From Squalus acanthias (Eukaryota): a stretch of 64,000 bases of DNA. Where the stretch lies: contig CM059431.1 in the NCBI GenBank assembly GCA_030390025.1, positions 142,664,001 to 142,728,000 of the forward strand. The letters are read 5' to 3'. Below the pieces are notes generated by a model. It worked only from the letters and a program-made list of their open reading frames with translations. It ran no database searches and was not told the DNA's origin. Shown piece after piece: positions 1 through 64,000 of the stretch. Every line of letters starts with the position of its first letter. Positions within the stretch are counted from its first letter, which is position 1. The position numbers and the translations under genes were made by a program.

Positions 1-507
1 ACATGTAGACAGAGATACACTTGGAAAGGCCGCATTTTCCTCGGGCGAGAATCACAATTGTCATCAAGTTCGCTGTAAGAAAGAGAGAGGAGAGAAATAA
101 TGTTCCAGTGTCTGATTGAAATATATATGGAGCTACTTGTGGAGAGAATTTTACTCCATTCAGTGTGATTATCCACACGGAGCAGTTTGAGAACAGGATT
201 AGTTTTGGAGCCATTACCTGGGAAACCCACCCACACATTTTAATGAGCTGCTGCAGCGCTCACTCTGCACGGAGTGACAAGACGGTCCGGAAATCCGCTA
301 AAATCCTTATGTTGGAGCTTCAAAGAACATTGTGACATGAGTAAGGATTGAGGGGAATGGGGAAAGTGTGGACTGGCGATTCACGAGTTTGTTCGGGTAA
401 CTACCGACTGTGCTGACATCAGGGAAACACGTTACCTTATACAACAGGCTGTAAGAACAGGGAGAGAGTAAACACCGATTAACAACAAACAGGTTACAAT
501 GGCTCAC

Positions 508-577
508 CGGGGACACCGACGGCTGCGAGAATCGGGTAGTAAATCTCTTTGATCAGCAGAATAGCTGGTCGCCCCAT
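508..577 (-). CDS. Exon 1 of a GPR139-like GPCR gene; the rest of the gene would lie beyond the left window edge
   Basis: Reverse complement reads ATG GGG CGA CCA GCT ATT..., i.e. MGRPAILLIKEIYYPILAAVGVP+G, followed by a GTGAGC donor. It has the same 70-nt length and phase-1 junction as exon 1 at 38456-38525, with a near-identical peptide. An AT-rich TATA-like ATAAATATAG lies about 80 bp upstream. Confidence 0.85.
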
Positions 578-1240
578 TTTCTGTGAGAATGGATGAATTC
601 TGTCGTAGCTGAAAGACTCTGACTGGCGCACGGCTGAGGCAATGGAAGGGAACCTATATTTATCCTCACATCAATCCTCCAGGGAATCAATCAGGCTACA
701 TCATTATAGCATTAGTTACAGTCATTTAACAAATAGACTCAGGTTAGTGTTTTGTTTGTATCAGATACATCGACTTCAGGCAAATAGTTGAAATGGTTAT
801 CGGACAGTTTAAAAACAGATAATTGAACCATTATTTACAAATGTAGAGTAGAATCTCCCAGTACTGATGCTGAGCCTATTCCTACAGGACGGGTGAAGGC
901 AGCTCCCCCTGCAGTAATCGCCCTGACACGGGCCTCACTCCCAGTGCCCAACTCCTCGCGAACAGGCGGTCAGCCTAATCCTGTCAGCAATCGGGCAGCG
1001 TCATAGAGCTTAACCATTTCCTTATATTTCTTTCCAATAAAAAGTATTCCTTGATGTATTTTTTGCAGTGGTAATCTGCAGCGATTTTATTAATACAGTC
1101 AACAGGTTTACCAGCTGGAATAAGCCTTTTTAATGAGGGTGTCCAGTCCTCCACTTCTGGGTAACCTGATTGAGAATCACTGAAAATGACATCAGAAACT
1201 ACACTGAACCTTTTAATGTTACTTTGGTCCACACGGTGGT

Positions 1241-1883
1241 GACCGATTTGTGGCGATCTGCTGCGGGAAGTTCAAGGCACAGTATTCCACCGAGCACTGC
1301 GACCGCCGTTGTTCTATCTGTCTCTGTCTGGACCTATTTAAAGAGGGGCCCCATTTAGTTTTCACATGAACCTGAGTGACCAATGAACAATGTGCAGTGG
1401 GTTTGCCGGATATCTGCGGACTTTCTTACATTACTCACATGGGCAGCGTACAACTTGGCCCGTATTACCTCAGTCCCATAGCTTCCCTTCATTCTGACGG
1501 CACTATTTAATTATTTGACAGTCAGACGTATTTTAGTGGTCTGTGAACCCCGCAGTGAGAATCAGACTGATTCGGAGATTGAGAACCGAAGGAAATCCAT
1601 CATCATACTCTTCACTATATCCGGCAGTTTTATACGAACATATACTCTTGTGGATCACAGCGGACGTGAGATTTTAACTACCCGAATGATAACCACCATG
1701 TATTCCCAGGGCGATTACACCAGTCCTGTATCGATCGCCACTCAAGCCGGATTTAAGCTGTTGTATTTGAGTTCCTGCAAAATCACCTGTATTTAGGCAG
1801 CGAACCAGAGGAAATTCAGCGAAAAGCTGCAGAATGTAGTGAAATCTGCCTGGACACTGATTCTGAGATTGATTAAAGAATGA
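1241..1883 (+). pseudogene. GPR139-like GPCR pseudogene (5'-truncated exon 2, TM3 to C-terminus)
   Basis: Encodes DRFVAICCGKFK..., TVRRILV...SENQTDSEIENRRKSIIILFTISGSFI and LLYLSSCKITCI*. These are colinear with the intact gene at 39276-40174 but carry frameshifts, deletions and stops. Confidence 0.9.
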
Positions 1884-2049
1884 AAAGGAATGAAGTCAAA
1901 CTAAAGCTTCCTTTTTTAATCTGAGTTCAATTTCAGCCCGTGCTCCAGCGGAGAGGGGCTTTCTTTCGGGTTGTGAGAGAATGGATTGCTCTTGTGAAAC
2001 CTCACAGGTATCAGAAAACATTTTAATAGAGTCTAAATGCGGGAGAGGA

Positions 2050-2770
2050 GCAAAGGGGTCTATGGGAACAGATTCACAAATCATTGAAAGTACCACGTCA
2101 AGTTAACAATCGCATAAAAATGTAAACCAAGCACTGGAACTCATTTTAAGATAACAGGATTCAAAAGCAGAGAAGTTGTGTTGAACTAATACGGAACCTT
2201 GGTCAGACCACACTGGGATTGCTTTGAACAATTCTGGTCTCCATATTACGAAACGGGGATCGAGGCACTTGAGAAGGTGCAAAAAGATTTTACAAGGATG
2301 ATACCGTAACTGAGAATGTGCAACTATCAGGAATGACTGAACAGGCTGGGATTCTTTCCTCTGGAAAAGAGAAGGCTGAGGGCTGACCTAATGGATGTCT
2401 TTCAATTATGAATGGGTCTGATCGGGTAGACGTAGAGAAGATGTTTCCTCTTGTAGAGGAGTTCAACAAAAGAGGTTTAAAATATTGGATAGTCACTAAT
2501 AAATCCAATAGGAAATTCAGGAAAAGCTTTTTTACCCAGAGATATTAGAATGTGGAACTTGCTACCACATGGAGTCCTCGAGCCGAATAGAATAGATGCA
2601 TTTAAGGGGAAACTAGAAAAGTCCTTAGGGGAGAAAGGAATAGAAGGATGTGCTGAAAGGGTTGGATGAAGTCGGGTGGGAGTAGGCTTTTCTGGAGCAT
2701 AAAATCGGCATAGATACGTTGAACGGACTGTCCTGTCCTGTGCTTTAATTTCTATGTATTTCTATGTAAT
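2050..2770 (+). mobile_element. CR1 LINE 3' fragment, degenerate
   Basis: RT C-terminal motifs (LVRPH.., QFWSP, LRADL, FFTQR..MWNLLP) followed by a CR1-type 3' tail (ttctatgta repeats). Confidence 0.8.
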
Positions 2771-3639
2771 TTCTTCTGTTTTGTAGGAGCCGTTCGACAT
2801 CTGCCTTCCTAGCGTTTTCTCGCTTCCTTCGTCGAGTGATCATAATTTTTTCTGGTAAATCAGCATCTTTTAACCTGAACATTCAAAGAAAACAGTCATG
2901 ATTGAGCTTAAGCTGTGCAGTGGAACATGTGAGCATCAGCGTCATCTGTCTCACACCGCAGGTCCTGGAATAAGACATGTCAGATTCATTGATGAATACA
3001 ACTTTCATTAGTGCAGAAAATATCAGGGGCCTTTCATCGTAAGTATTTGTCACTGTTCTGGATGTTTAGTGAGAATGATGCAGACTCCGGTCTCCCCAAC
3101 AAATCCCATTGTCTCCTGGACCAATAGAACGGGGCCTGTCTCCTGATCAGTGTCTAATGATGGAGAGAATAGAGAATTAACCCGCCAATGTGACGTTAGT
3201 CATCTCTGTTTACAGATACTTACTTAAAATGAAAATTTATCATTGGAAATTGAAGTTTGCACGTGATTGGCTCTGCCGCTAGCGGCTGAAGGAATCCTGA
3301 TTGATATTCCGGCCTGAGTCAGTATTTCCAAATAAAATTGGTCAAATATGTAAAATAAGAATACATTAAAGTAAAATTAATCGTGACGACATTTGAGGCA
3401 ACAGATTTGCAAAAAGATACTATCAAAATTCCTATATCAGATTGATGTTAAGTAGTCGGAGTTTACCTGAACCTTTATATGTCACATATAAAGGATATTT
3501 GTGGAGTTTTGTTTGATCTCCTGGACAGACATTGTTACAAATCATTCAGAACATGTCACCAGTTTGAATCAGTTGCTATTTGTTCACAGTTGTTCTACCC
3601 TGACATTCTGGTATGAATAACAAGGGGTGGGAACAAGGT

Positions 3640-3897
3640 CCTAATGGAAAGAAAGGCGAGGATGAACAGCGAGACCTGGGGATTCAAAGACTTCATTCCC
3701 TGACAGTACGGGTACAGATAGTAAATTCACAATAAAAGCAGCAGGGATTCGGTTTGACAGATTGGGACATTGAGCGCAAAAGTAACAAGTAATGATACAT
3801 TTGGCGAGGCTTTGGTTCGACCACAGTTAGAACACGAGCTGCAGCTTTGGCCGCCTCATTATAATTCAGCCCAAAGAGAGACACTCCCCAGAATGAT
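3640..3897 (+). mobile_element. CR1 LINE RT fragment
   Basis: ALVRPQLEHELQLWPPHY resembles the CR1 motif LVRPHLEYCVQFWSPHY. Confidence 0.7.
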
Positions 3898-4669
3898 GTC
3901 AACGCCCTGCGGAGTCTCTCCGTTCCACTCCAGGCAACGTCCGGTCCTCACTGAGTTAGACTGTCCGGCTCTAACAGTGGAACTCACTGCGGGAATTGGT
4001 ACCTGGTCCTTCTGTCACCTCACACTGCATCTTCATTCATCACAGAACATGGACAATCCTCACAGATCACAGCAGATGCAGAATAAAAATAGCGCGATAC
4101 CAATTAACAGTTTGAGGATTGTAAGCAATTCGATTCTGACCACAAAATACGATTTGCATCTCCAAATCTGTTTATTGTGTTCGACCAAGTCCAGTTACAT
4201 ACATAGGCCTTGAATTAGCGGTAGTAATGACGGCGAGGCTGTCAGCCCTGGCCATTGTTACTGGGCAAAATGAAGGCAACTCCTCTGGTCCGCACATGCG
4301 CAGTTCAACAAGGACATACAGAAGCTGCTGTCAGAGATACTCGGCTCCACCACAAGGAGGGCTGTTGCAGTCTTCGCCGATGGAATTAACACAGAAATCA
4401 GTGTTAAAGTGTGAACTTAAACTAATTATCTACTGTTCTCAGTCTAAATACCGATGAAAAGTTAAGCAGGCCGAGCTCTGCAGAGCGGAGATTGGAGCCG
4501 TCTGTCCGTTTAATGTTCACTCACCAACCTTAAGTTTCGACATGTAATCCTGTTCCAGTGTCCACAATCATTTATTTCAGTATCACAAGAGGCCGTTTAG
4601 CTTATTAAACCGCGACCGGCAGGATCACGGAGGGCAGATTGCTGTCAGCATCAGCTCCCGGGGAATGTA

Positions 4670-6135
4670 AAGAACCGACTCATAATACAGGGGATTGTTC
4701 GGGATATAAACCCCAGGGACTGTACTGAACCGGCTCATAACACAGGGAATTGTCTGGGAAATAAACCCCAGGGACTGTACTGAACCGGCTCATAATACAG
4801 GGGATTTTCTAGGATATAAACCCCAGGGACTGTACTGAACCGGCTCAAAATACAGGGGATTTTCTGGGATATAAACCCCAGGGACTGTAATGAATCGGCT
4901 CATAATACATGGGATTGTCCGGGATATAAACCCCAGGGACTGTACTGAATCGGCTCATAATACAGGGGATTGTCCGGGATATAAACCCCAGGGACTGTGC
5001 TGAACGGGCTCATAATACAGGGGATTGTCGGGGATATAAACTGCAGTGCATTTAATGAAGAGAGTCAAAATACAGGGGATCGTCCAGGATATAAATCCCA
5101 GTAAATTTCATGAACAGATTCATAATATAGGGGATGGACTGGGGTATTAACCCCAAGGGATTGTACTGAACCTATTCATAACACAAGGGATAGTCCGGGA
5201 TATAAATCCCAGGGAATTTACAGAACAGGGTCATAATACAGAGGTTGGACTGGGGTATAAACCCCAGGTGATTGTACTGAACCGGGTCATAATACAGGGA
5301 TGGTCCGGGATATAAATCCCTAAGAATTTACTGAAAAGGGTCCCCATACATGGGATGCACTGGGATATTATCCCCAGAGGAATGTACTGAACTGGGCCAA
5401 AATACAGACCGGGAATAACCTCCAAGAGAATGTATCAATCCTGGCCATAATACAGGTGATGGTCGGCGATATAACCCCCAGCGGAAAGTATTGAACAGGG
5501 TCATAATACGGGGGATGGTCACGGATATAAACCTTAGGGGAATATACTGAACGGGCCAGAATACAGGAGAGGGTGCAGAATATAAATCCCAGTGACTGTA
5601 CTGAACTGGGCAATAACACACCGCATTGCCTGGGATATAAACCCCAGGGGAATGTACTGAACCGGGTCATAATACAGGGGAGGGTGCGTGATATAAACCC
5701 AAGGGGAATGTACTGAACCGGGTCATAATACAGGGGAGGGTGCGTGATATAAACCCAAGGGGAATGTACTGAACCGGGTCATAATACAGGGGAGAGTGCG
5801 TGATATAAACCCAAGGGGAATGTACTGAACCGGGTCATAATACAGGGAGGGTGCGTGATATATACCCCAGGGGAATGTACTGAACCGGGCAATAACACAT
5901 GGGATGGCCTGGGATATAAACCGCAGGGGAATGTACTGAACACGGCAAGAACACATGGGATGGCCTGGGATATAAACCGCAGGGGAATGTACTGAACAGG
6001 GCAATAACACATGGGATGGCCTGGGATATAAACCGCAGGGGAATGTACTGAACAGGGCAATAACACACCCGATGGTCCGGAATATAAACACCAGGGAATG
6101 TAGTGAACTGGGTAATAATACAGGGATGGTCCAGG
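4670..6135. repeat. Minisatellite, 55-56 bp unit, about 26 copies
   Basis: The unit ATAATACAGGGGATTGTCCGGGATATAAACCCCAGGGACTGTACTGAACCGGCTC repeats in tandem, with sub-variants changing along the array. Confidence 0.95.
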
Positions 6136-6899
6136 CTTGGAGGTTTGTTTGGGTTATTCTGCAGTTTGGAGAGAAAATGTTGTTCTTCTGCCAACATGAG
6201 TGAAAATGCGAAGTTTCAGGTGCCCGGATATCAACTGTGAGGAAAAACACCAAACTAAACCACAGCCCCGGAGCTGATGGCTTTGAGAGATGCGGGAGTT
6301 AGAATGAAACGACAGGAATTACAATAAATGTATTAATCATATTATGTTTCAATAATGAATTACAAGAGTATTTCAATTAATGGCAAGCAAGTAGCACAAC
6401 CTATTTCCTCCGCGAGGTCCCGTTCAAGCTGATCAATCTGTGTATGTTTCATGGGATATCGTTACAGTGAAAGGAATTCCGACTATCCACGAGAGCACAC
6501 TAACTTTTGGAGGGAACAGATTCTACTCTTATACTATTCGGCTACCTTGGGCTGCATAAACTAGAACAATATTCCACCAAGCTGATGCCTCACTTGACAT
6601 GTTTACATTACCTTCTAATCGCTTAGGTCTCTAACTCTCCCCAGACGCAATGTTTATTGTACTGTAATGCGTGGGACAATCTTTCCATTTTACTGTGGTA
6701 TCTGGTGTCTTAGCTGCTAGTCCCATATCCAGCTATGGACAAACTCTTGACCTGGGTGTTTAGCATTCTCTCTCTTTGAGATTCCAAACTGTCTTTTGTT
6801 CAAACCGAGAGACAAGATTCAATTCCCCCCTTCCTCCCATTCAACTGGAACATGTGTAAGTCTTTAAATATTGTAACATTGATAACAAAATAATTTGTA

Positions 6900-7240
6900 G
6901 AATTATAATATAACTGTAACTGCAAGGATGAGGAATTGTAATAGTTTAATAACTGCAGCAAGTGGATTGTGATACCGTGATGACTGCAGGCATCAGGGAT
7001 GATAATATAATGAAAATTACAGAAATATCCTATTGTGATACGTTGATCACCGCAGACAAAGGGAATTGTAATATATTAAAAAGTGCAAGTATATCCAATT
7101 GTAGTATTGATCACCACAGACATGGGGAATTGTAATATATTAAAACTACAGGTATATCCAATTTAATATTGTTCGCACAGACATGGGGAATTGTAATATA
7201 TTAAAACAGCAGGTATATCCAAAGTATCATTGATCACCTG
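6900..7240. repeat. Degenerate AT-rich tandem repeat
   Basis: Recurring GGAATTGTAATATATTAAAA..CAGGTATATCC units. Confidence 0.7.
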
Positions 7241-7399
7241 GTAGCAAGGGCCTGAATGAAAGGCAACAGACGAACTGTGTTTATTTGAGGTGTTTTCGTG
7301 AGTGAGCGAGCCTGGAGAATAGCTTGAAACATTCTGATACATTGCGCTGTTGGGTCATCTTACCTGACCATGGTTCCTTGCCCCGGACAAGCCCAGTGT

Positions 7400-7620
7400 C
7401 ACTCTCGAGTCTAACGGTCGTAGCTTCAAGATCCGCACCAAGGTTTTGAGCGCATAATCGGACATGACTGAGTGACTGCTGCATCGTCGAATGTGTTGTC
7501 TTTCGAATGAAAAACGCAATCCAGTCCAGGCTGCCTCTACAAGTGGAAGGGAAATAACCCACGGCTCTAATGAAGGAAGAGCAGAGGACTCCTCTCAGTG
7601 CCTCGGTCTACATTGAGATA
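7400..7620 (+). mobile_element. Old DeuSINE (SacSINE1-like) fragment
   Basis: Degenerate match to the better-preserved Deu-domain copy at 11893-12312. Confidence 0.5.
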
Positions 7621-7754
7621 TCTTAAAAACTTAATAGGAGATTATACTTTCTCTTTTTTTCTTCAAGTGCCACGTCTTTCTAATTGTCCCCAGCATTCCC
7701 ACAGGTCAGTGTCTGTCCCGATATCCAGGGTCCCGCCCGCCTGAAATAATCACT

Positions 7755-8445
7755 GATAGATAACATGCAGGTACAGCAAGCAATTAAGAAAGCAAATGAT
7801 ATGTTGGCCTTTATTACAAGAGGATACGAGTAAAGACGTCTTACGGCAATTATATAGGGCCCTGTTGAGAGCACACCTGGAGTATTGTGCACAGTTTTGG
7901 TCTTCTTACATAAGGAAGGATATAATTGCCATCGAGGGAGTGCAACGAAGGTTCACCACACTGCTTCCTGGCATGGTGGGGATTGTCCTATCAGGACAGA
8001 CTGAGTAGACTAGGCCTATATTCTCTAGAGTTTAGAAGAATGATAGATGATTTCATTGAAACACACACAATTCTTATAGGGCTTGACAGGGTAGATGCAG
8101 GGAGGAAGTTTCTCCTGGCTGGGGAGTCTAGAACCAAGGGGCACAGTCTCAGAATATGTGGTCGGCCAGGGAGGACTGAGATGAGGAGAAATTTCTTCCT
8201 TCAGTGGGTAGTGAAACTTTGGAATTCTCTACCCCAGAGCGCTGTGGAGGCTCAGTCGTTGACTATATTCATGACAGAGATCGATAGATTTTTGGATATT
8301 AAGGGAATCAAGGTATACGGTGATAGTGCAGGAAAGTGGATTTGAGGTAGAAGATCAGCCATGATTTTATTGAGTGGCGGAGCAGGCTCTAGGGGCCGAA
8401 TGGCCTACTCCTGCTCCAATTTCTTACGGTCTAATGTTCTTATGT
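7755..8445 (+). mobile_element. CR1 LINE 3' fragment
   Basis: ORFs 7796-8345 carry RAHLEYCAQFWS, LGLYSLEFRR and RRNFF..VVKLWNSLP, then a 3' UTR with GGGGCCGAATGGCCTACTCCTG. Confidence 0.92.
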
Positions 8446-8519
8446 AGATATGTACTTGCCCTACAAGTCAATGTCTGCCACGGATATTCAGGGATCCACC
8501 CGAGTAGCTCGCAGGTAGA

Positions 8520-11107
8520 CATTTAATTGCCCTGCAGGTCAGTGTCTGCCCCTGATATTCAGTATCCCGCTCGCCCGAGAGGCTCCCAGGAATACATGCA
8601 CTGGCCCTACATTTCAGGCCTTTCGCATGATTTCGCCTATCTCAGCGGGTCCCGACCTCGCTGCTGGCTCCAGCCCGCTTTCCAAAATGATTTTAGGCTG
8701 ATTGGCTTTTTAAGCCCGCCCAGTGCGTTTGCCGCCCAATTAAAGGAAGCGTGTCTGATGACGTGAATTGATGACATGTCATTAGCCAGTTTCTTAAAAA
8801 GGGACCTTGCACAAATTGATTTTGACAGTTATGCTGTTCGTGTTCTACAGCACTGAGGTGCTGCAAACACTGACAGGCACTGCACAGAGGTGACCGGCTG
8901 CAGCCAGGCTCTATCACAACACGCAGTGAGGTCCTCTTCCTTTCCAATGTGCGGAAGAGACCTCCTCAGTAGATCAACGCAGCCTGGTTGCACATTGCAC
9001 AGGAGGACACAAGCAGGGATGTCGTCAGGAGGACCAGGCTGCAGTGGGGCAAACCTTCCAATGATCTCAGTAGATGACGAAAAGTTACTGCAAAGCCACA
9101 CTCAAACTCATCTTGCTGTGCCACTCATCACGTCCCCATCACTCGGCCTTCCCTACCCTACTCCTGCAAATCCTTACTCACACCAACTTACCTTTCACCT
9201 CCACCCATTCCTCTCTATCAACGTTATTATGTTGCTATTTCTCTAGCCACCCCTCACAGTCACCCTCGTCCTAGTCCAATCATAGCAACTAACAACAAAC
9301 AAGGTTAGTCACTTTTGCTATTGTGACGTTTCTGTTAATGTGCAGAAATTGTTAACATTGAAATCTTTATTTTCAAAACTTTGCACTCTTGGACAAATTT
9401 GAGTGGAACTTTGGACGTGGCTTACTGAGTTGCATTTAATGGTGAGACATAACGGTAGCACCCCCCACCCCCCCACCCGCCATCCAGCAATGATGATGAC
9501 TTTGAAAGAAATGGCTCGCCGGTTGTACGGATGCTTTATGGTGTTGGTGTGGGTTGCTAACAACCTGGCGCATCACGTGGCAGCCAGGGTGTACAGCGTC
9601 AAGTGAGGTAAATCTGTCCATGGTGTGGCCAACCCTGCCGTCCCGGGCAGCAATGTGGTCGGGTGCTGATGCCCTGTGTCCTGTGCAGCATCAGGTGATT
9701 GCGGAGAATGTTGATGTTAAGAACATAAAACATAAGAAATGGGAGCAGGAGTAGCCCCTACGACCCCTCTAGCCTGCTCCGCCATTCAATAAGATCATGG
9801 CTGATCATCGACCACAACTCCACTTTCCCGCCCGATCTCCATATCCCTTGATTATCCTACAGTCCAAAAATCGATCCATCTCAGCCTTGAATATACTCAA
9901 AGACTCAATATTCACAGCCCTCTGGGGCACAGAATTCAAAATATTCACAACGCTCTGAGTGAAGAAATTCCTCCTCATCTCGGTATTAAATTGCTTACCC
10001 CTTATCCTGATACAATGTCCCTTAGTTCTAGACATTCCAGACAGGGTAACCAACCTCTCAACATCTACCCTTTCAATCCCCTTCAGAATCTTGTATGTTT
10101 CAATGAGAACACCTCTCATTCTTCGAAACTCCAGATAGTATAGGCACATTCTACTCCATCTCTCATCATAGGACAGCCCTCTCATCCCAGGAATCAATCT
10201 AGTGGCCCTTCGTTGCTCCTCCTCCCAGGCAAGTATGTCCTTCCTCAGATAAGGGGAACAAAACAGTGCACAGTACTCCAGGTGTGGTCTCATCAAGGCC
10301 GAGTGCAATTGTAGCAAGACTTCCAAGCTCTTATACTCCAACCACTTGCAATAAAGGCCAACAAGCTATTTGGCTTCCTTATTGCTTGCTGTACCTGCAT
10401 GCTAGCTTTCTGTGTTTCTTGCACGACGGCACCCAAATCTTTCTGAAAACCAACATTTCAAAGCTTCTTACTATTTAAAAAAAAATTCTGTTTTTCTATT
10501 CTTCCTAGCAAAGTGAAGTGTTGTTGTGCTTGGTACTGCTGGTGTTGGGGCTGATCGTGATGGGATTCTGAGGACCAAGCTGAGATAATTTCAATGCCGC
10601 CGATGCTGATGTATTAGATGGCAGGTGAAGTTGAGATGACAGAAGTGATCTGTCAATGGTGAGAGAGGTTGTTCCAATAAGGTGGCACTGGATACAGCGT
10701 TTACTGCAAAAACTTGCAAACATCATAAAGCTCAATCTCTCTTCCAAATACAGTAAGCAACAGCTGCTGAGCTTGGAAAGTGAACAGCTGTGAGATGGGA
10801 GCTTTTATAGCACATTTACAGCTGTCAAGTAAAGTGATCTTTTAATTGGTAACACAACTCCCGACCTCCTTACTTGACGTTATCCCGAGCAGCATAGACA
10901 CCGTGGGCGAACTGTTAAACTCTGAAGGTGAGGTCAAAACTCTTTATAAGTCGCTCTCAACAATGTCATAATTACTTAAATTGCCTCCTCCTCCACTCCG
11001 TTCAGAGTTGACAGATCCGACTTCAGGGAAAGTCGCGTGGTGGCAGATTGACAAAAGAAAATCCCACCTGACCCGACACCAAACGTTCCCATCCAAAAAA
11101 TTCCCCC
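8520..11107 (+). mobile_element. Decayed PIF/Harbinger-like DNA transposon with a Myb/SANT-like ORF remnant, interrupted by a CR1
   Basis: Positions ~8920-9067 translate as RSEVLFLSNVRKRPPQ*INAAWLHIAQEDTSRDVVRRT..NDL, resembling a Harbinger Myb-like DNA-binding protein. The element ends in AAAATTCCCCC, a TIR-like sequence. Boundaries are approximate. Confidence 0.55.
9720..10512 (-). mobile_element. CR1 LINE 3' fragment
   Basis: ORF 9805-10341 is a CR1 RT C-terminus (RPHLEYC..SPY, RRNFFTQSVVNILNS). The tail repeat lies at about 9720-9738. Confidence 0.92.
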
Positions 11108-11198
11108 TAAGACTCTATGATTAGGGGTCCGGTAGCACAGTGGTTATGCTACTGTCCGAGTAATTCAGAGGCCTGGACTTATGATATGGAGACACGCG

Positions 11199-11642
11199 GG
11201 GCTGGATTTTGTCATTGGGGCGGGCTAGGGGCCTGTCAGGTGGTCTGCGTGTCAGGACCCCGCCTCCGATGTGAGGCGGGACAAAAGTGCGATTTTGCCC
11301 CAATTGGGCACTTGATTTCCAGCGTGTGGGAACCCCTGGACCAATGAGTCTTTTGATACTGAAAATCGCCTCCGATGACGTCATCTATGCAACTGGATTT
11401 CCGGCCTACAAGCAGCCTTGGTTCATTTTCAGCCTTACAACTTTATCAACATACTTCTGAGGGATTCCTACTGCTACTATTTCCTGCTCCAGACCAAAGT
11501 GTGCACAAAAATTCGACGAGGACTCCCTCCAGGCTCTGGTGGAGGGTGCAAGAGCAAACAAGGCAGTGCTCTTTCCTTCCTCACGGAGGAAAAAAGCCTC
11601 CACAACAGACCAAAGCTGTGTGGCTGCAACTGGCGCAGGAGG
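11199..11642 (+). mobile_element. Harbinger-like element 5' fragment with a Myb/SANT ORF remnant
   Basis: Begins with a TIR-like GGGCTGGATTTT. Encodes AQKFDEDSLQALVEGARANKAVLFP and, after a frameshift, KPPQQTKAVWLQLAQEV. Confidence 0.6.
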
Positions 11643-11908
11643 TGATGCTCGGTGTAGGTACAGTGTCAACCGTGGCCCAGTGGGAATGGTCATTTCTCTA
11701 CATTTACCGTTACGCAGTGATGTTAGGTGTAGGTACAGTGTCAGCCGGGGCTCGGTGGGAATGGTCATTTCTCTATATTTATCGTTACACAGTGATGCTC
11801 GGTGTAGGTACAGTGCCAGCCGTGGCTCGGTGGGAATGGTCATTTCTCCATATTTACTGTTACACAGTGATGCTATATATAGCTATAGTGTCAGCCGGGG
11901 CTCGGTGG
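11642..11908. repeat. 75-bp tandem repeat, about 3.5 copies
   Basis: The ORF track shows 25-aa periodicity (VMLGVGTVS...YRY). Each unit contains the head of the adjacent SINE. Confidence 0.9.
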
Positions 11909-12312
11909 TAGCAGCGTGGTAGTCAGAAGGAGTGGCTTCCAACTCCACTCCACAGACTAAACCACATCATCTAGGCTGGTGGAGGTGCCATTTTGCAGAG
12001 GTGATGTTAAACCGAGGCCGTGTGTTCCCTCTCAGGAAAACGTGAAAGATCCCATGGTACTATTTCGAAGAAAAGTAGGGGATTCATCCCCCGCATCTTA
12101 GCTGATCTTTATCTCTCAACCAATATTATTCAAACAAATTAAGTCGTCATTATTGCATCGCTGTTTGTGGGATCATGCTTTGCGCAAATTTGCTGACGTG
12201 TTTGCAACATTACAGCAATGACTACACGACAAATAGTTGCTTCATTGGCAGTAAAGTTGTTTGGGGCGTCCTGGGGATGTGTAAGACGCTATAGAAATGC
12301 AAGACTTTCTTT
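11893..12312 (+). mobile_element. tRNA-derived DeuSINE (SacSINE1-like) with an L2-type tail
   Basis: Head CAGCCGGGGCTCGGTGGTAGCA; Deu-domain GTTAAACCGAGGCC...AAAGATCCCATGGTACTATTTCGAAG; tail GACGCTATAGAAATGCAAG. Confidence 0.75.
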
Positions 12313-13394
12313 GATATGCATAGAACACAGAACTGCTACAGTAATATGCAGCGCAGACTAAACTGTGAGTACTTAATGAATGGCAATGTGAACGAGGAGA
12401 GCGGGTACAGTGAGCGCTGTGAAGCAGCAACCAAACAGACGCCTGAGCTACATCGCCCAATCAACGCCAGGTTTCAGCTGCAGCTCTGAGGTGCTCTATT
12501 CAGGTTTAACCCTGAGATATGACCTGATTTCTCGTAACCCTGGTACAAGGTTAGCATCCACCCCGATGAGAGGTTAGAAAGGGGCCACTAGGCCGAGGTC
12601 CACTGTCAGCGGACTCGGCTACAAGGAACGTGCAGGGAAAGTCACATTATTCAACCTTCAGAGGCGTCGCAAGAACAGACGAACAGACAGAAATGACGGG
12701 CAACAAAAGACCGGCTGGTCCAGCAAGCCTGCCCCACACTCATGATGCTCGCAGCACGATGAGTAAACACTTCATATCTCCCTGCAGCCTGTGATCTTCG
12801 GGGAGATGCAATGTAGCAGAAAATACCGAGCGCCAATAAAGCGGGAAAAACTGTGGAGGATTTCTCTCCGACACCCTGAGGCAATCAAAAATACTTCAGG
12901 AGGTGACATTGACTCTGCGCACGTTAATTGTTAATCCTCTTTCCTTGAATATGCTGCGATATCTGCCCCAGGCCAGAAGCGGTCCAGCTCACTCTTGAAG
13001 AGATGCTGAGAGGCAGCACGTGTCGCCCCAGCTTACAACACATTCCAGAGGCTCGTTACTCTTGGTGAAAAGAAGAAACACCTTCCGAGCTGATCTGCAT
13101 GTCTCCTGCTTCTCTCTAATCTGTCAAACTGAAATAATCTTTCAATAGGCGCGCAATCCAGCTAGTGCATTATTTGATCAGCCTTTATCTGGTCGCTTCT
13201 CGGAGTGCCGATCCTGCAGCTTTATGTAAAGTACTAAGGGGCGGGGTTAAGGAAGGGGCGGGGTTAACACTGTTTGTCTTCAGCAGCATAAAGGATACAG
13301 GGCAGTAAAGGGGCAGATAAGGCAGCCAACACGGTTTTGTTGAAGGCAAATCGTGTTTGATTAATTTGATTGAGTTATCTGATGAAGTAAAGTG

Positions 13395-14190
13395 AAGGGT
13401 TGAATGGCCTCTCCCTGTTCCTGTGCTCAGTCCCGCGGTCTGAATATCCTACTCATGCTGCTATTTTGTTGGCTCTGAATATTCTCCTCCCATTCCTATG
13501 TAACAGGCTCGATGAGCCGCCAGTTCTACCCCGGTAAATATGTAACAGGCTCGAGGGGTTGAATGGTGTACTCCTGTTCCTGTGCAACAGGATCAAGGGG
13601 CTGACTGGCCTACTTTTCGAATGTGAGCGACCAAACGGTGCAAAATAGCCTATCCCTGTTTCTATGTAGCTGGCTCGAGGGGCTGAATGGCCTTCTCCCA
13701 TTCCTATGTAACAGATTCTACGGTCCGCTCACCCTGCCACTGTAAGTATGAAACTGGCTTGAGGAGTTGAATTGCCGACTCTGTTATTTTGGAACAGGCT
13801 CGATGTGTGGATAGCCGACTCCTGTTCCTGTGCAGCACGATCTGGAGGATTAATGATTTAATCGTATTCCTATACAACAGGCTCGAGGGGCTGAATGGTC
13901 TTTTTCAGTTCCGTTCTAACAGAAGCGAGGGGCTGAATGGCCTACTCCTGTTTTTATGTAGCTGGGTCGAGGGTCTGGAAAATCTACAGCTATTCCTATG
14001 TTACGGACTAGAGGGCTAAATGGCCTCCTCCTTTCCTATGTAACGGGCTCGATGGGCAGAATGGCCTCGTTATATTCCTATGCAACAGGTTTTTGGGGCT
14101 GAATGGTCAATTCTGTTCCTACACGTCAGGCTGAGGGAGGCGGGGCGGGGGCTGAATACCTTTCTCCTGTCCCTATGTCACAGGCCCGAG
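13395..14190 (+). repeat. Tandem array (~42 bp unit) derived from the CR1 3' terminus
   Basis: The unit GTAACAGGCTCGAGGGGCTGAATGGCCTACTCCTGTTCCTAT matches CR1 3' ends elsewhere in the window (e.g. 55572-55606). A short CR1 RT fragment precedes it at 13325-13395. Confidence 0.85.
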
Positions 14191-14214
14191 AGACTGCGAC
14201 AATAAGGCGGTGAC

Positions 14215-14998
14215 GTGTCTACTGGCCATGGGCTTCAACCTCATCGGAATTTCGGTTATGTCTTTCCACTTCCCTTCCTGTTCCACACTCCAGTTTGCAT
14301 TCTCTGCTTGAATGTCTCCACCCTGGAAAGTTCTGTGCGGTTCACCGTCTCCTTCACCATTGAACGCATTGCGGCGATGTGCTGCTCGGAGTTTACAACG
14401 TCATATTGCACAGAGAGGACTGCAGCCGCGGTCTAACAGGGATCACAGACCTGGTCTGGTTCAGTTACAGCATCTGATGCTTTGAACAGGAAGAAATAAT
14501 TGACAATGTGCAGCGGGGTTGGAGCACAAGTGTGGAATCCCTTGTATTACATTCGTGGACAGTATATTCCCGGTGAAATCTATGTTTTCCCCTTGATGTC
14601 ATTTGCTTTGATTTCACTGTTTAAGAATCTGGCCGTTAGACACACCTTGCGGTCCAATCGACTCCGCAGGGCACTCTTAGTCATAACGGCGAGAAGAAGA
14701 GTGATCCAGAGAGGGAGAAGCGAAACAGATCGATCAATTCGCTCTCCACTCTACCGGCAAATTTTACCTTCTGGTGGTTGAAAGCTTCTGTGAGCTTTCA
14801 TTGTCAGAATGACGGCCAGCGTTCATTACCAAGGCGATTTCACCAACCCAATATGTATACCGACTCGAACCAGGTTCATGTTCATGTATTTGAGTTCCTG
14901 TACGAACACCTGCATTTCTGGAGCCACTCTGACCAAATACAGAGAAGAGCTGAAGACTTCGCTGATATTCCTCAGACTGGTTTAAAGAAAAAAAATAA
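14215..14998 (+). pseudogene. GPR139-like GPCR pseudogene (exon 2)
   Basis: Encodes YVFPLPFLFHTPVC..SVRFTVSFTIERIAAMCCSEFTTSYCTERTAAAV*, FALISLFKNLAVRHTL and MYLSSCTNTCI. Homologous to the intact gene, with stops and frameshifts. Confidence 0.88.
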
Positions 14999-16479
14999 GT
15001 CGAACCAAAATTTTGCTGTCCAATTTCAGAGCCCACTGTCAGTTTTTGTTGCAGCTCCGAATATTTCGCTGTTCAAAAACACAGTAGGATGGTTCTTGTA
15101 AACATTACCAGGCGCACGAAAATATACCCTGTATATAGCATGCGAGTCATGTCGGCATTGCCTCTGGGTGCTTGTATTTCAGAGCGTCCGATATGTTCCT
15201 TTCTCGCTAAGGTTGTAATTGAATAATCACAAGTAAGATGTATTGGTGGAATAACATCTTTGAGAAACAGAAATAATTGAATTCTATGCATGCCAGCAAT
15301 TTAGATTTACCGAATAAATTCACAATTAAAGTTTCCGGTCGGCAGAACCAATGACGTATTTTGCCCTCGTGCCTCGGTAAGATTTCTGCAGATGCGGGTC
15401 TCACCTTTAGCCGCAACTCCCTACTGTTTCCGGTCCACGTGGAACAGGGCACGTGTCTCTTGCGAAATGTCCTAATGATGCAAAACACTGAGAACTCTGC
15501 TTTTAACTGTGACGTTTGCCTGTTTCGATAAGAACGAGAAATCACGACTGGTGATCCAAAGTTGAAAGCTAATCATCGAAATTAACATTAAGGTGCACAC
15601 CCCGTTTATCAGTCCATACAGTGTAATACTTCTTTCTGAATTAGACCAATATTGAAAGATTTATGTAAATTTAATTTATTGGTAATGCAAGTAATAACTG
15701 CGAAAAATAATTGTCAGATATTTGAGATAAAATTTATATTTTGCTGAATAGTCAGTCTTGTGAACCTCTGCATATTGTTACGAAGAATGATCAATTATAT
15801 TACTCAGATTCTCTGATCAGTATGGTGAGCTGCAAGGAGAAAATCCAGTTGGGAGTTTGATAACAATGCTGAATAGTTATACGATTTAACCACACATTGC
15901 ATTCCAAAGCTCGTTGATGACTCACTATAACTAGATTTACAACACACTGCCACCAGGACAAGTCAATATAAATAGGCACACTGTGTCAAATAATACTTTG
16001 AATAATATGGTAATAACATCGGCAAATGTAAAGGGAAGCTGCCTGCTCTATAGATGCAAACTTGTGTTGAATCCGTGTCTAATTTGATAGAGTTAACTGC
16101 GGCCAAGGCAAGCCTAGAAAACTACGTCTTATTATCATTTTTATTATTGCTCCAAATAGTAATTGTTAAAAAGCAACACCTTTGTTCGGTCACCAATTCT
16201 TAGTTAAGAGGCTATCGACGTTGCTGTAGCTGACCTGGGATTAGCTGTGCTGAAGGTGTTGGGGACAGAAGGTCATCAGCGCTGGATAAAACCTGATAAA
16301 CACAACAGCAATAGAAGTAATATTAGAAATCAATTCAACATCTTAGCACCACACAATAAATGTAAATTTGCAGCAAGTAAGGAAAAGAATCTATCTCACA
16401 GTTGTCAGTGTGAGAACTGTAACAATGGAAAAACATTGTGAAGCACCTCGAGGATAAAATAGTCCAACAGGAACCACGT

Positions 16480-16990
16480 GGTACAGGCGGATGTAGTCGA
16501 TACAGTGGAGCAGTGAGAGGTGGTCGTTGTTTGTAAGGCCGACCTGCTTTATAAAACAAAACAGATCTTCCACCTAAACAATCTGTGGCAGAACACTCAG
16601 GTTATATAAGTGACCACCTGTTACTGTTCATAAATAACATAGCTTCTTTAGTATCAGTGTTGTCGGATCAAAAACAAACGCCTCTCATTAAAGGTTATAT
16701 TTCTTCTGAAGGGATAGGGGAGGAGAGAATGGGAAAAGTGTCGCTATATTTGTAAAGGAAACGAACTATTGTGAAAGCGCCGACTTTAAAACATCAGTTA
16801 CAGACGAAACTATTTGGATTCACTTCGTTCAAAGTCACAAATTAATCCCTCACACCTGTTACAGTCCCCCAGGAGAAGGAGACCTTTGTGACGAGACACG
16901 TTGAACACAAATTAATAAATACAGTGGATTGGGACAGTGCGGAGGTGGACCAGATGGGACGTTGACTATTAAATGAAACAAGGTATTATT
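16480..16990 (+). mobile_element. Highly decayed LINE AP-endonuclease fragment
   Basis: Remnant motifs GY...DR..VAIFVK, ETIWI and YSPP appear in shifting frames. Confidence 0.4.
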
Positions 16991-17078
16991 GTGGATAAGG
17001 CAGCAGGCACTTGGGCTATGGTCTGGCCAACGGTGAATCCGGGTGGATAGTTAGGTTACCTGACAGATAGATCTCAAT

Positions 17079-17330
17079 ATGTCGACAGGTGCTCTTTGGA
17101 AAAAATATCGAGCGAAGTTCGAGAAGAAGAGTGATGACACACTATTAGTGGAGTGCCTAACGAAGTATCTGAGCGTACCTTTTGAGGATGCGGTCAAATT
17201 CATTGAAAGACAGGTTAAGGCTAAGAAATGGAAGCCAGATAAAGTAATAAGTTTGACTGCGTATGCAGTTTCGTACTGTTCGGAGCGAGATGATGATGTT
17301 TTCCTCACGCAGGAGGATAAAATGTTATAA
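17079..17330 (+). pseudogene. Short basic, helical-looking ORF of the ERV-like element (gag N-terminus or accessory protein; unresolved)
   Basis: ATG-initiated 83-aa ORF with coding-like composition. A diverged copy of its 3' part lies at 23242-23293. Confidence 0.4.
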
Positions 17331-20162
17331 CAACAGAGTTTTGTTAAAATTCTCCAAAGTCATGTTACCACATCTACCGCGATCATACAGCAACAAAGTG
17401 TTAATACAGTTCAGGCAGGATCCGCCATACAGAATCTTGAGGGAGGCAGGTGTCAGATAGTTACCCTAACAAAAGATCTAATTTGCAGGCTAATCAATCT
17501 GAAAACTCAGCAAAGAAAGGAAGAAAACAGTCATTTAGAAAGCCAGGGAAAGCTGCTGAGACGCCGATTAAAAAAAAAAAGTTTTACCGACATGGAAGTT
17601 ATTAATGTATGTGCCGAGACGAATAAAACACAAGATTTGCTGAGTGAAAGAAACCTTAAAAAAATGCTGCAGTTTAAGTTTGTTTGAAAGTGTGTGTTAA
17701 AGTGCGACAGTTTTCCTGACTATGAATATTTAAGGAGTTTTAGTATTCCTATTGTCTGAAAGTCTGTCTTTAATTCTCCAATCACTTCTCTGTTTTAAGA
17801 ATGTGCAGTTAAGATTGTACACCCAGAATTGAAAAAAGCACTGTGAACTACAATTTAATTTAAGCTGGTGTGGAAAAACTGAGAAAAACAAAAAGTTTCT
17901 TTAACAAAAGATTAAGTGCCAGTCTTAGATTTAACCTTGGATTCGCGGTTGCTATGGTGAAATTTCCAAAGCAGTTTGATTTGATTTGTTTAAATGTGAA
18001 AACAACTAATTTTTCTCCAGTTGTATTCAATGCTCTTACAGTCATTTGGAAAGGCATCTGAAGAAAGGGAAAATAGAAATATGACGTAATTTACTGTTTT
18101 CTGCAAGCATGTTCTATTGTGTTTTGATACTGTTCGTGTTTAGTTAATAAAAGATTGATCTTAATTAAATTGTAATTATAAAAGGTAACAAATCTTTTAA
18201 AGTGTGAAAACACAACTGCCTTTTTCGACTAGGAACGTTTTTTTAAATTTACGTGAAGTGATGCAATTGCGTGCACCTGACAATGCTGCACTCCACCTTC
18301 TTAAAAAACCATCAAAGGAGTTAACCCTTTCCACTGACAGCTGTTTAAGTTCACCAAGCAACAACTTTTGTATTGCTGAATGAAATTTAAAGATATTGGA
18401 CATTATTAAATTTAATTTTCTTAATTTTAAGTTAATATTTCCCCACATTGACGGAAGGAAAATTATGCCTTGATAAATTAACGCTTTGGGCTCTTAAGCA
18501 GAATAACAATGGATTCTCTCCTTTCTTTTGTTATATGAAAGTTACCTTGTAAACTAATTGCAGCACTTCTGCCTCTAATGTTAAAACACCGAGTAAACCA
18601 ACTAGCCTGGGAATCACTTGTTTCTGAAATTGGAATTGATAAGATAAATTGATAGAAATGTAATTGAACATTACAAAACCTGTCAGTTCAACAATACTGC
18701 TGTTTGGATTTTGGGATAATTTTGAAATGACAAAATAGTGTCTGGCACTAGATATTGGGTTACTTTTGGGAACATAAAAGATCCTCTAAAATAATGATAT
18801 ATAAAAAGTGATAATAACTTGGACCAAGTGAGAACGTTTGATCTATGTTTTCTATCTTAAATATTGTACTGGACAGTAAAGTTCCTCCCGGGCTCATGAA
18901 TGAGATATGAATGATAATAAAAGGGAGGTGATTGAGGGTGTGAGATTGAAACAGGAAAATTACACTACTGAATGGGAATTTTCCAAATTTTCTAGTGAAA
19001 GTCAGGAGAGTGCAGCTACAAGTAGTAAATTGATAGCTTTCTCTTGGAGACATTTGAGTCCCTGCCTATAATGAACCTTTTAAGAAAACTGAAGTTGATA
19101 GTGCGGCCATTACCCAAGACATCGGGACCATGCAGAGGAAGACGAGCAAAGATCTCCAGACGGTTATAATCTTTTGAAAAGATACCTGAAAGCCCAAGAA
19201 TGGTTGGTATCGCATGGCACGTTTGGCACAATCTTGAGTTACCGATATGAGTGTACAAATGTGATTTGTTACGTATGAAGCAATTACCATCCGGAAATGC
19301 GTGGTGAATTTGCACTGAAGAACAGGTCACAGACATGCTCAGTTACTTGAACACATCAAGACATGAAATGGTTAATGTGACTCAGGAGACAACTTTTAAA
19401 GCATTGACACAAACTCCATCGAGAAACTATCTAATTAATGAAACAATCAGAAAACAGTTAAAAACTGTGGGACCTGTTCGAGGAATTGAAATTGAAGTTG
19501 AAGTGGAAAGGTACATGGAATTTGGATTGGGATAATTGAGGCTAAGCAGAAATCATGATTAGCAAGAATTAACCACAAGATGGATACGAGTAAGAGAGAT
19601 CTGGGTAATATTTTAAGTCCATGATTTGTTGATTAAATGTAAAAATGTAATGTCGCTTGAAATGATAGTAAGACTGAATTATACCTTGTAACTGTTATAA
19701 TTGTATTTTGTCGATAACAGAGCGTGGGGAAAAAACAGTACAAATCCAGAATGAGGTGGTTTTGGTGGTGCCTCCAGTGTCACTGCTACCGCAACTACCA
19801 TGCTTTACGGGTCTACGAGGACCTGTCCCATCAACCAACACGTTTCACTCAATAGGAAAACCTATGCTCAAGTGAAACTGACAGTAAGTGAGACATTAAG
19901 TATGAGCTGCGCAATTCAGATACAACATTATCCTGTTGTCTGAGGGCTTCAGTGAGCTCGTGATGCAACTGAACTCCTCCCAAAAGCATTTTTATTGTTG
20001 GAGCAAGACAACTCGATAATAGATATCGAATTTGACAGCATAAGGGACAACTCACACTGGTGGGATATTGCGCTTAATTTACCAGCACTACCTTAGGTTC
20101 GTATTATTTCACACGCTCTGATAGTTCTCCAACTTGTAATGATGGTGTATTTGATATATTTA

Positions 20163-21600
20163 TGATGTGGAGATGCCGGCGTTGGACTGGGGTGGACAAA
20201 AATGAGAAGTCGCACAACAACAGGTTATAGTCCAACAGATTTATTTAAAATTACAAGCTTTCGGAGCTGTCGCCCCTTCTTCAGGTAGGGTAGCTGTGAG
20301 AGAATCTCCCAGAATTCACAATATAAACACAGAAAAAATGTATTCAAATCTTTCCCTACATCAAAGACACACTAAGAGCACAGCCAAGACAATGAGATGT
20401 GTCCCAGGGGGTCCAACGTGTCAAAACACCTGCTGGCTGCATATCCTCTCCATTTTGGTTTAAAAAAAAACCTGGAAAGACCGGCCATGATGTCAAGTCA
20501 CGTTCTGTATCGTGACATGAACCCGATATCGCGATTGAGGCCATCCTCATGAGTGCGGAACTTGGCTATCAGTTTCTGCTCTATGATTTGCGCTGTCGTG
20601 TATCCCGAAGGCCGCCTTGGAGAACGCTTACCCGCAGATCCGAGGCTGAATGCCCCTGACTGCTGAAGTGTTCCCCGACTGGGAGGCAACCCTCCTGTCT
20701 GGCGATTGTTGCGCGGTGTCCGTGCATACGTTGTCTCAGTGTCTGCATGGTCTCGCCGATGTACCATGCTCTGGGGCATCCTTTACTGCAACGTATCAGG
20801 TAGACAACGTTGGCCGAGTCACATGAGTATGTACCATGTACCTGGTGGGTAGTGTCCTCACGTGTGATGATGGTATCTGTGTCCATGATCTGGCATGTCT
20901 TGCAGAGGTTGCCGTGGCAGGGTTGTGTGGTGTCGTGGTTGCTGTTCTCCTGAAAGATGGGTAATCTGCTGCGAACGATGGTACTTTTGAGGTTAGGCGG
21001 CTGCTTGAAGGCGAGTAGTGGAGGCGTGGGGATGGCCTTAGCAAGGTGTTCGTCATCATCGATGACATGTTGAAGGCTGCGAAGAACATGGCGTAGTTAT
21101 TCCGCTCCGGTTGCCTCCCAGTCGGGGAACACTTCAGCAGTCAGGGGCATTCAGCCTCGGATCTGCGGGTAAGCGTTCTCCAAGGCGGCCTTCGGGATAC
21201 ACGACAGCGCAAAATCATAGAGCAGAAACTGATAGCCAAGTTCCGCACTCATGAGGATGGCCTCAATCGCGATATCGGGTTCATGTCACGATACAGAACG
21301 TGACTTGACATCATGGCCGGTCTTTCCAGGTTTTTTTTTAAACCCAAATGGAGAGGATATGCAGCCAGCAGGTGTTTCGACACGTTGGATCCCCTGGGAC
21401 ACATCTCATTGTCTTGGCTGTGCTCTTAGTGTGTCTTTGATGTAGGGAAAGATTTGAATACATTTTTTCTGTGTTTATATTGTGAATTCTGGGAGATTCT
21501 CTCACAGCTACCCTACCTGAAGAAGGGGCGACAGCTCCGAAAGCTTGTAATTTTAAATAAATCTGTTGGACTATAACCTGGTGTTGTGCGACTTCTCATT
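20163..21600 (-). mobile_element. Penelope-like element (GIY-YIG endonuclease) with an inverted 3' copy
   Basis: ORF 20581-20886 reads NVVYLIRCSKGCPRAWYIGET...LRQRMHGH (GIY-YIG). Inverted arms of ~495 bp lie at 20197-20691 and 21109-21604. A 13-bp TSD TTTGATATATTTA lies at 20150-20162 and 21601-21613. Confidence 0.93.
21514..21549 (+). ncRNA. Minimal hammerhead ribozyme motif in the Penelope terminus (mirror copy at 20252-20287, minus strand)
   Basis: TAC-CTGAAGA-A-GGGGC GACA GCTCC-GAAA-GCTT-GTA. This has the CUGANGA and GAAA cores, stem II, a palindromic stem III and a 3-bp stem I. Confidence 0.7.
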
Positions 21601-21707
21601 TTTGATATATTTAACCCGTGTAGTAAGACTTTGAACTATGTAAAATCAGAAGTTTGATTAAGATCTACACAGTTAAATACGAATGAAACAAGGTAGGGAA
21701 TCAAAAA

Positions 21708-22608
21708 TTGTTAGGACTAATAATAGAAATTCTGAGTCTAATGAATCGAACCAGACCCAAACCTTTGTTTAGAGTAGAAAATATAGGAGTGGCGAAAATA
21801 AATACCATTAATCAATTCCTCACAGCATCAGAATGGTTGGTCCAGTCAGAAGAACTGACATGGATTGAACCAAACCTACACGGATGTAGTACAAATGAGG
21901 ATGCACTCATTTGCCCATACAATTTATACGATCACTCAAAAGATACCTGTCGTTTTGATTAGAATAAGGCGGGTCTAAACTGTACCATGGAAGTGACAGG
22001 TCCATCAGATTTGAGAACCAGAACGGCCTATGTACGAGCGGGAAGATATTGTTTTACCACATTATAGACCTATTTTCATAACGGATTACATACATGTTCA
22101 ATTAAGCAGGGAACCTATTGCATTACCCTAAAAAAACACAGTCATAGGAGGAAAAACTGTCCTTGCAGTTTCTACACCTGATCAGCAGGTCTTACAAGTA
22201 GAAGATAAATTGAATATAAATTTAGAGGACTATGTCATTAAATTTGGATATGACGTCCCTGAACTACTTGAAGCCTTAACCAAATTAATGAACCAGGTGA
22301 ACGCCTCCCAACAACATTACATTACACTGGAGCAAGGGAACAAAGATGTAGCCAAGGACATTCCACATATAGTAGATTTGACACATTGGTGGGATATCGG
22401 GACGGACATAGATATTCCCCCTTGGATTAGAATAATTTCAAACGTACTGCTCATAACCCAATTTATAGTATTATTGTGCTTACTGCTCTACACCTGCTAC
22501 TTAAGGCACCTAATGTACAAGACAAGATCACAACTAGACATAATCACAGCCCAGAAACTCCTGGAACTGAGCAAACGTGGGAGAGCTAACCCATATAAAA
22601 TAATTTAA
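21708..22608 (+). pseudogene. env-like glycoprotein module B (Cys-rich domain, heptad region, TM, short tail), disrupted
   Basis: Reads WIEPNLHGCSTNEDALICPYNLYDHSKDTC...LNCTMEV...RTAYVRAGRYCFTT...TCSIKQGTYC, then the heptad LLEALTKLMNQVNASQQHYITLEQ, HWWDI and the TM IISNVLLITQFIVLLCLLLY. Two stops and one frameshift (~22135). Confidence 0.8.
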
Positions 22609-23619
22609 AATTGAGGGGTCGGTTTGAACGCCTCGCCCTCGAGGTGGAATAGAGCGTTCATGTATGATTTTACAAAGTTTTAAATGTAATGCTTTTCGTA
22701 AAAATACTATGATATATAATAATGTATGTTAGAAGCATAAAACATCTGTTACAATATGCATAACCTTCGTTAAAAAGACACAAGGCTGAGAAGTAAAGCA
22801 TCATGTTAAAATTAAGCGAACATTATGTTAACTGAGAGAAGAGTGCGAAAGTAGAAAAGATTTTCTGTTATGTTAAAAACAAGCAGCCAGTGAAGGACAA
22901 ACATTAATTCAGTTTCAAAGTAAGACAGAGAGTTTTCAACACCTAAAATCCCTTATCGCTGAAGTTTCAGCCCAAGCTAGATATTGGTCTATGTGAAAGG
23001 CAAAATATATCTGTCGTAATTCGTGGGAAGTTTATTTATGTAAAAGTTCTCATCTAAAAACTCATTCAGAAAAAGGAAGGGTATCATTAGCACCAAGAAT
23101 GGTGACATAAATCAGGCGCTGCAAGTCGCCAAATATTTTGTGAGGGAAAAGATGTAAAAAAGCACCAATTGAACACTGAAGGCAGCGCCAAACCAGAGGA
23201 AGTGAAAACTTCAGTCAACAGAAGACAGCAAGACTGAGATGAGTTTGATTGCATATACAGCTTCGTACTGTGTGGTGAAGATGGTGATGATGTCAAACAA
23301 AGGGTACGCCCCAGTGTCCGTAGTCACAGAACCGCTCCCAGAGAAGGAGTTACCAATGAATCAGTATGTTGTATAGATCTGGTCAATATGGTTCCAAGCA
23401 TAGCCAATATCACAAGGACTTCGCCGAGGCAGTAAGAAAACCTTGACATTTAAGAATTCGACACCCGTGGGAGTCCAGTAGGATCCCTGGACAATCTCAC
23501 AAGTAGAGAATTCGGGGCCAGTGGTGTCCTACCTGGATCAGCAAAGGTCTGACCCGGGGGCCAAAAAGAGGGGCTGAAGTGGCAACCCGGAGGGCCATTG
23601 GTTGACTTGAGGGGCTAAT

Positions 23620-24158
23620 AGGATAGTAACATTGCTCAATGTACTGATGTGGTGAGAACCTGTGATTATTCTATCACGTGTAAGTCGATACCTTTTAATG
23701 TATGCTGCAATAATGTAAGTATCCATGTTAGTAACATGCCATTGTAATCGCAAGGCATGATGGGAAGCTTGGCCATATGTAAGCTAAGATGTAAAAAAAC
23801 TGTAGGTGTAAGCAGTTTGGACGAAAATACGTTTTTGTCTATGAAACCAAGGCTAATGAGCAAAAGATAAGGGGGAACTGAAGGTCAGATAATGTGGTTA
23901 AAAGAATCACAGGAAAGCAGACGTAAGGGCCTTGAGACTGGGACAGTTGAGGTAACAAGAAACATCTGTCAAAGCCTACGTAACTGGTAATTAATGTTTG
24001 AGCAATTATCGGTAGTAGCTTGATTATGTATAAATAAACTTCCACGACCATTGTAAATTTGAGAGACTTCGGTGCGCTGAAGATTCTCCCCAGCATTTTT
24101 GTAATAAAGTGTTCCCGTATCGCAGCCTATCCGTGACTTCGAGTGGTTTCTTTCCACA
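23620..24158 (+). mobile_element. 3' LTR-like sequence (start uncertain; could extend to ~22650)
   Basis: TATAAA at 24029-24034, AATAAA at 24103-24108, and an end at ...TTTCCACA (24158) abutting the satellite. Confidence 0.65.
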
Positions 24159-24164
24159 AAATTA

Positions 24165-25901
24165 TACTAGGGTCTCCGCCATTAATGTTAGAGTAGGGCC
24201 AGCATCAGTTATGTTACTGTACGTTCAGCTTTCGTAATGTTAGAGTAGGGCCAGCATCAGTAATGTTATTGTACATTCAGCTTTCGCAATGTTAGAGGAA
24301 GGTCAGCAACAATAATGTTAGAGAAGAGTCACCAGCAGTAATGTTAGAGTAACGTGAGCCACCAGTGATGTTAGAGTAGGTTCACCACCAGTAAATTGAT
24401 CATAGGCACAACATCAGTAATGTTAGAGTAGGGTCACCATCAGTAATGCTAGACTAGGGTCATCACCAGTAATGTTTGACCAGGGTCACCAACATTAATG
24501 TTAGAGTAGTTTCAACACCAATGACGATAGAGTAGGGTCACCACCAGTTATGATAGAACAGGGTAAACATCAGTAATGTTAGATTAGATTCACCAACAAT
24601 AATTTTAGTATAGAGTTCAACACCAATAATGTGAGAGTAGGGCCACCACCAGTAATGTTAGATTAGAGTATCCACCAGTAATGATAGAGAAACCTCGCCA
24701 CCAGTAATGTTGGAGTAGGATCACCGCCAGTAAGGTTAGAGTAGGGTCACCACCAGTAATGTTCGACCAGTGTCACCAACTGTAATGTTAGATTATTTTC
24801 AACAAGAGTAACGATAGAGTAGGGTCACCACTAGTTATGTTAGAGCAGGGTAAACAACAGTAAGGTTAGAGCAGAGTCACCACCAATAATGTTCGAATAG
24901 TGACACCTTCAGTAATGTTAGAGTACAGTTACCAGCAGTAATGTTAGAGTAAAGTAAGCCACCAGTAATGTTAGAGTGGGGCATCACCAGTAATGTTAAA
25001 GAAGGATCACTACCATATATGTTACTGTAGGATCACCATCAGTAACGTTATCGTAGAGTCACCACCAGTAATGTTAAAGTAGGGTCACCACCAGTAATGT
25101 TAGAGTAGAGTCACCACCGGTAATGTTAGAGTAGGATCACCACCAATAATATTAGAGTAGGATCACCAAAATTATTTTAGAGCAGTGTCACCACCAGTAT
25201 TGTTAGAGCAGAGTCATCACCAGTAATATTAGAGTAGGGTCACCACCAGTAACGTTAGAGTAGGCTCACCACGGGTAAGGATAGAGTAGGTTTACCAAAA
25301 GTAATGTTGGAGTAGTGCGACCACCATTAATGTTAGAGTAGGAACACCATCAGTAATGTAAGAGTTGGGTCAACACCAATAATATTAGAGTGGGGTTAAC
25401 ACCATTAATGTTGGATAGTTTCACCACCAATAATGTTGAAGTAGGGTCACCAACAGCAATGACAGAGTAGGGTCACAATAAGTTATGTTAGAGTAGGTCA
25501 CCAACAGTAATGTTAAATCACGGTCACCACCCGTAATGTTGGAGAACGGTCACCGTGAGTAGTTTTAAATTAGTTTCAACATCAGAAACGGTAGAGCGAG
25601 GACGCCAACATTAATGTTATAGTAGGATCAACACCCTTAACGTTAGAGTTGGTACACCACCATTATTTTTAGAGTAGGATCAACACTAATAATGTAGAGG
25701 TATGATCACTGCAATTAATGTTAGCGTAGGGTCACCACCACTAATATTAGAGTAGGTTCACCAATAATAATATTAAAGTAGGTTCACCACCAGTAATGTT
25801 GGAGTAGATTCATCACGAGTAATGTTAGTGTAGGGTCACCGCCATTAATGTCAGAGTAGATTCACTACCAGTAATGATAGATTAGGTTCACCAGCAGTAA
25901 A
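24165..25901. repeat. 26-bp satellite, left block
   Basis: Tandem CACCACCAGTAATGTTAGAGTAGGGT, with diverged units. Confidence 0.97.
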
Positions 25902-25902
25902 T

Positions 25903-27036
25903 TAATACAAAAAGAAAATACTGCAGATGCTGGAAATCTGAAATAAATACAGAAAAAGCTGGAGATACTCAGCAGGCTAGGCAGCATCTGTAAAGAGAGA
26001 AACAGAGTTAACGTTTCAGGTCGTTGACCTTTCGTCAGAACTGGAAAAAAGCAGGAAATGCAACAGATTTTTAAGCAAGTGTAGAGGCTGGGAAAGGTGG
26101 GAGGGGCTGAAAGAACAAAAGGAGAGATCTGTGATAGGATAGAAGGCGGTAGAGGTTAAGAGATATTAAGAGATATTCAAGACAAAAGGAGATGGTAATG
26201 GGAGAGGTTAAGATACAAAGGATGGTTCTAGATGAAGTTTAAATTGCGCTGGCAGAATGAAAGACAGCTGCCTTGTGGGGGAGGAAAAAAATACAGAGAA
26301 AGAGTGTGGATAATATATATATATATATATATATGATAGGAGCCGAGGTTGTGATCTGAAATTGTTGAACTCCATGTTGAGTCCAGAGGGCTGTAAAGTG
26401 CCTAATCGATAGATGAGGTGCTGTTCCTCGAGCTTACGCTGAGCTTCCGTGGAACAATGCAAGTGGCCGTGGACGGAGATGTCTGAGTGGGATTGGAGCG
26501 GTGAATTAAAGTGACCGGCGACCGGAAGCTCGGGGTCCCCCTTACGGACTGAATGGAGGTGTTCCGCAAAGCGGTCACCCAATCTGCGTTTGGTCTCCCC
26601 AATGTAGAGGAGACCACATCCTAAGCAACGAATACAGTATACTAAAAAGCAAGAAGTAAAAGTAAATCGCTGTTTCACCTGGAAGGGGTGTTTGGAGCCC
26701 TGGACAGTGGGAAGGGGGGGAGGTATAAGGTCATGTGTTGCATCTCCTGCGCTTGCACGGGAAGGTGCCGGGCGAAAGGGAAGAGTTGTTGGGGGTGATA
26801 GAGTAGTGGACTAGGAATGCTGAAAGGGGAGGTGAGGGGAAGATGCGTTTGGTGGTGGGATCACGCTGCAGGTGTCGGAAATGGCGGAGGATGATCCGTT
26901 GAATGTGGAGGCTGGTGGGATGAAAGGTGAGGACAAGGGAAACTCTGTCGTGGTTCCGGGAGGGAGAGGTAGGATTAAGGGCAGAAGTGCGGGAGATAGA
27001 ATGGACACGGTCAAGGGTCGTGTGAACCCCACTGTA
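25903..27036 (-). mobile_element. Penelope-like element (second family), left arm
   Basis: ORF 26208-26678 reads LVYCIRCLGCGLLYIGETKRRLGDRFAEH...LEEQHLIYRLGTLQPSGLN (GIY-YIG). ORF 26731-27045 carries the LVLTFHP linker. A hammerhead motif lies at 26009-26038. Confidence 0.93.
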
Positions 27037-27812
27037 GAGGGTCACAATAAGTTATGTTAGAGTATGGTCACCAACAGTAATGTTAATTCACGATCACCAC
27101 CAGTAATGTTGGAGAATGGTCAGCATCAGTAGTGTTAAACGCATCATCCCCTCAGCTCCCCTTTCAGCATTCCGTAGGGACCGCTCCCTCTGCAACATGG
27201 TGCAGATCGGAACAAAGTGTTAAGCTGCGAGTTTAGTGAGTGAGGGAGTGAAACTTAAAGGTTAATCTCTTTTTTTATATACAATCTTGTCTTGTCTGCT
27301 TGCAATTAGCATTTAACATAAATTGAAATTTACTGTTTCAAGTTTTAAGTTTCTTCCAGGCTTGGGCAGGGCTAAGCAAGCTCTGTGCTGGAGAGCAGGT
27401 GAGAGCAATTATTTAATTAACTGGTCTAGTCTGGTTCTGTAACTGCCAGAGAGCTCACTTATTTAAATCTCAGCAGTATAAATAAGGGAGGCTAGAGTGC
27501 AGTTTGTCACAGAATACAGATTGGAACAGTGTGCTAAGCTGCTAGTTTGGTGAGTGAGGGAGTAGGGGAGGGAGATGTTCCTTTCTTTCTCTATTTTTGT
27601 CAGCTTCCAGGAGAGCAGGAGCTAAAAAGCTGCACAAGAGGGGACAGAGAACCAGCGGTGAGTATTTCTACAGTATTTCTACATTCCAGTCGTTAAAGTA
27701 AAAGTAAGGTCTCTAGTTTAGAGTAAGTAGTGTTTCAGGGGAAGTAAGGTCCCTAGTGTATTTAATATTCTTTAATTTAAAGGCAGTAAATGGTGTAAAT
27801 TAAGGGTAGGAA

Positions 27813-28790
27813 ATGGCAGGGCAGCTCGGCAGCGTGGAGTGCTCCTCCAGTGCTTTGTTCGAATTCAGCGACACTTTACGTGTCCAGGGCGAACACATGT
27901 GCAGGAAGTGTCTCCAGCTGCAGCTACTCGAAATCCGCGTTTCGGAGCTGGAGCTGCGGCTGGAGTCACTGTGCAGCATCCGCGAAGCTGAGATCTTCGT
28001 GGATCGCACGTTTAACAAGGTGGTCACACCGCAAATAAAGAGTGCACAGGCAGACAGGGAATGGGTGACCACCAGACAGAGTAAAAGAACTAGGAAGGTA
28101 GTGCAGGAGTCCCCTGGGTACATCTCCCTCTCAAACAGATGTTCCGTTTTGGATACTGCTGGGGGAAATGGTTTCTCAGGGGAATGCAGCAGGAGCCAAG
28201 TCTGTGGCACTACGAGCGGCTCAGCACAACAAGAGGGGGGGGGGAAGAAGTGTGGGAAAGCAATAGTGATAGGAGATTCTATCGTAAGGGGAACAGATAG
28301 ACGTTTCTGTGGCCGCAGGCGTGACTCCAGGATGGTATGTTGCCTCCCTGGTGCCAGGGTCAAGGATGTCACTGAACGGCTGCAGGGCATTCTGAAGGGG
28401 GAGGGCGAACAGTCAGAGGTCGTGTTTCACATTGATACAAACGACATGGATAGAAAGAGGGATGAGGTCCTGCAGCAAGTATTTAGGTAGCTAGGTGGCA
28501 GTTTAAAAAGCAATACCTCAAACGTTGTAATCTCTGGATTACTTCCGGTGCCACGTGCTGGTGAGTATAGGAATAGGAGGATAGAGCAGATTAGTGCGTG
28601 GCTAAAGAGTTGGTGCAGGAGGGAGGGCTTTAGTTTCCTGGATCACTGCGTCTGCTTCTGGGGAAGGTGGGACCTGTAGAAGTCGGACGGGTTGCTCCCG
28701 AACCGGAACGGGACCAACATCCTTGCTGGGAGGTTTGCTAGTACTGTTGGCGGGGTGGAGGGGGGGGGGGGGAGGGGGTGTTAAACTAAC
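27813..28790 (+). pseudogene. CR1 ORF1p (zinc finger/leucine zipper plus GDSL esterase)
   Basis: A 225-aa open part continues through stops to the esterase C-terminus (..DGL.PN.NGTNIL). Confidence 0.88.
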
Positions 28791-28908
28791 TTAGCAGAGG
28801 GATGGGAAACGTAGTGGAGCTATAGTAGGGGATGATGCACAGCCAAACATAGAGGAAAAAACAAGTCAGCCTGGAAGGCAGAGCAAATATGTAACGGCAC
28901 AAAGGAGT

Positions 28909-31690
28909 ATGACAAGGCTGGATGGCATTTATTTTAATGCAAGGAGTCTTGCGAGTAAGGCAGATGAATTGAAGCTGTTGATGAACACATGGGTGTATGA
29001 TATTGTTGCTATCACAGAGACATGGTTGAGGGAGGGGCAGGACAGCCAGCTCAATATTCCGGGTATAGAATCTTCAGGCGAGACAAAGGGGGGCGTAAAA
29101 GAGGAGGGGTTGTTGCAATATTAATCAAGGAGTCAATTACTGCTGTAAGGAGGGATGATATCTTAGCAGGTTCCTCAAATGAGGCCATATGGGTCGAACT
29201 TAAAAACAAAAAGGGGCAAGCACTTTGCTGGGAGTGTACTATAGGCCCCCAAACAGTCAGGGGAGATAGAGGAACAGATATGTAGGCAGATCTCAGAAGT
29301 GTAGAAATATTAGGGTAATAATAGCAGGGGATTTCAACTTCCCCAATATTAACTGGGACAGTAAGTCTGTGAAAGGCTTAGCGGGTGCGGAATTGTTAAA
29401 ATGAATCCACGAGAGCTTTTTGAGCCAGCATGTAGAAAGTCCTACAAGAGAGCGGGCGGTACTGGACCTAATTCTAGGGAATGTAGCCGGGCAAGTGGTA
29501 GAAGTGAAAGTAGGAGAGCATTTTGGTGAGAGTGACCATAATTCGGTGAGATATAAGGTAGTCATGGAAAAGGACAAAGATGGACGGAAATAAAGATTAT
29601 AAATTGGGGAAGACCGATTTTAATATGATAAGCAGGATCTGGCCAAAGTGGACTGGAATTAGCTACTTGCAAGGAAATCCACATCAGAGTAGTGGGAGTC
29701 TTTCAGAAAGGAAATAGAGAGAGTACAATGCCAACATGTTCCCGTAAAGGTCAAGGGTGGGACCAACAAGCCCAGGGAACCCTGTATGTCAAGGGATATA
29801 CAAGAATGGTTTAGGAAAAAAACGGAGGCTTTTGGCAGATACAAAGGACTTAAAACAGTGGAAGCCCTAGAGGAGTACAGAAAGTGTAGGGGGGTACTTG
29901 AAATGAAATTAGGAGAGCGAAGAGGGGGCCTGAAAAAACACAGGCGGGCAAAAGAAAGGAAAATCCCAAGGTGTTTTATAAGTATATTAAGGGCAAGAGG
30001 ATAACCAGGGAAAGAGTAGGGCCCATTTGGGACCAAAGTGGCAATCTGTTTGTAGAGTCAGAAGATGTAGGTGAGGTTATAAATGAATATTTTGCATCTG
30101 TGTTCACTATGGAGAAGGACGATGTAGGCATAGAAATCAGACAGAGGGATTGTGATATACGTGAACAAATTAGTATTGAGAAGGAGGAGGTACTAGCGGT
30201 TTTAGCTGGCTTAAAAGTGGATAAACCCCCAGGCCCAGACGAGATGTATCCCAGGCTGCTGTGTGAGGCAAGGGAGGAGATTGCAGGGGCTCTGACACAA
30301 ATTTTCAAAACCTCTCTGACCACAGGGGAGAAGCCAGAGGACTGGAGAACAGCTAACGTAGTACCATTATTCAAGAAGGTTAGTACGGATAAACCAGGGA
30401 ATGACAGGCCAGTGTGCCTAACATCAGTGGTAATGGAATTATTGGAAAAAATTCTGAGGGACAGAATAAGTCTCCACTTGGAGAGGCAAGGATCAAACCA
30501 GGATAGTCAGCATGGCTTTTTCAGGGGGAGATCATGTCTGACCAATTGGATTGAATTTTTCGAGGAGGTGACTAGGTGTGTGGATGAGGGTAGTGCAGTT
30601 GATGTGGTCTACATGGACTTCAGTAAGGCTTTTGACAAAGTCCCGCATGGGAGACTGATCAAGAAGGTAAGAGCCCATGGGATCCAGGGCACCTTGTCAA
30701 ATTGGATCCAAAATTGGCTTAGTGGCAGGAGGCAGAGGGTGATGGTGGAAGGTTCTTTTTGTTACTGGAAGCCTGTGTCCAGTGGTGAACCGTAGGGATC
30801 GGTGCTGAGTCTTTTGCTGTTTGTAGTGTACATTAATGATTTAGATATGAATGTCGGAGGTATGATCAGTAAGTTCGCATGTGACACGAAAATTGGTGAA
30901 GTGGTAAATAGCGAGGAGAGAAGTCTCAGGCTACAGGACGATATAGATGGTTTGGTTAGTTGGGCAGAACATTGGCAAATGGTATTTAACCCTGAAAAGT
31001 GTGAGGTGATGCATTTTGGGATGACTAACAAGGCAAGGGAATAAACAATGAATGGTAGGACCATAGGAAGAACAGAGGATCAGAGGGACCTTGGTTTGCA
31101 TGTACATAGATCCCTGAAGACAGCAGGTCAATTAGGTAAGTTGGTTAAAAAGGCATATGGGATACTTGCCTTCATTAGCCGAGGCATAGAATATAAGAGC
31201 AGGGAGATTATGATGGAACTGTACAAAACGCTGGTTAGGCCACAGCTGGAATATTGTGTGCAGTTCTTGTTGCCACACTATAGGAAGGATGTGATTGCAT
31301 TGGAGAGGGTGCAGAGGAGATTCACCGAGATGTTACCTGGGCTGGAGCGCTTCAGCTATGAAGAGAGCCTGAGCAGGGTGGGGTTGTTCTCCTTAGAGCA
31401 GAGAAGGCTGAGGGGGGACCTAATTGAGGTGTTCAAAATTATAAGGGGCATATAGAGGGTAGTTAGAAAGGAACTTTTCCCCTTAGTAGAAGGGTCAATA
31501 ACCAGGGGCCATGCTTTCAAGGTAAGGGGCAGGAGGTTTAGAGGGGATTTCCGGAAAAAAAAACATTTTCACCCCGAGGGTGTTTGGAATCTGGAACTCA
31601 CTGCCTGAAACGGTGGTAGAGGCAGGAACCCTCAACATTCAAGAAGCATTTAGAGGAGCACTTGAAACGCCATAGCATACAGGGCTACGG
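28909..31690 (+). pseudogene. CR1 ORF2p endonuclease/reverse transcriptase, fragmented
   Basis: ORF pieces starting at 28909, 29022, 29786, 29971, 30802 and 31048 carry canonical APE and RT motifs. Confidence 0.92.
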
Positions 31691-31803
31691 ACCAAGTGCT
31701 GGAAAATGGGATTAGAATAGACAGGGCTTGATGGCCGGCCCGGACACAATGGGCCGAAGAGCCTCTTTCTGTGCTGTATAACGCTATGACTATGACTCTA
31801 TGA

Positions 31804-32283
31804 CACCCTAGTCTACTCCTCTAGTCAATTTACAGCCCTCTGGACTCAACATAGAGTTCAACAATTTCAGATCATATCCTCAGTCCCTATCATTTATGTA
31901 TATATTTTTTATCCACACGCTTTGTCTGTCTTTTTTTTCTTCTCCCCCACATTGCAGCTGTCTTTTAATCTGCCAGCGCAATTTACACTTCACCTGGAGT
32001 CATCCTTTGTTTCTTAACAATATCCCATTACCATCTCCTTTTGCCTTGAAAATCTTTTAATGTCTCTTAACCTCTTCCGCCTTCTATCCTATCACAGATC
32101 TTCCCTTTTGTTCTTTCATCCCCTCCCCCACTTTCCGAGCCTCTACACTTGCTTAAAAATCTGTTCCATTTTCTGCTTTTTTCCAGTTCTGACGAAAGGT
32201 CATCGACCTGAAACGTTAACTCTGTTTATCTCGTCACAGATGCTGCCTGACCTGCTGAGTTACTACAGCTTTTTCTGTTTTTA
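31804..32283 (+). mobile_element. Penelope-like element right (inverted) arm, continuing 27140-27197 across the CR1 insertion
   Basis: Reverse complement of ~25940-26400 (LQPSGLN..FNNFRS). Hammerhead motif AGTT-CTGACGA-AAGGTC ATC GACCT-GAAACGTT-AACT at 32185-32221. Confidence 0.88.
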
Positions 32284-32284
32284 T

Positions 32285-35200
32285 ACCAGTAAAATAGTCA
32301 TAGGCTCACCACAAGTAATGTTAGAATAGGGTCCCCATCAGTCATGCTAGAGTAGGGTCAGCATCAGTTAAGCTAGACTAGGTTCACGACCAGTAATTTT
32401 CGACCAGGTTCACCAACAGTCATGTTAGAGTAGTTTCAACACCAGTAACGATAGAGTAGGGTCACCACCAGTTACGTTAGAGCATGGTAAAAACCAGTAA
32501 TGTTAGAGTAGAGTCACCACCAATAATGTTCGAATAGTGTCACCATCAGTAATGATACATTAGAGTTACCAGCAGTAATGTTTGTGTAAAGTAAGCCACC
32601 AGTAATGTTAGAGTGGGGCATCACCAGTAATGTTAGAGTGGGGCATCACCAGTAATGTTACAGAAGGAGCACTACCATCTATGTTACTGTATGATCATCA
32701 TCAGTAAAGTTATCATACAGTCACAACCAGTAATGTTAGAGTAGGGTCACAGCTAGGAATGTTAGAGTTGGGTCACAGTCAGTTGTTTTAAAGTAGGGTC
32801 AGCAAGAGTAATGTTAAACCAGGGACACCACAAGTAATGTTAGATAGTTTCGCCACCAGTAACGTTAAAGTAGAGTCATTACCAGTAATGTTAGAGTACG
32901 ATCACCGCCAATAATATTAGAGTCGGGTCAACAACAGTATTGCTAGAGTAGGGACGCCACCAGTAATGATAGAGTTGTTTCACCACCAGTAACGTTAGAG
33001 TAGGGTCATCACCACAATTGTTAGAGTAGGGACAGCACCAGTAATTTTAGAGTAGGAACACCATCAGTAATGTTAGAGTAGGATCACCACCAGTAATGAT
33101 AGAGTAGTTTCATCCACAGGTAACGTTAGAGTAGGGTCACCACAAGAAATATTGGAGTTGAGTCACCACCAGTAATGTTAGAGTGCAGTCAGCAACAGCA
33201 ATGTTAGTGTGGGTCACCACCATTAATGTTGGAGTAGATTCACCACCAATAATGTTAGAGTAGGGTCGCCAACAGCAATGATAGAGAAGGGTCACAATCA
33301 GTTATGTCAGAGAGGGGTAACCAAAGGTAATTTTAAATCACGGTCACCACCAGCAATGTAGGAGAATGGTCACCATCAGTAGTGTTAAATTAGTTTCACG
33401 AGGAGAAACTTTCGAGTAAGGTCACCAACAGTAACGTTATAGTACGATCAACACCAGTAAGGTTGGAGTTGGGATATCACGATTAATTTTAGAGTAGGTT
33501 CACCACTTTTAATGTTAGACTAGTTTCTTGACATGTACACTGAAAGTACGATCAACTTCATTAATGTTAGCGTAGGGTCATCACCTGTAATGTTAGAGTA
33601 GGTCCACCACCAGTAATGTAAGAGTGGGGTCATCTCCAGTAATGTTAGACTAGGGTCATCATCAGTAATGTTACAGTCGAGACAGCACCAGTAATGTCAG
33701 AGTAGTTTCACAACCAGTAATGTTAGAGTAGGTTCACCACCAGTAATGTGAGAGTAGAGTCACCACCAGTAATGTGAGAGCAGAGTCACCACCAGTAATG
33801 TTCGATCAGGGTCAACAACAGTAATGCTAAAGTAGTTTCACCACCAGTAATGTTAGAGTAGGGTCTCCATCAGTAATGTTAGAGTAGGGTCAACACCAGT
33901 AATGTTAGAGTTGGGTCACCACCAGTAATGTTGGAGTAGGATCACCACCAGTAATGTTAGAGTAGGGTCACCACCAGTAATGTTGGAGTAGGATCACCGC
34001 CATTAACGTTAGAGAAGTGTCAGCACTAGTACATTTATCATAGGCTCACCACCAGTAATGTTAGAGTTGGATCACTGTCAGTAATGTTGGAGTAGGGTCA
34101 CCACCAGTAACAATAGAGTAGAATCACCACCATTAAAGTTATCATAGAGTTACCACTAGTAATGTTCGAGTAGGGTCACCACCAGTAATGGTGGGGTAGG
34201 TTAATCACCAGTAATGTTAGAGTAGAGTCACCACCAGTATTGTTAGAGCAGGGTTATCATTGTAATGTTATGGAAGGGTCACACCAGTAATGTTAGAGTA
34301 GGTTCACCACCAGTAATGTTTGAGTCGAATCACCAGCAGTAATGTTAGAGTAGGGTCACCACCAGTAACGTTGGAGTGGGATCACCATCAGTAATATTAG
34401 AGTAGAGCACGACAACATTTATGTTAGGGTATGGTCAATACCAATAATGTTAGCGTGGATTCACCATCAGCAATGTTAGTATAGGGTCAGCATCAGTAAT
34501 GTTAGTGTAGTTCCACCAACAGCAATGCTACAGTAAGTCACCATCAGTAATGTTAGTTTAAGTTCCCCACCATTGATTTTAGAGTATGGTCACAATCAGC
34601 TATGTTAGAGCAGTGTCACCATCAGTTGTGTTAGTGTAGTTTCACCACCTGTAACGTAAGAGTACTGTTACCACCAATAATGTTAGAGTACAGTCACCAC
34701 CAATAATGTTCGAATATGGTCACAAGCATTAATGTTAGAGTACTGTCACCATCAGTAATATAAGAGTTGGTTCACCGCCAGTAATGATAGAGTAAGGTCA
34801 ACACCATTAATGTTCGAGTATGGCCAGCACAATTAATGTTAGAGTAGGATCAACACCAGTCGTGTAAGTGTAGCGTCACCACAAGTAATTTTCGAGTAGG
34901 GCCACCATCATTAATAAAAAAAGTAGAGTCACCACCAATAAAGATAGAGTAGGGAAACCACAGATTTGATGTTAGAGTAGGGTCAGCTAACCTAATGTTA
35001 TAGTGATACACCATCAGCAAGGTTACATTAGGGTCTCCACCAGTAATGATAGAGCAGTGTCACAACAGTAATGTTAGAGTAGTGTCTCTACCAGTAATGT
35101 TAGAGTAGCGTCACCACAAGATAATGTTAGTGCAGCATTGCCATCATTAATGATAGACTAGAGTTACTAACAGTAATGTCAGAGTGAAAAAGCACTAGTA

Positions 35201-38045
35201 ATGTTAGCGTAGGAACAACATCATTAAATTTAGAGTAGAATCACCACCATTACTTTCAACTAGGCACGCCTCCAGTAATGTTATTGCAGGGTCACCACCA
35301 GTAATGTTAGAATAGGGTCACCACCATTAATGTTAGTGTAGTGTCACCACCAGTAATGTTAGATTATAGTCACCATCAGTAATGTTAGAGTAGGGGCAAC
35401 AGCAGTAATGATAGAGTAAGGAAACCACCAGCAATGTTAGAGTGGGTCACCACCAGTAATGATAGAGTAGGGTCACCACCAGTAATGATACAGTCGGGTC
35501 ACCACCAGTAATGTTAGATTATAGTCACCATCAGTAATGTTAGAGTAGTGTCACCACCAGAAATTTTAGAATAGCGTCACCACCAGTAATGATAGAGGAG
35601 GGTCACCGGCAGTAATGATAGAGATGTTAGAGATGAGTTACCACCAGTAATGTTAGAGCAGTTTCACCACCAGTAATGTTACAGTTGATACACCACCAGT
35701 AATGTGAGAGCAGGTTCAACACCAGTAATGTTAGAGTTGAGACACCAGCAGTAATGTTAGAGTAGGGTCACCACCAGTAATGTTAGAGCAGGTTCACCAC
35801 CAGTAATATTAGAGCAGGTTCAGCACCAGTAATGTTAGAGCAGGTTCACCACCAGTAATGTTAGAGCAGGTTCACCACCATTAATGTTAGAGTTGGTTCA
35901 CCACCAGTAATTTTAGAGCAGGTTCACCACCAATAATGTTAGAGCAGGTTCAACACCTGTAATGTTACAGTTGAGACTCCACCAGTAATGTGAGAGTGGA
36001 GTCACCATCATTTATGATAGATTAGAGTCACCACCAGTAATGTTACAGCAGGATCACCACTAATAATGTAGGAATACGATCACTACCAGCAATAGCAGCC
36101 TAGATTCATGACATGTACTGTGAATGTAGGATCAACTTCAGTAGTGTTGCACAACAAGTAATGATAGAGTAGTGTCACCAGCAGTAATGTTAGAGTAGGG
36201 TCATCACCAGTAATGTTAGAGTAGGGTCACTACCAGTAATGTTAGAGAAGGGTCACCAACAGTAATGTTAAAGTAGTGTCACCACCAGTAATGTTAGAGT
36301 AGGGTCAACACCAGTAATGTTAGAGTCGGGTCAACACCAGTAATGTTAGAGCAGGATCACCATCAGTAATGTAAGAGAAAGTTCACCACTATTAATGTTA
36401 GAGTTGATACACCACCAGTAATGTTAGATTTGGTTCACCACCAGTAATGTTAGTGTTGAGACACCACCATTAATGTTGGAGCAGCTTCACCACCAGTAAT
36501 GTTAGAGTAGGGTCACCACCAATAACGTTAGGGTAGTGTCACCACCATTAATGTTAGAGTAGATTCAAAATCAGTAATATTAGAGTAGAATCCCCACCAG
36601 TAATGTTAGTGTTGAGACACAACCAGTAATGTCCGAGCAGGTTCACCACCAGCAATGTTAGAGTAGGGTCACCACCAGTAATGTTAGGGTTGAGACACCA
36701 CAAGTAATGTTGGAGCAGCTTCACCAGCAGTAATGGTAGAGCAGGTTCACCACCAGTAATGTTAGAGTTGAGACACCACCAGTAATGCTAGAGTAGATTC
36801 CCCACCAGTAATGTTAGAGCAGGGTCACCACCAGTAATGTTAGAGCAGGTTCACCACCAGTAATGTTAGAGTTGAGACACCATCAGTAATGTTAGAGCAA
36901 GTTCACCACCAGTAATAATAGAGTAGGGTCACCACCAGTAATGTTAGAGCAGGTTCACCGCTAGTAATGTTAGAGGTCAGACACCACCAGTAATGTTAGA
37001 GTAGGTTCTCCATCAATAATGTTAGTGTAGGGTCAACACCAGTAATGCTAGAGTAGATCCCCACCAGTAATGTTAGAACAGGGTCACCATCAGCAATGTT
37101 AGAGCAGGGTCACCACCAGTAATGTTATAGTTGAGACACCACCAGTAATGTTCGAGCAAGTTCACCACCAGTAATGTTATAGTTGAGACACCACCAGTAA
37201 TGTTAGAGCAGGTTCACCACCAGTCATGTTAGAGTAGGGTCACCACGAGTAATGATAGAGTAGGGTCACCACCAGTAATGTTAGAGTAGTGTCACCTCCA
37301 GTAATGTTAGAGTAGGGTCACCACCAGTAATGTTAGGGTTGAGACACCACCAGTAATGTTAGTGTTGAGACACCACCAGTAATGTTAGAGTAGGGTCATC
37401 ACCAGTAATGTTAGAGCAGGTTCACCAATAGTAATGTTAGAGTAGTGTCACAGCCACTAATTTTAGAGTAGGCTCACCACCAGTAATGTTAGAGTAGAAT
37501 CACCATTATTAATGTTAGATTTGAGACACAACCAGTAATGTTAGATTTGGTTCACCAAAAGTAATGTTAGAGCAGGTTCACCATAAGTAATGTTACAGTT
37601 GAGACACCACCAGTAATGTAAGAGTAGAGTCACCACCAGTAATGTTAGAGCAGGTTCACCACCAGTAATGTTAGAGTAGAGTCACCACCAGTAATGTAAG
37701 AGTAGAGTCACCACCAGTAATGTAAGAGTAGAGTCACCACCAGTAATGTTAGAGCAGGTTCACCACCAGTAATGTTAGAGCAGGTTCACCATAAGTAATG
37801 TTATAGTTGAGACACCACCAGTAATGTTAGAGTAGGGTCACCACCAGTAATGTTAGAGTAGGGTCACCAGTAGTAATGTTTGATTAGTGTCACCAGCAGT
37901 AATGTTAGAGTAGTGTTACCACCAGTAATGTTAGAGGAGGATCACCACCAGTAATGTTAGAGTAGAGTCAACACCAGTAATGTTTGAGTAGGGTCTCCAC
38001 CAGTAATGTAAGATTAAAAGCATCGTCAGTCATGTTGGAGCCGAT
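32285..38045. repeat. 26-bp satellite, main block (~220 units)
   Basis: Same unit as the left block. The central 7 nt vary among GTAGGGT, GCAGGTT, GTTGAGA and GTAGAGT. Confidence 0.98.
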
Positions 38046-38333
38046 TCATCATCATTCATCATCACAGTACAAAACAAATCGTTATACAATGGATGAGTGA
38101 CGATTTCATCAAATTAACATGTGACTTCAAGAACCTAATGCAGAGTCCGGGAAGGATGTTGCCTTCAGTTTTCACATTAGATTCACAGAGCACATTCCCT
38201 CTGGGATTACTTTCCGTTCATTCATTTTAATGGACCGAGTTTCATGGTCTGATCTGTTCAATTTCCCCAGTGGCGGCCGGGGCACACTGAATGGGAAAAT
38301 CGCTCCTTGTTTGTTAAGTGACTGTAACCAGCG

Positions 38334-38385
38334 CCAATTATTGTGTAACATGATTTTCTCACAGGGGCAGCGGCGTTCCTATAAA
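38334..38385 (+). promoter_or_regulatory. Putative promoter of the GPR139-like gene (CCAAT and TATA boxes)
   Basis: CCAAT at 38334-38338 and TATAAAGG starting at 38380, 76 bp upstream of the ATG. Confidence 0.55.
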
Positions 38386-38455
38386 GGGGGAGCACTTACG
38401 GATCGGCGATTGACTCTAGTCAATCCGCTCAATCTTCACTCAAATCTGCAAAACA

Positions 38456-38525
38456 ATGGCACGGCCAGCAATTCTAAAGATAAAGGAGATTTACTATCCT
38501 GTTCTCGCAGCCTTTGGCGTTCCCG
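38456..38525 (+). CDS. GPR139-like: GPR139-like GPCR, coding exon 1
   Basis: ATG in an ACAATGG context. Encodes MARPAILKIKEIYYPVLAAFGVP+G followed by a GTAAGT donor. The phase-1 junction matches exon 2. Confidence 0.9.
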
Positions 38526-39275
38526 GTAAGTAAATGCATCCTGTTGCCTATTTGCTGTTGACTATCTGAGTGTTAATGCAACATATTCCGAGAATGTCCT
38601 CATTGCAGATTCATTCATCCACCGGGATCAGTCGCTGAATATCAGCAGGAATCCTACCAGACCGCGCGGCCGCTGTTCTGATGGGCAGATCCTTTGTACC
38701 GGGCGCTCAACCTTCCTCCCTATACTGAGGGAGGGCGAGGCTAATTCCCCGGGCTCTCCAACCGTGCATAAATCACTAAAGAACGTGTTGCTCAGTGTCT
38801 ATAATATTCACCTCATTTGTGCCGTTGTTCCCTGTCTATATTAATGTGATAATTCCTCGGACTGCAGCCACCTCCACCCAACAGAGGACTTTGCAAGATA
38901 TTTTGAGAAATAATTTCCACTGAAGAAGATGCTCCACTCCCATCGGTAGAATTTGGACATAAATTGAACGTTTTTGTCTCAGCTGAATGTTTCATTTGTA
39001 TTATATCTTTCCATTAATTGCCGTGAAAATATTTTTAATATTTGACAAAGACTGAGTGAAGTATGCTGGAAGGATGATGGATTTTCTGTCTCTCTATATT
39101 GAATGCCCAATGAATAATTTATGTTAAACAACATACGTTAACCCTCGCCTATATTCATGATAACAATCCGTGTGCATAACCCTAAGTAGGGACACATCTG
39201 AACATTTCCCCACAAAATGCTGTGAGATTTATCTGAATGACCCCGTTACTGACCTCTTGACCCTCTTTCTCACAG

Positions 39276-40174
39276 CGAACCTACTGACAATCGTGATTCT
39301 CTCCAGAGGAAATTGCGGCCTTTCCAAATGTATCTCTGTCTACATGGTGGCCATGGCAACAGCAGATCTTCTGGTCATGATCATCAATATATTAGTGAAC
39401 CGCATTATACGTTATCACTTTCCACATTCATTCCTGTCGTTAACTGCCGTTTGTAAGATCATTATATATGTGCAATGTGTCACGTTGTATTTGTCGGTGT
39501 GGTTTACAGTCTCATTCACATTTGACCGATTTGTAGCTATATGTTGTGAGAAGTTTAAAAGCAAGTATTGCACAGTGAGAACTGCGGCCGCGGTTATAAC
39601 AACGGTCTCTGTCCTGATCTGTTTACAGAGCCTCCCTTTTTGGTTTGCATATGAACCTGAGCGAATAATTAACAATGTTCCCTGGGGTTGCCGCGCCAGA
39701 GTGGAGTTTTTCTCATCGGCTGCAGGTGTCGCGTACTACTGGTTAGAAAGCATTTCCATTGCTTGGCTTGCATTTGCTTTGATATTACTGTTTAATTGTT
39801 TGACAGTCAGACGTATTTTAGTGGCCAGTAGAGCCCGCAGGGGACTCCGGGGTCACAGCAGTGAGAATCAGAGCGATCCAGAGATGGAGAACCGAAGGAA
39901 ATCCATCATTTTACTTTTCAGTGTATCGGGCAGTTTTATACTGTTGTGGCTGACATCTGTTGTTAGTTATTTAACTACCAGACTGTCAAAAACCGCGTTT
40001 TACCGAGGCGATAATGCAGCTCCCGCATACATCGCCACAGCAACCGGGTATATGCTCATGTATTTGAGTTCCTGTTCAAACACGTGTATTTATGCAGCTA
40101 CTCAAACTAAATTCAGGGCAGAGCTGAAGAAGCTGATTAAATCTCCATGGAAGTTTATTGTTTTTCGAAAATGA
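39276..40174 (+). CDS. GPR139-like: GPR139-like class A GPCR, coding exon 2 (spliced product 322 aa)
   Basis: Branch point CTGAC, polypyrimidine tract and CAG acceptor (39274-39275). The open frame has TM1 (A)N, TM2 MATADLL, TM3 FTFDRFVAIC, TM6 FILLWLT and TM7 NTCIY. It resembles the GPR139/GPR142-like family expanded in cartilaginous fish. Confidence 0.92.
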
Positions 40175-40764
40175 AAAAAACCCCGGAAACTTCCTGTCCA
40201 AACTAGAGTTAAATTAAAATTCCCTTTTAGAACGGCCGTCTTCTGTTAGGACGGAAAGGGTTTGCTGTTGTTAAAATAAACAGGTATCAGAACAAATTTC
40301 CGTGACATTCTGCCGTGTGTTTGATGTCTGCTGCTTTCCCCGGGTGAACAGAATCGATTTTTTTCTAAAAGAGCGCCCTTCCCGCTCAAGATTCAAAGAG
40401 AACAGTCATGACTGAGCTTCAGCAGTGAAGTAGAACATGTGGGCGTCAGCATTAACTGCCTCACACCGCAGGTACTGAAATGAGACGCCCCAGTTTAATT
40501 AACAGGTAATGTTTCCTTTAGTTTAGAAACAATGTGTTACAATGGTGGTTACCTGTAATTCTGTAATCTTGGTGTGAATGTTGCAGTCGGTGGTCTACCC
40601 ATCAGAATCCGCCCCCATTGTCTCCTGGACCAATAGAACGGGGCCCTGTCTCCTGACGAGTGTCTGATGATGGAGACAGTAGGAACTTGACTCGTCAATG
40701 CGACATTAGACATCTTTGTCCGCAGATATTTACTGAAAATCTCAACTGGTCAACACAATGTTGG

Positions 40765-41100
40765 AATGTTATAATAGGGGGACAGACCATTCGGCCCAGC
40801 AGTCCTTGTTGGCGTTTTCACTCCACCCGCGGCAACTGTTCCACAAACTTTACCCGCCCGGTTTCAACATCACTTCAACCTATTTTTATTCATCCATCTA
40901 TATAATTTAATCTTCAATACATGACAATTTCTGCCTCCGTTATTTCCAGTCTCAAAACTCTCCGTGTAAAGTGGCTCCTACTAACTTTAGATCTAAATCT
41001 CTAACATATATGTATCTCTGGCCGTTAGCCCTTGATCCCTCAGCTATTGGAAGCAGTCTGCTTCTATCTATACTGCCAAGTCCCTTCTTAACTTAAATCA
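40765..41100 (-). mobile_element. Old CR1 3' fragment
   Basis: Reverse-strand CR1 tail (GACCATTCGGCCC) with degenerate C-terminal RT sequence. Confidence 0.55.
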
Positions 41101-42903
41101 CCTGGGTACCACTCGCCAAAATATATCAATCTGACGTCAAAGCACAATGTAGTGAAAGTCAGGTAAGTTTAGTTAAGATGGATAATTGATAACTTTTTCT
41201 TCGAAATGGCTGTGTCCCTTTTTATACTGAACGATGAGAAGTTTGTATTTGATAGCTTGGTCACTATCCAAAAACATCAGGACCATGCAGGGGGAGATTC
41301 TAATCAAACACCTTCATGCCCCTGGTCGTTCTATATGATAACCAAAAAGGAGAGGGATGGCTTGTATTGGATGGCTCGCGCGGCATAATCTTTGGAATCG
41401 CTGTGTGTGCAGAAGTGACATATCGTACATAAAGCAAACAGCCTGTGAAATACTTGATGAAGAATAGGTTCGAAGACATGGTCAGTCACACTGATAACAC
41501 CACTGCATGAACTGTTTAATCTGGCTCTGGAGAGTGAGAACATATGTAAAATCAAGGTGCAGGGACCTGTTCCATAGAATAGGTCGAGATAGATATATGA
41601 TGCTGATGAAAAATTGTTTAGTATTGACCATAAATATTCTAACGCCAACAAAGGATGCAATGTAAGGAAATGGTTAATCAAACCACCCGACATTCTTCTA
41701 AAGCTATACTGTATTGGGTTGTCTTTCCATTGAAGCAATGTTAACCTTTAGCCTTTTCCTGTTATGCAGGGAAGTATAAATCTACTTAAAGTACCATTGG
41801 CTGTTGGGCCAGCGCTGACGCTGCAGCAACGGTCCGTTTCAGGATGAAGTCATAAGCGATTTAATTAAACTCATGACATTGCAAAAAGATTCATCAATTT
41901 CAGGGAACTTTAATCATTTAGTAACAGTGTGGGAAGTAGTACTGCAAAGCAAGACATCCGTGCGTCTATCATCATTTTGAATTAGTACAATAGATACAGA
42001 AACAAAGACGGACTTATTACTAAATGATTCATTTGGTACAATTGCAATTATTTGAATCAAGAGTGAAACTATCGATCATATATCTCAATTAAATTATCTC
42101 TATTTGGATTTTTATTTTAAATTTGATATACTCTTGTAATGCAGGATTGTGTGGATTGTCAAGTACAGGGAATGAGAAAAATGCATGAAAACTGGCAGTT
42201 TTAATGAATATTGTTTTGGTAAAGGCCTAAGCAACTCAGAACTGTGACAAGTTTGGGTCTCCACCCAATCAATATCAGGTGTGGGTCTAATTTCTACCTT
42301 TTAAATGTTTACTTAAATAAAATTGCGTGTATTATGTGCTTAATAAATCTATGGCACTTCACTCCAATGTTCAAGAGCCTTATTGAAAATCTTACGCTAA
42401 TAAAAGCCTTTGTTTTTTAATTGTGAATGGGCTCCATTTACTTACTGTGATTAACTCTTTAACGTTCCTCTTGACACTGACATCATCCAAAAGCCAAAAT
42501 ACAATTGATTGCAGGTCCGCGGGCTCTGCCAATCCGGATGGCATCCAACTTCTGGGGAAATTGCTCATTAGATGCGGACAGTTCTGTGCAAGAATCACAT
42601 TCTCATTTATCTCGATTCAGACGACCCACAATATTTAAGGCAGGAGTCAGGCAGCAGGCGGAGGTGTTAATTCCATCAGTCAGCGATGTTCTGAACCCAG
42701 CTACAATCCTGAGAACGCGACCTGCAATCAACCACATCATCCGAACTCAACAGGTAATATAGAAAGCAAAGGCATGAATAATTAACCATTACATTACCGC
42801 GTCACATTCAATCTGATGTGGTTGTGTTTCCCCGTCCCCTGTTTCTATTTAAAATGTTTTGATACTCCCTTTGAGTTTCTCTATTTCTAATTAAACAGTT
42901 ATT

Positions 42904-43625
42904 GGCCCAAAAATTCGTGAGGAAGCCTTCGTGTGAGGGTAAGGCTTCCCCGCGATCTCTCACTGCGCGTTGGCTTTTTCAGTTCCAGCTCGCACGAACT
43001 TGATGTTCTGGACAGCTGCTGTGCTGGGCTTGCGTATCCCACAGGCGTAGTTAATTCGTGCGAGCTGTGGGATCACGTGACTCAGTTAGAGCCAATGGCA
43101 GCACACCATCTTCCATTCATAACTTTCACATAAGTGCTGTGAAAGCTATGAATCTATACCCCCCAAAAGAACAGCTAAACCTCAATTAAATTTAAAAAAA
43201 AAACCATCACATTAATAAAATAAGTATAGTTAAATAAATTAACCATTTCAAATAAAAAATTAAATTTTTGAAAAAATTTAAAATCTTTTAAAAAGTTATA
43301 AAAATAAACTTACCTGTCTTTAAAGTCTCTAAAAAAGATATACCTGTTTAAAAAAATTCAAAATAATACTTAATTCACTACTTACCTTGTTAAAAGTGGG
43401 TCTTCCTCCTCCTTTTTTTATGTGTAAAATCTTCCGTACTTACCTGCGTGTTGAAACCACTAAGCGCACTGCATGCGCGCAGCCTGTAGCAACCGCCCCC
43501 TTTTCCATTCACCAAGTGCCGGTGTTCAGCGCATGCGCAGTGCATGCAGAAAACCGGCAATTGGAGACAGAATACGCGAGAGTACGCAGTGCGTACTCTC
43601 GCGTAGCGGCACTAATGTTTGGGCC
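42904..43625 (+). mobile_element. Non-autonomous PIF/Harbinger-type MITE, copy 1
   Basis: TIRs GGCCCAAAAATT / AATGTTTGGGCC and a 3-bp TSD ATT. Removing the element restores a unit of the host minisatellite. Homologous to 61486-62250. Confidence 0.85.
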
Positions 43626-44220
43626 ATTGTGTTTCCTAGACATTGCTTGCCCTCTATTTGTTGTTAAACATTAACTGTGTTCCCCTGTCAAGTAATTCTA
43701 TATACATGGGTACTATGTTCTTGCGCCCCATTTTCTAATTAACCAGTTACTGTGTTTCCCTGACATTCCCGTCTCCTCTATTTCTAAATAAAGAGTTACT
43801 GTCTCCCCAGTTCCCCATTTCTAAATAAACAGTTACTGTGTTACCCCATGTCTCAGTTAATTCTATTTCTAATTAGACAGTTCGTTGATTACCCTGAATT
43901 TCCTTGTCCTCTATTTCTAATGCAATAGTTGCTATCTTCCCCTGTCCCCTACTTGTAAATGAAGTGTTATTGTGTTCCGCTGGTCGCTATTTCTAATATC
44001 AGTTACCATATTCCACTGTGCTCTATTTCTAATTAAACCATCACTGTGTTCCTCTATATTTCCTTTAGTCTATTTCTAATTAGCAGTTAATTTATTGCAC
44101 TTAATTTTCCTGTTCTCCATTTCTAATTAAACATTTACAGTGTTCCCCTGAATTCTCCTTTATTCGAATTCTAATTTCGCTGCCCGTGTTCCCCTGAACT
44201 CCCCTGCTCTCTAGTTTTAA
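43626..44220. repeat. Degenerate minisatellite (~35-45 bp unit; also at 42820-42903)
   Basis: Recurring CTATTTCTAATTAAACAGTTACTGTGTTCCCCTG. Confidence 0.8.
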
Positions 44221-44984
44221 TATGAAGATTAGGAAGGAAGCCTGTTCCATAGATAGACAGTCGCTCACTGAAATAATGTTTCCAGAGATTCGTTTGGAAT
44301 TTACTTCTTCAATCTCAGGCCGTGTCCTCTGGTTCCCCTGTTGTGGACAAGGTGAAACAGCTCATCATGGTCCACCTTATCTTCGTGGATTAAGAACAGT
44401 GTCTCGCATACATTCAGGTCCCGGATATTCCTGTAACCTTTGTATGTTTGTCATAGGATTGTTAATACGAAAAGTACAATTAAACTGCTGGTGTTGGGGT
44501 CAACTACAATTCAACAGTTTCAGTGGTTTACATTATATTTTAATTCAGAATCTAACAGCCTATGTCTTCGGCCTCTATATCATCCAAAGCAGACCTGTCC
44601 TGTTACTAAAATTTCACTATGAAATCTCACTTACAAACATTCTATTTCACTACAAAGTCGCTAAAAAATAAACGCTGTGAGTGTCCCGCATGATCCCATT
44701 GGATTTACTGAGGTCCGAACCGCCAGTAAAGTTCGCACCTACCTGGTGCCTCCGTACCTTCGAAGACTCGCGCTCCTGGGTCTGCAGGCCTACGCCTGAT
44801 TAAAGGCCCACATATCCCAGGAGCACATGCGGTTCATAACCGTCCCTGGGATCATGTGGGCCGGCACAACCAATCACAAAGGGGGTCGCTATTTCTAATA
44901 TCAGTTGCCATATTCCACTGTCCTTAGAAAAAATAATTCTCTAACACAATGTTTTTAGAAAAAACACTGACTTATCTTTCTGAG

Positions 44985-45580
44985 GTCCAAAGTGGATGAT
45001 CAGACACTTCCCCACATTGGAATCCATTATTCACAGTTTTGCCCACTCACATAATCCATCAATGTCCTTTTACAATTCACTGCTCCAACCTACACGGCTT
45101 ACTGTGCTCCCAACTCAGTGCCATCAGCAAACCTGGATATCCGGTTCTCTATTCCTTCATCCAAGTCATTTATCAATATAGTGAAAATCTGAGGCCGCAG
45201 TCCAGCTCCCAGGGGAAACCACTTGTCACATCCTGCCAATTGGAGCACATACCCATTATCCATACGCTGTGCCTCCTACCTCCTAGTCAAATCCCTACCC
45301 GTGTCAATACGTTGCCTCAAATTCCACGCGCTTTGGTTTTTTCTAACAGTCTCTTGTGAGGAACCTTATCAAATGCCTGCTGGATGTCGTTATATTAAAT
45401 CTAGTATATCCCTCCGGGTGTTTTAGTTTTCGTATTCTCTATGTCTCTATTAGTTATTCCTTTCCTCTACTTTGAAGACCGATACAATGCAATTATTTAA
45501 CATGTCTGCCATTTCTTTATTTTCAACTACAAAGTCGCCTGCATCGGTTTTTAAGGTGCCCTCATTATCCTGAGCCTCTC
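44985..45580 (-). mobile_element. Decayed CR1 RT fragment
   Basis: Reverse-strand similarity to the RT region of the copy at 51020-53405. Confidence 0.6.
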
Positions 45581-46349
45581 TGTGAGACCGTGAATAATTA
45601 TGTTAATGTCCATTATTTTGCTGCAGATTGAACGAAATGTTCATATGTTTGACGGGTGACAGTGAAAATATAATAGGTTTTCTGCTCTGCATGTCCTGAA
45701 CGTTTAACCTTCCCGTTTTGCGCACTGTTTTTTAAGAGTTTGGTTTAAAATATTCAGTGCGTATGAAATCTGGAATCTGCTGCAGCCGTTGTTAAATTTA
45801 AAAGGATTGTAGCCCCTTTCACACGAGAACAAACGTTCATGAGGAGCAAGTTCCCACAGATTGTTTCCGCCCGGTGTTTCCCCATTGAGGCCCAAAGAAA
45901 GTTTCCCTCACGCCTGTATCTGTAAATGCTGCTAGAAGGCTGAGTGGCCCTGATATAATCGCCCCGCCTTTTCGGGAGCCTGTGCTGGGTGTACGGGGAG
46001 ATTTGGCCCGGGCCGTGGCAGCTTGCATTCCAGGGATGGGCAGTAACCCGCTGATTGAGGCTGCATTCGCCGCTTTCCGCTGGCAGCGGGTGATTGGAGA
46101 GTGCGGGGCCGGAATGTTGCTGCTTGTCCCGGCCTCACTCACTCTGGAGCAGGGGAAGAGCGAATCTTTGATGGGCTTGTGCCCGGGTTTGAAATGCGGC
46201 TTCGAACTGCTGCTGTTGACCCAGGCAGCGCTGCAGGATCCTTCAATCATCTCTCACAATTCAACTGATATCAGCCGGAATGTGCAGCTTTGAGAGGGGC
46301 TTTCTGCACCGTCAGGACTGGTGACGGAAGCGAGTAAGAGAGATCACAG

Positions 46350-46930
46350 TGACATAGGAACAGGAGCAGACCATTCAGCCCCTCCGGCCTGTTCCGCCAT
46401 TCAAAGAGATCATGGCTGATCTGCGACCTAACTCCATATATCCGCCTTACATATCGTTTCATACCTTTACTTAACAAAAAACTATCAATCTCAGATTTAA
46501 ACTTAACAATTGACATTGCATCAACTGCCATTCGCAGAAGAGAGTTCCAAAATTCTACCACACTTTGTGCGTAGAAGTGTTTCCTAATTTCACTCCTGAA
46601 ATGTCTGTCTCTAATTTTTAGACTATGCCCCCTGCTCCTAGAATCCCCATATAGCAAAAATAGTTTCTCGCTATCTACCATATCTGTTCCCCTTATTATC
46701 TTGAAAAATTCGATCAGGTCACCCCTTAACCTTCTAAACTCTATTGAATACAACCCTAATTTATGTAATCTTTCCTCTTAACTTAACCCTTGAATTCCGG
46801 GTATAATTCTGGTAAACTTGCGCTGCACTCCCTCCCAGGCCAATATATCCCTCCTAAGTTGTGGTGTCCAGAACTGCTCACAGTACTCCAGGAGTGGTCT
46901 AACCAGGGTTTTCTATGGTTGCAGCGAACC
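46350..46930 (-). mobile_element. CR1 LINE 3' fragment
   Basis: ORF 46271-46753 reads YSIEFRRLRGDLIE...RKHFYAQSVVEFWNSL, followed by the 3' UTR. Confidence 0.9.
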
Positions 46931-46952
46931 TACATACAGAGGTACAGAGACA

Positions 46953-49517
46953 CTCATAGAGTCATAGAGTCATAGAGTTATACGGGACGGAAAGACGACC
47001 TTCGGCACATCGTGTCCGCGCCGGCCATCAAGCCCTGTCTATTCTAATCCCATTTTCCAGCACTTGGTCCGAGCCTTGTATGCTATGGCGTTTCAAGTGA
47101 TCATCTAAATGCTTCTTGAATGTTGTGAGTGTTCTTGCCTCTACCAACCTTTCAGGCAGTGAGTTCCAGATTCTAACCACCCTCTGGGTGAAAAAGTTTT
47201 TCCTCAAATCCCCTCTAACCATCCTGCACCTTAACTTGAAACTATGCCCCCTGGTTATTGACCCCTCTACTAAGGGGTAAACTCCTTTCTATCTACCATA
47301 TCTATGACCCTCATAATTTTGTACACCTCAATCAGGTCCCCCCTCGGCCTTCCCTGCTCTAAGGAAAACAACCCCAGCTTCTCCAGTCTCTCTTCATAGC
47401 TGAAGCGCTCCAGCCCAGGTAACATCCTAGTGAACCTCCTCTGCTTCCTCTCCAATGCATTCACATCCTTCCTATTGTGTGGAGAACCAGAACTGCACAC
47501 AGTATTCCAGCTGTGGCCTAACTAGCATTTTGTAGAGCTCCATCATAACCTCCCTGCTCTTATATTCTGTGCCTCGGCTAATGAAGGGAAGTATCTCATA
47601 TGCCTTTTTAACCAACTTATCTACCTGTCCTGCTGCATTCAGGGATCTATGTACATGCACACCAAGGTCCCTCTGAACCGCTGTCCTTCCTAGGGTCCTA
47701 CCATTCATTGTGTATTCCCTTGCCTTGTTAGTCCTCCCAAAATGCATCAACTCACGCTTTTCAGGGTTAAATTCCATTTGCCAGTGTTCTGACCATCTAA
47801 CCAGCCGGTCTATATGGTCCAGTAATCTGAGGCTTCACTCCTCGCTATTTACCACTCCACCAATTTTCGTGTCATCTGCGAACTTACTGATCATAACTCC
47901 TATATTCATATCTAAATCATTATTGTACACTACAAACAGTAAAGGACCCAGCACCGATCCCCGCACTGGACACAGGCTTCCAGTCACAAAAACAACCTTC
48001 GACCATCATCCTCTGCCTCCTGCCACTAAGCCAATTTTGAATCCAATGTGCCAAATTGCCCTGGATCACATGGGCTCTTACCTTCTTGACCAGTCTCCCA
48101 TGTGGGAATTTGTCAAAAGCCTTACTGAAGTCCATGTAGACTACATCAACTGCACTACCCTCATCCACACACCGAGTCACCCCCTCTCAAAATTCAATCA
48201 AATTGGTTAGACATGAACTCCCCCGGACAAAGCGATGCTGACTATCCTTGATTAATCCTTGCCTCTCCAAGTAGAGACTAATTCTGTCCCTTAGAATTGT
48301 TTCCAATAATTTCCCTACCACTGATGTTAGGCTCACTGGCCTGTAATTTCCTGGTTTATCCCTACTTCCCTTCTTGAATGATGGTACTACGTTAGCTGTT
48401 CTCCAGTCCTCTGGCACCTCCCCTGTGGCCAGAGAGGTTATGAAAATGCGTGTAAGAGCCCCTGAAATCTCCTCTCTTGCCTCAGACAGCAACCTGGGAT
48501 ACATCTCGTCTGTGCCTGGGCGTGTATCCACTTTTAAGCCCGCTAAAACCGCTAGTAGCTCCTCCCTCTCAATACTAATTTCTTCAAGTATATCACAATC
48601 CCCCTGCCTGATTTCGATGCCTACATCGTCCTACTCCGTAGTGAACACAGGTTCAAAATATTAATTCGTCTAGCTCTACACACAGATTGCCACGTTGGTC
48701 CCTAATGTGCCCTAATCTTTCCCTGGTTATCCTTTTGCCCTTAATATACTTATAAATCAACTTGGGATTTTCCTTTATTTTGCCCGCCAGTGATTTTCAT
48801 GCACCCTCTTCGCACTCCCAATTTAATTTTCAAGTACCCCCTGCACTTTATATACTCCTCTAGGGCTTCCACTATGTTTAGTCCTTTGTATCTGCCAACA
48901 GCCTCCCTTTTTTTTCTAATCCATTCTTGTATATCCCTTGACATCCAGGGTTCCCTGGGCTTGTTGGTCCCACCGTGATCTTTACGAGAACATGTTGGCG
49001 TTGTACTCTCTCTATTTTCTTTCTGAAAGACTCCCACTGCTTTGATGTGGATTTTCCTACAAGTAGCTGATCTCAGTACACTTTGGCCAGATCCTGCCTT
49101 ATCATATTAAAATCGGCCTTCCCCCAATTTAGAACCTTTATTTCTGGTCCATTATTGTCGTTTTCCATGAGTCCCTTAAATCTCACCGAATTATGGTCAC
49201 TGTCACCAAAATGCTCTCCTACTGACACTTCTACCACGTGCCCGGCTACATTCCCTAGAATTAGGTCTAGTACCGCCCCCTCTCTTGTAGGACTTTCTAC
49301 ATGCTGGCTCAAAAAGCTCTGCTGGATGCACTTTAAGAATTCCACTCCCTCTAAGCCTTTCACACTCTAACTATCCCAGTTAATATTGGGGAAGTTGAAA
49401 TCCCCTAATATTATTACCCTATTATTTCTACACTTCTCTGAAATTTGCCTACATATCTGTTCCTCTATCTCCCCCTGATTGTTTGGGGGCCTATAGTACA
49501 CTCCCAGCAAAGTACTG
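46953..49517 (-). mobile_element. 5'-truncated CR1 LINE of the same subfamily as 27198-31803
   Basis: Minus-strand ORFs at 47028-49363 closely match ORF2 of the full-length copy. The tail is (CATAGAGT)n. Confidence 0.95.
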
Positions 49518-49834
49518 TAGAGTTTGAATGTGTACAGAACCGAACTGAGAAAAAGTAAATGTAACAGAGCTGTGAGATATTGTATTTTTTAATAACTAAA
49601 CACAAATGTGAATTATTCTATTTTCGTATTATGTAATTGTACAAATTCTCAAAATATTTTGTCCAGTTCCGAAACAGAGACATTTCCTGTGTTAAGCAAA
49701 CATGATAACCACTGGACTACAGAAACACGGCAGCAAGAATGATTTTAGGAACATAACCAGCCGTGCAGCACTTCAGGAATTATTTTTACAGCAATAGAAT
49801 TTCGGTGTAAAGAGTGGCAGAAATTGATCTGTTA

Positions 49835-49995
49835 GTAGAATCATAGAATGACACAGCACAGACGGAGGCAATTCACCCATCCTGCCTGTGCCGGCTCTTT
49901 GAAAGAGCTCTCCAATTAATCCCACTCCGCTGCTCTTTCCCCATAGACCTGCACATTTTTCTCTTTCAAGTAATTATCCAATTCCATTTTGATAA
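49835..49995 (-). mobile_element. CR1 3' terminal fragment
   Basis: TAGAATCATAGAAT tail plus the 3' UTR hairpin region. Confidence 0.7.
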
Positions 49996-50234
49996 CTGAG
50001 AGTTTGGAAAAACAATATTGTCAGAAGTGTTGAAGCCTCTGCAGTGTAGATGCACAGTGTGTGGTGACTGACGAAGTTCCCTGATCCAATTACACTAAAA
50101 CTGAATACCGGGAGAATAATACAGTTTCTTTTAAAAAATTAATTTGTGGAATTGATTTCAAATCGAAATTTTAAACGGTTTTTTCCGGTCAAACGAGTCC
50201 TTATTTAACCGAGTTGGTATATACAATACAATCA

Positions 50235-50550
50235 CACGAGCTGAATAATCTGTTACAGAGGCAATCATACAAAGGGGAGAAAGTTTTTCTACAGCTGTAC
50301 AAAGTTCTGGTTAGACCACCTCTGGAGGACTCTCTACAGTTCTGGGCACGGCACCTCAGAAAGGTTTGGCTTTGGCCTCGGAAGCAGTGCAGCACACATC
50401 CACCAGAATGTTTCCAGGGTCCAATGGTGAGATTATGAGGCGATATTACATAAACTAGGCTTGTATTCCTTGGAATATAGAAGGTTAAGCGCTGATTTCA
50501 TTGAGGTTTTTAGAATTATGAAAGGAATTAATGGGGTTAAAATAGAGAAA
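50235..50550 (+). mobile_element. CR1 RT fragment
   Basis: LYKVLVRPPLEDSLQFWA and LGLYSLEYRRL. Confidence 0.75.
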
Positions 50551-51019
50551 CTTTAGTTCACTTGATCATTGTGCACAGGAGCTTTACTTAGAAAAATGAT
50601 CGCTAACTTTCTATGACGTTGGAGTATTTTTGTTGTCCTGTTCTGCAAATTATGTCATCAATCTACCCGCTGAAAGGCTCTGGTAGCACAGGTGTTGGAC
50701 AAACTCCATGTGTCATTATACAAGTCGGTTGCTTTACACGTGGTGCGTTCTGCCCTCATCTTGAAATGCAAGTCTCTTCAATATCCAATACAAACGGAAT
50801 TGCAAACTTGAAGGACAAGCATAGGAATACAAGTCACTCGTGAACACAAACCTCATGCTGCTCATTTTCAAGGTCATAGCAGTCAGCTTTTATATAAAGT
50901 GAAATAAATATGCATTGATAAGATTTGGAAATAGATGTTACTTGTATTTGTGTCTTTTGTTGTTCTATTTATTAAACTTTCAGGCGTCTGGCTCCCGTTC
51001 AGCCTCTTCTTCCTCTATT

Positions 51020-53405
51020 AACATAGAAACATAGAAGATAGTAGCAGGAGCAGGCCATTCTGCCCCTCGAGCCTGCTCCGCCATTCGATGAGATCATGGC
51101 TGATCATCCAAACTCAGTACCCTGTACCTGCCTTCTCCCCATATCCCTTGATACCTTTAGCTTTAAGAAATATATCTAACTCATCCTGAATATATTTAAT
51201 GACTTGGCCTCAACTACCTTCTCCGTAGAGAATTCCATAGGTTCACCACTCTCTGGCTGAAGAAATTCTTCCTCATTTCTGTCCGAAATTGCTTACCCGT
51301 TATCCTTAGATTATGACCCCTGGTTCTGGACTCTCCGACCATCGTGAACATTCTTCCTGCATCTAGTTTGTCCAGACCTGTCAGAATTTTATATGTTTCG
51401 ATGACATCCCCTCTCATTCTTCTGTACTCCAGCGAGTATAAGCCCAATCGACCCAATCTCTCCTCATATGCCATTCCTGCCATCCCAGGTATCAGCCTTG
51501 TGAATCTTCGCTGAACTCCTTCCATGGCAAGAACATCCTTCCTCAGATAAGGCGACCAAAACTGCACACAGTACTCAAGGTGTGGTCTCACCAAGGCCCT
51601 GTAGAACTGCAGCAGGACATCCCTGTTCCTATACTCAAACACTTTCGCTATGAAGGCCAACATACCATTTGCCTTCTTCACCGCTTACTGCACCTGCATG
51701 CTTACTTTCAGCGACTGGAGCATAAGGACACCCAGGTCTCGTTGCACTTCCCCTTCTCCCAATCTATTGCCATTCAGATAAAAGTCTGCCTTTCTGTTTT
51801 TGACACCAAAGTGGATTAACTCGCACTTATCCACGTGATATTGTATCTGCCACGCTTCTGCCCACTCACCCAACCTGTCCAAATCATCCTGGAGTTTCTC
51901 GGTATCCTCCTCGCAGCACACACTCCCACCCAGCTTTGTGTCAGCTGCAAACTTGGAGATATTACTTTTAGTTCACTTATCTAGATCATTAATGTATATT
52001 GTGAATAGCTGGGGTCCAAGGACCGATCCCTGCGGTACCCCACTAGTCACTGCTTGCCACTCAGAAAAAGACCCATTAATTCCTACTCTCTGCTTTCTGT
52101 CCGCCAACCAGTTCTCTATCCAAGTCAATACCTTGCCCCCAATCCCATGTGCCTTAACTTTACACGCTAATCTCTTATGCGGGACCTTATGGAAAGCCTT
52201 TTAAAAGTCCAAATACAGCACATCTACTGGTTCTCCCTTATCTATTTTCCCAGTTAAATCCTAAAAAAATTCCAGTAGATTAGTCAAGCACGATTTACCT
52301 TTTGTAAATCCATGTTGACTTTGTCCGATCCTGTCACTGTTTTTCAAGTGCTCAGCTATTACATCCTTTATAATGGACTCTAGCATTTTCCCCAATACCG
52401 ATGTCAGGCTTGAAAGTCTGTAATTCCCCGCTTTCTCTCTACCACCCTTTTTGAATAGTGGGGTAACATTAGCTACCCTCCAATCCATGGGTACAGTTCC
52501 AGATTCCATCGAATGTTGGAAGATGATCAGCAATGCATTTCAAGGGCCAATTCGTTAAGTACCCTAGGATGTAGATTATCAGGCCCTGGGGAATTATCAG
52601 CCTTCAATCCCATCAATTTCCCTAACACCATTTCCCTGCAAATACTGATTTATTTCAGTTCCACCCTTTCATCAGACCGTATGTTCTCCAACAACTCTGG
52701 GAGGTTATTTGTGTCCTCCTTTTTGAAGACAGAACCAAAATATGCATTTAATTGGTCTGCCATTTCTTTGTTCCCCATTATAACTTCCCCCGCTTCTGAC
52801 TGCAAAGGACCTACACTTGATTTATCTAATCTTTTTCCTCTTCACATATCTATAAAAAGCTCTAACAGTCAGTTTTTATGTTCCAGAAAGCTTACTTTCA
52901 TATTCTATTTTCCCCTTCTTAATTAATCCCTTTGTCCTCCTTTGTTGAATCCTAAACTGCTTCCAATCCTCAGGGCTACCGCTTTTTCTGGCCAATTTAT
53001 ATGCCCTCTCCTTGGATCTTATGCTATCCCTAATTTCCCTTGTTAGCCACGGTTGAGTCATCCTTTTTGTTTTATTCTTATGCCACACTGGGATGAACAA
53101 ATTCTGTAGTTCATCCATGCAGTCTTTGAATGTTTGCCATTGCCTATCCACCGTCAACCCCTTGAGTGACATTCCCCAATCAATCCTACCGAATTCGCGC
53201 CTCATACCATCATAGTTTCCTTTATTTAAATTCAGGACCCTAGTCTCTGATTCAACTACTTCACTCTCCATCCTAATGCAGAATTCTATCATATTATGAT
53301 CGCTCTGACCCAAGGGGCCTCGGACAACAAGATTGCTAATTAATCCTTTCTCGATACATAATACCCAGTCTAAGGTGGCCTGATCTCTGGTTAGTTCCTC
53401 GACGT
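51020..53405 (-). mobile_element. 5'-truncated CR1 LINE (different subfamily)
   Basis: ORFs at 51214-53313 carry GQSDHNMIEF, DWRVANVTPLFKKG, QHGFTKGKSCLTNLLEFF and LVRPHLEYCVQFWSPY. The tail is (ACATAGAA)n. Confidence 0.95.
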
Positions 53406-54137
53406 ATTGAGAAAGGAGGAGTTTGACCTTGACCAGAGCCGCACTGCGCCTGATATTTGTGAGCTCATCCTTATATTTACTGTTTTATGCCCCTTTGTTC
53501 AGCGTCAGCTTAAGCTCATTATATTATACAAATATGGAACTGTTAAGAGGGTTGACCCAAACTGCTCAAAGCCTTCGGTTTTAAGGAGGGTCTGAAAGGA
53601 GGTGAGGGAGGGGTAAAGGTGGAGGGGTTCAGGCAGGGAGTTCCAGAGCATGACGCCTACACAAATATTGCATCATGTTCGCATGTGCCTGCTGTCAGAC
53701 CGCAGTGTTTTACAACGTTTTGCATTGAAAAAATACAGTTATTAGATGGAGCTAAATTATCACTAAATGGCCCAGCGTGTTTTAAATTGTTTTCCCTAAT
53801 GCCAGCTGTACAATAGCCACACATTCAATGTAGCTTCACACGGTGCGATGTCCTGTTCCAGTTCTATATATGTAGATGCAGAATAAATTTCCATCAGTTT
53901 ATTTGAAACCAAGAACTTAATATATTTCTAACGGGTTGGATGGAGGAACATGATCCATCGACATGTTTTTATCATTTGATTTGAAATGAGTGCGCATAAA
54001 AGTATTTGGGTGGGAGTTTACTGCATAACAGCACAGCTAGCAATGCTTGAGGAATATTTTCCTGCAGTCAAAGCAAATAGTGACAACTTGGAAATTTGCG
54101 TCAAAGAATCATAAAGGGAAAAAAAAGTTAAAATCTT

Positions 54138-54211
54138 CGTTTCTGGGTGGGCATGAACCACCAACCGTTCGGTTAACAGCCGAACGCGGTAACGGATTGC
54201 GCCACAGGGAC
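54138..54211 (-). tRNA. tRNA-Asn(GTT), probably a pseudogene
   Basis: GTCCCTGTGGCGCAATCCGTTACCGCGTTCGGCTGTTAACCGAACGGTTGGTGGTTCATGCCCACCCAGAAACG matches vertebrate tRNA-Asn, with substitutions in the D-loop GG, B box and acceptor stem. A T-run lies downstream. Confidence 0.85.
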
Positions 54212-54764
54212 GGCCGGATATATCCATGCAAGATCCCCTAAACCAGGGTGTCGGCGTGATAAAGTTTCAGATTGCTGCGACCGGAATAGCAATTGCCCAC
54301 TGTCAGTTTTACATTTTCCAAATTAAAGAATGGGACATTCATTGTGACTACACAGAGTTTGTCTGGTCCCGCACACTGCAGACACACCCATGTCACCGTG
54401 AACCAGCTCTCCTGCAACCGGTGCGGTCTCCCTTCCAGCCTTTGTTTGTTCCGAATTACTCTGATTGTCCCGAACCCAATGTTGCGTTTGATTTCCTGAT
54501 CTGCAGTAACGAGAATCCTTTAAATGACACAGAACAGTTAATTGCATCGATAACATCAGAGTAAATGTTCCAGTGTCTTAAACCAGGGTACGGTGTCTTG
54601 ACCGCCTCTGGTCAATCGGGCGGTTCGTCCTTCATTCTCCTCTGATTTACTTTCCGAAAGCGGATCTAAAGATTCACAAAACTGGCGAATGTTTTTTATT
54701 TTTTTGATCCTTTCGATTTTCCTGCTCCTAACTGTCAATATTTTCCAAACTTCGTCGGTTTGCA

Positions 54765-55245
54765 TCATGTCCAGGGATGAGGGATTTCAGTTATGTGGAG
54801 AGACTATCGCAGCTGGGATTGTTCTCATTAGAGCAAAGAAGGTTAAGTGGCGATTTAATTCAGGTGTTCCAAATTATGGGGGGGGGGGGGTGGGGTGGTA
54901 ATAGAGCAGAGAGGGTGAAACTGTTTCCACTAACAAGAGTGTCGGTAACAAGGGGACACTGTTTTAAGATAATTGGGTAAAAAAAAGCCGCGGCGGGTGA
55001 GGTGGTGTGGGGAGATTTTTCTTTACTCAGCGAGTTGTTACGATCTGGGTGAGAGAGCGTGCACTGCTTGAGGGCGGGGAAAGCAGATTCAATAATAACT
55101 TTAAAAAGGGAAGTTAACATGAAAAGCATTGCAGGGCTATGGGGAAAGAGCAGGGGAGTGGGAATAATTGGATCGCTCTTTCCAAGAGTCGGCACAGGCA
55201 CGGTGGGCCCAATGGCCTCCTACTGTGCTGTGTGATTCTATGATT
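54765..55245 (+). mobile_element. CR1 3' fragment
   Basis: MRDFSYVERLSQLGLFSLEQRRLSGDLIQVF and a GATTCTATGATTCT tail. Confidence 0.85.
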
Positions 55246-55612
55246 CTGTGTCCGATCCTTGACAACAGCCTCTACCCGCGGTTTCCCACCTCTCCCATGT
55301 TACTATCGTTGTCTCAATGGCAGCAACCGTGACCTCACATTCTGGAGCGCTCACACCATCCAGGACACTGGAAGTGCAACTAGGAGAAGCCATTCTAGAG
55401 CTCGATGGGATTTTCGGCAATAATCGAGAAATGATGCAGAATTTAAACGAGGTCAGTCACAGGCTAAAAGGTGTAGATAGCAAGGATAAAATAAAAGGCA
55501 AATATGATAATGGAAAGTAGGCAGGTTGGTGGAGTTAAGTTACAGATCAGCAGTGATCTAATTAATTGGCGGAACAGGCTCGAGGGGCTGAATGGCCTCC
55601 TCCTATGTGTCT

Positions 55613-56040
55613 TCAACAACAACTAGTATTGATATAGCGCCTGTAACATATTAAAATGTCCCAAATCGCATCACATAAGGAGATATTAGGGCAGATGACA
55701 GAAAGCTTGTTTTAAGGAGCGTCTTAAAGAAGGAAAGAGAGGAGAGAGAGAGGTGGAGAGGATTAGGGAGGGAATTCTGGAGATTAGGGCATTGGCAAAA
55801 TGAAGGCACAGCCACCAATGGTGGAGCGATTAAAATCGGGGATGCACAAGAGGCCAGAATTATAGGAGCGCCTCAATCTCGGAGGCTTGTAGGGCTGGGC
55901 GAGATTACAGCGATAGGGAGAGGCGAGCACATGGAAGGATTTGAAAACAAGGATGAACATTTTAACATCGAGGCGTTGCCTAACCGGGAGTCAATGTAGG
56001 ACAGCTAGCATAGCCGTGAACGGGACTTGATGCGAGTTAG
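55613..56040 (-). mobile_element. L2 LINE 3' fragment
   Basis: The reverse strand ends in GGCGCTATATCAATACTAGTTGTTGTTG, an L2-type tail similar to the DeuSINE tail. Confidence 0.7.
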
Positions 56041-56699
56041 GGCGAAATTCAAACCCATGCCAACTTCACACAATTGATGAATAATCCATCGCTGAATAAC
56101 TCGGCCCCCGCGTCCCAACCGAACACTTACACCAACTGCATGTGCCCAATATTACTGAAATATAAATGTTAAGTGTCAGTGCCACAAAAGCTTAAATAAT
56201 CTTTCTCATGCACAAGTCTTCAACCAAACCATTGATAAAGACCCACTCCACCTGGGATGCGATTCGATTAACCAAGAGAGATTAACTTTGATTTGATTTG
56301 CTATTAAGATAAAGGTGGATTGAATATTTTCATGGCATTTAGGAAAATATTTGGAGAAGGTGCGTGTGGAAACTGAGAAAATGTTGAGTGTCGGTCTTTG
56401 AAGATTTGTGATCATTTTATTCAACAACTGAGAGTCAGAACTTCCATAACTTGGATTAGAAAAAAAGTAGGATAATACCAAACAACCCAATCAACAATAC
56501 AGCAACAGATGTAGGGTTCAATAGCTTTGACTCACTTCCAGCACTCTCATCTCAGCCTCAGAAGATCATTGAGTGAAATTGGTCGACGCCAGCAGCGAAC
56601 GGGCGGTAAACATTTGAACAGTTGAAGCCTGGAAACAGTTAAAATGTAGCACAAGTAGATGAAGTTGGCACGAGGGAATGTCTTTGCTGTATTACACAA

Positions 56700-57290
56700 T
56701 ATTGCACAGTATTTGGAGCAAAGAAACAGGCCATTCAGCCCAACATGTCCAGCCCAACAGGACCGAGCCTCCTCGCACTCTCCTTCATCTAATTCCAGCA
56801 ACATATCCTTCTACTACTTTCTCCATCATGTGTTTATCTAGATTTCCCTTAAATGCATCCATGTTGTTCACCGTAATTAATGCTTGTGGTAGCGAGTTCC
56901 ACATTCTAAGCACTCTCTGGGTTAATACATTTCTCCTGAATTACCTACTGGATTTATTAGTGACTACCTGATATTTGTTCTGGTTTCTCCCCCAAGTGAA
57001 AACATATTCTCTACATCTATCAAACGCGTTCATAATATTAAAGACTTCTATCTGGTGACCCCTCAGTCTTCTATTTCCGATAGAAAGGTGCCCCAGCCGG
57101 TTCAATCTTCCCTGATAGGTATAACCTCTGAGTTCTGCTAGCATTCTAGTCAATCGTTTTTGTAACTTCTCCAGTGCCTCTATATCATTTTATAATCGGG
57201 AGACCTGAACTGCTCACAGTACCCCAAGTGTCGTATAACCAAGGTTCTATTCGATTTTAACATAGCTTCTCTGTTTTTCCAGTTATATCT
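56700..57290 (-). mobile_element. CR1 3' fragment
   Basis: TRMLAELRGYTYQGRLNRLG...RLRGHQIEVF plus the 3' UTR. Confidence 0.8.
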
Positions 57291-57879
57291 GAGCAGCAAA
57301 CTCACCATTGCCCACAAATGCCTGTATGCTGGATCAGTACCCCAGTGGGAAAGAGGATTGTGATTTTGAGTTGTTATTTGTCAGTAATTTTCCCGTTAGC
57401 TGAAAATAAGACGAGAAAAAACGAGCAGATCCTACGAAACGGTCTGTAACACTATGCGGCATCTACACAGTTGTCTCTTGCACTTACAGTGAAGCAGGAG
57501 CCCGTTTTAACTCTTAATCCGCCAACATTAAGAATAACGTGTCTGAGAAAGCCTCGATTTCAGTGTTAGGCCAGAGCAATGTTCAGTTGATTTGATGGCC
57601 GAGCGGCCAGCGGGTGGATTTGCAATTCGTATGCGGCTGCACTGTGAATTTTCCAGATTAATCGGAATAAAACTTGAACTGAATCTATTGACATCCGTCT
57701 TGGTTATATTCAGGACGGAGATCCATAAATTTTTGGATATTAGAGAATCAAGGGATATGGGGATAGAGCTGGAAAGTGGAGTTGAGGTTTAAGATCAGCC
57801 ATGATCTTAATGATTAGTTGAGCATGCTCGAGGGGCCGTATGGCCAACTCCTGCTCCGAAATCTTATGTTGTTAGGATA

Positions 57880-58715
57880 ATCACTGTGGCTCATTTCCAT
57901 GCAATCACAACAGAGAAGAAAACTTGCCCTTTCACCTCCAGCTTCCCATTCCCATCGTCCAGGACCCCAAATCCCCTTTCCAGGAGATGCTGCAAATTAC
58001 GTGTAATTCTTCCAACTCAGGATAGTGTATCAGCTGTTCCCAATGCGATCTCCTCTACACTGGGGAGACCAAACGTAGATTGGGTGATTGCTTGTCTGAA
58101 CACCTCCATTCAGCCCGCAAGCTTGACCCTGAGCTTTCGGTCGCTTGCCACCTTAAATATCCGTCCCACTCTCACTCTGCTCTCTCTGTCATCAGCTTCC
58201 TACACTGTTCCAATGTATTTCAAACGGAAGCTCGAGAAACAGCCCTTCATCTGTTGATTAGGCACTTTACAGCCTTCCAGACACAACACCGAGTTCAACA
58301 ACTTCAGATCGTCATCACGGCTCCCATTGTCCTGGACAGCACGTGCTGCTAATGGTTCTGTTATTGCCATTTTTATCTCCTCTGGACGTGTCTTTTGTTT
58401 CTTTATTCGTCCCATGAATGTCTTACTTGTCCTCTTGCTCCCCTCTTTTGCCTTGCATCATCATCCATTTTATCATTTAATACATCCTGCTCTCCATCCT
58501 ATTACAACAACGTTTATTTTTTCCTCCTCTCCGCCCACATTTTCTCCGGCTCTGTACTTTCTGATAAACTATTAAATTTCTAAATTCTTCCAGTTGTGAT
58601 AAAATGTCACCGACCTGAAACGTTAACTCTGTTTCTCTCTCCACAGATGCTGCCTGAATTGTTGCGTGTTTTCAGCACTATTTGTTTTGAGTTCAGATTT
58701 CCAGCATTTTGCTGT
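57880..58715 (+). mobile_element. Decayed Penelope-like fragment
   Basis: LY.GETKR.LGDCLSEH (GIY-YIG remnant) and LQPS.HN.EFNNFRS. The terminus matches 32185-32283. Confidence 0.8.
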
Positions 58716-58966
58716 GGATGAACAAACATGGTCGAGTTTATTCTCCTGTCAAACTGGGCGGCAGTGAGCGCTGCCTCATTCTTTAAAAGCTGGTTCTGTC
58801 AAGTCTCTAAACAGGGAACGGTAAGTGTGAGAGTAAACTGATCCACAGTGACACAAAAGTAAAATACTGCGGGTGCTGGAAATCTGTGACTCTGGCCAGT
58901 TTTGTGCGGAGAGGGGCTTGACTAGAACGTCACACTTTTAAGACTGAGCTGGCCGCGAATGTCGCA

Positions 58967-59020
58967 ATCGCTTCTCCATGACTCTTATTGCAGGGAGACG
59001 GCTGTTGGCTTCGACCTGGT
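58967..59020 (+). pseudogene. Possible collapsed U2 snRNA relic
   Basis: Four U2 sequence blocks in the correct order: ATCGCTTCTC (U2 5' end), TCTTAT, GCAGGGAGACGG and TCGACCTGGT. Confidence 0.45.
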
Positions 59021-59329
59021 GCCTCAGTTTATTTCACAAGCCATGTACCGGGCTCGGTTTAATTCCAAGGTTTTGCAGGAAATCGAAAATCCCTGAAGGT
59101 GCAATGCCTTCCGCTCAATCATCAATAACACACTCAGATCTTCCGCTTGTTAGCAGCACCTCCTTCCAAACATTTTACTCAGTATTTGGGAATTATTTTG
59201 GCGTTCGATTGAAAATGCGAATAGTCGAGGCATTTGTTTTTCAACAGGGGTGCTGAAATGGCCGGAATTGACACGAGACAGGAGTCGTATTAGAATAATT
59301 TAAAGGAGAATTCTAAAATTCACCGAGTG

Positions 59330-59765
59330 CTAATTGGATTAGGCACTTTACAACCTTCCGGACTCAACATCGAGTTCAACGATTTCAGATCAGAATCTCT
59401 GCTCCCATTGTTCGGACAGCAGCTGTTGGTCATGATTCTGCTGTTGTCATTCAGAGCCTCTCAGACGCCTCGCTTTTTCTCCCAGTATCATTCCCGTTTG
59501 CCTTGCACCATCATCCCCTTTGTCATTTAATCACTCCTGCCTTCCACCCTATCACTGTCCTTCCCTTTTGTACTTTCCTCCCCCTCTCCCACCCATTTCC
59601 CTGCTTCTTGCTTTTACATCTCGAACTTTTCCCAGCTCTGATGAAAGTTCATCAACCTGAAATTTTAAATCTGTTTCTCTCTGCACAGATGCTGTCTGAC
59701 CTGCTGAGCATTTCCAGCGTTTTCTGTTCTTATTTCAGATTTCCAGCATCCGCAGTATTTGGCTT
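59330..59765 (+). mobile_element. Penelope-like 3' fragment
   Basis: LGTLQPSGLNIEFNDFRS plus the terminal sequence. Confidence 0.82.
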
Positions 59766-59979
59766 TAGTCCGGCAAAACACTTTCTGCCTTTCGATTGAA
59801 GACGCGAAAAGCCGAGACATTTGTTGTTTTCAACACGGCGTGTGAAATGGCCGGTATGACACGTGACAGGAGTCGTTCCTGAACCATTTAAAGGTGGATT
59901 CTAAAAATCATCGAGTGTTAAATTAAAATCAAGGTTACAGTTTGTTTCGATGTAAAGGGTGCGGATTGAAAATAACAAT

Positions 59980-60068
59980 AAACCGCCAGGCAGCGCCCGC
60001 GGTGAGACACATTCGAACTCCTGATGAAGTTGGTGCTGCGAAGTAACCGCTGAGCTAAAGCTGAGCCC
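59980..60068 (-). ncRNA. VTRNA: Vault RNA gene (Pol III), variant B-box region
   Basis: The minus strand reads GGGCTCAGCTTTAGCTCAGCGGTTACTTCG...GAGTTCGAATGTGTCTCACCGCGGGCGCTGCCTGGCGGTTT. The 5' block GCTTTAGCTCAGCGGTTACTTCG and the 3' block CCGCGGGCGCT match vertebrate vault RNAs. TTTATAT lies at about -25 and TGACGT at about -75. Confidence 0.85.
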
Positions 60069-60289
60069 GATCAAAGGGGAGAAAACACTAAATATAAAGG
60101 ATGAGCCCTCAAATATCAGGCGCAGTGCGGGTCTGGTCAACGTCAAACCCCTCCTTTCTCATTCAATAGAGGAAGAAGAGACTCACCGGGAGTCAGACAG
60201 CAGAAAGATTCATAAATAGAACAAAGAAAGACACAAATACAAGTAACACCCACTTTCCAAACATGTTCACTGTGAAATTATTTCACTCG

Positions 60290-60602
60290 CGCCAGTGAGT
60301 CAATAACCTAAGGTCATGGATTTAAAATCACTGGCAAATGATCTAGAGGGAGATGAGGAGAGTTATTTCACTCAGAGAGTTGTCGGGATCTGGAACGCTC
60401 GACCTCAACAGGTGGTGGAAGCTGATTCTATCATTAATTTTAAAGGGAGTCGGACAGGTACTTGAGGATGAGGAACCTTCAGGGTTAGGGACAAAAAGCG
60501 GGGGGGGGGGGGGTGGTGGGACTAAGCACGGCTGCTCTTTCTAAACCAGCACAGGCACGACGGGCCAAATGGCCTCCTGTGCTGTGAGTTTCTATGATTC
60601 TA
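60290..60602 (+). mobile_element. CR1 3' fragment
   Basis: MRRSYFTQRVVGIWN-like sequence plus the TTCTATGATTCT tail. Confidence 0.75.
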
Positions 60603-60750
60603 TATACACACCCACAGTTTATATTTTCACACGGAGTTGTTTGCAGTTCTAACTATTGTCTACACGCCGAAAGTTTAATTGTTTTTCGGAAGTTGCTCGC
60701 CCTGTTGTGTGTTTTGAGCAGTTTCCTAGTTTATTTTGTTGTGATGTGGA

Positions 60751-60823
60751 GAACTCGTGGAGCAACGGTAGCCCGTCTGACTCCAGCTCAATAAGAATGT
60801 GTGTTTAAATCACGTCGGATTCA
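60751..60823 (+). tRNA. tRNA-Trp(CCA) pseudogene
   Basis: GAACTCGTGGAGCAACGGTAGCCCGTCTGACTCCAGCTCA...TGTTTAAATCACGTCGGATTCA matches vertebrate tRNA-Trp with several substitutions, including the B box. Confidence 0.8.
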
Positions 60824-61074
60824 GAGCTGATTTTAGCGATGATTGGAGTCTGGATAATTCCAGAACCATATATTCTTTGCTTTTTCATAATAATCAGAAC
60901 CTTGCTATAAAGTCTGTCTCACTGGTTCCCCAGTGTCAGGGAGAGAAGCGCCAGATGCCCTCATTTATTTAATGTAACAAACAGACACAAAGACACGTGT
61001 TCAGTAAAGTGTTCCACACAGCTCAATAAACCCTGGCCCCCTCCCCACTTTCAGGGAATCTCCCAATGCGCTTC

Positions 61075-61430
61075 ATAGATGAGGAAATTCAGCCCATCCT
61101 GCCTGGGCCGGTTCTTTGAAACCCACACCCAGCGTTTTCCGTTATATTCCTGCTAATTATTTGTCTTCAAATACATGTCCAATTGCCTTTTGAATGTTAG
61201 CATGGAATCTGATTCCACCATCCTTTCAGTCCCGATCTTAACAACCCTCGGTGTGAGAAGAATTCTCCTAATGTCCCCTATAGTTCTTTTGCTAATTATT
61301 TTATTTTAAATTTCTGACCTCTGGTTTCTGATACACTCGTCCTACTTGCTCAATCAAAATCCTTCATAATATTGAACACCTCTAGTCGGTATTTCCCGTA
61401 TCGTTCTCTAAGTAGAATAATCCCAGGGTT
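61075..61430 (-). mobile_element. Old CR1 3' fragment
   Basis: Reverse-strand CR1 3' UTR and RT C-terminus remnant. Confidence 0.6.
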
Positions 61431-61485
61431 AGTTTTCCAATAGCAGCAAATCGACTACGAAGCAGCTGATTCCACAAAATACAAT

Positions 61486-62250
61486 GGCCTAGAAATTCGA
61501 TTCGGAGGCTTGCCACGGGGGTAAGGATTGCGCGCGCTCTTACCCACCGCGTCTGCCGTTCTTGTTTGCCCCCGCAGGAACTTCGGGTCCTGGGCCTCTC
61601 CCTAGTGCCGGCGCGCAGTGCTTGCGTGTTCCAGGGGCGCAGTTAGTGCGATGTGACCCCTGGGATCACGTGGGCCATGGAGAGCCAATGGCAGCAGACC
61701 ATCTTTCATTCATAGATTTGACAGGCGACCTGTCAAATCTGTGAATTGAAATCGGCCCCAAAAGAACAGCCAAACCTCAAATAATGTTTTTCAAAAGCCC
61801 ATCACATTAATAAAATAACTATAGTTAAATAAATTAACCACTTTAAACAAAAATTTAAATTTTTGAAAAAATTAAAATACTTTTTAAAAGTTATAAAAAT
61901 AAACTTACCTTTTTTTAAAGTCTCTAAAAAAGATAAACCTGTTGAAAAAAAATTTAAATTATACTTAATTAACTACTTACCTTGTTAAAAAAGGGGTCTT
62001 GCGCCTCCTTTTTACGAGCGTAGAAGATTCAATACTTACCCTCGCTTTGAAACCTGAAAAAAACCGAAGTGTGCTGCGCGCGCGCAGCCTCTAGTGCGCA
62101 CGCGGTTCACCTAGGAAGCGCCCCCTGCCCCATACCGGAAGTGCCGGATTCCCGCGCATGCGCAGTGCATGCAGGAAACGTGCACTTCGGGAATGAATAC
62201 GGGTGAGTACGCACTGAGTACTCACCCGAGAACGGCCGAATTTTTGGGCC
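61486..62250 (+). mobile_element. Non-autonomous PIF/Harbinger-type MITE, copy 2
   Basis: TIRs GGCCTAGAAATTCG / CGAATTTTTGGGCC and a TSD AAT. The AT-rich core is nearly the same as in copy 1. Confidence 0.85.
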
Positions 62251-62279
62251 AATGTCACGGAGAAGTGAAAAGATCTGCA

Positions 62280-62363
62280 TGTCAGAAGTGGGATTTGAAC
62301 GCATGCCTATTTGAAAAGATTGCGATGTGAATGCAGCGCCTTAAACTATTCGGCCACCCTGAC
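62280..62363 (-). tRNA. tRNA-Leu(CAG)-derived pseudogene
   Basis: The minus strand reads GTCAGGGTGGCCGAATAGTTTAAGGCGCTGCATTCACATCGCAATC...GTTCAAATCCCACTTCTGACA. It has a long variable arm and a mutated anticodon loop. Confidence 0.8.
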
Positions 62364-62659
62364 TCAAGGACCGCTTCAATGTGCCTAAATTTCCCCACAG
62401 TGGCCCAAATACAGTTCCACTCATTTTGTTCCTCCGTAACTATTGGAAACCTCCGTGGACTTGAATAACTTCACTTCTGTCCCACACTAAAACCTCTGAA
62501 TCTTTCTCCTCCGTTACCTTTTCCAGGCATTTCACTGATCGAAACCACACAACTCACACAGGAAATTGATTTTTTAGGTGATTAACTTTCTGAAGGAGCT
62601 CCAGAATTGTCCGACCCTAATCTACTGAAACAGATTATTCTCGCTGGAATCCTTTTCAT

Positions 62660-62900
62660 ATAATCATAGAATTATATAATGATACAGCACAGAAGGAGGG
62701 CGTTCGGCCCATCCTGCCTGTGTCGGCTCGTTGGTAGAGCTATCCCATCAATCTCAGTCCCCTCCTATTTCCCCATAGCCGTTTAAATTTATCTTCAATT
62801 ATTGATCCAGTTCTCCTTTGAAAGTCACTGTTGAATCTGTTTCCGCCGCCCCTTCAGACAGTGCAATCCATATCACAAAAATGGTTATGTGTAAAAAAAA
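62660..62900 (-). mobile_element. CR1 3' fragment
   Basis: ATCATAGAAT tail and 3' UTR. Confidence 0.7.
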
Positions 62901-63164
62901 AGTCGTCTCGGGTTCATCTTCGACGTGGATCGGCTGCTCTCGGCCCCCAGGACGGGACCATTCTAATTCTGTGACTGTAGCCAATTTTGTTCGGGCAGAG
63001 TTTTGACTGAAACGTCACACTTGCCTCGTAAAGGACAATAAAGCAGGGGAGGCTGTAACCTCTGAAAAATCTGAGGCCAATCAGAAAAGTTTGTGCCTCT
63101 GAATCTCTAACTTGTTCTGTTCCTTTTAAAAGTTTCACCATTTATATGTACATTACTTGAAGAG

Positions 63165-63292
63165 AAAAATACTGGGCAATATGTAAAGAGAAGGGGAGTG
63201 GGATTAATGCGATAGCTCCACCAAAGAGCCGGCACAGACACGATGGGCCAATAGCCTCCTTCTGTGCTGTATCATTCTATAATTCTATGATT
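63165..63292 (+). mobile_element. CR1 3' terminal fragment
   Basis: GAGCCGGCACAGACACGATGGGCC...TTCTATAATTCTATGATT. Confidence 0.7.
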
Positions 63293-64000
63293 ACGCGGCA
63301 CCTACAATCTTGTCTTTGGCACTTACAGTGAAGCGGAGACCAGTTTTCACTCTTAAACCAGCAATTATAATATTAAGCAAAAGTGCAGGAAAAAAATCAG
63401 TGTTCAGCGCGATGACATCGCGGCAGGAATTCAGACCTGCGGACCGAACGTGAAAGCAACATGAAAGGATGATACAAATATTCACCCAATGTGGACCTCG
63501 AACCAACCACACTAACATTAAGAATCTGAAGCTTTTCTGACTGGACTAGCCGGGCTGACTAAATTCTACGTTTTGTCGCTTATTAAAGTGAGGCGACTGT
63601 TGGCTCCGCCCCAGCGGTTCGACATGTGCTAAAAACCACGGACCAAGTCCTCCTTAATTCCAAGGTGTATAAAGAAGTCAACCCTCAAACCATTCATTGA
63701 TCACAGGGGTTCTGACAATGTTCTGATGGCCTTTGCCCTTGTCAATATCTCTTGTCTATTTCCCGGTGTTTCCCGATACTCTCCGTATCTCTGGCTCTGT
63801 TTATCTGTGTGTGGCTACCTGCAGGTTGATTTTGTGTCTGTTATATTAAATAAACGAGGGCATCAGGTGCTTCTCTCCGTGGCCCTGCGGAACTAGTATG
63901 AGAGACTTTAGAGTGAGGTACTAGTTATGTGGAAATGTAAAGAAAACATGTGTGTATCTGGACTTGGTCGAACACAATAAAAAGATTTGTATTTGCAAAC

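Follow-up and report, generated by a model that had tools for sequence, protein, structure and literature searches.

Tandem C-terminal ends of two distantly related env genes in a decayed multi-copy retroviral element of Squalus acanthias

The stretch of Squalus acanthias DNA analysed here (64,000 nucleotides of contig CM059431.1, assembly GCA_030390025.1; referred to below as the window) contains a decayed multi-copy retroviral element in which the C-terminal ends of two distantly related env genes stand in tandem, neither of them whole. Its parts are as follows.

17079 to 17684, plus strand: two open stretches with one stop (17328) between them, at the expected start of gag
19767 to 20162, plus strand: module A, a degraded C-terminal remnant of an F-type env, delimited by profile and alignment (its start may lie near 19699)
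20150 to 20162, no strand: left copy of a 13-nt target-site duplication, an exact direct repeat
20163 to 21613, no strand: Penelope-like insertion, delimited by inverted arms and target duplication
21614 to 21634, plus strand: the final six codons of module A with its stop, and the A/B breakpoint at ~21634 (range 21634-21700), placed from translation, contigs and the start of B homology
21636 to 22608, plus strand: module B, the C-terminal part of an env of a second F-type lineage, delimited by profile and alignment
22661 to 24158, plus strand: LTR-like 3' end (TG...CA) with a TATA-like word at 24029 and AATAAA at 24103, a putative LTR

The open stretches at 17079-17684 are a gag-like candidate by position; a Pfam search and the Atlas (best score 0.86) assigned them no family, and a scan of viral contigs yielded, in a 98-kb contig, a single match of 16 residues, which was taken as chance. 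The 5′ half on the A-type side is likewise candidate retroviral sequence without a Pfam family, and Pfam searches on window pieces gave nothing beyond one sub-threshold match. As originally predicted, no pol is visible, there being no reverse transcriptase, protease or zinc-knuckle motif in the six frames of 15000-24200, and Rfam had no match in 14000-25000. The 5′ border of the LTR-like end lies either at 22661, where read depth steps up, or at 23648, as indicated by a 5-nt terminal inverted repeat, and the window holds a single LTR-like end, with no second copy. A long satellite with a 26-nt unit adjoins the element from ~24160.

Module A is interrupted by the Penelope-like insertion, which is flanked by the 13-nt exact direct repeat (20150-20162 and 21601-21613) just where the original prediction had put it, and can be removed at this target-site duplication. 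It contains inverted arms (20197-20691 and 21109-21604; 496 nt, 99%) and, on the minus strand, an ORF piece (20581-21096) with what we take to be a GIY-YIG-type motif; a Pfam search of the insertion for GIY-YIG returned no family at E 0.5. Both a target-site duplication and an inverted terminal copy, as in Penelope-like elements, are present. Other copies were sought by comparing reads and contigs of runs X1, X5, X6 and X11 with positions 21480-24200 of the window. Eight X11 contigs among those listed leave the window at 21601 into sequence that agrees with 20120-20149 at 28 of 30 positions, compared by eye, and so carry the insertion-free join; among the copies seen, the insertion is private to this locus.

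Module A spans approximately residues 550-705 of a 739-residue relative, or about the last 140-170 residues of a ~730-residue shark or frog Env (columns ~584/651-763 of an 805-column profile). The peptides first quoted for it are present at the places given, and the stop at 20094-20096, shortly before the TM-coding stretch (20103-20159), falls where it had been aligned. As a single reading, however, module A holds only in part, since it has two frame changes (near 19907 and near 19990, with the homologous middle, 19906-19992, in a different frame between them), is ~20 codons short relative to its relatives, and has three stops if read in a single frame. Its cytoplasmic tail has seven residues versus 16-40 in ten relatives, and it is at most 31% identical to each of the 17 relatives compared. 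The N-terminal ~530 residues of A were undetectable in the window by profile or by frameshift-tolerant alignment, which scored 15.8 upstream of A, no better than its nulls (mean 16.1; 32 of 60 at least as high). The segment 19100-19750 was considered as the N-terminal half of env A and rejected, as neither the profile search nor the frameshift-tolerant alignment supported it.

Module B had been described as the downstream env, a description that proved too generous. It begins near residue 417 of the 739-residue relative (counted in P0007 and P0016, ~145 residues beyond their R-x-K-R site) and comprises just the C-terminal ~44% of env (profile columns 470-776 of 805), with a Cys-rich ectodomain, a heptad region, a TM segment (22432-22488) and a 39-residue tail, broken by three stops (21684, 21960 and 22065) and a frame change near 22130. 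Its first 25 codons already fit mid-ectodomain columns of the profile (0 of 500 shuffles as good). It is 38-41% identical to P0011, P0015, P0027 and P0028; its full-length relatives, at 28-41% identity, are not its parent. Word-seeded protein searches with two pieces of B found no match among longer proteins. The Atlas linked the C-terminal piece of B to GP41/TLV_coat clusters (0.92, low recognition), a likeness that we read as that of any heptad region plus TM and not as a family assignment. Signal peptide, cleavage site and fusion peptide were found in neither module of this copy, and neither would yield a working fusogen.

A and B belong to one Env family, as had been proposed. Their proteins are identical in 30 of 100 aligned columns, far above shuffles; BLASTP gives 18 of 51 identical (E 2e-10) and tblastx a sum E of 6.5e-12, and for the part before the TM segment taken by itself the score is 64, where shuffles average 23 and 0 of 2000 reach 64. 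The modules are also strongly diverged, as claimed, with 102 of 179 positions identical in DNA (57%). The alignment of TRTCPINQ in A with LHTCSIKQ in B stood indirectly: the direct match is not significant alone (134 of 2000 shuffles as good), and the pairing is supported solely via relatives (P0028, 0 of 500 shuffles; P0024, 1 of 500). When a 26-sequence profile was run against 1284 six-frame chunks of the window, A and B were the sole matches. A maximum likelihood tree (17 rows and 100 columns; P0008 and P0025, of 19 rows, were left out for low coverage) does not pair A with B, and an AU test on the same 100 columns does not reject them as sisters (p 0.31). Of 12 phmmer matches, two were dropped as spurious (P0012, with short repeated stretches, and P0018, a bacterial SdrD-repeat protein).

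The family is predicted from structure models to fold like paramyxovirus F. The model of P0007 (pLDDT 47.6) has human parainfluenza virus 3 F as its best Foldseek match (E 2e-6, TM-score 0.21/0.34), and that of P0020 has its best E value, 1.8e-3, to RSV F, with VIA Z scores of at most 5.9, level with foamy virus Env. R-x-K-R is present in the relatives P0007, P0014 and P0016. By sequence, PF00523 had no match in 25 family members, a PDB search with P0003 had no match, and PDB searches with profiles returned weak, unrelated, mostly coiled-coil chains only. Viral contig scans with P0002 and P0007 found no relative, and relatives made up none of the 257 pattern matches with B and none of the 200 with A in metagenome scans.

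At the junction of the modules, homology to B starts at 21633-21639, in a different frame from A and within 2 nt of its stop (21632-21634), or at most ~70 nt from it. For 21615-21662, translation as a cytoplasmic tail gives a fit too (in one of the three frames tried; 1 of 500 shuffles), so that the breakpoint may sit up to ~70 nt further on. This join recurs in diverged copies from two studies, in two bridging records among those listed, each with 34 letters on A's side: X1 record 1 (21601-22066, 35 differences in 466, 7.5%) and X5 record 17 (21601-21917, 34 differences in 317, 10.7%). Near-identical records (0-5 differences in 157-336) occur in the same runs, hence we take the bridging records to be paralogues, which could come from one single paralogous locus. 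Adjacency of A and B at this locus alone was to have counted against the original prediction; it is not what is observed, and the recurrence of the A-then-B order that it had looked for was found. No contig among those listed carries A's ectodomain and B together, and the link is made by two overlapping observations. Six contigs of X11, which is from another species, part from the window after 21634, with a continuation read for 20-30 letters, and appear to behave as a non-recombinant parent would. Diverged copies, differing by 7.5-17%, occur in all four runs, as does a deletion variant inside B with its joint at 21797-22410; a second joint, 21725-22399, was also seen. Depth steps up at 22662 from 204 to 3059 in X1, 263 to 2043 in X5, 26 to 151 in X6 and 112 to 2112 in X11, as expected from a doubled or a solo LTR, depth not being equivalent to copy number. 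No independent flanks, integration sites or target duplications of copies were seen among the contigs listed.

Recurrence by itself cannot separate a virus with two env genes from a chimera, the two readings originally offered, because an amplified recombinant recurs too. Because neither env module is whole, the element probably arose by recombination between two viruses rather than from a two-envelope virus. We lean, with somewhat better than even confidence, towards a non-autonomous chimera that arose when two retroviruses with F-type env recombined out of register, the non-coding product then likely being copied by a helper virus. Reverse transcriptase would have switched template between co-packaged RNAs of the two viruses, from just past A's membrane anchor to the middle of B's env, by which an A-type element would have acquired the 3′ end and LTR of B; the founder would then have spread in trans, with further internal deletions arising. 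The earlier suggestion of a chimera of two related proviruses thus fits, except that the chimera is family-wide rather than local. The same anatomy would be expected if a B-type provirus had inserted into an A-type one or next to it and a deletion had joined A's anchor to mid-B, a read-through transcript later being mobilised as a family. The data fit template switching and such a DNA-level deletion alike, and the family shows frequent internal deletions; this route is nevertheless unlikely, as it requires two events plus later remobilisation, and the window contains neither a second LTR nor an LTR remnant at the A/B junction.

That the 3′ end of env was partly duplicated long ago in a single virus lineage, A and B diverging afterwards, is allowed by the AU test. 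We consider this improbable, since for non-coding stumps a fall to 30% identity implies far more change than the copies show (7.5-17%), B resembles Env from other elements more closely than it resembles A, and conservation of A at the protein level despite 57% DNA identity suggests divergence under selection in separate viruses. Still less probable is a shark virus whose genome held, in tandem, two whole F-type env genes 30% identical to each other, before a deletion took A's tail and B's N-terminal half, even though deletions are common, the order is repeated in diverged copies and the six X11 contigs continuing beyond A's end could represent the undeleted stretch. This copy does not contain two whole env genes, each with signal peptide, cleavage site, fusion peptide, heptads and TM, A and B being the only matches in the window. 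The N-terminal half of Env is missing from both, B is mid-ectodomain and out of frame at A's stop, and A's tail is short, so that the proposal of two env paralogues is not supported by this copy. The loss of A's N-terminal ~530 residues would require additional deletions in such a parent, a literature search turned up no such virus, and we know of no precedent for the retention of two class I fusogens. Least probable of all, if only slightly, is a chance adjacency at a single old locus multiplied by segmental duplication rather than reverse transcription; the adjoining satellite and the lack of independent flanks among the contigs listed are in keeping with it, and the sharp depth rise at 22662 in all of X1, X5, X6 and X11 and copies that differ by 7.5-17% argue against it.

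Under the preferred reading, recombination between two viruses, the element may work like recKoRV, by analogy with the recombinants of KoRV and PhER described under that name (PMC6112702) and with the macaque HML2/MER11A recombinants (PMC10536682). The likeness would be that two dissimilar retroelements recombined into a defective endogenous element, present in multiple copies, whose env is disrupted and whose breakpoint the copies share; a sharp breakpoint between dissimilar elements, as in recKoRV, is present here, uncertain by ~70 nt. Unlike in recKoRV, both partners supply env sequence, which places two env ends one after the other; the env is F-type, and no whole parent and no microhomology were found. 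Lokiretroviruses (lokiorterviruses) have an Env like Mononegavirales fusion glycoproteins, with an R-x-K-R site, coiled coil and TM (PMC7947760; PMC9040795). Relatives of A and B share these features, the likeness to Mononegavirales F coming via models of the relatives alone, whereas the signal peptide, RXKR site and fusion peptide of lokiretrovirus Env are all missing from this copy. Lokiretroviruses are defined by reverse transcriptase phylogeny and a dual RNase H, and are described with one env per genome (PMC7947760); the present element has no pol motifs in 15000-24200. The main text of that paper has 0 matches for shark, cartilaginous or Chondrichthyes, and thus covers no cartilaginous fish. 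SnRV-related ERVs of cartilaginous fish are described as CmiERV lineage I (PMC4422223), with which the element shares being a shark ERV.

Each virion is thought to depend on one Env, and a true two-envelope retrovirus would therefore be a surprise; the data do not point to one, and the reading preferred here is more modest news. Module A is the record of a further Env lineage. If recombination between two viruses is the correct explanation, the element is a fossil of an exchange in sharks between two F-type-env retroviruses that had diverged deeply, which would mean that the two viruses were co-expressed and that a chimera without coding capacity reached several species. The pattern known from recKoRV would then hold for cartilaginous fish too, and for an envelope class outside the canonical ones.

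The two tandem env-like pieces of the ERV-like element at 19760-22608, the upstream module A and the downstream module B, are homologous, as the original prediction held (18/51 identical, E 2e-10), with an alignment score reached by 0/2000 shuffles with or without the membrane anchor (TM), and the strong divergence claimed for them was borne out (102/179 bases and 30/100 residues identical). The peptides quoted from them were found in the window. The reading of module A stood as to its peptides and homology, but A is more decayed than had been described, its middle lying in another frame, and about 20 codons are missing relative to the Env-family relative P0028. The proposed TRTCPINQ/LHTCSIKQ alignment is backed through the relatives and not by a direct A-B match. 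Over shared columns B is 38-41% identical to relatives P0011, P0015, P0027 and P0028, and A is at most 31% identical to each of 17 relatives; A and B are not paired in an ML tree (17 rows), and their pairing cannot be rejected by the AU test (p 0.31).

Module A is interrupted at a target duplication, as predicted, by an insertion of 1451 nt, whose inverted arms span 496 nt; a 13-nt direct repeat (20150-20162/21601-21613) flanks it. Since Pfam gave no match for this insertion, its Penelope label is based on the anatomy and on a putative endonuclease motif. The insertion-free join was confirmed in X11, one of the runs compared with the window, where eight contigs depart at 21601 into A's TM-coding sequence (28/30, by eye).

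A phmmer search of 1.84 billion proteins with B's Cys-rich piece gave 12 matches, 10 of them retained (seven named shark proteins, one frog protein and two without a name), and a profile search added further Env relatives (18/6200 candidates). This make-up points to a shark as host. In the longest relatives, P0007 (739 aa) and P0016 (723 aa), an R-x-K-R site lies near residue 270 and a TM at the C-terminal end; P0016 is annotated in the frog Pelodytes ibericus, so the family extends beyond sharks. The top Foldseek match of the low-confidence predicted P0007 model (pLDDT 47.6) was hPIV3 F (E 2e-6, TM-score 0.21/0.34). The matches listed were almost all paramyxo- or pneumovirus F, with one foamy Env; the model of another relative, P0020, gave weaker top rows of the same kind (best E 1.8e-3, Z ≤5.9). 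As no family member matched the Pfam F family by sequence, the assignment of A and B as F-type, made through these relatives, is a predicted one. The lokiretroviruses (PMC7947760, PMC9040795, accessible parts) would share this Env class, a likeness seen at the level of Env.

Neither module is whole. An 805-column profile was built from 26 relatives, without any window sequence. Among 1284 chunks of the window translated in six frames, it matched A (columns 651-763) as well as B (470-776) and nothing else; frameshift-tolerant alignment extended A to about column 584, upstream of which nothing rose above background (32/60 nulls as high). Column 470 corresponds to P0007 residue 417, about 145 residues beyond the cleavage site, and B therefore has no signal peptide, cleavage site, fusion peptide or first heptad. 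A's tail has 7 residues; B's has 39, and the tails of 10 relatives have 16-40. A's stop lies at 21632-21634, and B's homology to the relatives begins at 21633-21639 in another frame. B's first 25 codons match a mid-ectodomain position (0/500 shuffles as good), and a tail reading suits these bases too (1/500 shuffles as good), which places the breakpoint within 21634-21700.

Across 15000-24200, read in all six frames, RT, protease and zinc-knuckle motifs were looked for and none found, in agreement with the prediction that no pol is visible; a few loose integrase-pattern matches, in the insertion, env or minus strand, were taken as chance. The remaining parts of the element are as follows.

17079: ORF without family assignment, 5' part of the element
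22661 or 23648 to 24158: LTR-like 3' end

The window contains no second copy of the LTR-like end. A 57-nt, 77% look-alike (17247-17303 and 23239-23294; 0/60 shuffles reach its score) joins the 5' ORF and this end, and is possibly a captured scrap or the final trace of a 5' LTR. A 151-nt, 70% repeat (18993-19142 and 41150-41297) shows that a portion of the sequence preceding A has a second copy within the window, and this portion may be another insertion. Long arrays built of a 26-nt satellite occupy 24160-25900, adjoining the element's 3' end, and about 32300-38070 (the largest repeat family comprises 195 overlapping matches of 300 nt). Opposite-orientation copies at 29295-31791 and 46968-49437, 86-91% alike and with RT-like ORF pieces (e.g., 29902-30795), are presumably LINEs, and a tRNA-Asn called by ARAGORN at 54137-54212 (minus strand) may be a tRNA-derived repeat.

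Parts of 21620-24160 are present in 11/14 runs listed. In four runs, from three organisms and four studies, compared at 80% likeness, 30/30 bins of 21480-24200 were covered in 4/4. Two bridging records begin at the target duplication, cross A's last codons and enter B (X1 record 1, 35 differences in 466; X5 record 17, 34 in 317). Near-identical records occur in the same runs (0-5 differences in 157-336), and the two are thus read as insertion-free paralogues, which may represent one single locus. Just beyond the join, at 21644, the letter differs from the window in 11, 13, 4 and 7 contigs of the four runs. What recurs in these records, and on this reading beyond the present locus, is the junction of A's last codons with B within 21480-24200. 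A's end exists without this B too, as six X11 contigs diverge after 21634 into other letters. Depth, which is not equal to copy number, rises about 6- to 19-fold at 22662. Deletion variants of the family fall within module B (21797-22410, in 4/4 runs, and 21725-22399).

This anatomy and recurrence are shown; their origin is probably, by a modest measure, recombination: an out-of-register template switch would have led from an A-type element, just beyond its membrane anchor, into a B-type env at mid-gene, after which the resulting chimera, lacking pol, would have been amplified in trans. Established retrovirology is the ground for inferring template switching, co-packaging and helper use. DNA-level nesting followed by deletion is an unlikely route to the same join, and an old partial duplication giving rise to both A and B is more doubtful again. 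Between the two readings originally offered, the chimera is favored over dual env, neither module being whole, and a dual-env parent virus is quite improbable; segmental duplication, as a source of the recurrence, is the least probable of all.

In the accessible literature, with subscription papers thinly covered, no retrovirus genome turned up in which env is duplicated or present as two genes. Related reports include PMC4422223, PMC8672886 and bioRxiv 2023.10.26.564294 and 2021.11.23.469661, and supplements of the two bioRxiv reports could hold elements of the present kind. The available text on recKoRV describes recombination with an older degraded element yielding many defective copies (PMC6112702), and by analogy the A/B element may work in this way and like the macaque HML2/MER11A recombinants (PMC10536682, in part). 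The feature is real, partly as originally described; the best account of it is a family of defective, recombinant ERVs that carries two envelope stumps.

Follow-up and report, generated by a model that had tools for sequence, protein, structure and literature searches.

A multi-copy endogenous retrovirus family of a shark with a predicted F-type envelope, probably snakehead-retrovirus-like, and a dead half of its env gene in a pol-less hybrid element

Snakehead retrovirus (SnRV) is treated as an unclassified orthoretrovirus in PMC12193657, and its endogenous relatives have been described as "clade Huo" (PMC6001957) and, in a chimaera, as the SnRV-related CmiERV lineage I (PMC4422223). SnRV-like endogenous retroviruses (ERVs) have already been reported from a chimaera, frogs and coelacanth, which speaks against the original prediction that the env sequence analysed here comes from a poorly sampled lineage. 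Most reverse transcriptases (RTs) of shark ERVs were assigned to clade III, according to PMC11089739. As for the envelope (Env) proteins, those of orthoretroviruses are filed as class Ia and an F-like fold is taken to set the foamy viruses apart (PMC11468914). An F-type env has also been described for lokiretroviruses in PMC7947760, the Table S2 of which leaves six chondrichthyan genomes unmarked.

The stretch analysed here (64 kb of Squalus acanthias DNA, hereafter the window) contains a piece of a retroviral env, which we call env remnant 2. We consider it probable that it derives from a multi-copy ERV family with an Env predicted to resemble the F proteins of paramyxo- and pneumoviruses (class Ib) and with a likely position in the SnRV-like group, of which the window retains a dead C-terminal half. 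Env remnant 2 (21633..22608, plus strand) covers the C-terminal half of an Env of the F type: Cys-rich β domains, the membrane-proximal heptad repeat (HRB), a Trp-rich segment, a transmembrane helix (TM) and a tail. The Cys block (21726-22127) comprises EPNLHGC-x8-CPYN, four more Cys residues and GRYC (7 Cys in total), and the region 22132-22605 encodes the heptad, an HWWD..PPW segment, the hydrophobic TM and a tail of ~34 residues. All features of the layout originally proposed are present, but the piece begins at 21633 rather than at 21708, and it is no single open reading frame, as it is interrupted by stops at 21684, 21960 and 22065 and by a frame change near 22130. The CX6CC motif and the LQNR-type immunosuppressive domain (ISD) are absent by pattern from all eight sequences scanned (two window pieces and six genomic copies), which bears out the earlier remark on the lack of CX6CC and of a CKS-17 ISD.

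The tblastn search aligned env remnant 2 with residues 399-715 of the genomic env copy P0003 (65-68% identity, E-value 7e-114), a similarity that chance cannot explain. The furin site of the family copies corresponds to P0003 residues 260-263, i.e. upstream of the aligned part, so the window piece has no cleavage site, fusion peptide or N-terminal heptad repeat (HRA); it also has no start, and for these reasons the window copy is inert as a fusogen. The locus as such is an unremarkable copy, dead and rearranged. None of five proteins from the window pieces matched a Pfam family. In the genome, the env family has thousands of candidate matches (all 150 scored, the best 150 of 8146 candidates, have E-values ≤ 3e-22).

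The element that carries env remnant 2 lacks the 5' LTR and the primer-binding site, and no match to a 5' LTR was found upstream of it within the window. Its 5' end (16948..17477, plus strand) is a leader and 5' gag piece of a pol-bearing family, family A (67-80% by blastn to copies of family A, beginning at 16948; tblastn: 40% identity between 17214-17477 and Gag residues 1-111). The next piece (17471..17773, plus strand) is common to a second ERV backbone, represented by the C3 element (79.5%) and by family-C loci (75-90%), and its position suggests that it corresponds to the gag region. It is followed by the family-C internal region (17792..20162, plus strand, 80-88% nucleotide identity to family-C loci), which ends in another env piece, env remnant 1. 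The end of the latter is divided by a later, presumably Penelope-like insertion (20163..21600), in which inverted arms of 496 nt (99%) occur together with a minus-strand GIY-YIG-like frame. A 13-bp target duplication flanks the insertion (20150-20162 and 21601-21613), and two paralogous C7 loci have no insertion, their alignments overlapping by 13 bp. Env remnant 1 ends within 21601..21634 (plus strand), where it is joined by recombination to env remnant 2 over a shared 2-nt GA at 21633-21634; at this point the family-C copies without the junction diverge and the family-A env begins. Downstream of env remnant 2 there is a decayed LTR region of the family-A type (22650..23239, plus strand, 73-78% nucleotide identity to the post-env region of the closest subfamily and to both LTRs of locus L035) and then, at 23563..24158 of the plus strand, a polypurine tract (23563-23573) and a complete LTR of a second type (TG...CA, 23575-24158), which is 90-91% identical to three LTR loci ending at the same points and has at least 40 genome matches listed. 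No RT or integrase (IN) match was found in the window element; it is a hybrid that lacks pol and contains two env remnants, one behind the other.

Several further features were observed around the element. A short part of the 5' gag piece recurs at 23239-23293 (79% to 17247-17298), just after the family-A LTR region, and looks as if a second element had begun there and was then deleted. A long array of a 26-bp satellite directly follows the 3' LTR (24160 onward) and recurs at ~32700-38000; the same arrangement follows the two paralogous C7 loci. A second decayed ERV remnant (41150-43630) contains a family-C-like part (~41150-41540, 76-77% to L037/L038) and a piece of the family-A integrase region (~43010-43630, 72-73%). 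The segments 16500-16900, 26208-27051 and 27810-31455, which flank the element, are presumably ordinary LINE (CR1/L2-like) and Penelope-like fragments.

Env remnant 1, likewise of the F type, has decayed further and carries a separate WW segment and TM (~20030-20162); positions 19767-20168 align with residues 433-586 of P0006 (tblastn E-value 2e-11; family profile E-value 9e-13). The possibility that the window holds one env split by the insertion is ruled out, since the parts on either side come from distinct envs and each contains a TM. The SKR/DLGNIL sequence (19590..19615, plus strand), for which a remnant of the cleavage site had been suggested, lies inside this upstream remnant and is not a furin site: it precedes the strand aligning to P0006 residue 433 by 177 nt, whereas the family furin site lies ~280 codons before the equivalent strand, and the furin/fusion-peptide part of the family profile found no match around 19590-19615. 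Family C is very abundant (at least 150 genome matches, the best 150 of 7297 candidates), and the 10 loci fetched include several short, LTR-bounded elements, such as L037 with ~3.1 kb between its LTRs. Many family-C env copies carry, like the window (20091 region), one TAG stop somewhere within the matched 69-codon stretch, which suggests that these copies may have spread from an already broken master copy. In L038, L039 and L042, RNase H/integrase-like frames from a different type of retrovirus lie downstream of the family-C env remnant, pointing to a cassette shuffled among several LTR families.

All 40 matches listed for the junction span it (40 scored of 1307 candidates, query included) and they are spread over many contigs, while L035 carries the hybrid junction between LTRs that are 97.4% alike; the hybrid therefore likely moved as a unit. 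The clusters of hybrids on C3630, C10 and C7 are likely local duplications. We propose that env remnant 2 was joined behind the env remnant of the other family at the 2-nt microhomology, probably by template switching of the RT, that the pol-less hybrid would then have been copied by enzymes supplied in trans, and that it may afterwards have been duplicated locally before the Penelope-like element was inserted.

Of 10 env loci of the family fetched with their flanks, several have the structure LTR-gag-pro-pol-env-LTR (LTR pairs 92-98% alike), the full order being LTR-gag-pro-RT-tether-RH-IN-env-LTR. An origin of this env from a host gene is ruled out by the LTR/gag/pol context of the family copies. 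Pfam searches with family proteins (8 of 10 queries with such hits) identified a protease, RT, Ty3-like tether (E-value 9.7e-23), second RNase H and integrase, together with a CCHC knuckle in Gag (zf-CCHC, E-values 2e-7 and 5e-7); gag and pro-pol are in the same frame, with one stop between them. The primer site reads like tRNA-Lys. Among nine further loci with the closest envs (10 kb fetched), the family RT was found in six and IN in seven. The full HMMER search with env reported 50 homologues at E-value ≤ 0.001, unlike the word-indexed homologue searches, which gave no match, and 13 of the 15 homologues examined carry species names, belonging to three frogs and to six species of sharks and rays, the latter providing the best named matches. 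This is consistent with the predicted endogenous retrovirus of cartilaginous fish. A scan of viral contigs for loci related by the family RT returned none. A cluster of 16 near-identical env-family members from one frog genome (P0033 cluster, most of 677 residues) has an Ig-like-looking N-terminal part, with a weak V-set match for P0035 (E-value 0.045), and the N-terminal module of the env may be exchangeable.

The order of elements in the family Env is evident from the sequence, with the roles of the domains being predicted: a signal-peptide-like start, an N-terminal extension of ~200 residues, an F2-like strand and helix, and a furin site R-x-K/R-R, followed by the fusion peptide (GLIND...), a long HRA, Cys-rich β domains, HRB, the Trp-rich segment, TM and tail. 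The extension could serve as a receptor-binding module, and membrane fusion would proceed as in F proteins, with furin cleavage, extension of HRA and formation of a hairpin with HRB. The pairwise dN/dS ratios (0.14-0.27 for the window pieces against family copies, 0.23-0.40 from one subfamily to another and 0.40-0.61 for close copies) form a pattern expected for past selection followed by decay, and suggest that infection once depended on the env.

The fold of the Env was predicted for P0003, a genomic copy with an open frame, beginning at residue 151 (565 residues, 45-row alignment, AlphaFold2 monomer; pLDDT 72.5, pTM 0.53). A Foldseek search of the PDB gave 249 matches at E-value ≤ 0.001, and all 40 rows listed are paramyxo/pneumovirus F proteins or foamy virus Env (best match: hPIV3 F, E-value 2.5e-12; foamy 8rm0, E-value 8.5e-8). 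The TM-scores are low (0.24-0.39) and the rmsd values high, probably because the monomer model lies between the pre- and post-fusion shapes. VIA, a search independent of Foldseek, likewise reported only F proteins and foamy Env among its top 10 rows (Z 10.4-7.5; NDV F: Z 10.4, rmsd 19.0, 374 residues aligned; 8rm0: Z 8.9, rmsd 6.2, 278 aligned); chains that are helical but unrelated come next, from Z 7.4 downward. These alignments include the portion of the model that is homologous to the window piece (residues 249-565), e.g. with RSV 9hvw_D over 206-437, and the long HRA helices correspond to model residues 115-227. The furin site of the family copies (RQKR or RRRR) precedes GLIND, and R-G-L-I-N-D occurs in seven of the eight rows of A1. 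Sequence-based searches returned no comparable match: for four genomic env copies, hmmscan against Pfam gave only chance coiled-coil hits, with no TLV_coat in any of the four and no Fusion_gly (PF00523), the latter being absent also among 25 of the 28 Pfam families listed for 45 env members, and the sequence search of the PDB gave nothing at E-value < 0.05 (foamy 8rm1 at 1.7). Nonetheless, the matches of the model to paramyxo/pneumovirus F and foamy Env hold up the original call of an F-type fusogen distinct from the gamma type, and the class Ib three-domain fold, with interwoven N- and C-subunits, is a well-supported prediction of the modelling.

BFVD, searched with the same model, reported baculovirus F, lispivirus and chuvirus glycoproteins, and the Envs of the walleye epsilonretroviruses WEHV-1 (Q9WHI8, E-value 2.3e-8) and WDSV (A4GTG3, E-value 4.5e-7); the top match was A0A384ZVF2 (928 aa, E-value 9.3e-14). 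Since the walleye Env models match as well, the claim that the env is not of epsilon type was too strong, although its gamma part stands and the RT falls outside the gamma/epsilon clade. A model of the SnRV-like env (pLDDT 67.8) matched F proteins at E-value 5e-6, but it is no independent evidence, since its alignment was built from the envs of the shark family.

The lineage of the family was inferred from its RTs. Reference RTs were labelled not by name but by how their motifs match the RT alignment supplied with PMC7947760 (SnRV-like: L069 and P0085; foamy-like: L053-L068; Loki-like: five proteins); for the gamma/epsilon and Gypsy rows, the labels rest on Pfam content and motifs. A quick tree comprised 73 rows (8 of 16 foamy-like and 60 of 120 gamma/epsilon and Gypsy rows), of which 38, picked to keep each group (4 foamy-like), entered a careful tree under the LG+G4 model; fish foamy-like, ERV-L and CmiERV sequences are not among the references. 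The family RTs share a clade with frog and coelacanth elements (81/96), which in turn lies within Retroviridae (100/97). They are separated from Gypsy by branches of 100/100 and 100/97, and have a dual RNase H; a gamma/epsilon clade (100/99) excludes them. AU tests in which they were grouped with gamma/epsilon or Gypsy rows gave p 0.035 and 0.06, respectively, the latter value indicating that these tests have limited power. The RTs of pol-bearing relatives fall within neither of the two groups that would have spoken against the original prediction. By identity, the family RTs are nearest to the SnRV-like L069 (46.4%), compared with 35-38% for gamma/epsilon, 36-38% for Loki, 34-37% for foamy and 31-33% for Gypsy rows. 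SnRV is their sister in the best tree with a support of only 38/52, and the base of Retroviridae is a polytomy. Together these data make membership in the SnRV-like group of Retroviridae the most likely, though weakly resolved, assignment.

Three other placements deserve consideration. The shark-frog-coelacanth clade could be a deep retroviral lineage of its own with an F-type env, equally distant from SnRV and from other class III groups; the support of 81/96 for that clade set against 38/52 for the SnRV link, the env identity to L069 of only 19% over 273 columns and a Gag with no clear homology to SnRV beyond the knuckle all fit this reading, which we nevertheless regard as unlikely, because SnRV is the nearest named RT both by identity and in the best tree, and its env is homologous by sequence to the family env, as no F or foamy chain of the PDB is. 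Improbable, too, is the view that the family, with its F-type env, is a basal foamy-related lineage of cartilaginous fish on the spumaretrovirus side. When PDB sequences were searched with the RT, foamy Pol scored highest (132 bits; Ty3 87, MLV 79; SnRV RT absent among the PDB rows listed), the leading fold matches include foamy Env, a joint clade with foamy viruses has an AU p of 0.11, and the tRNA-Lys-like primer site also fits this placement. Yet the family RTs lie outside the mammalian foamy clade (100/100) and are clearly closer to L069 by identity. Foamy Gag lacks a Cys-His box and foamy Pol is expressed apart from Gag, unlike the CCHC Gag and the in-frame gag/pro-pol of the family. The family Env also lacks a sizeable insert at the place, after the F2-like strand and before the furin site, where the receptor-binding domain (RBD) of foamy Env sits (PMC11468914). 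The foamy-like component of the original prediction is retained for the fold and disfavoured for the lineage. That the family belongs to the lokiretroviruses, as their first member in cartilaginous fish, is very improbable and largely refuted as judged from the sequences: the F-type env, the R-x-K-R site, the well-kept Ty3-like tether and the second RNase H fit the Loki description in PMC7947760, but the Loki rows form their own clade (100/99), sister to the 100/97 clade that holds the family RTs, a grouping of the latter with Loki is rejected (AU p 0.028), the family motif LPQGFHNSP differs from their PFGYxNSPAEF, and the six chondrichthyan genomes carry no mark in Table S2, if the mark means what we suppose.

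The combination of an F-type Env, homologous to that of SnRV, with RTs that lie inside Retroviridae and outside the Loki, mammalian foamy and gamma/epsilon clades blurs the line drawn between class Ia and foamy Envs; if the SnRV-side placement is true, the F fold would be widened inside ordinary retroviruses. We tentatively suggest, with slightly less than even confidence, that the F-type (class Ib) env of SnRV, of the shark-frog-coelacanth clade and of the walleye epsilonretroviruses is the ancestral retroviral envelope rather than a peculiarity of foamy and Loki viruses, and that the gamma- and beta-type envs were later replacements. The homology to SnRV Env and the many genomic copies make this question testable. 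Surveys of fish and amphibian envs that start from gamma- or beta-type queries (10.1101/2021.11.23.469661) would be expected to miss the family. The lineage is known from RT surveys and its F-type env appears undescribed within the literature searched, which holds no report of such an env in SnRV-like or walleye retroviruses; most subscription papers lie outside that literature, and Calcraft et al. 2024 (Cell) may cover the subject.

Among the named systems, SnRV is the closest by RT. The comparison of its env (L069) with the family profile (hhalign: 93.8%, E-value 1.7e-7) covers the F2/furin/HRA/Cys-rich part, and both Envs have an N-terminal extension before the F core; the in-frame gag-stop-pol arrangement and the CCHC Gag are also common to the two. 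They differ in the length of the env, which is shorter in the family (tail of ~34 residues vs 136 in SnRV), in the Lys-like primer site of the family and in Gag, which is unalignable apart from the zinc knuckle. Foamy Env (8rm0, 8rm1) shares the class Ib fold with the family model, but has its RBD as an insert before the furin site (PMC11468914), of a size not seen in the family. Lokiretroviruses resemble the family in the F-type env, the basic furin site, the tether and the RNase H (PMC7947760), and differ in RT clade and RT motifs, with Pfam Fusion_gly unmatched in the family env. The Envs of WEHV-1 and WDSV match the model, but are far longer (~1160-1320 residues) and belong to viruses from whose RT clade the family is excluded. 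The paramyxo/pneumovirus F proteins (hPIV3 1ztm, NDV 3maw, RSV 3rki) are the best fold matches at 11-15% identity, from which the family Env is distinguished by its additional N-terminal extension and by being encoded in an LTR retroelement.
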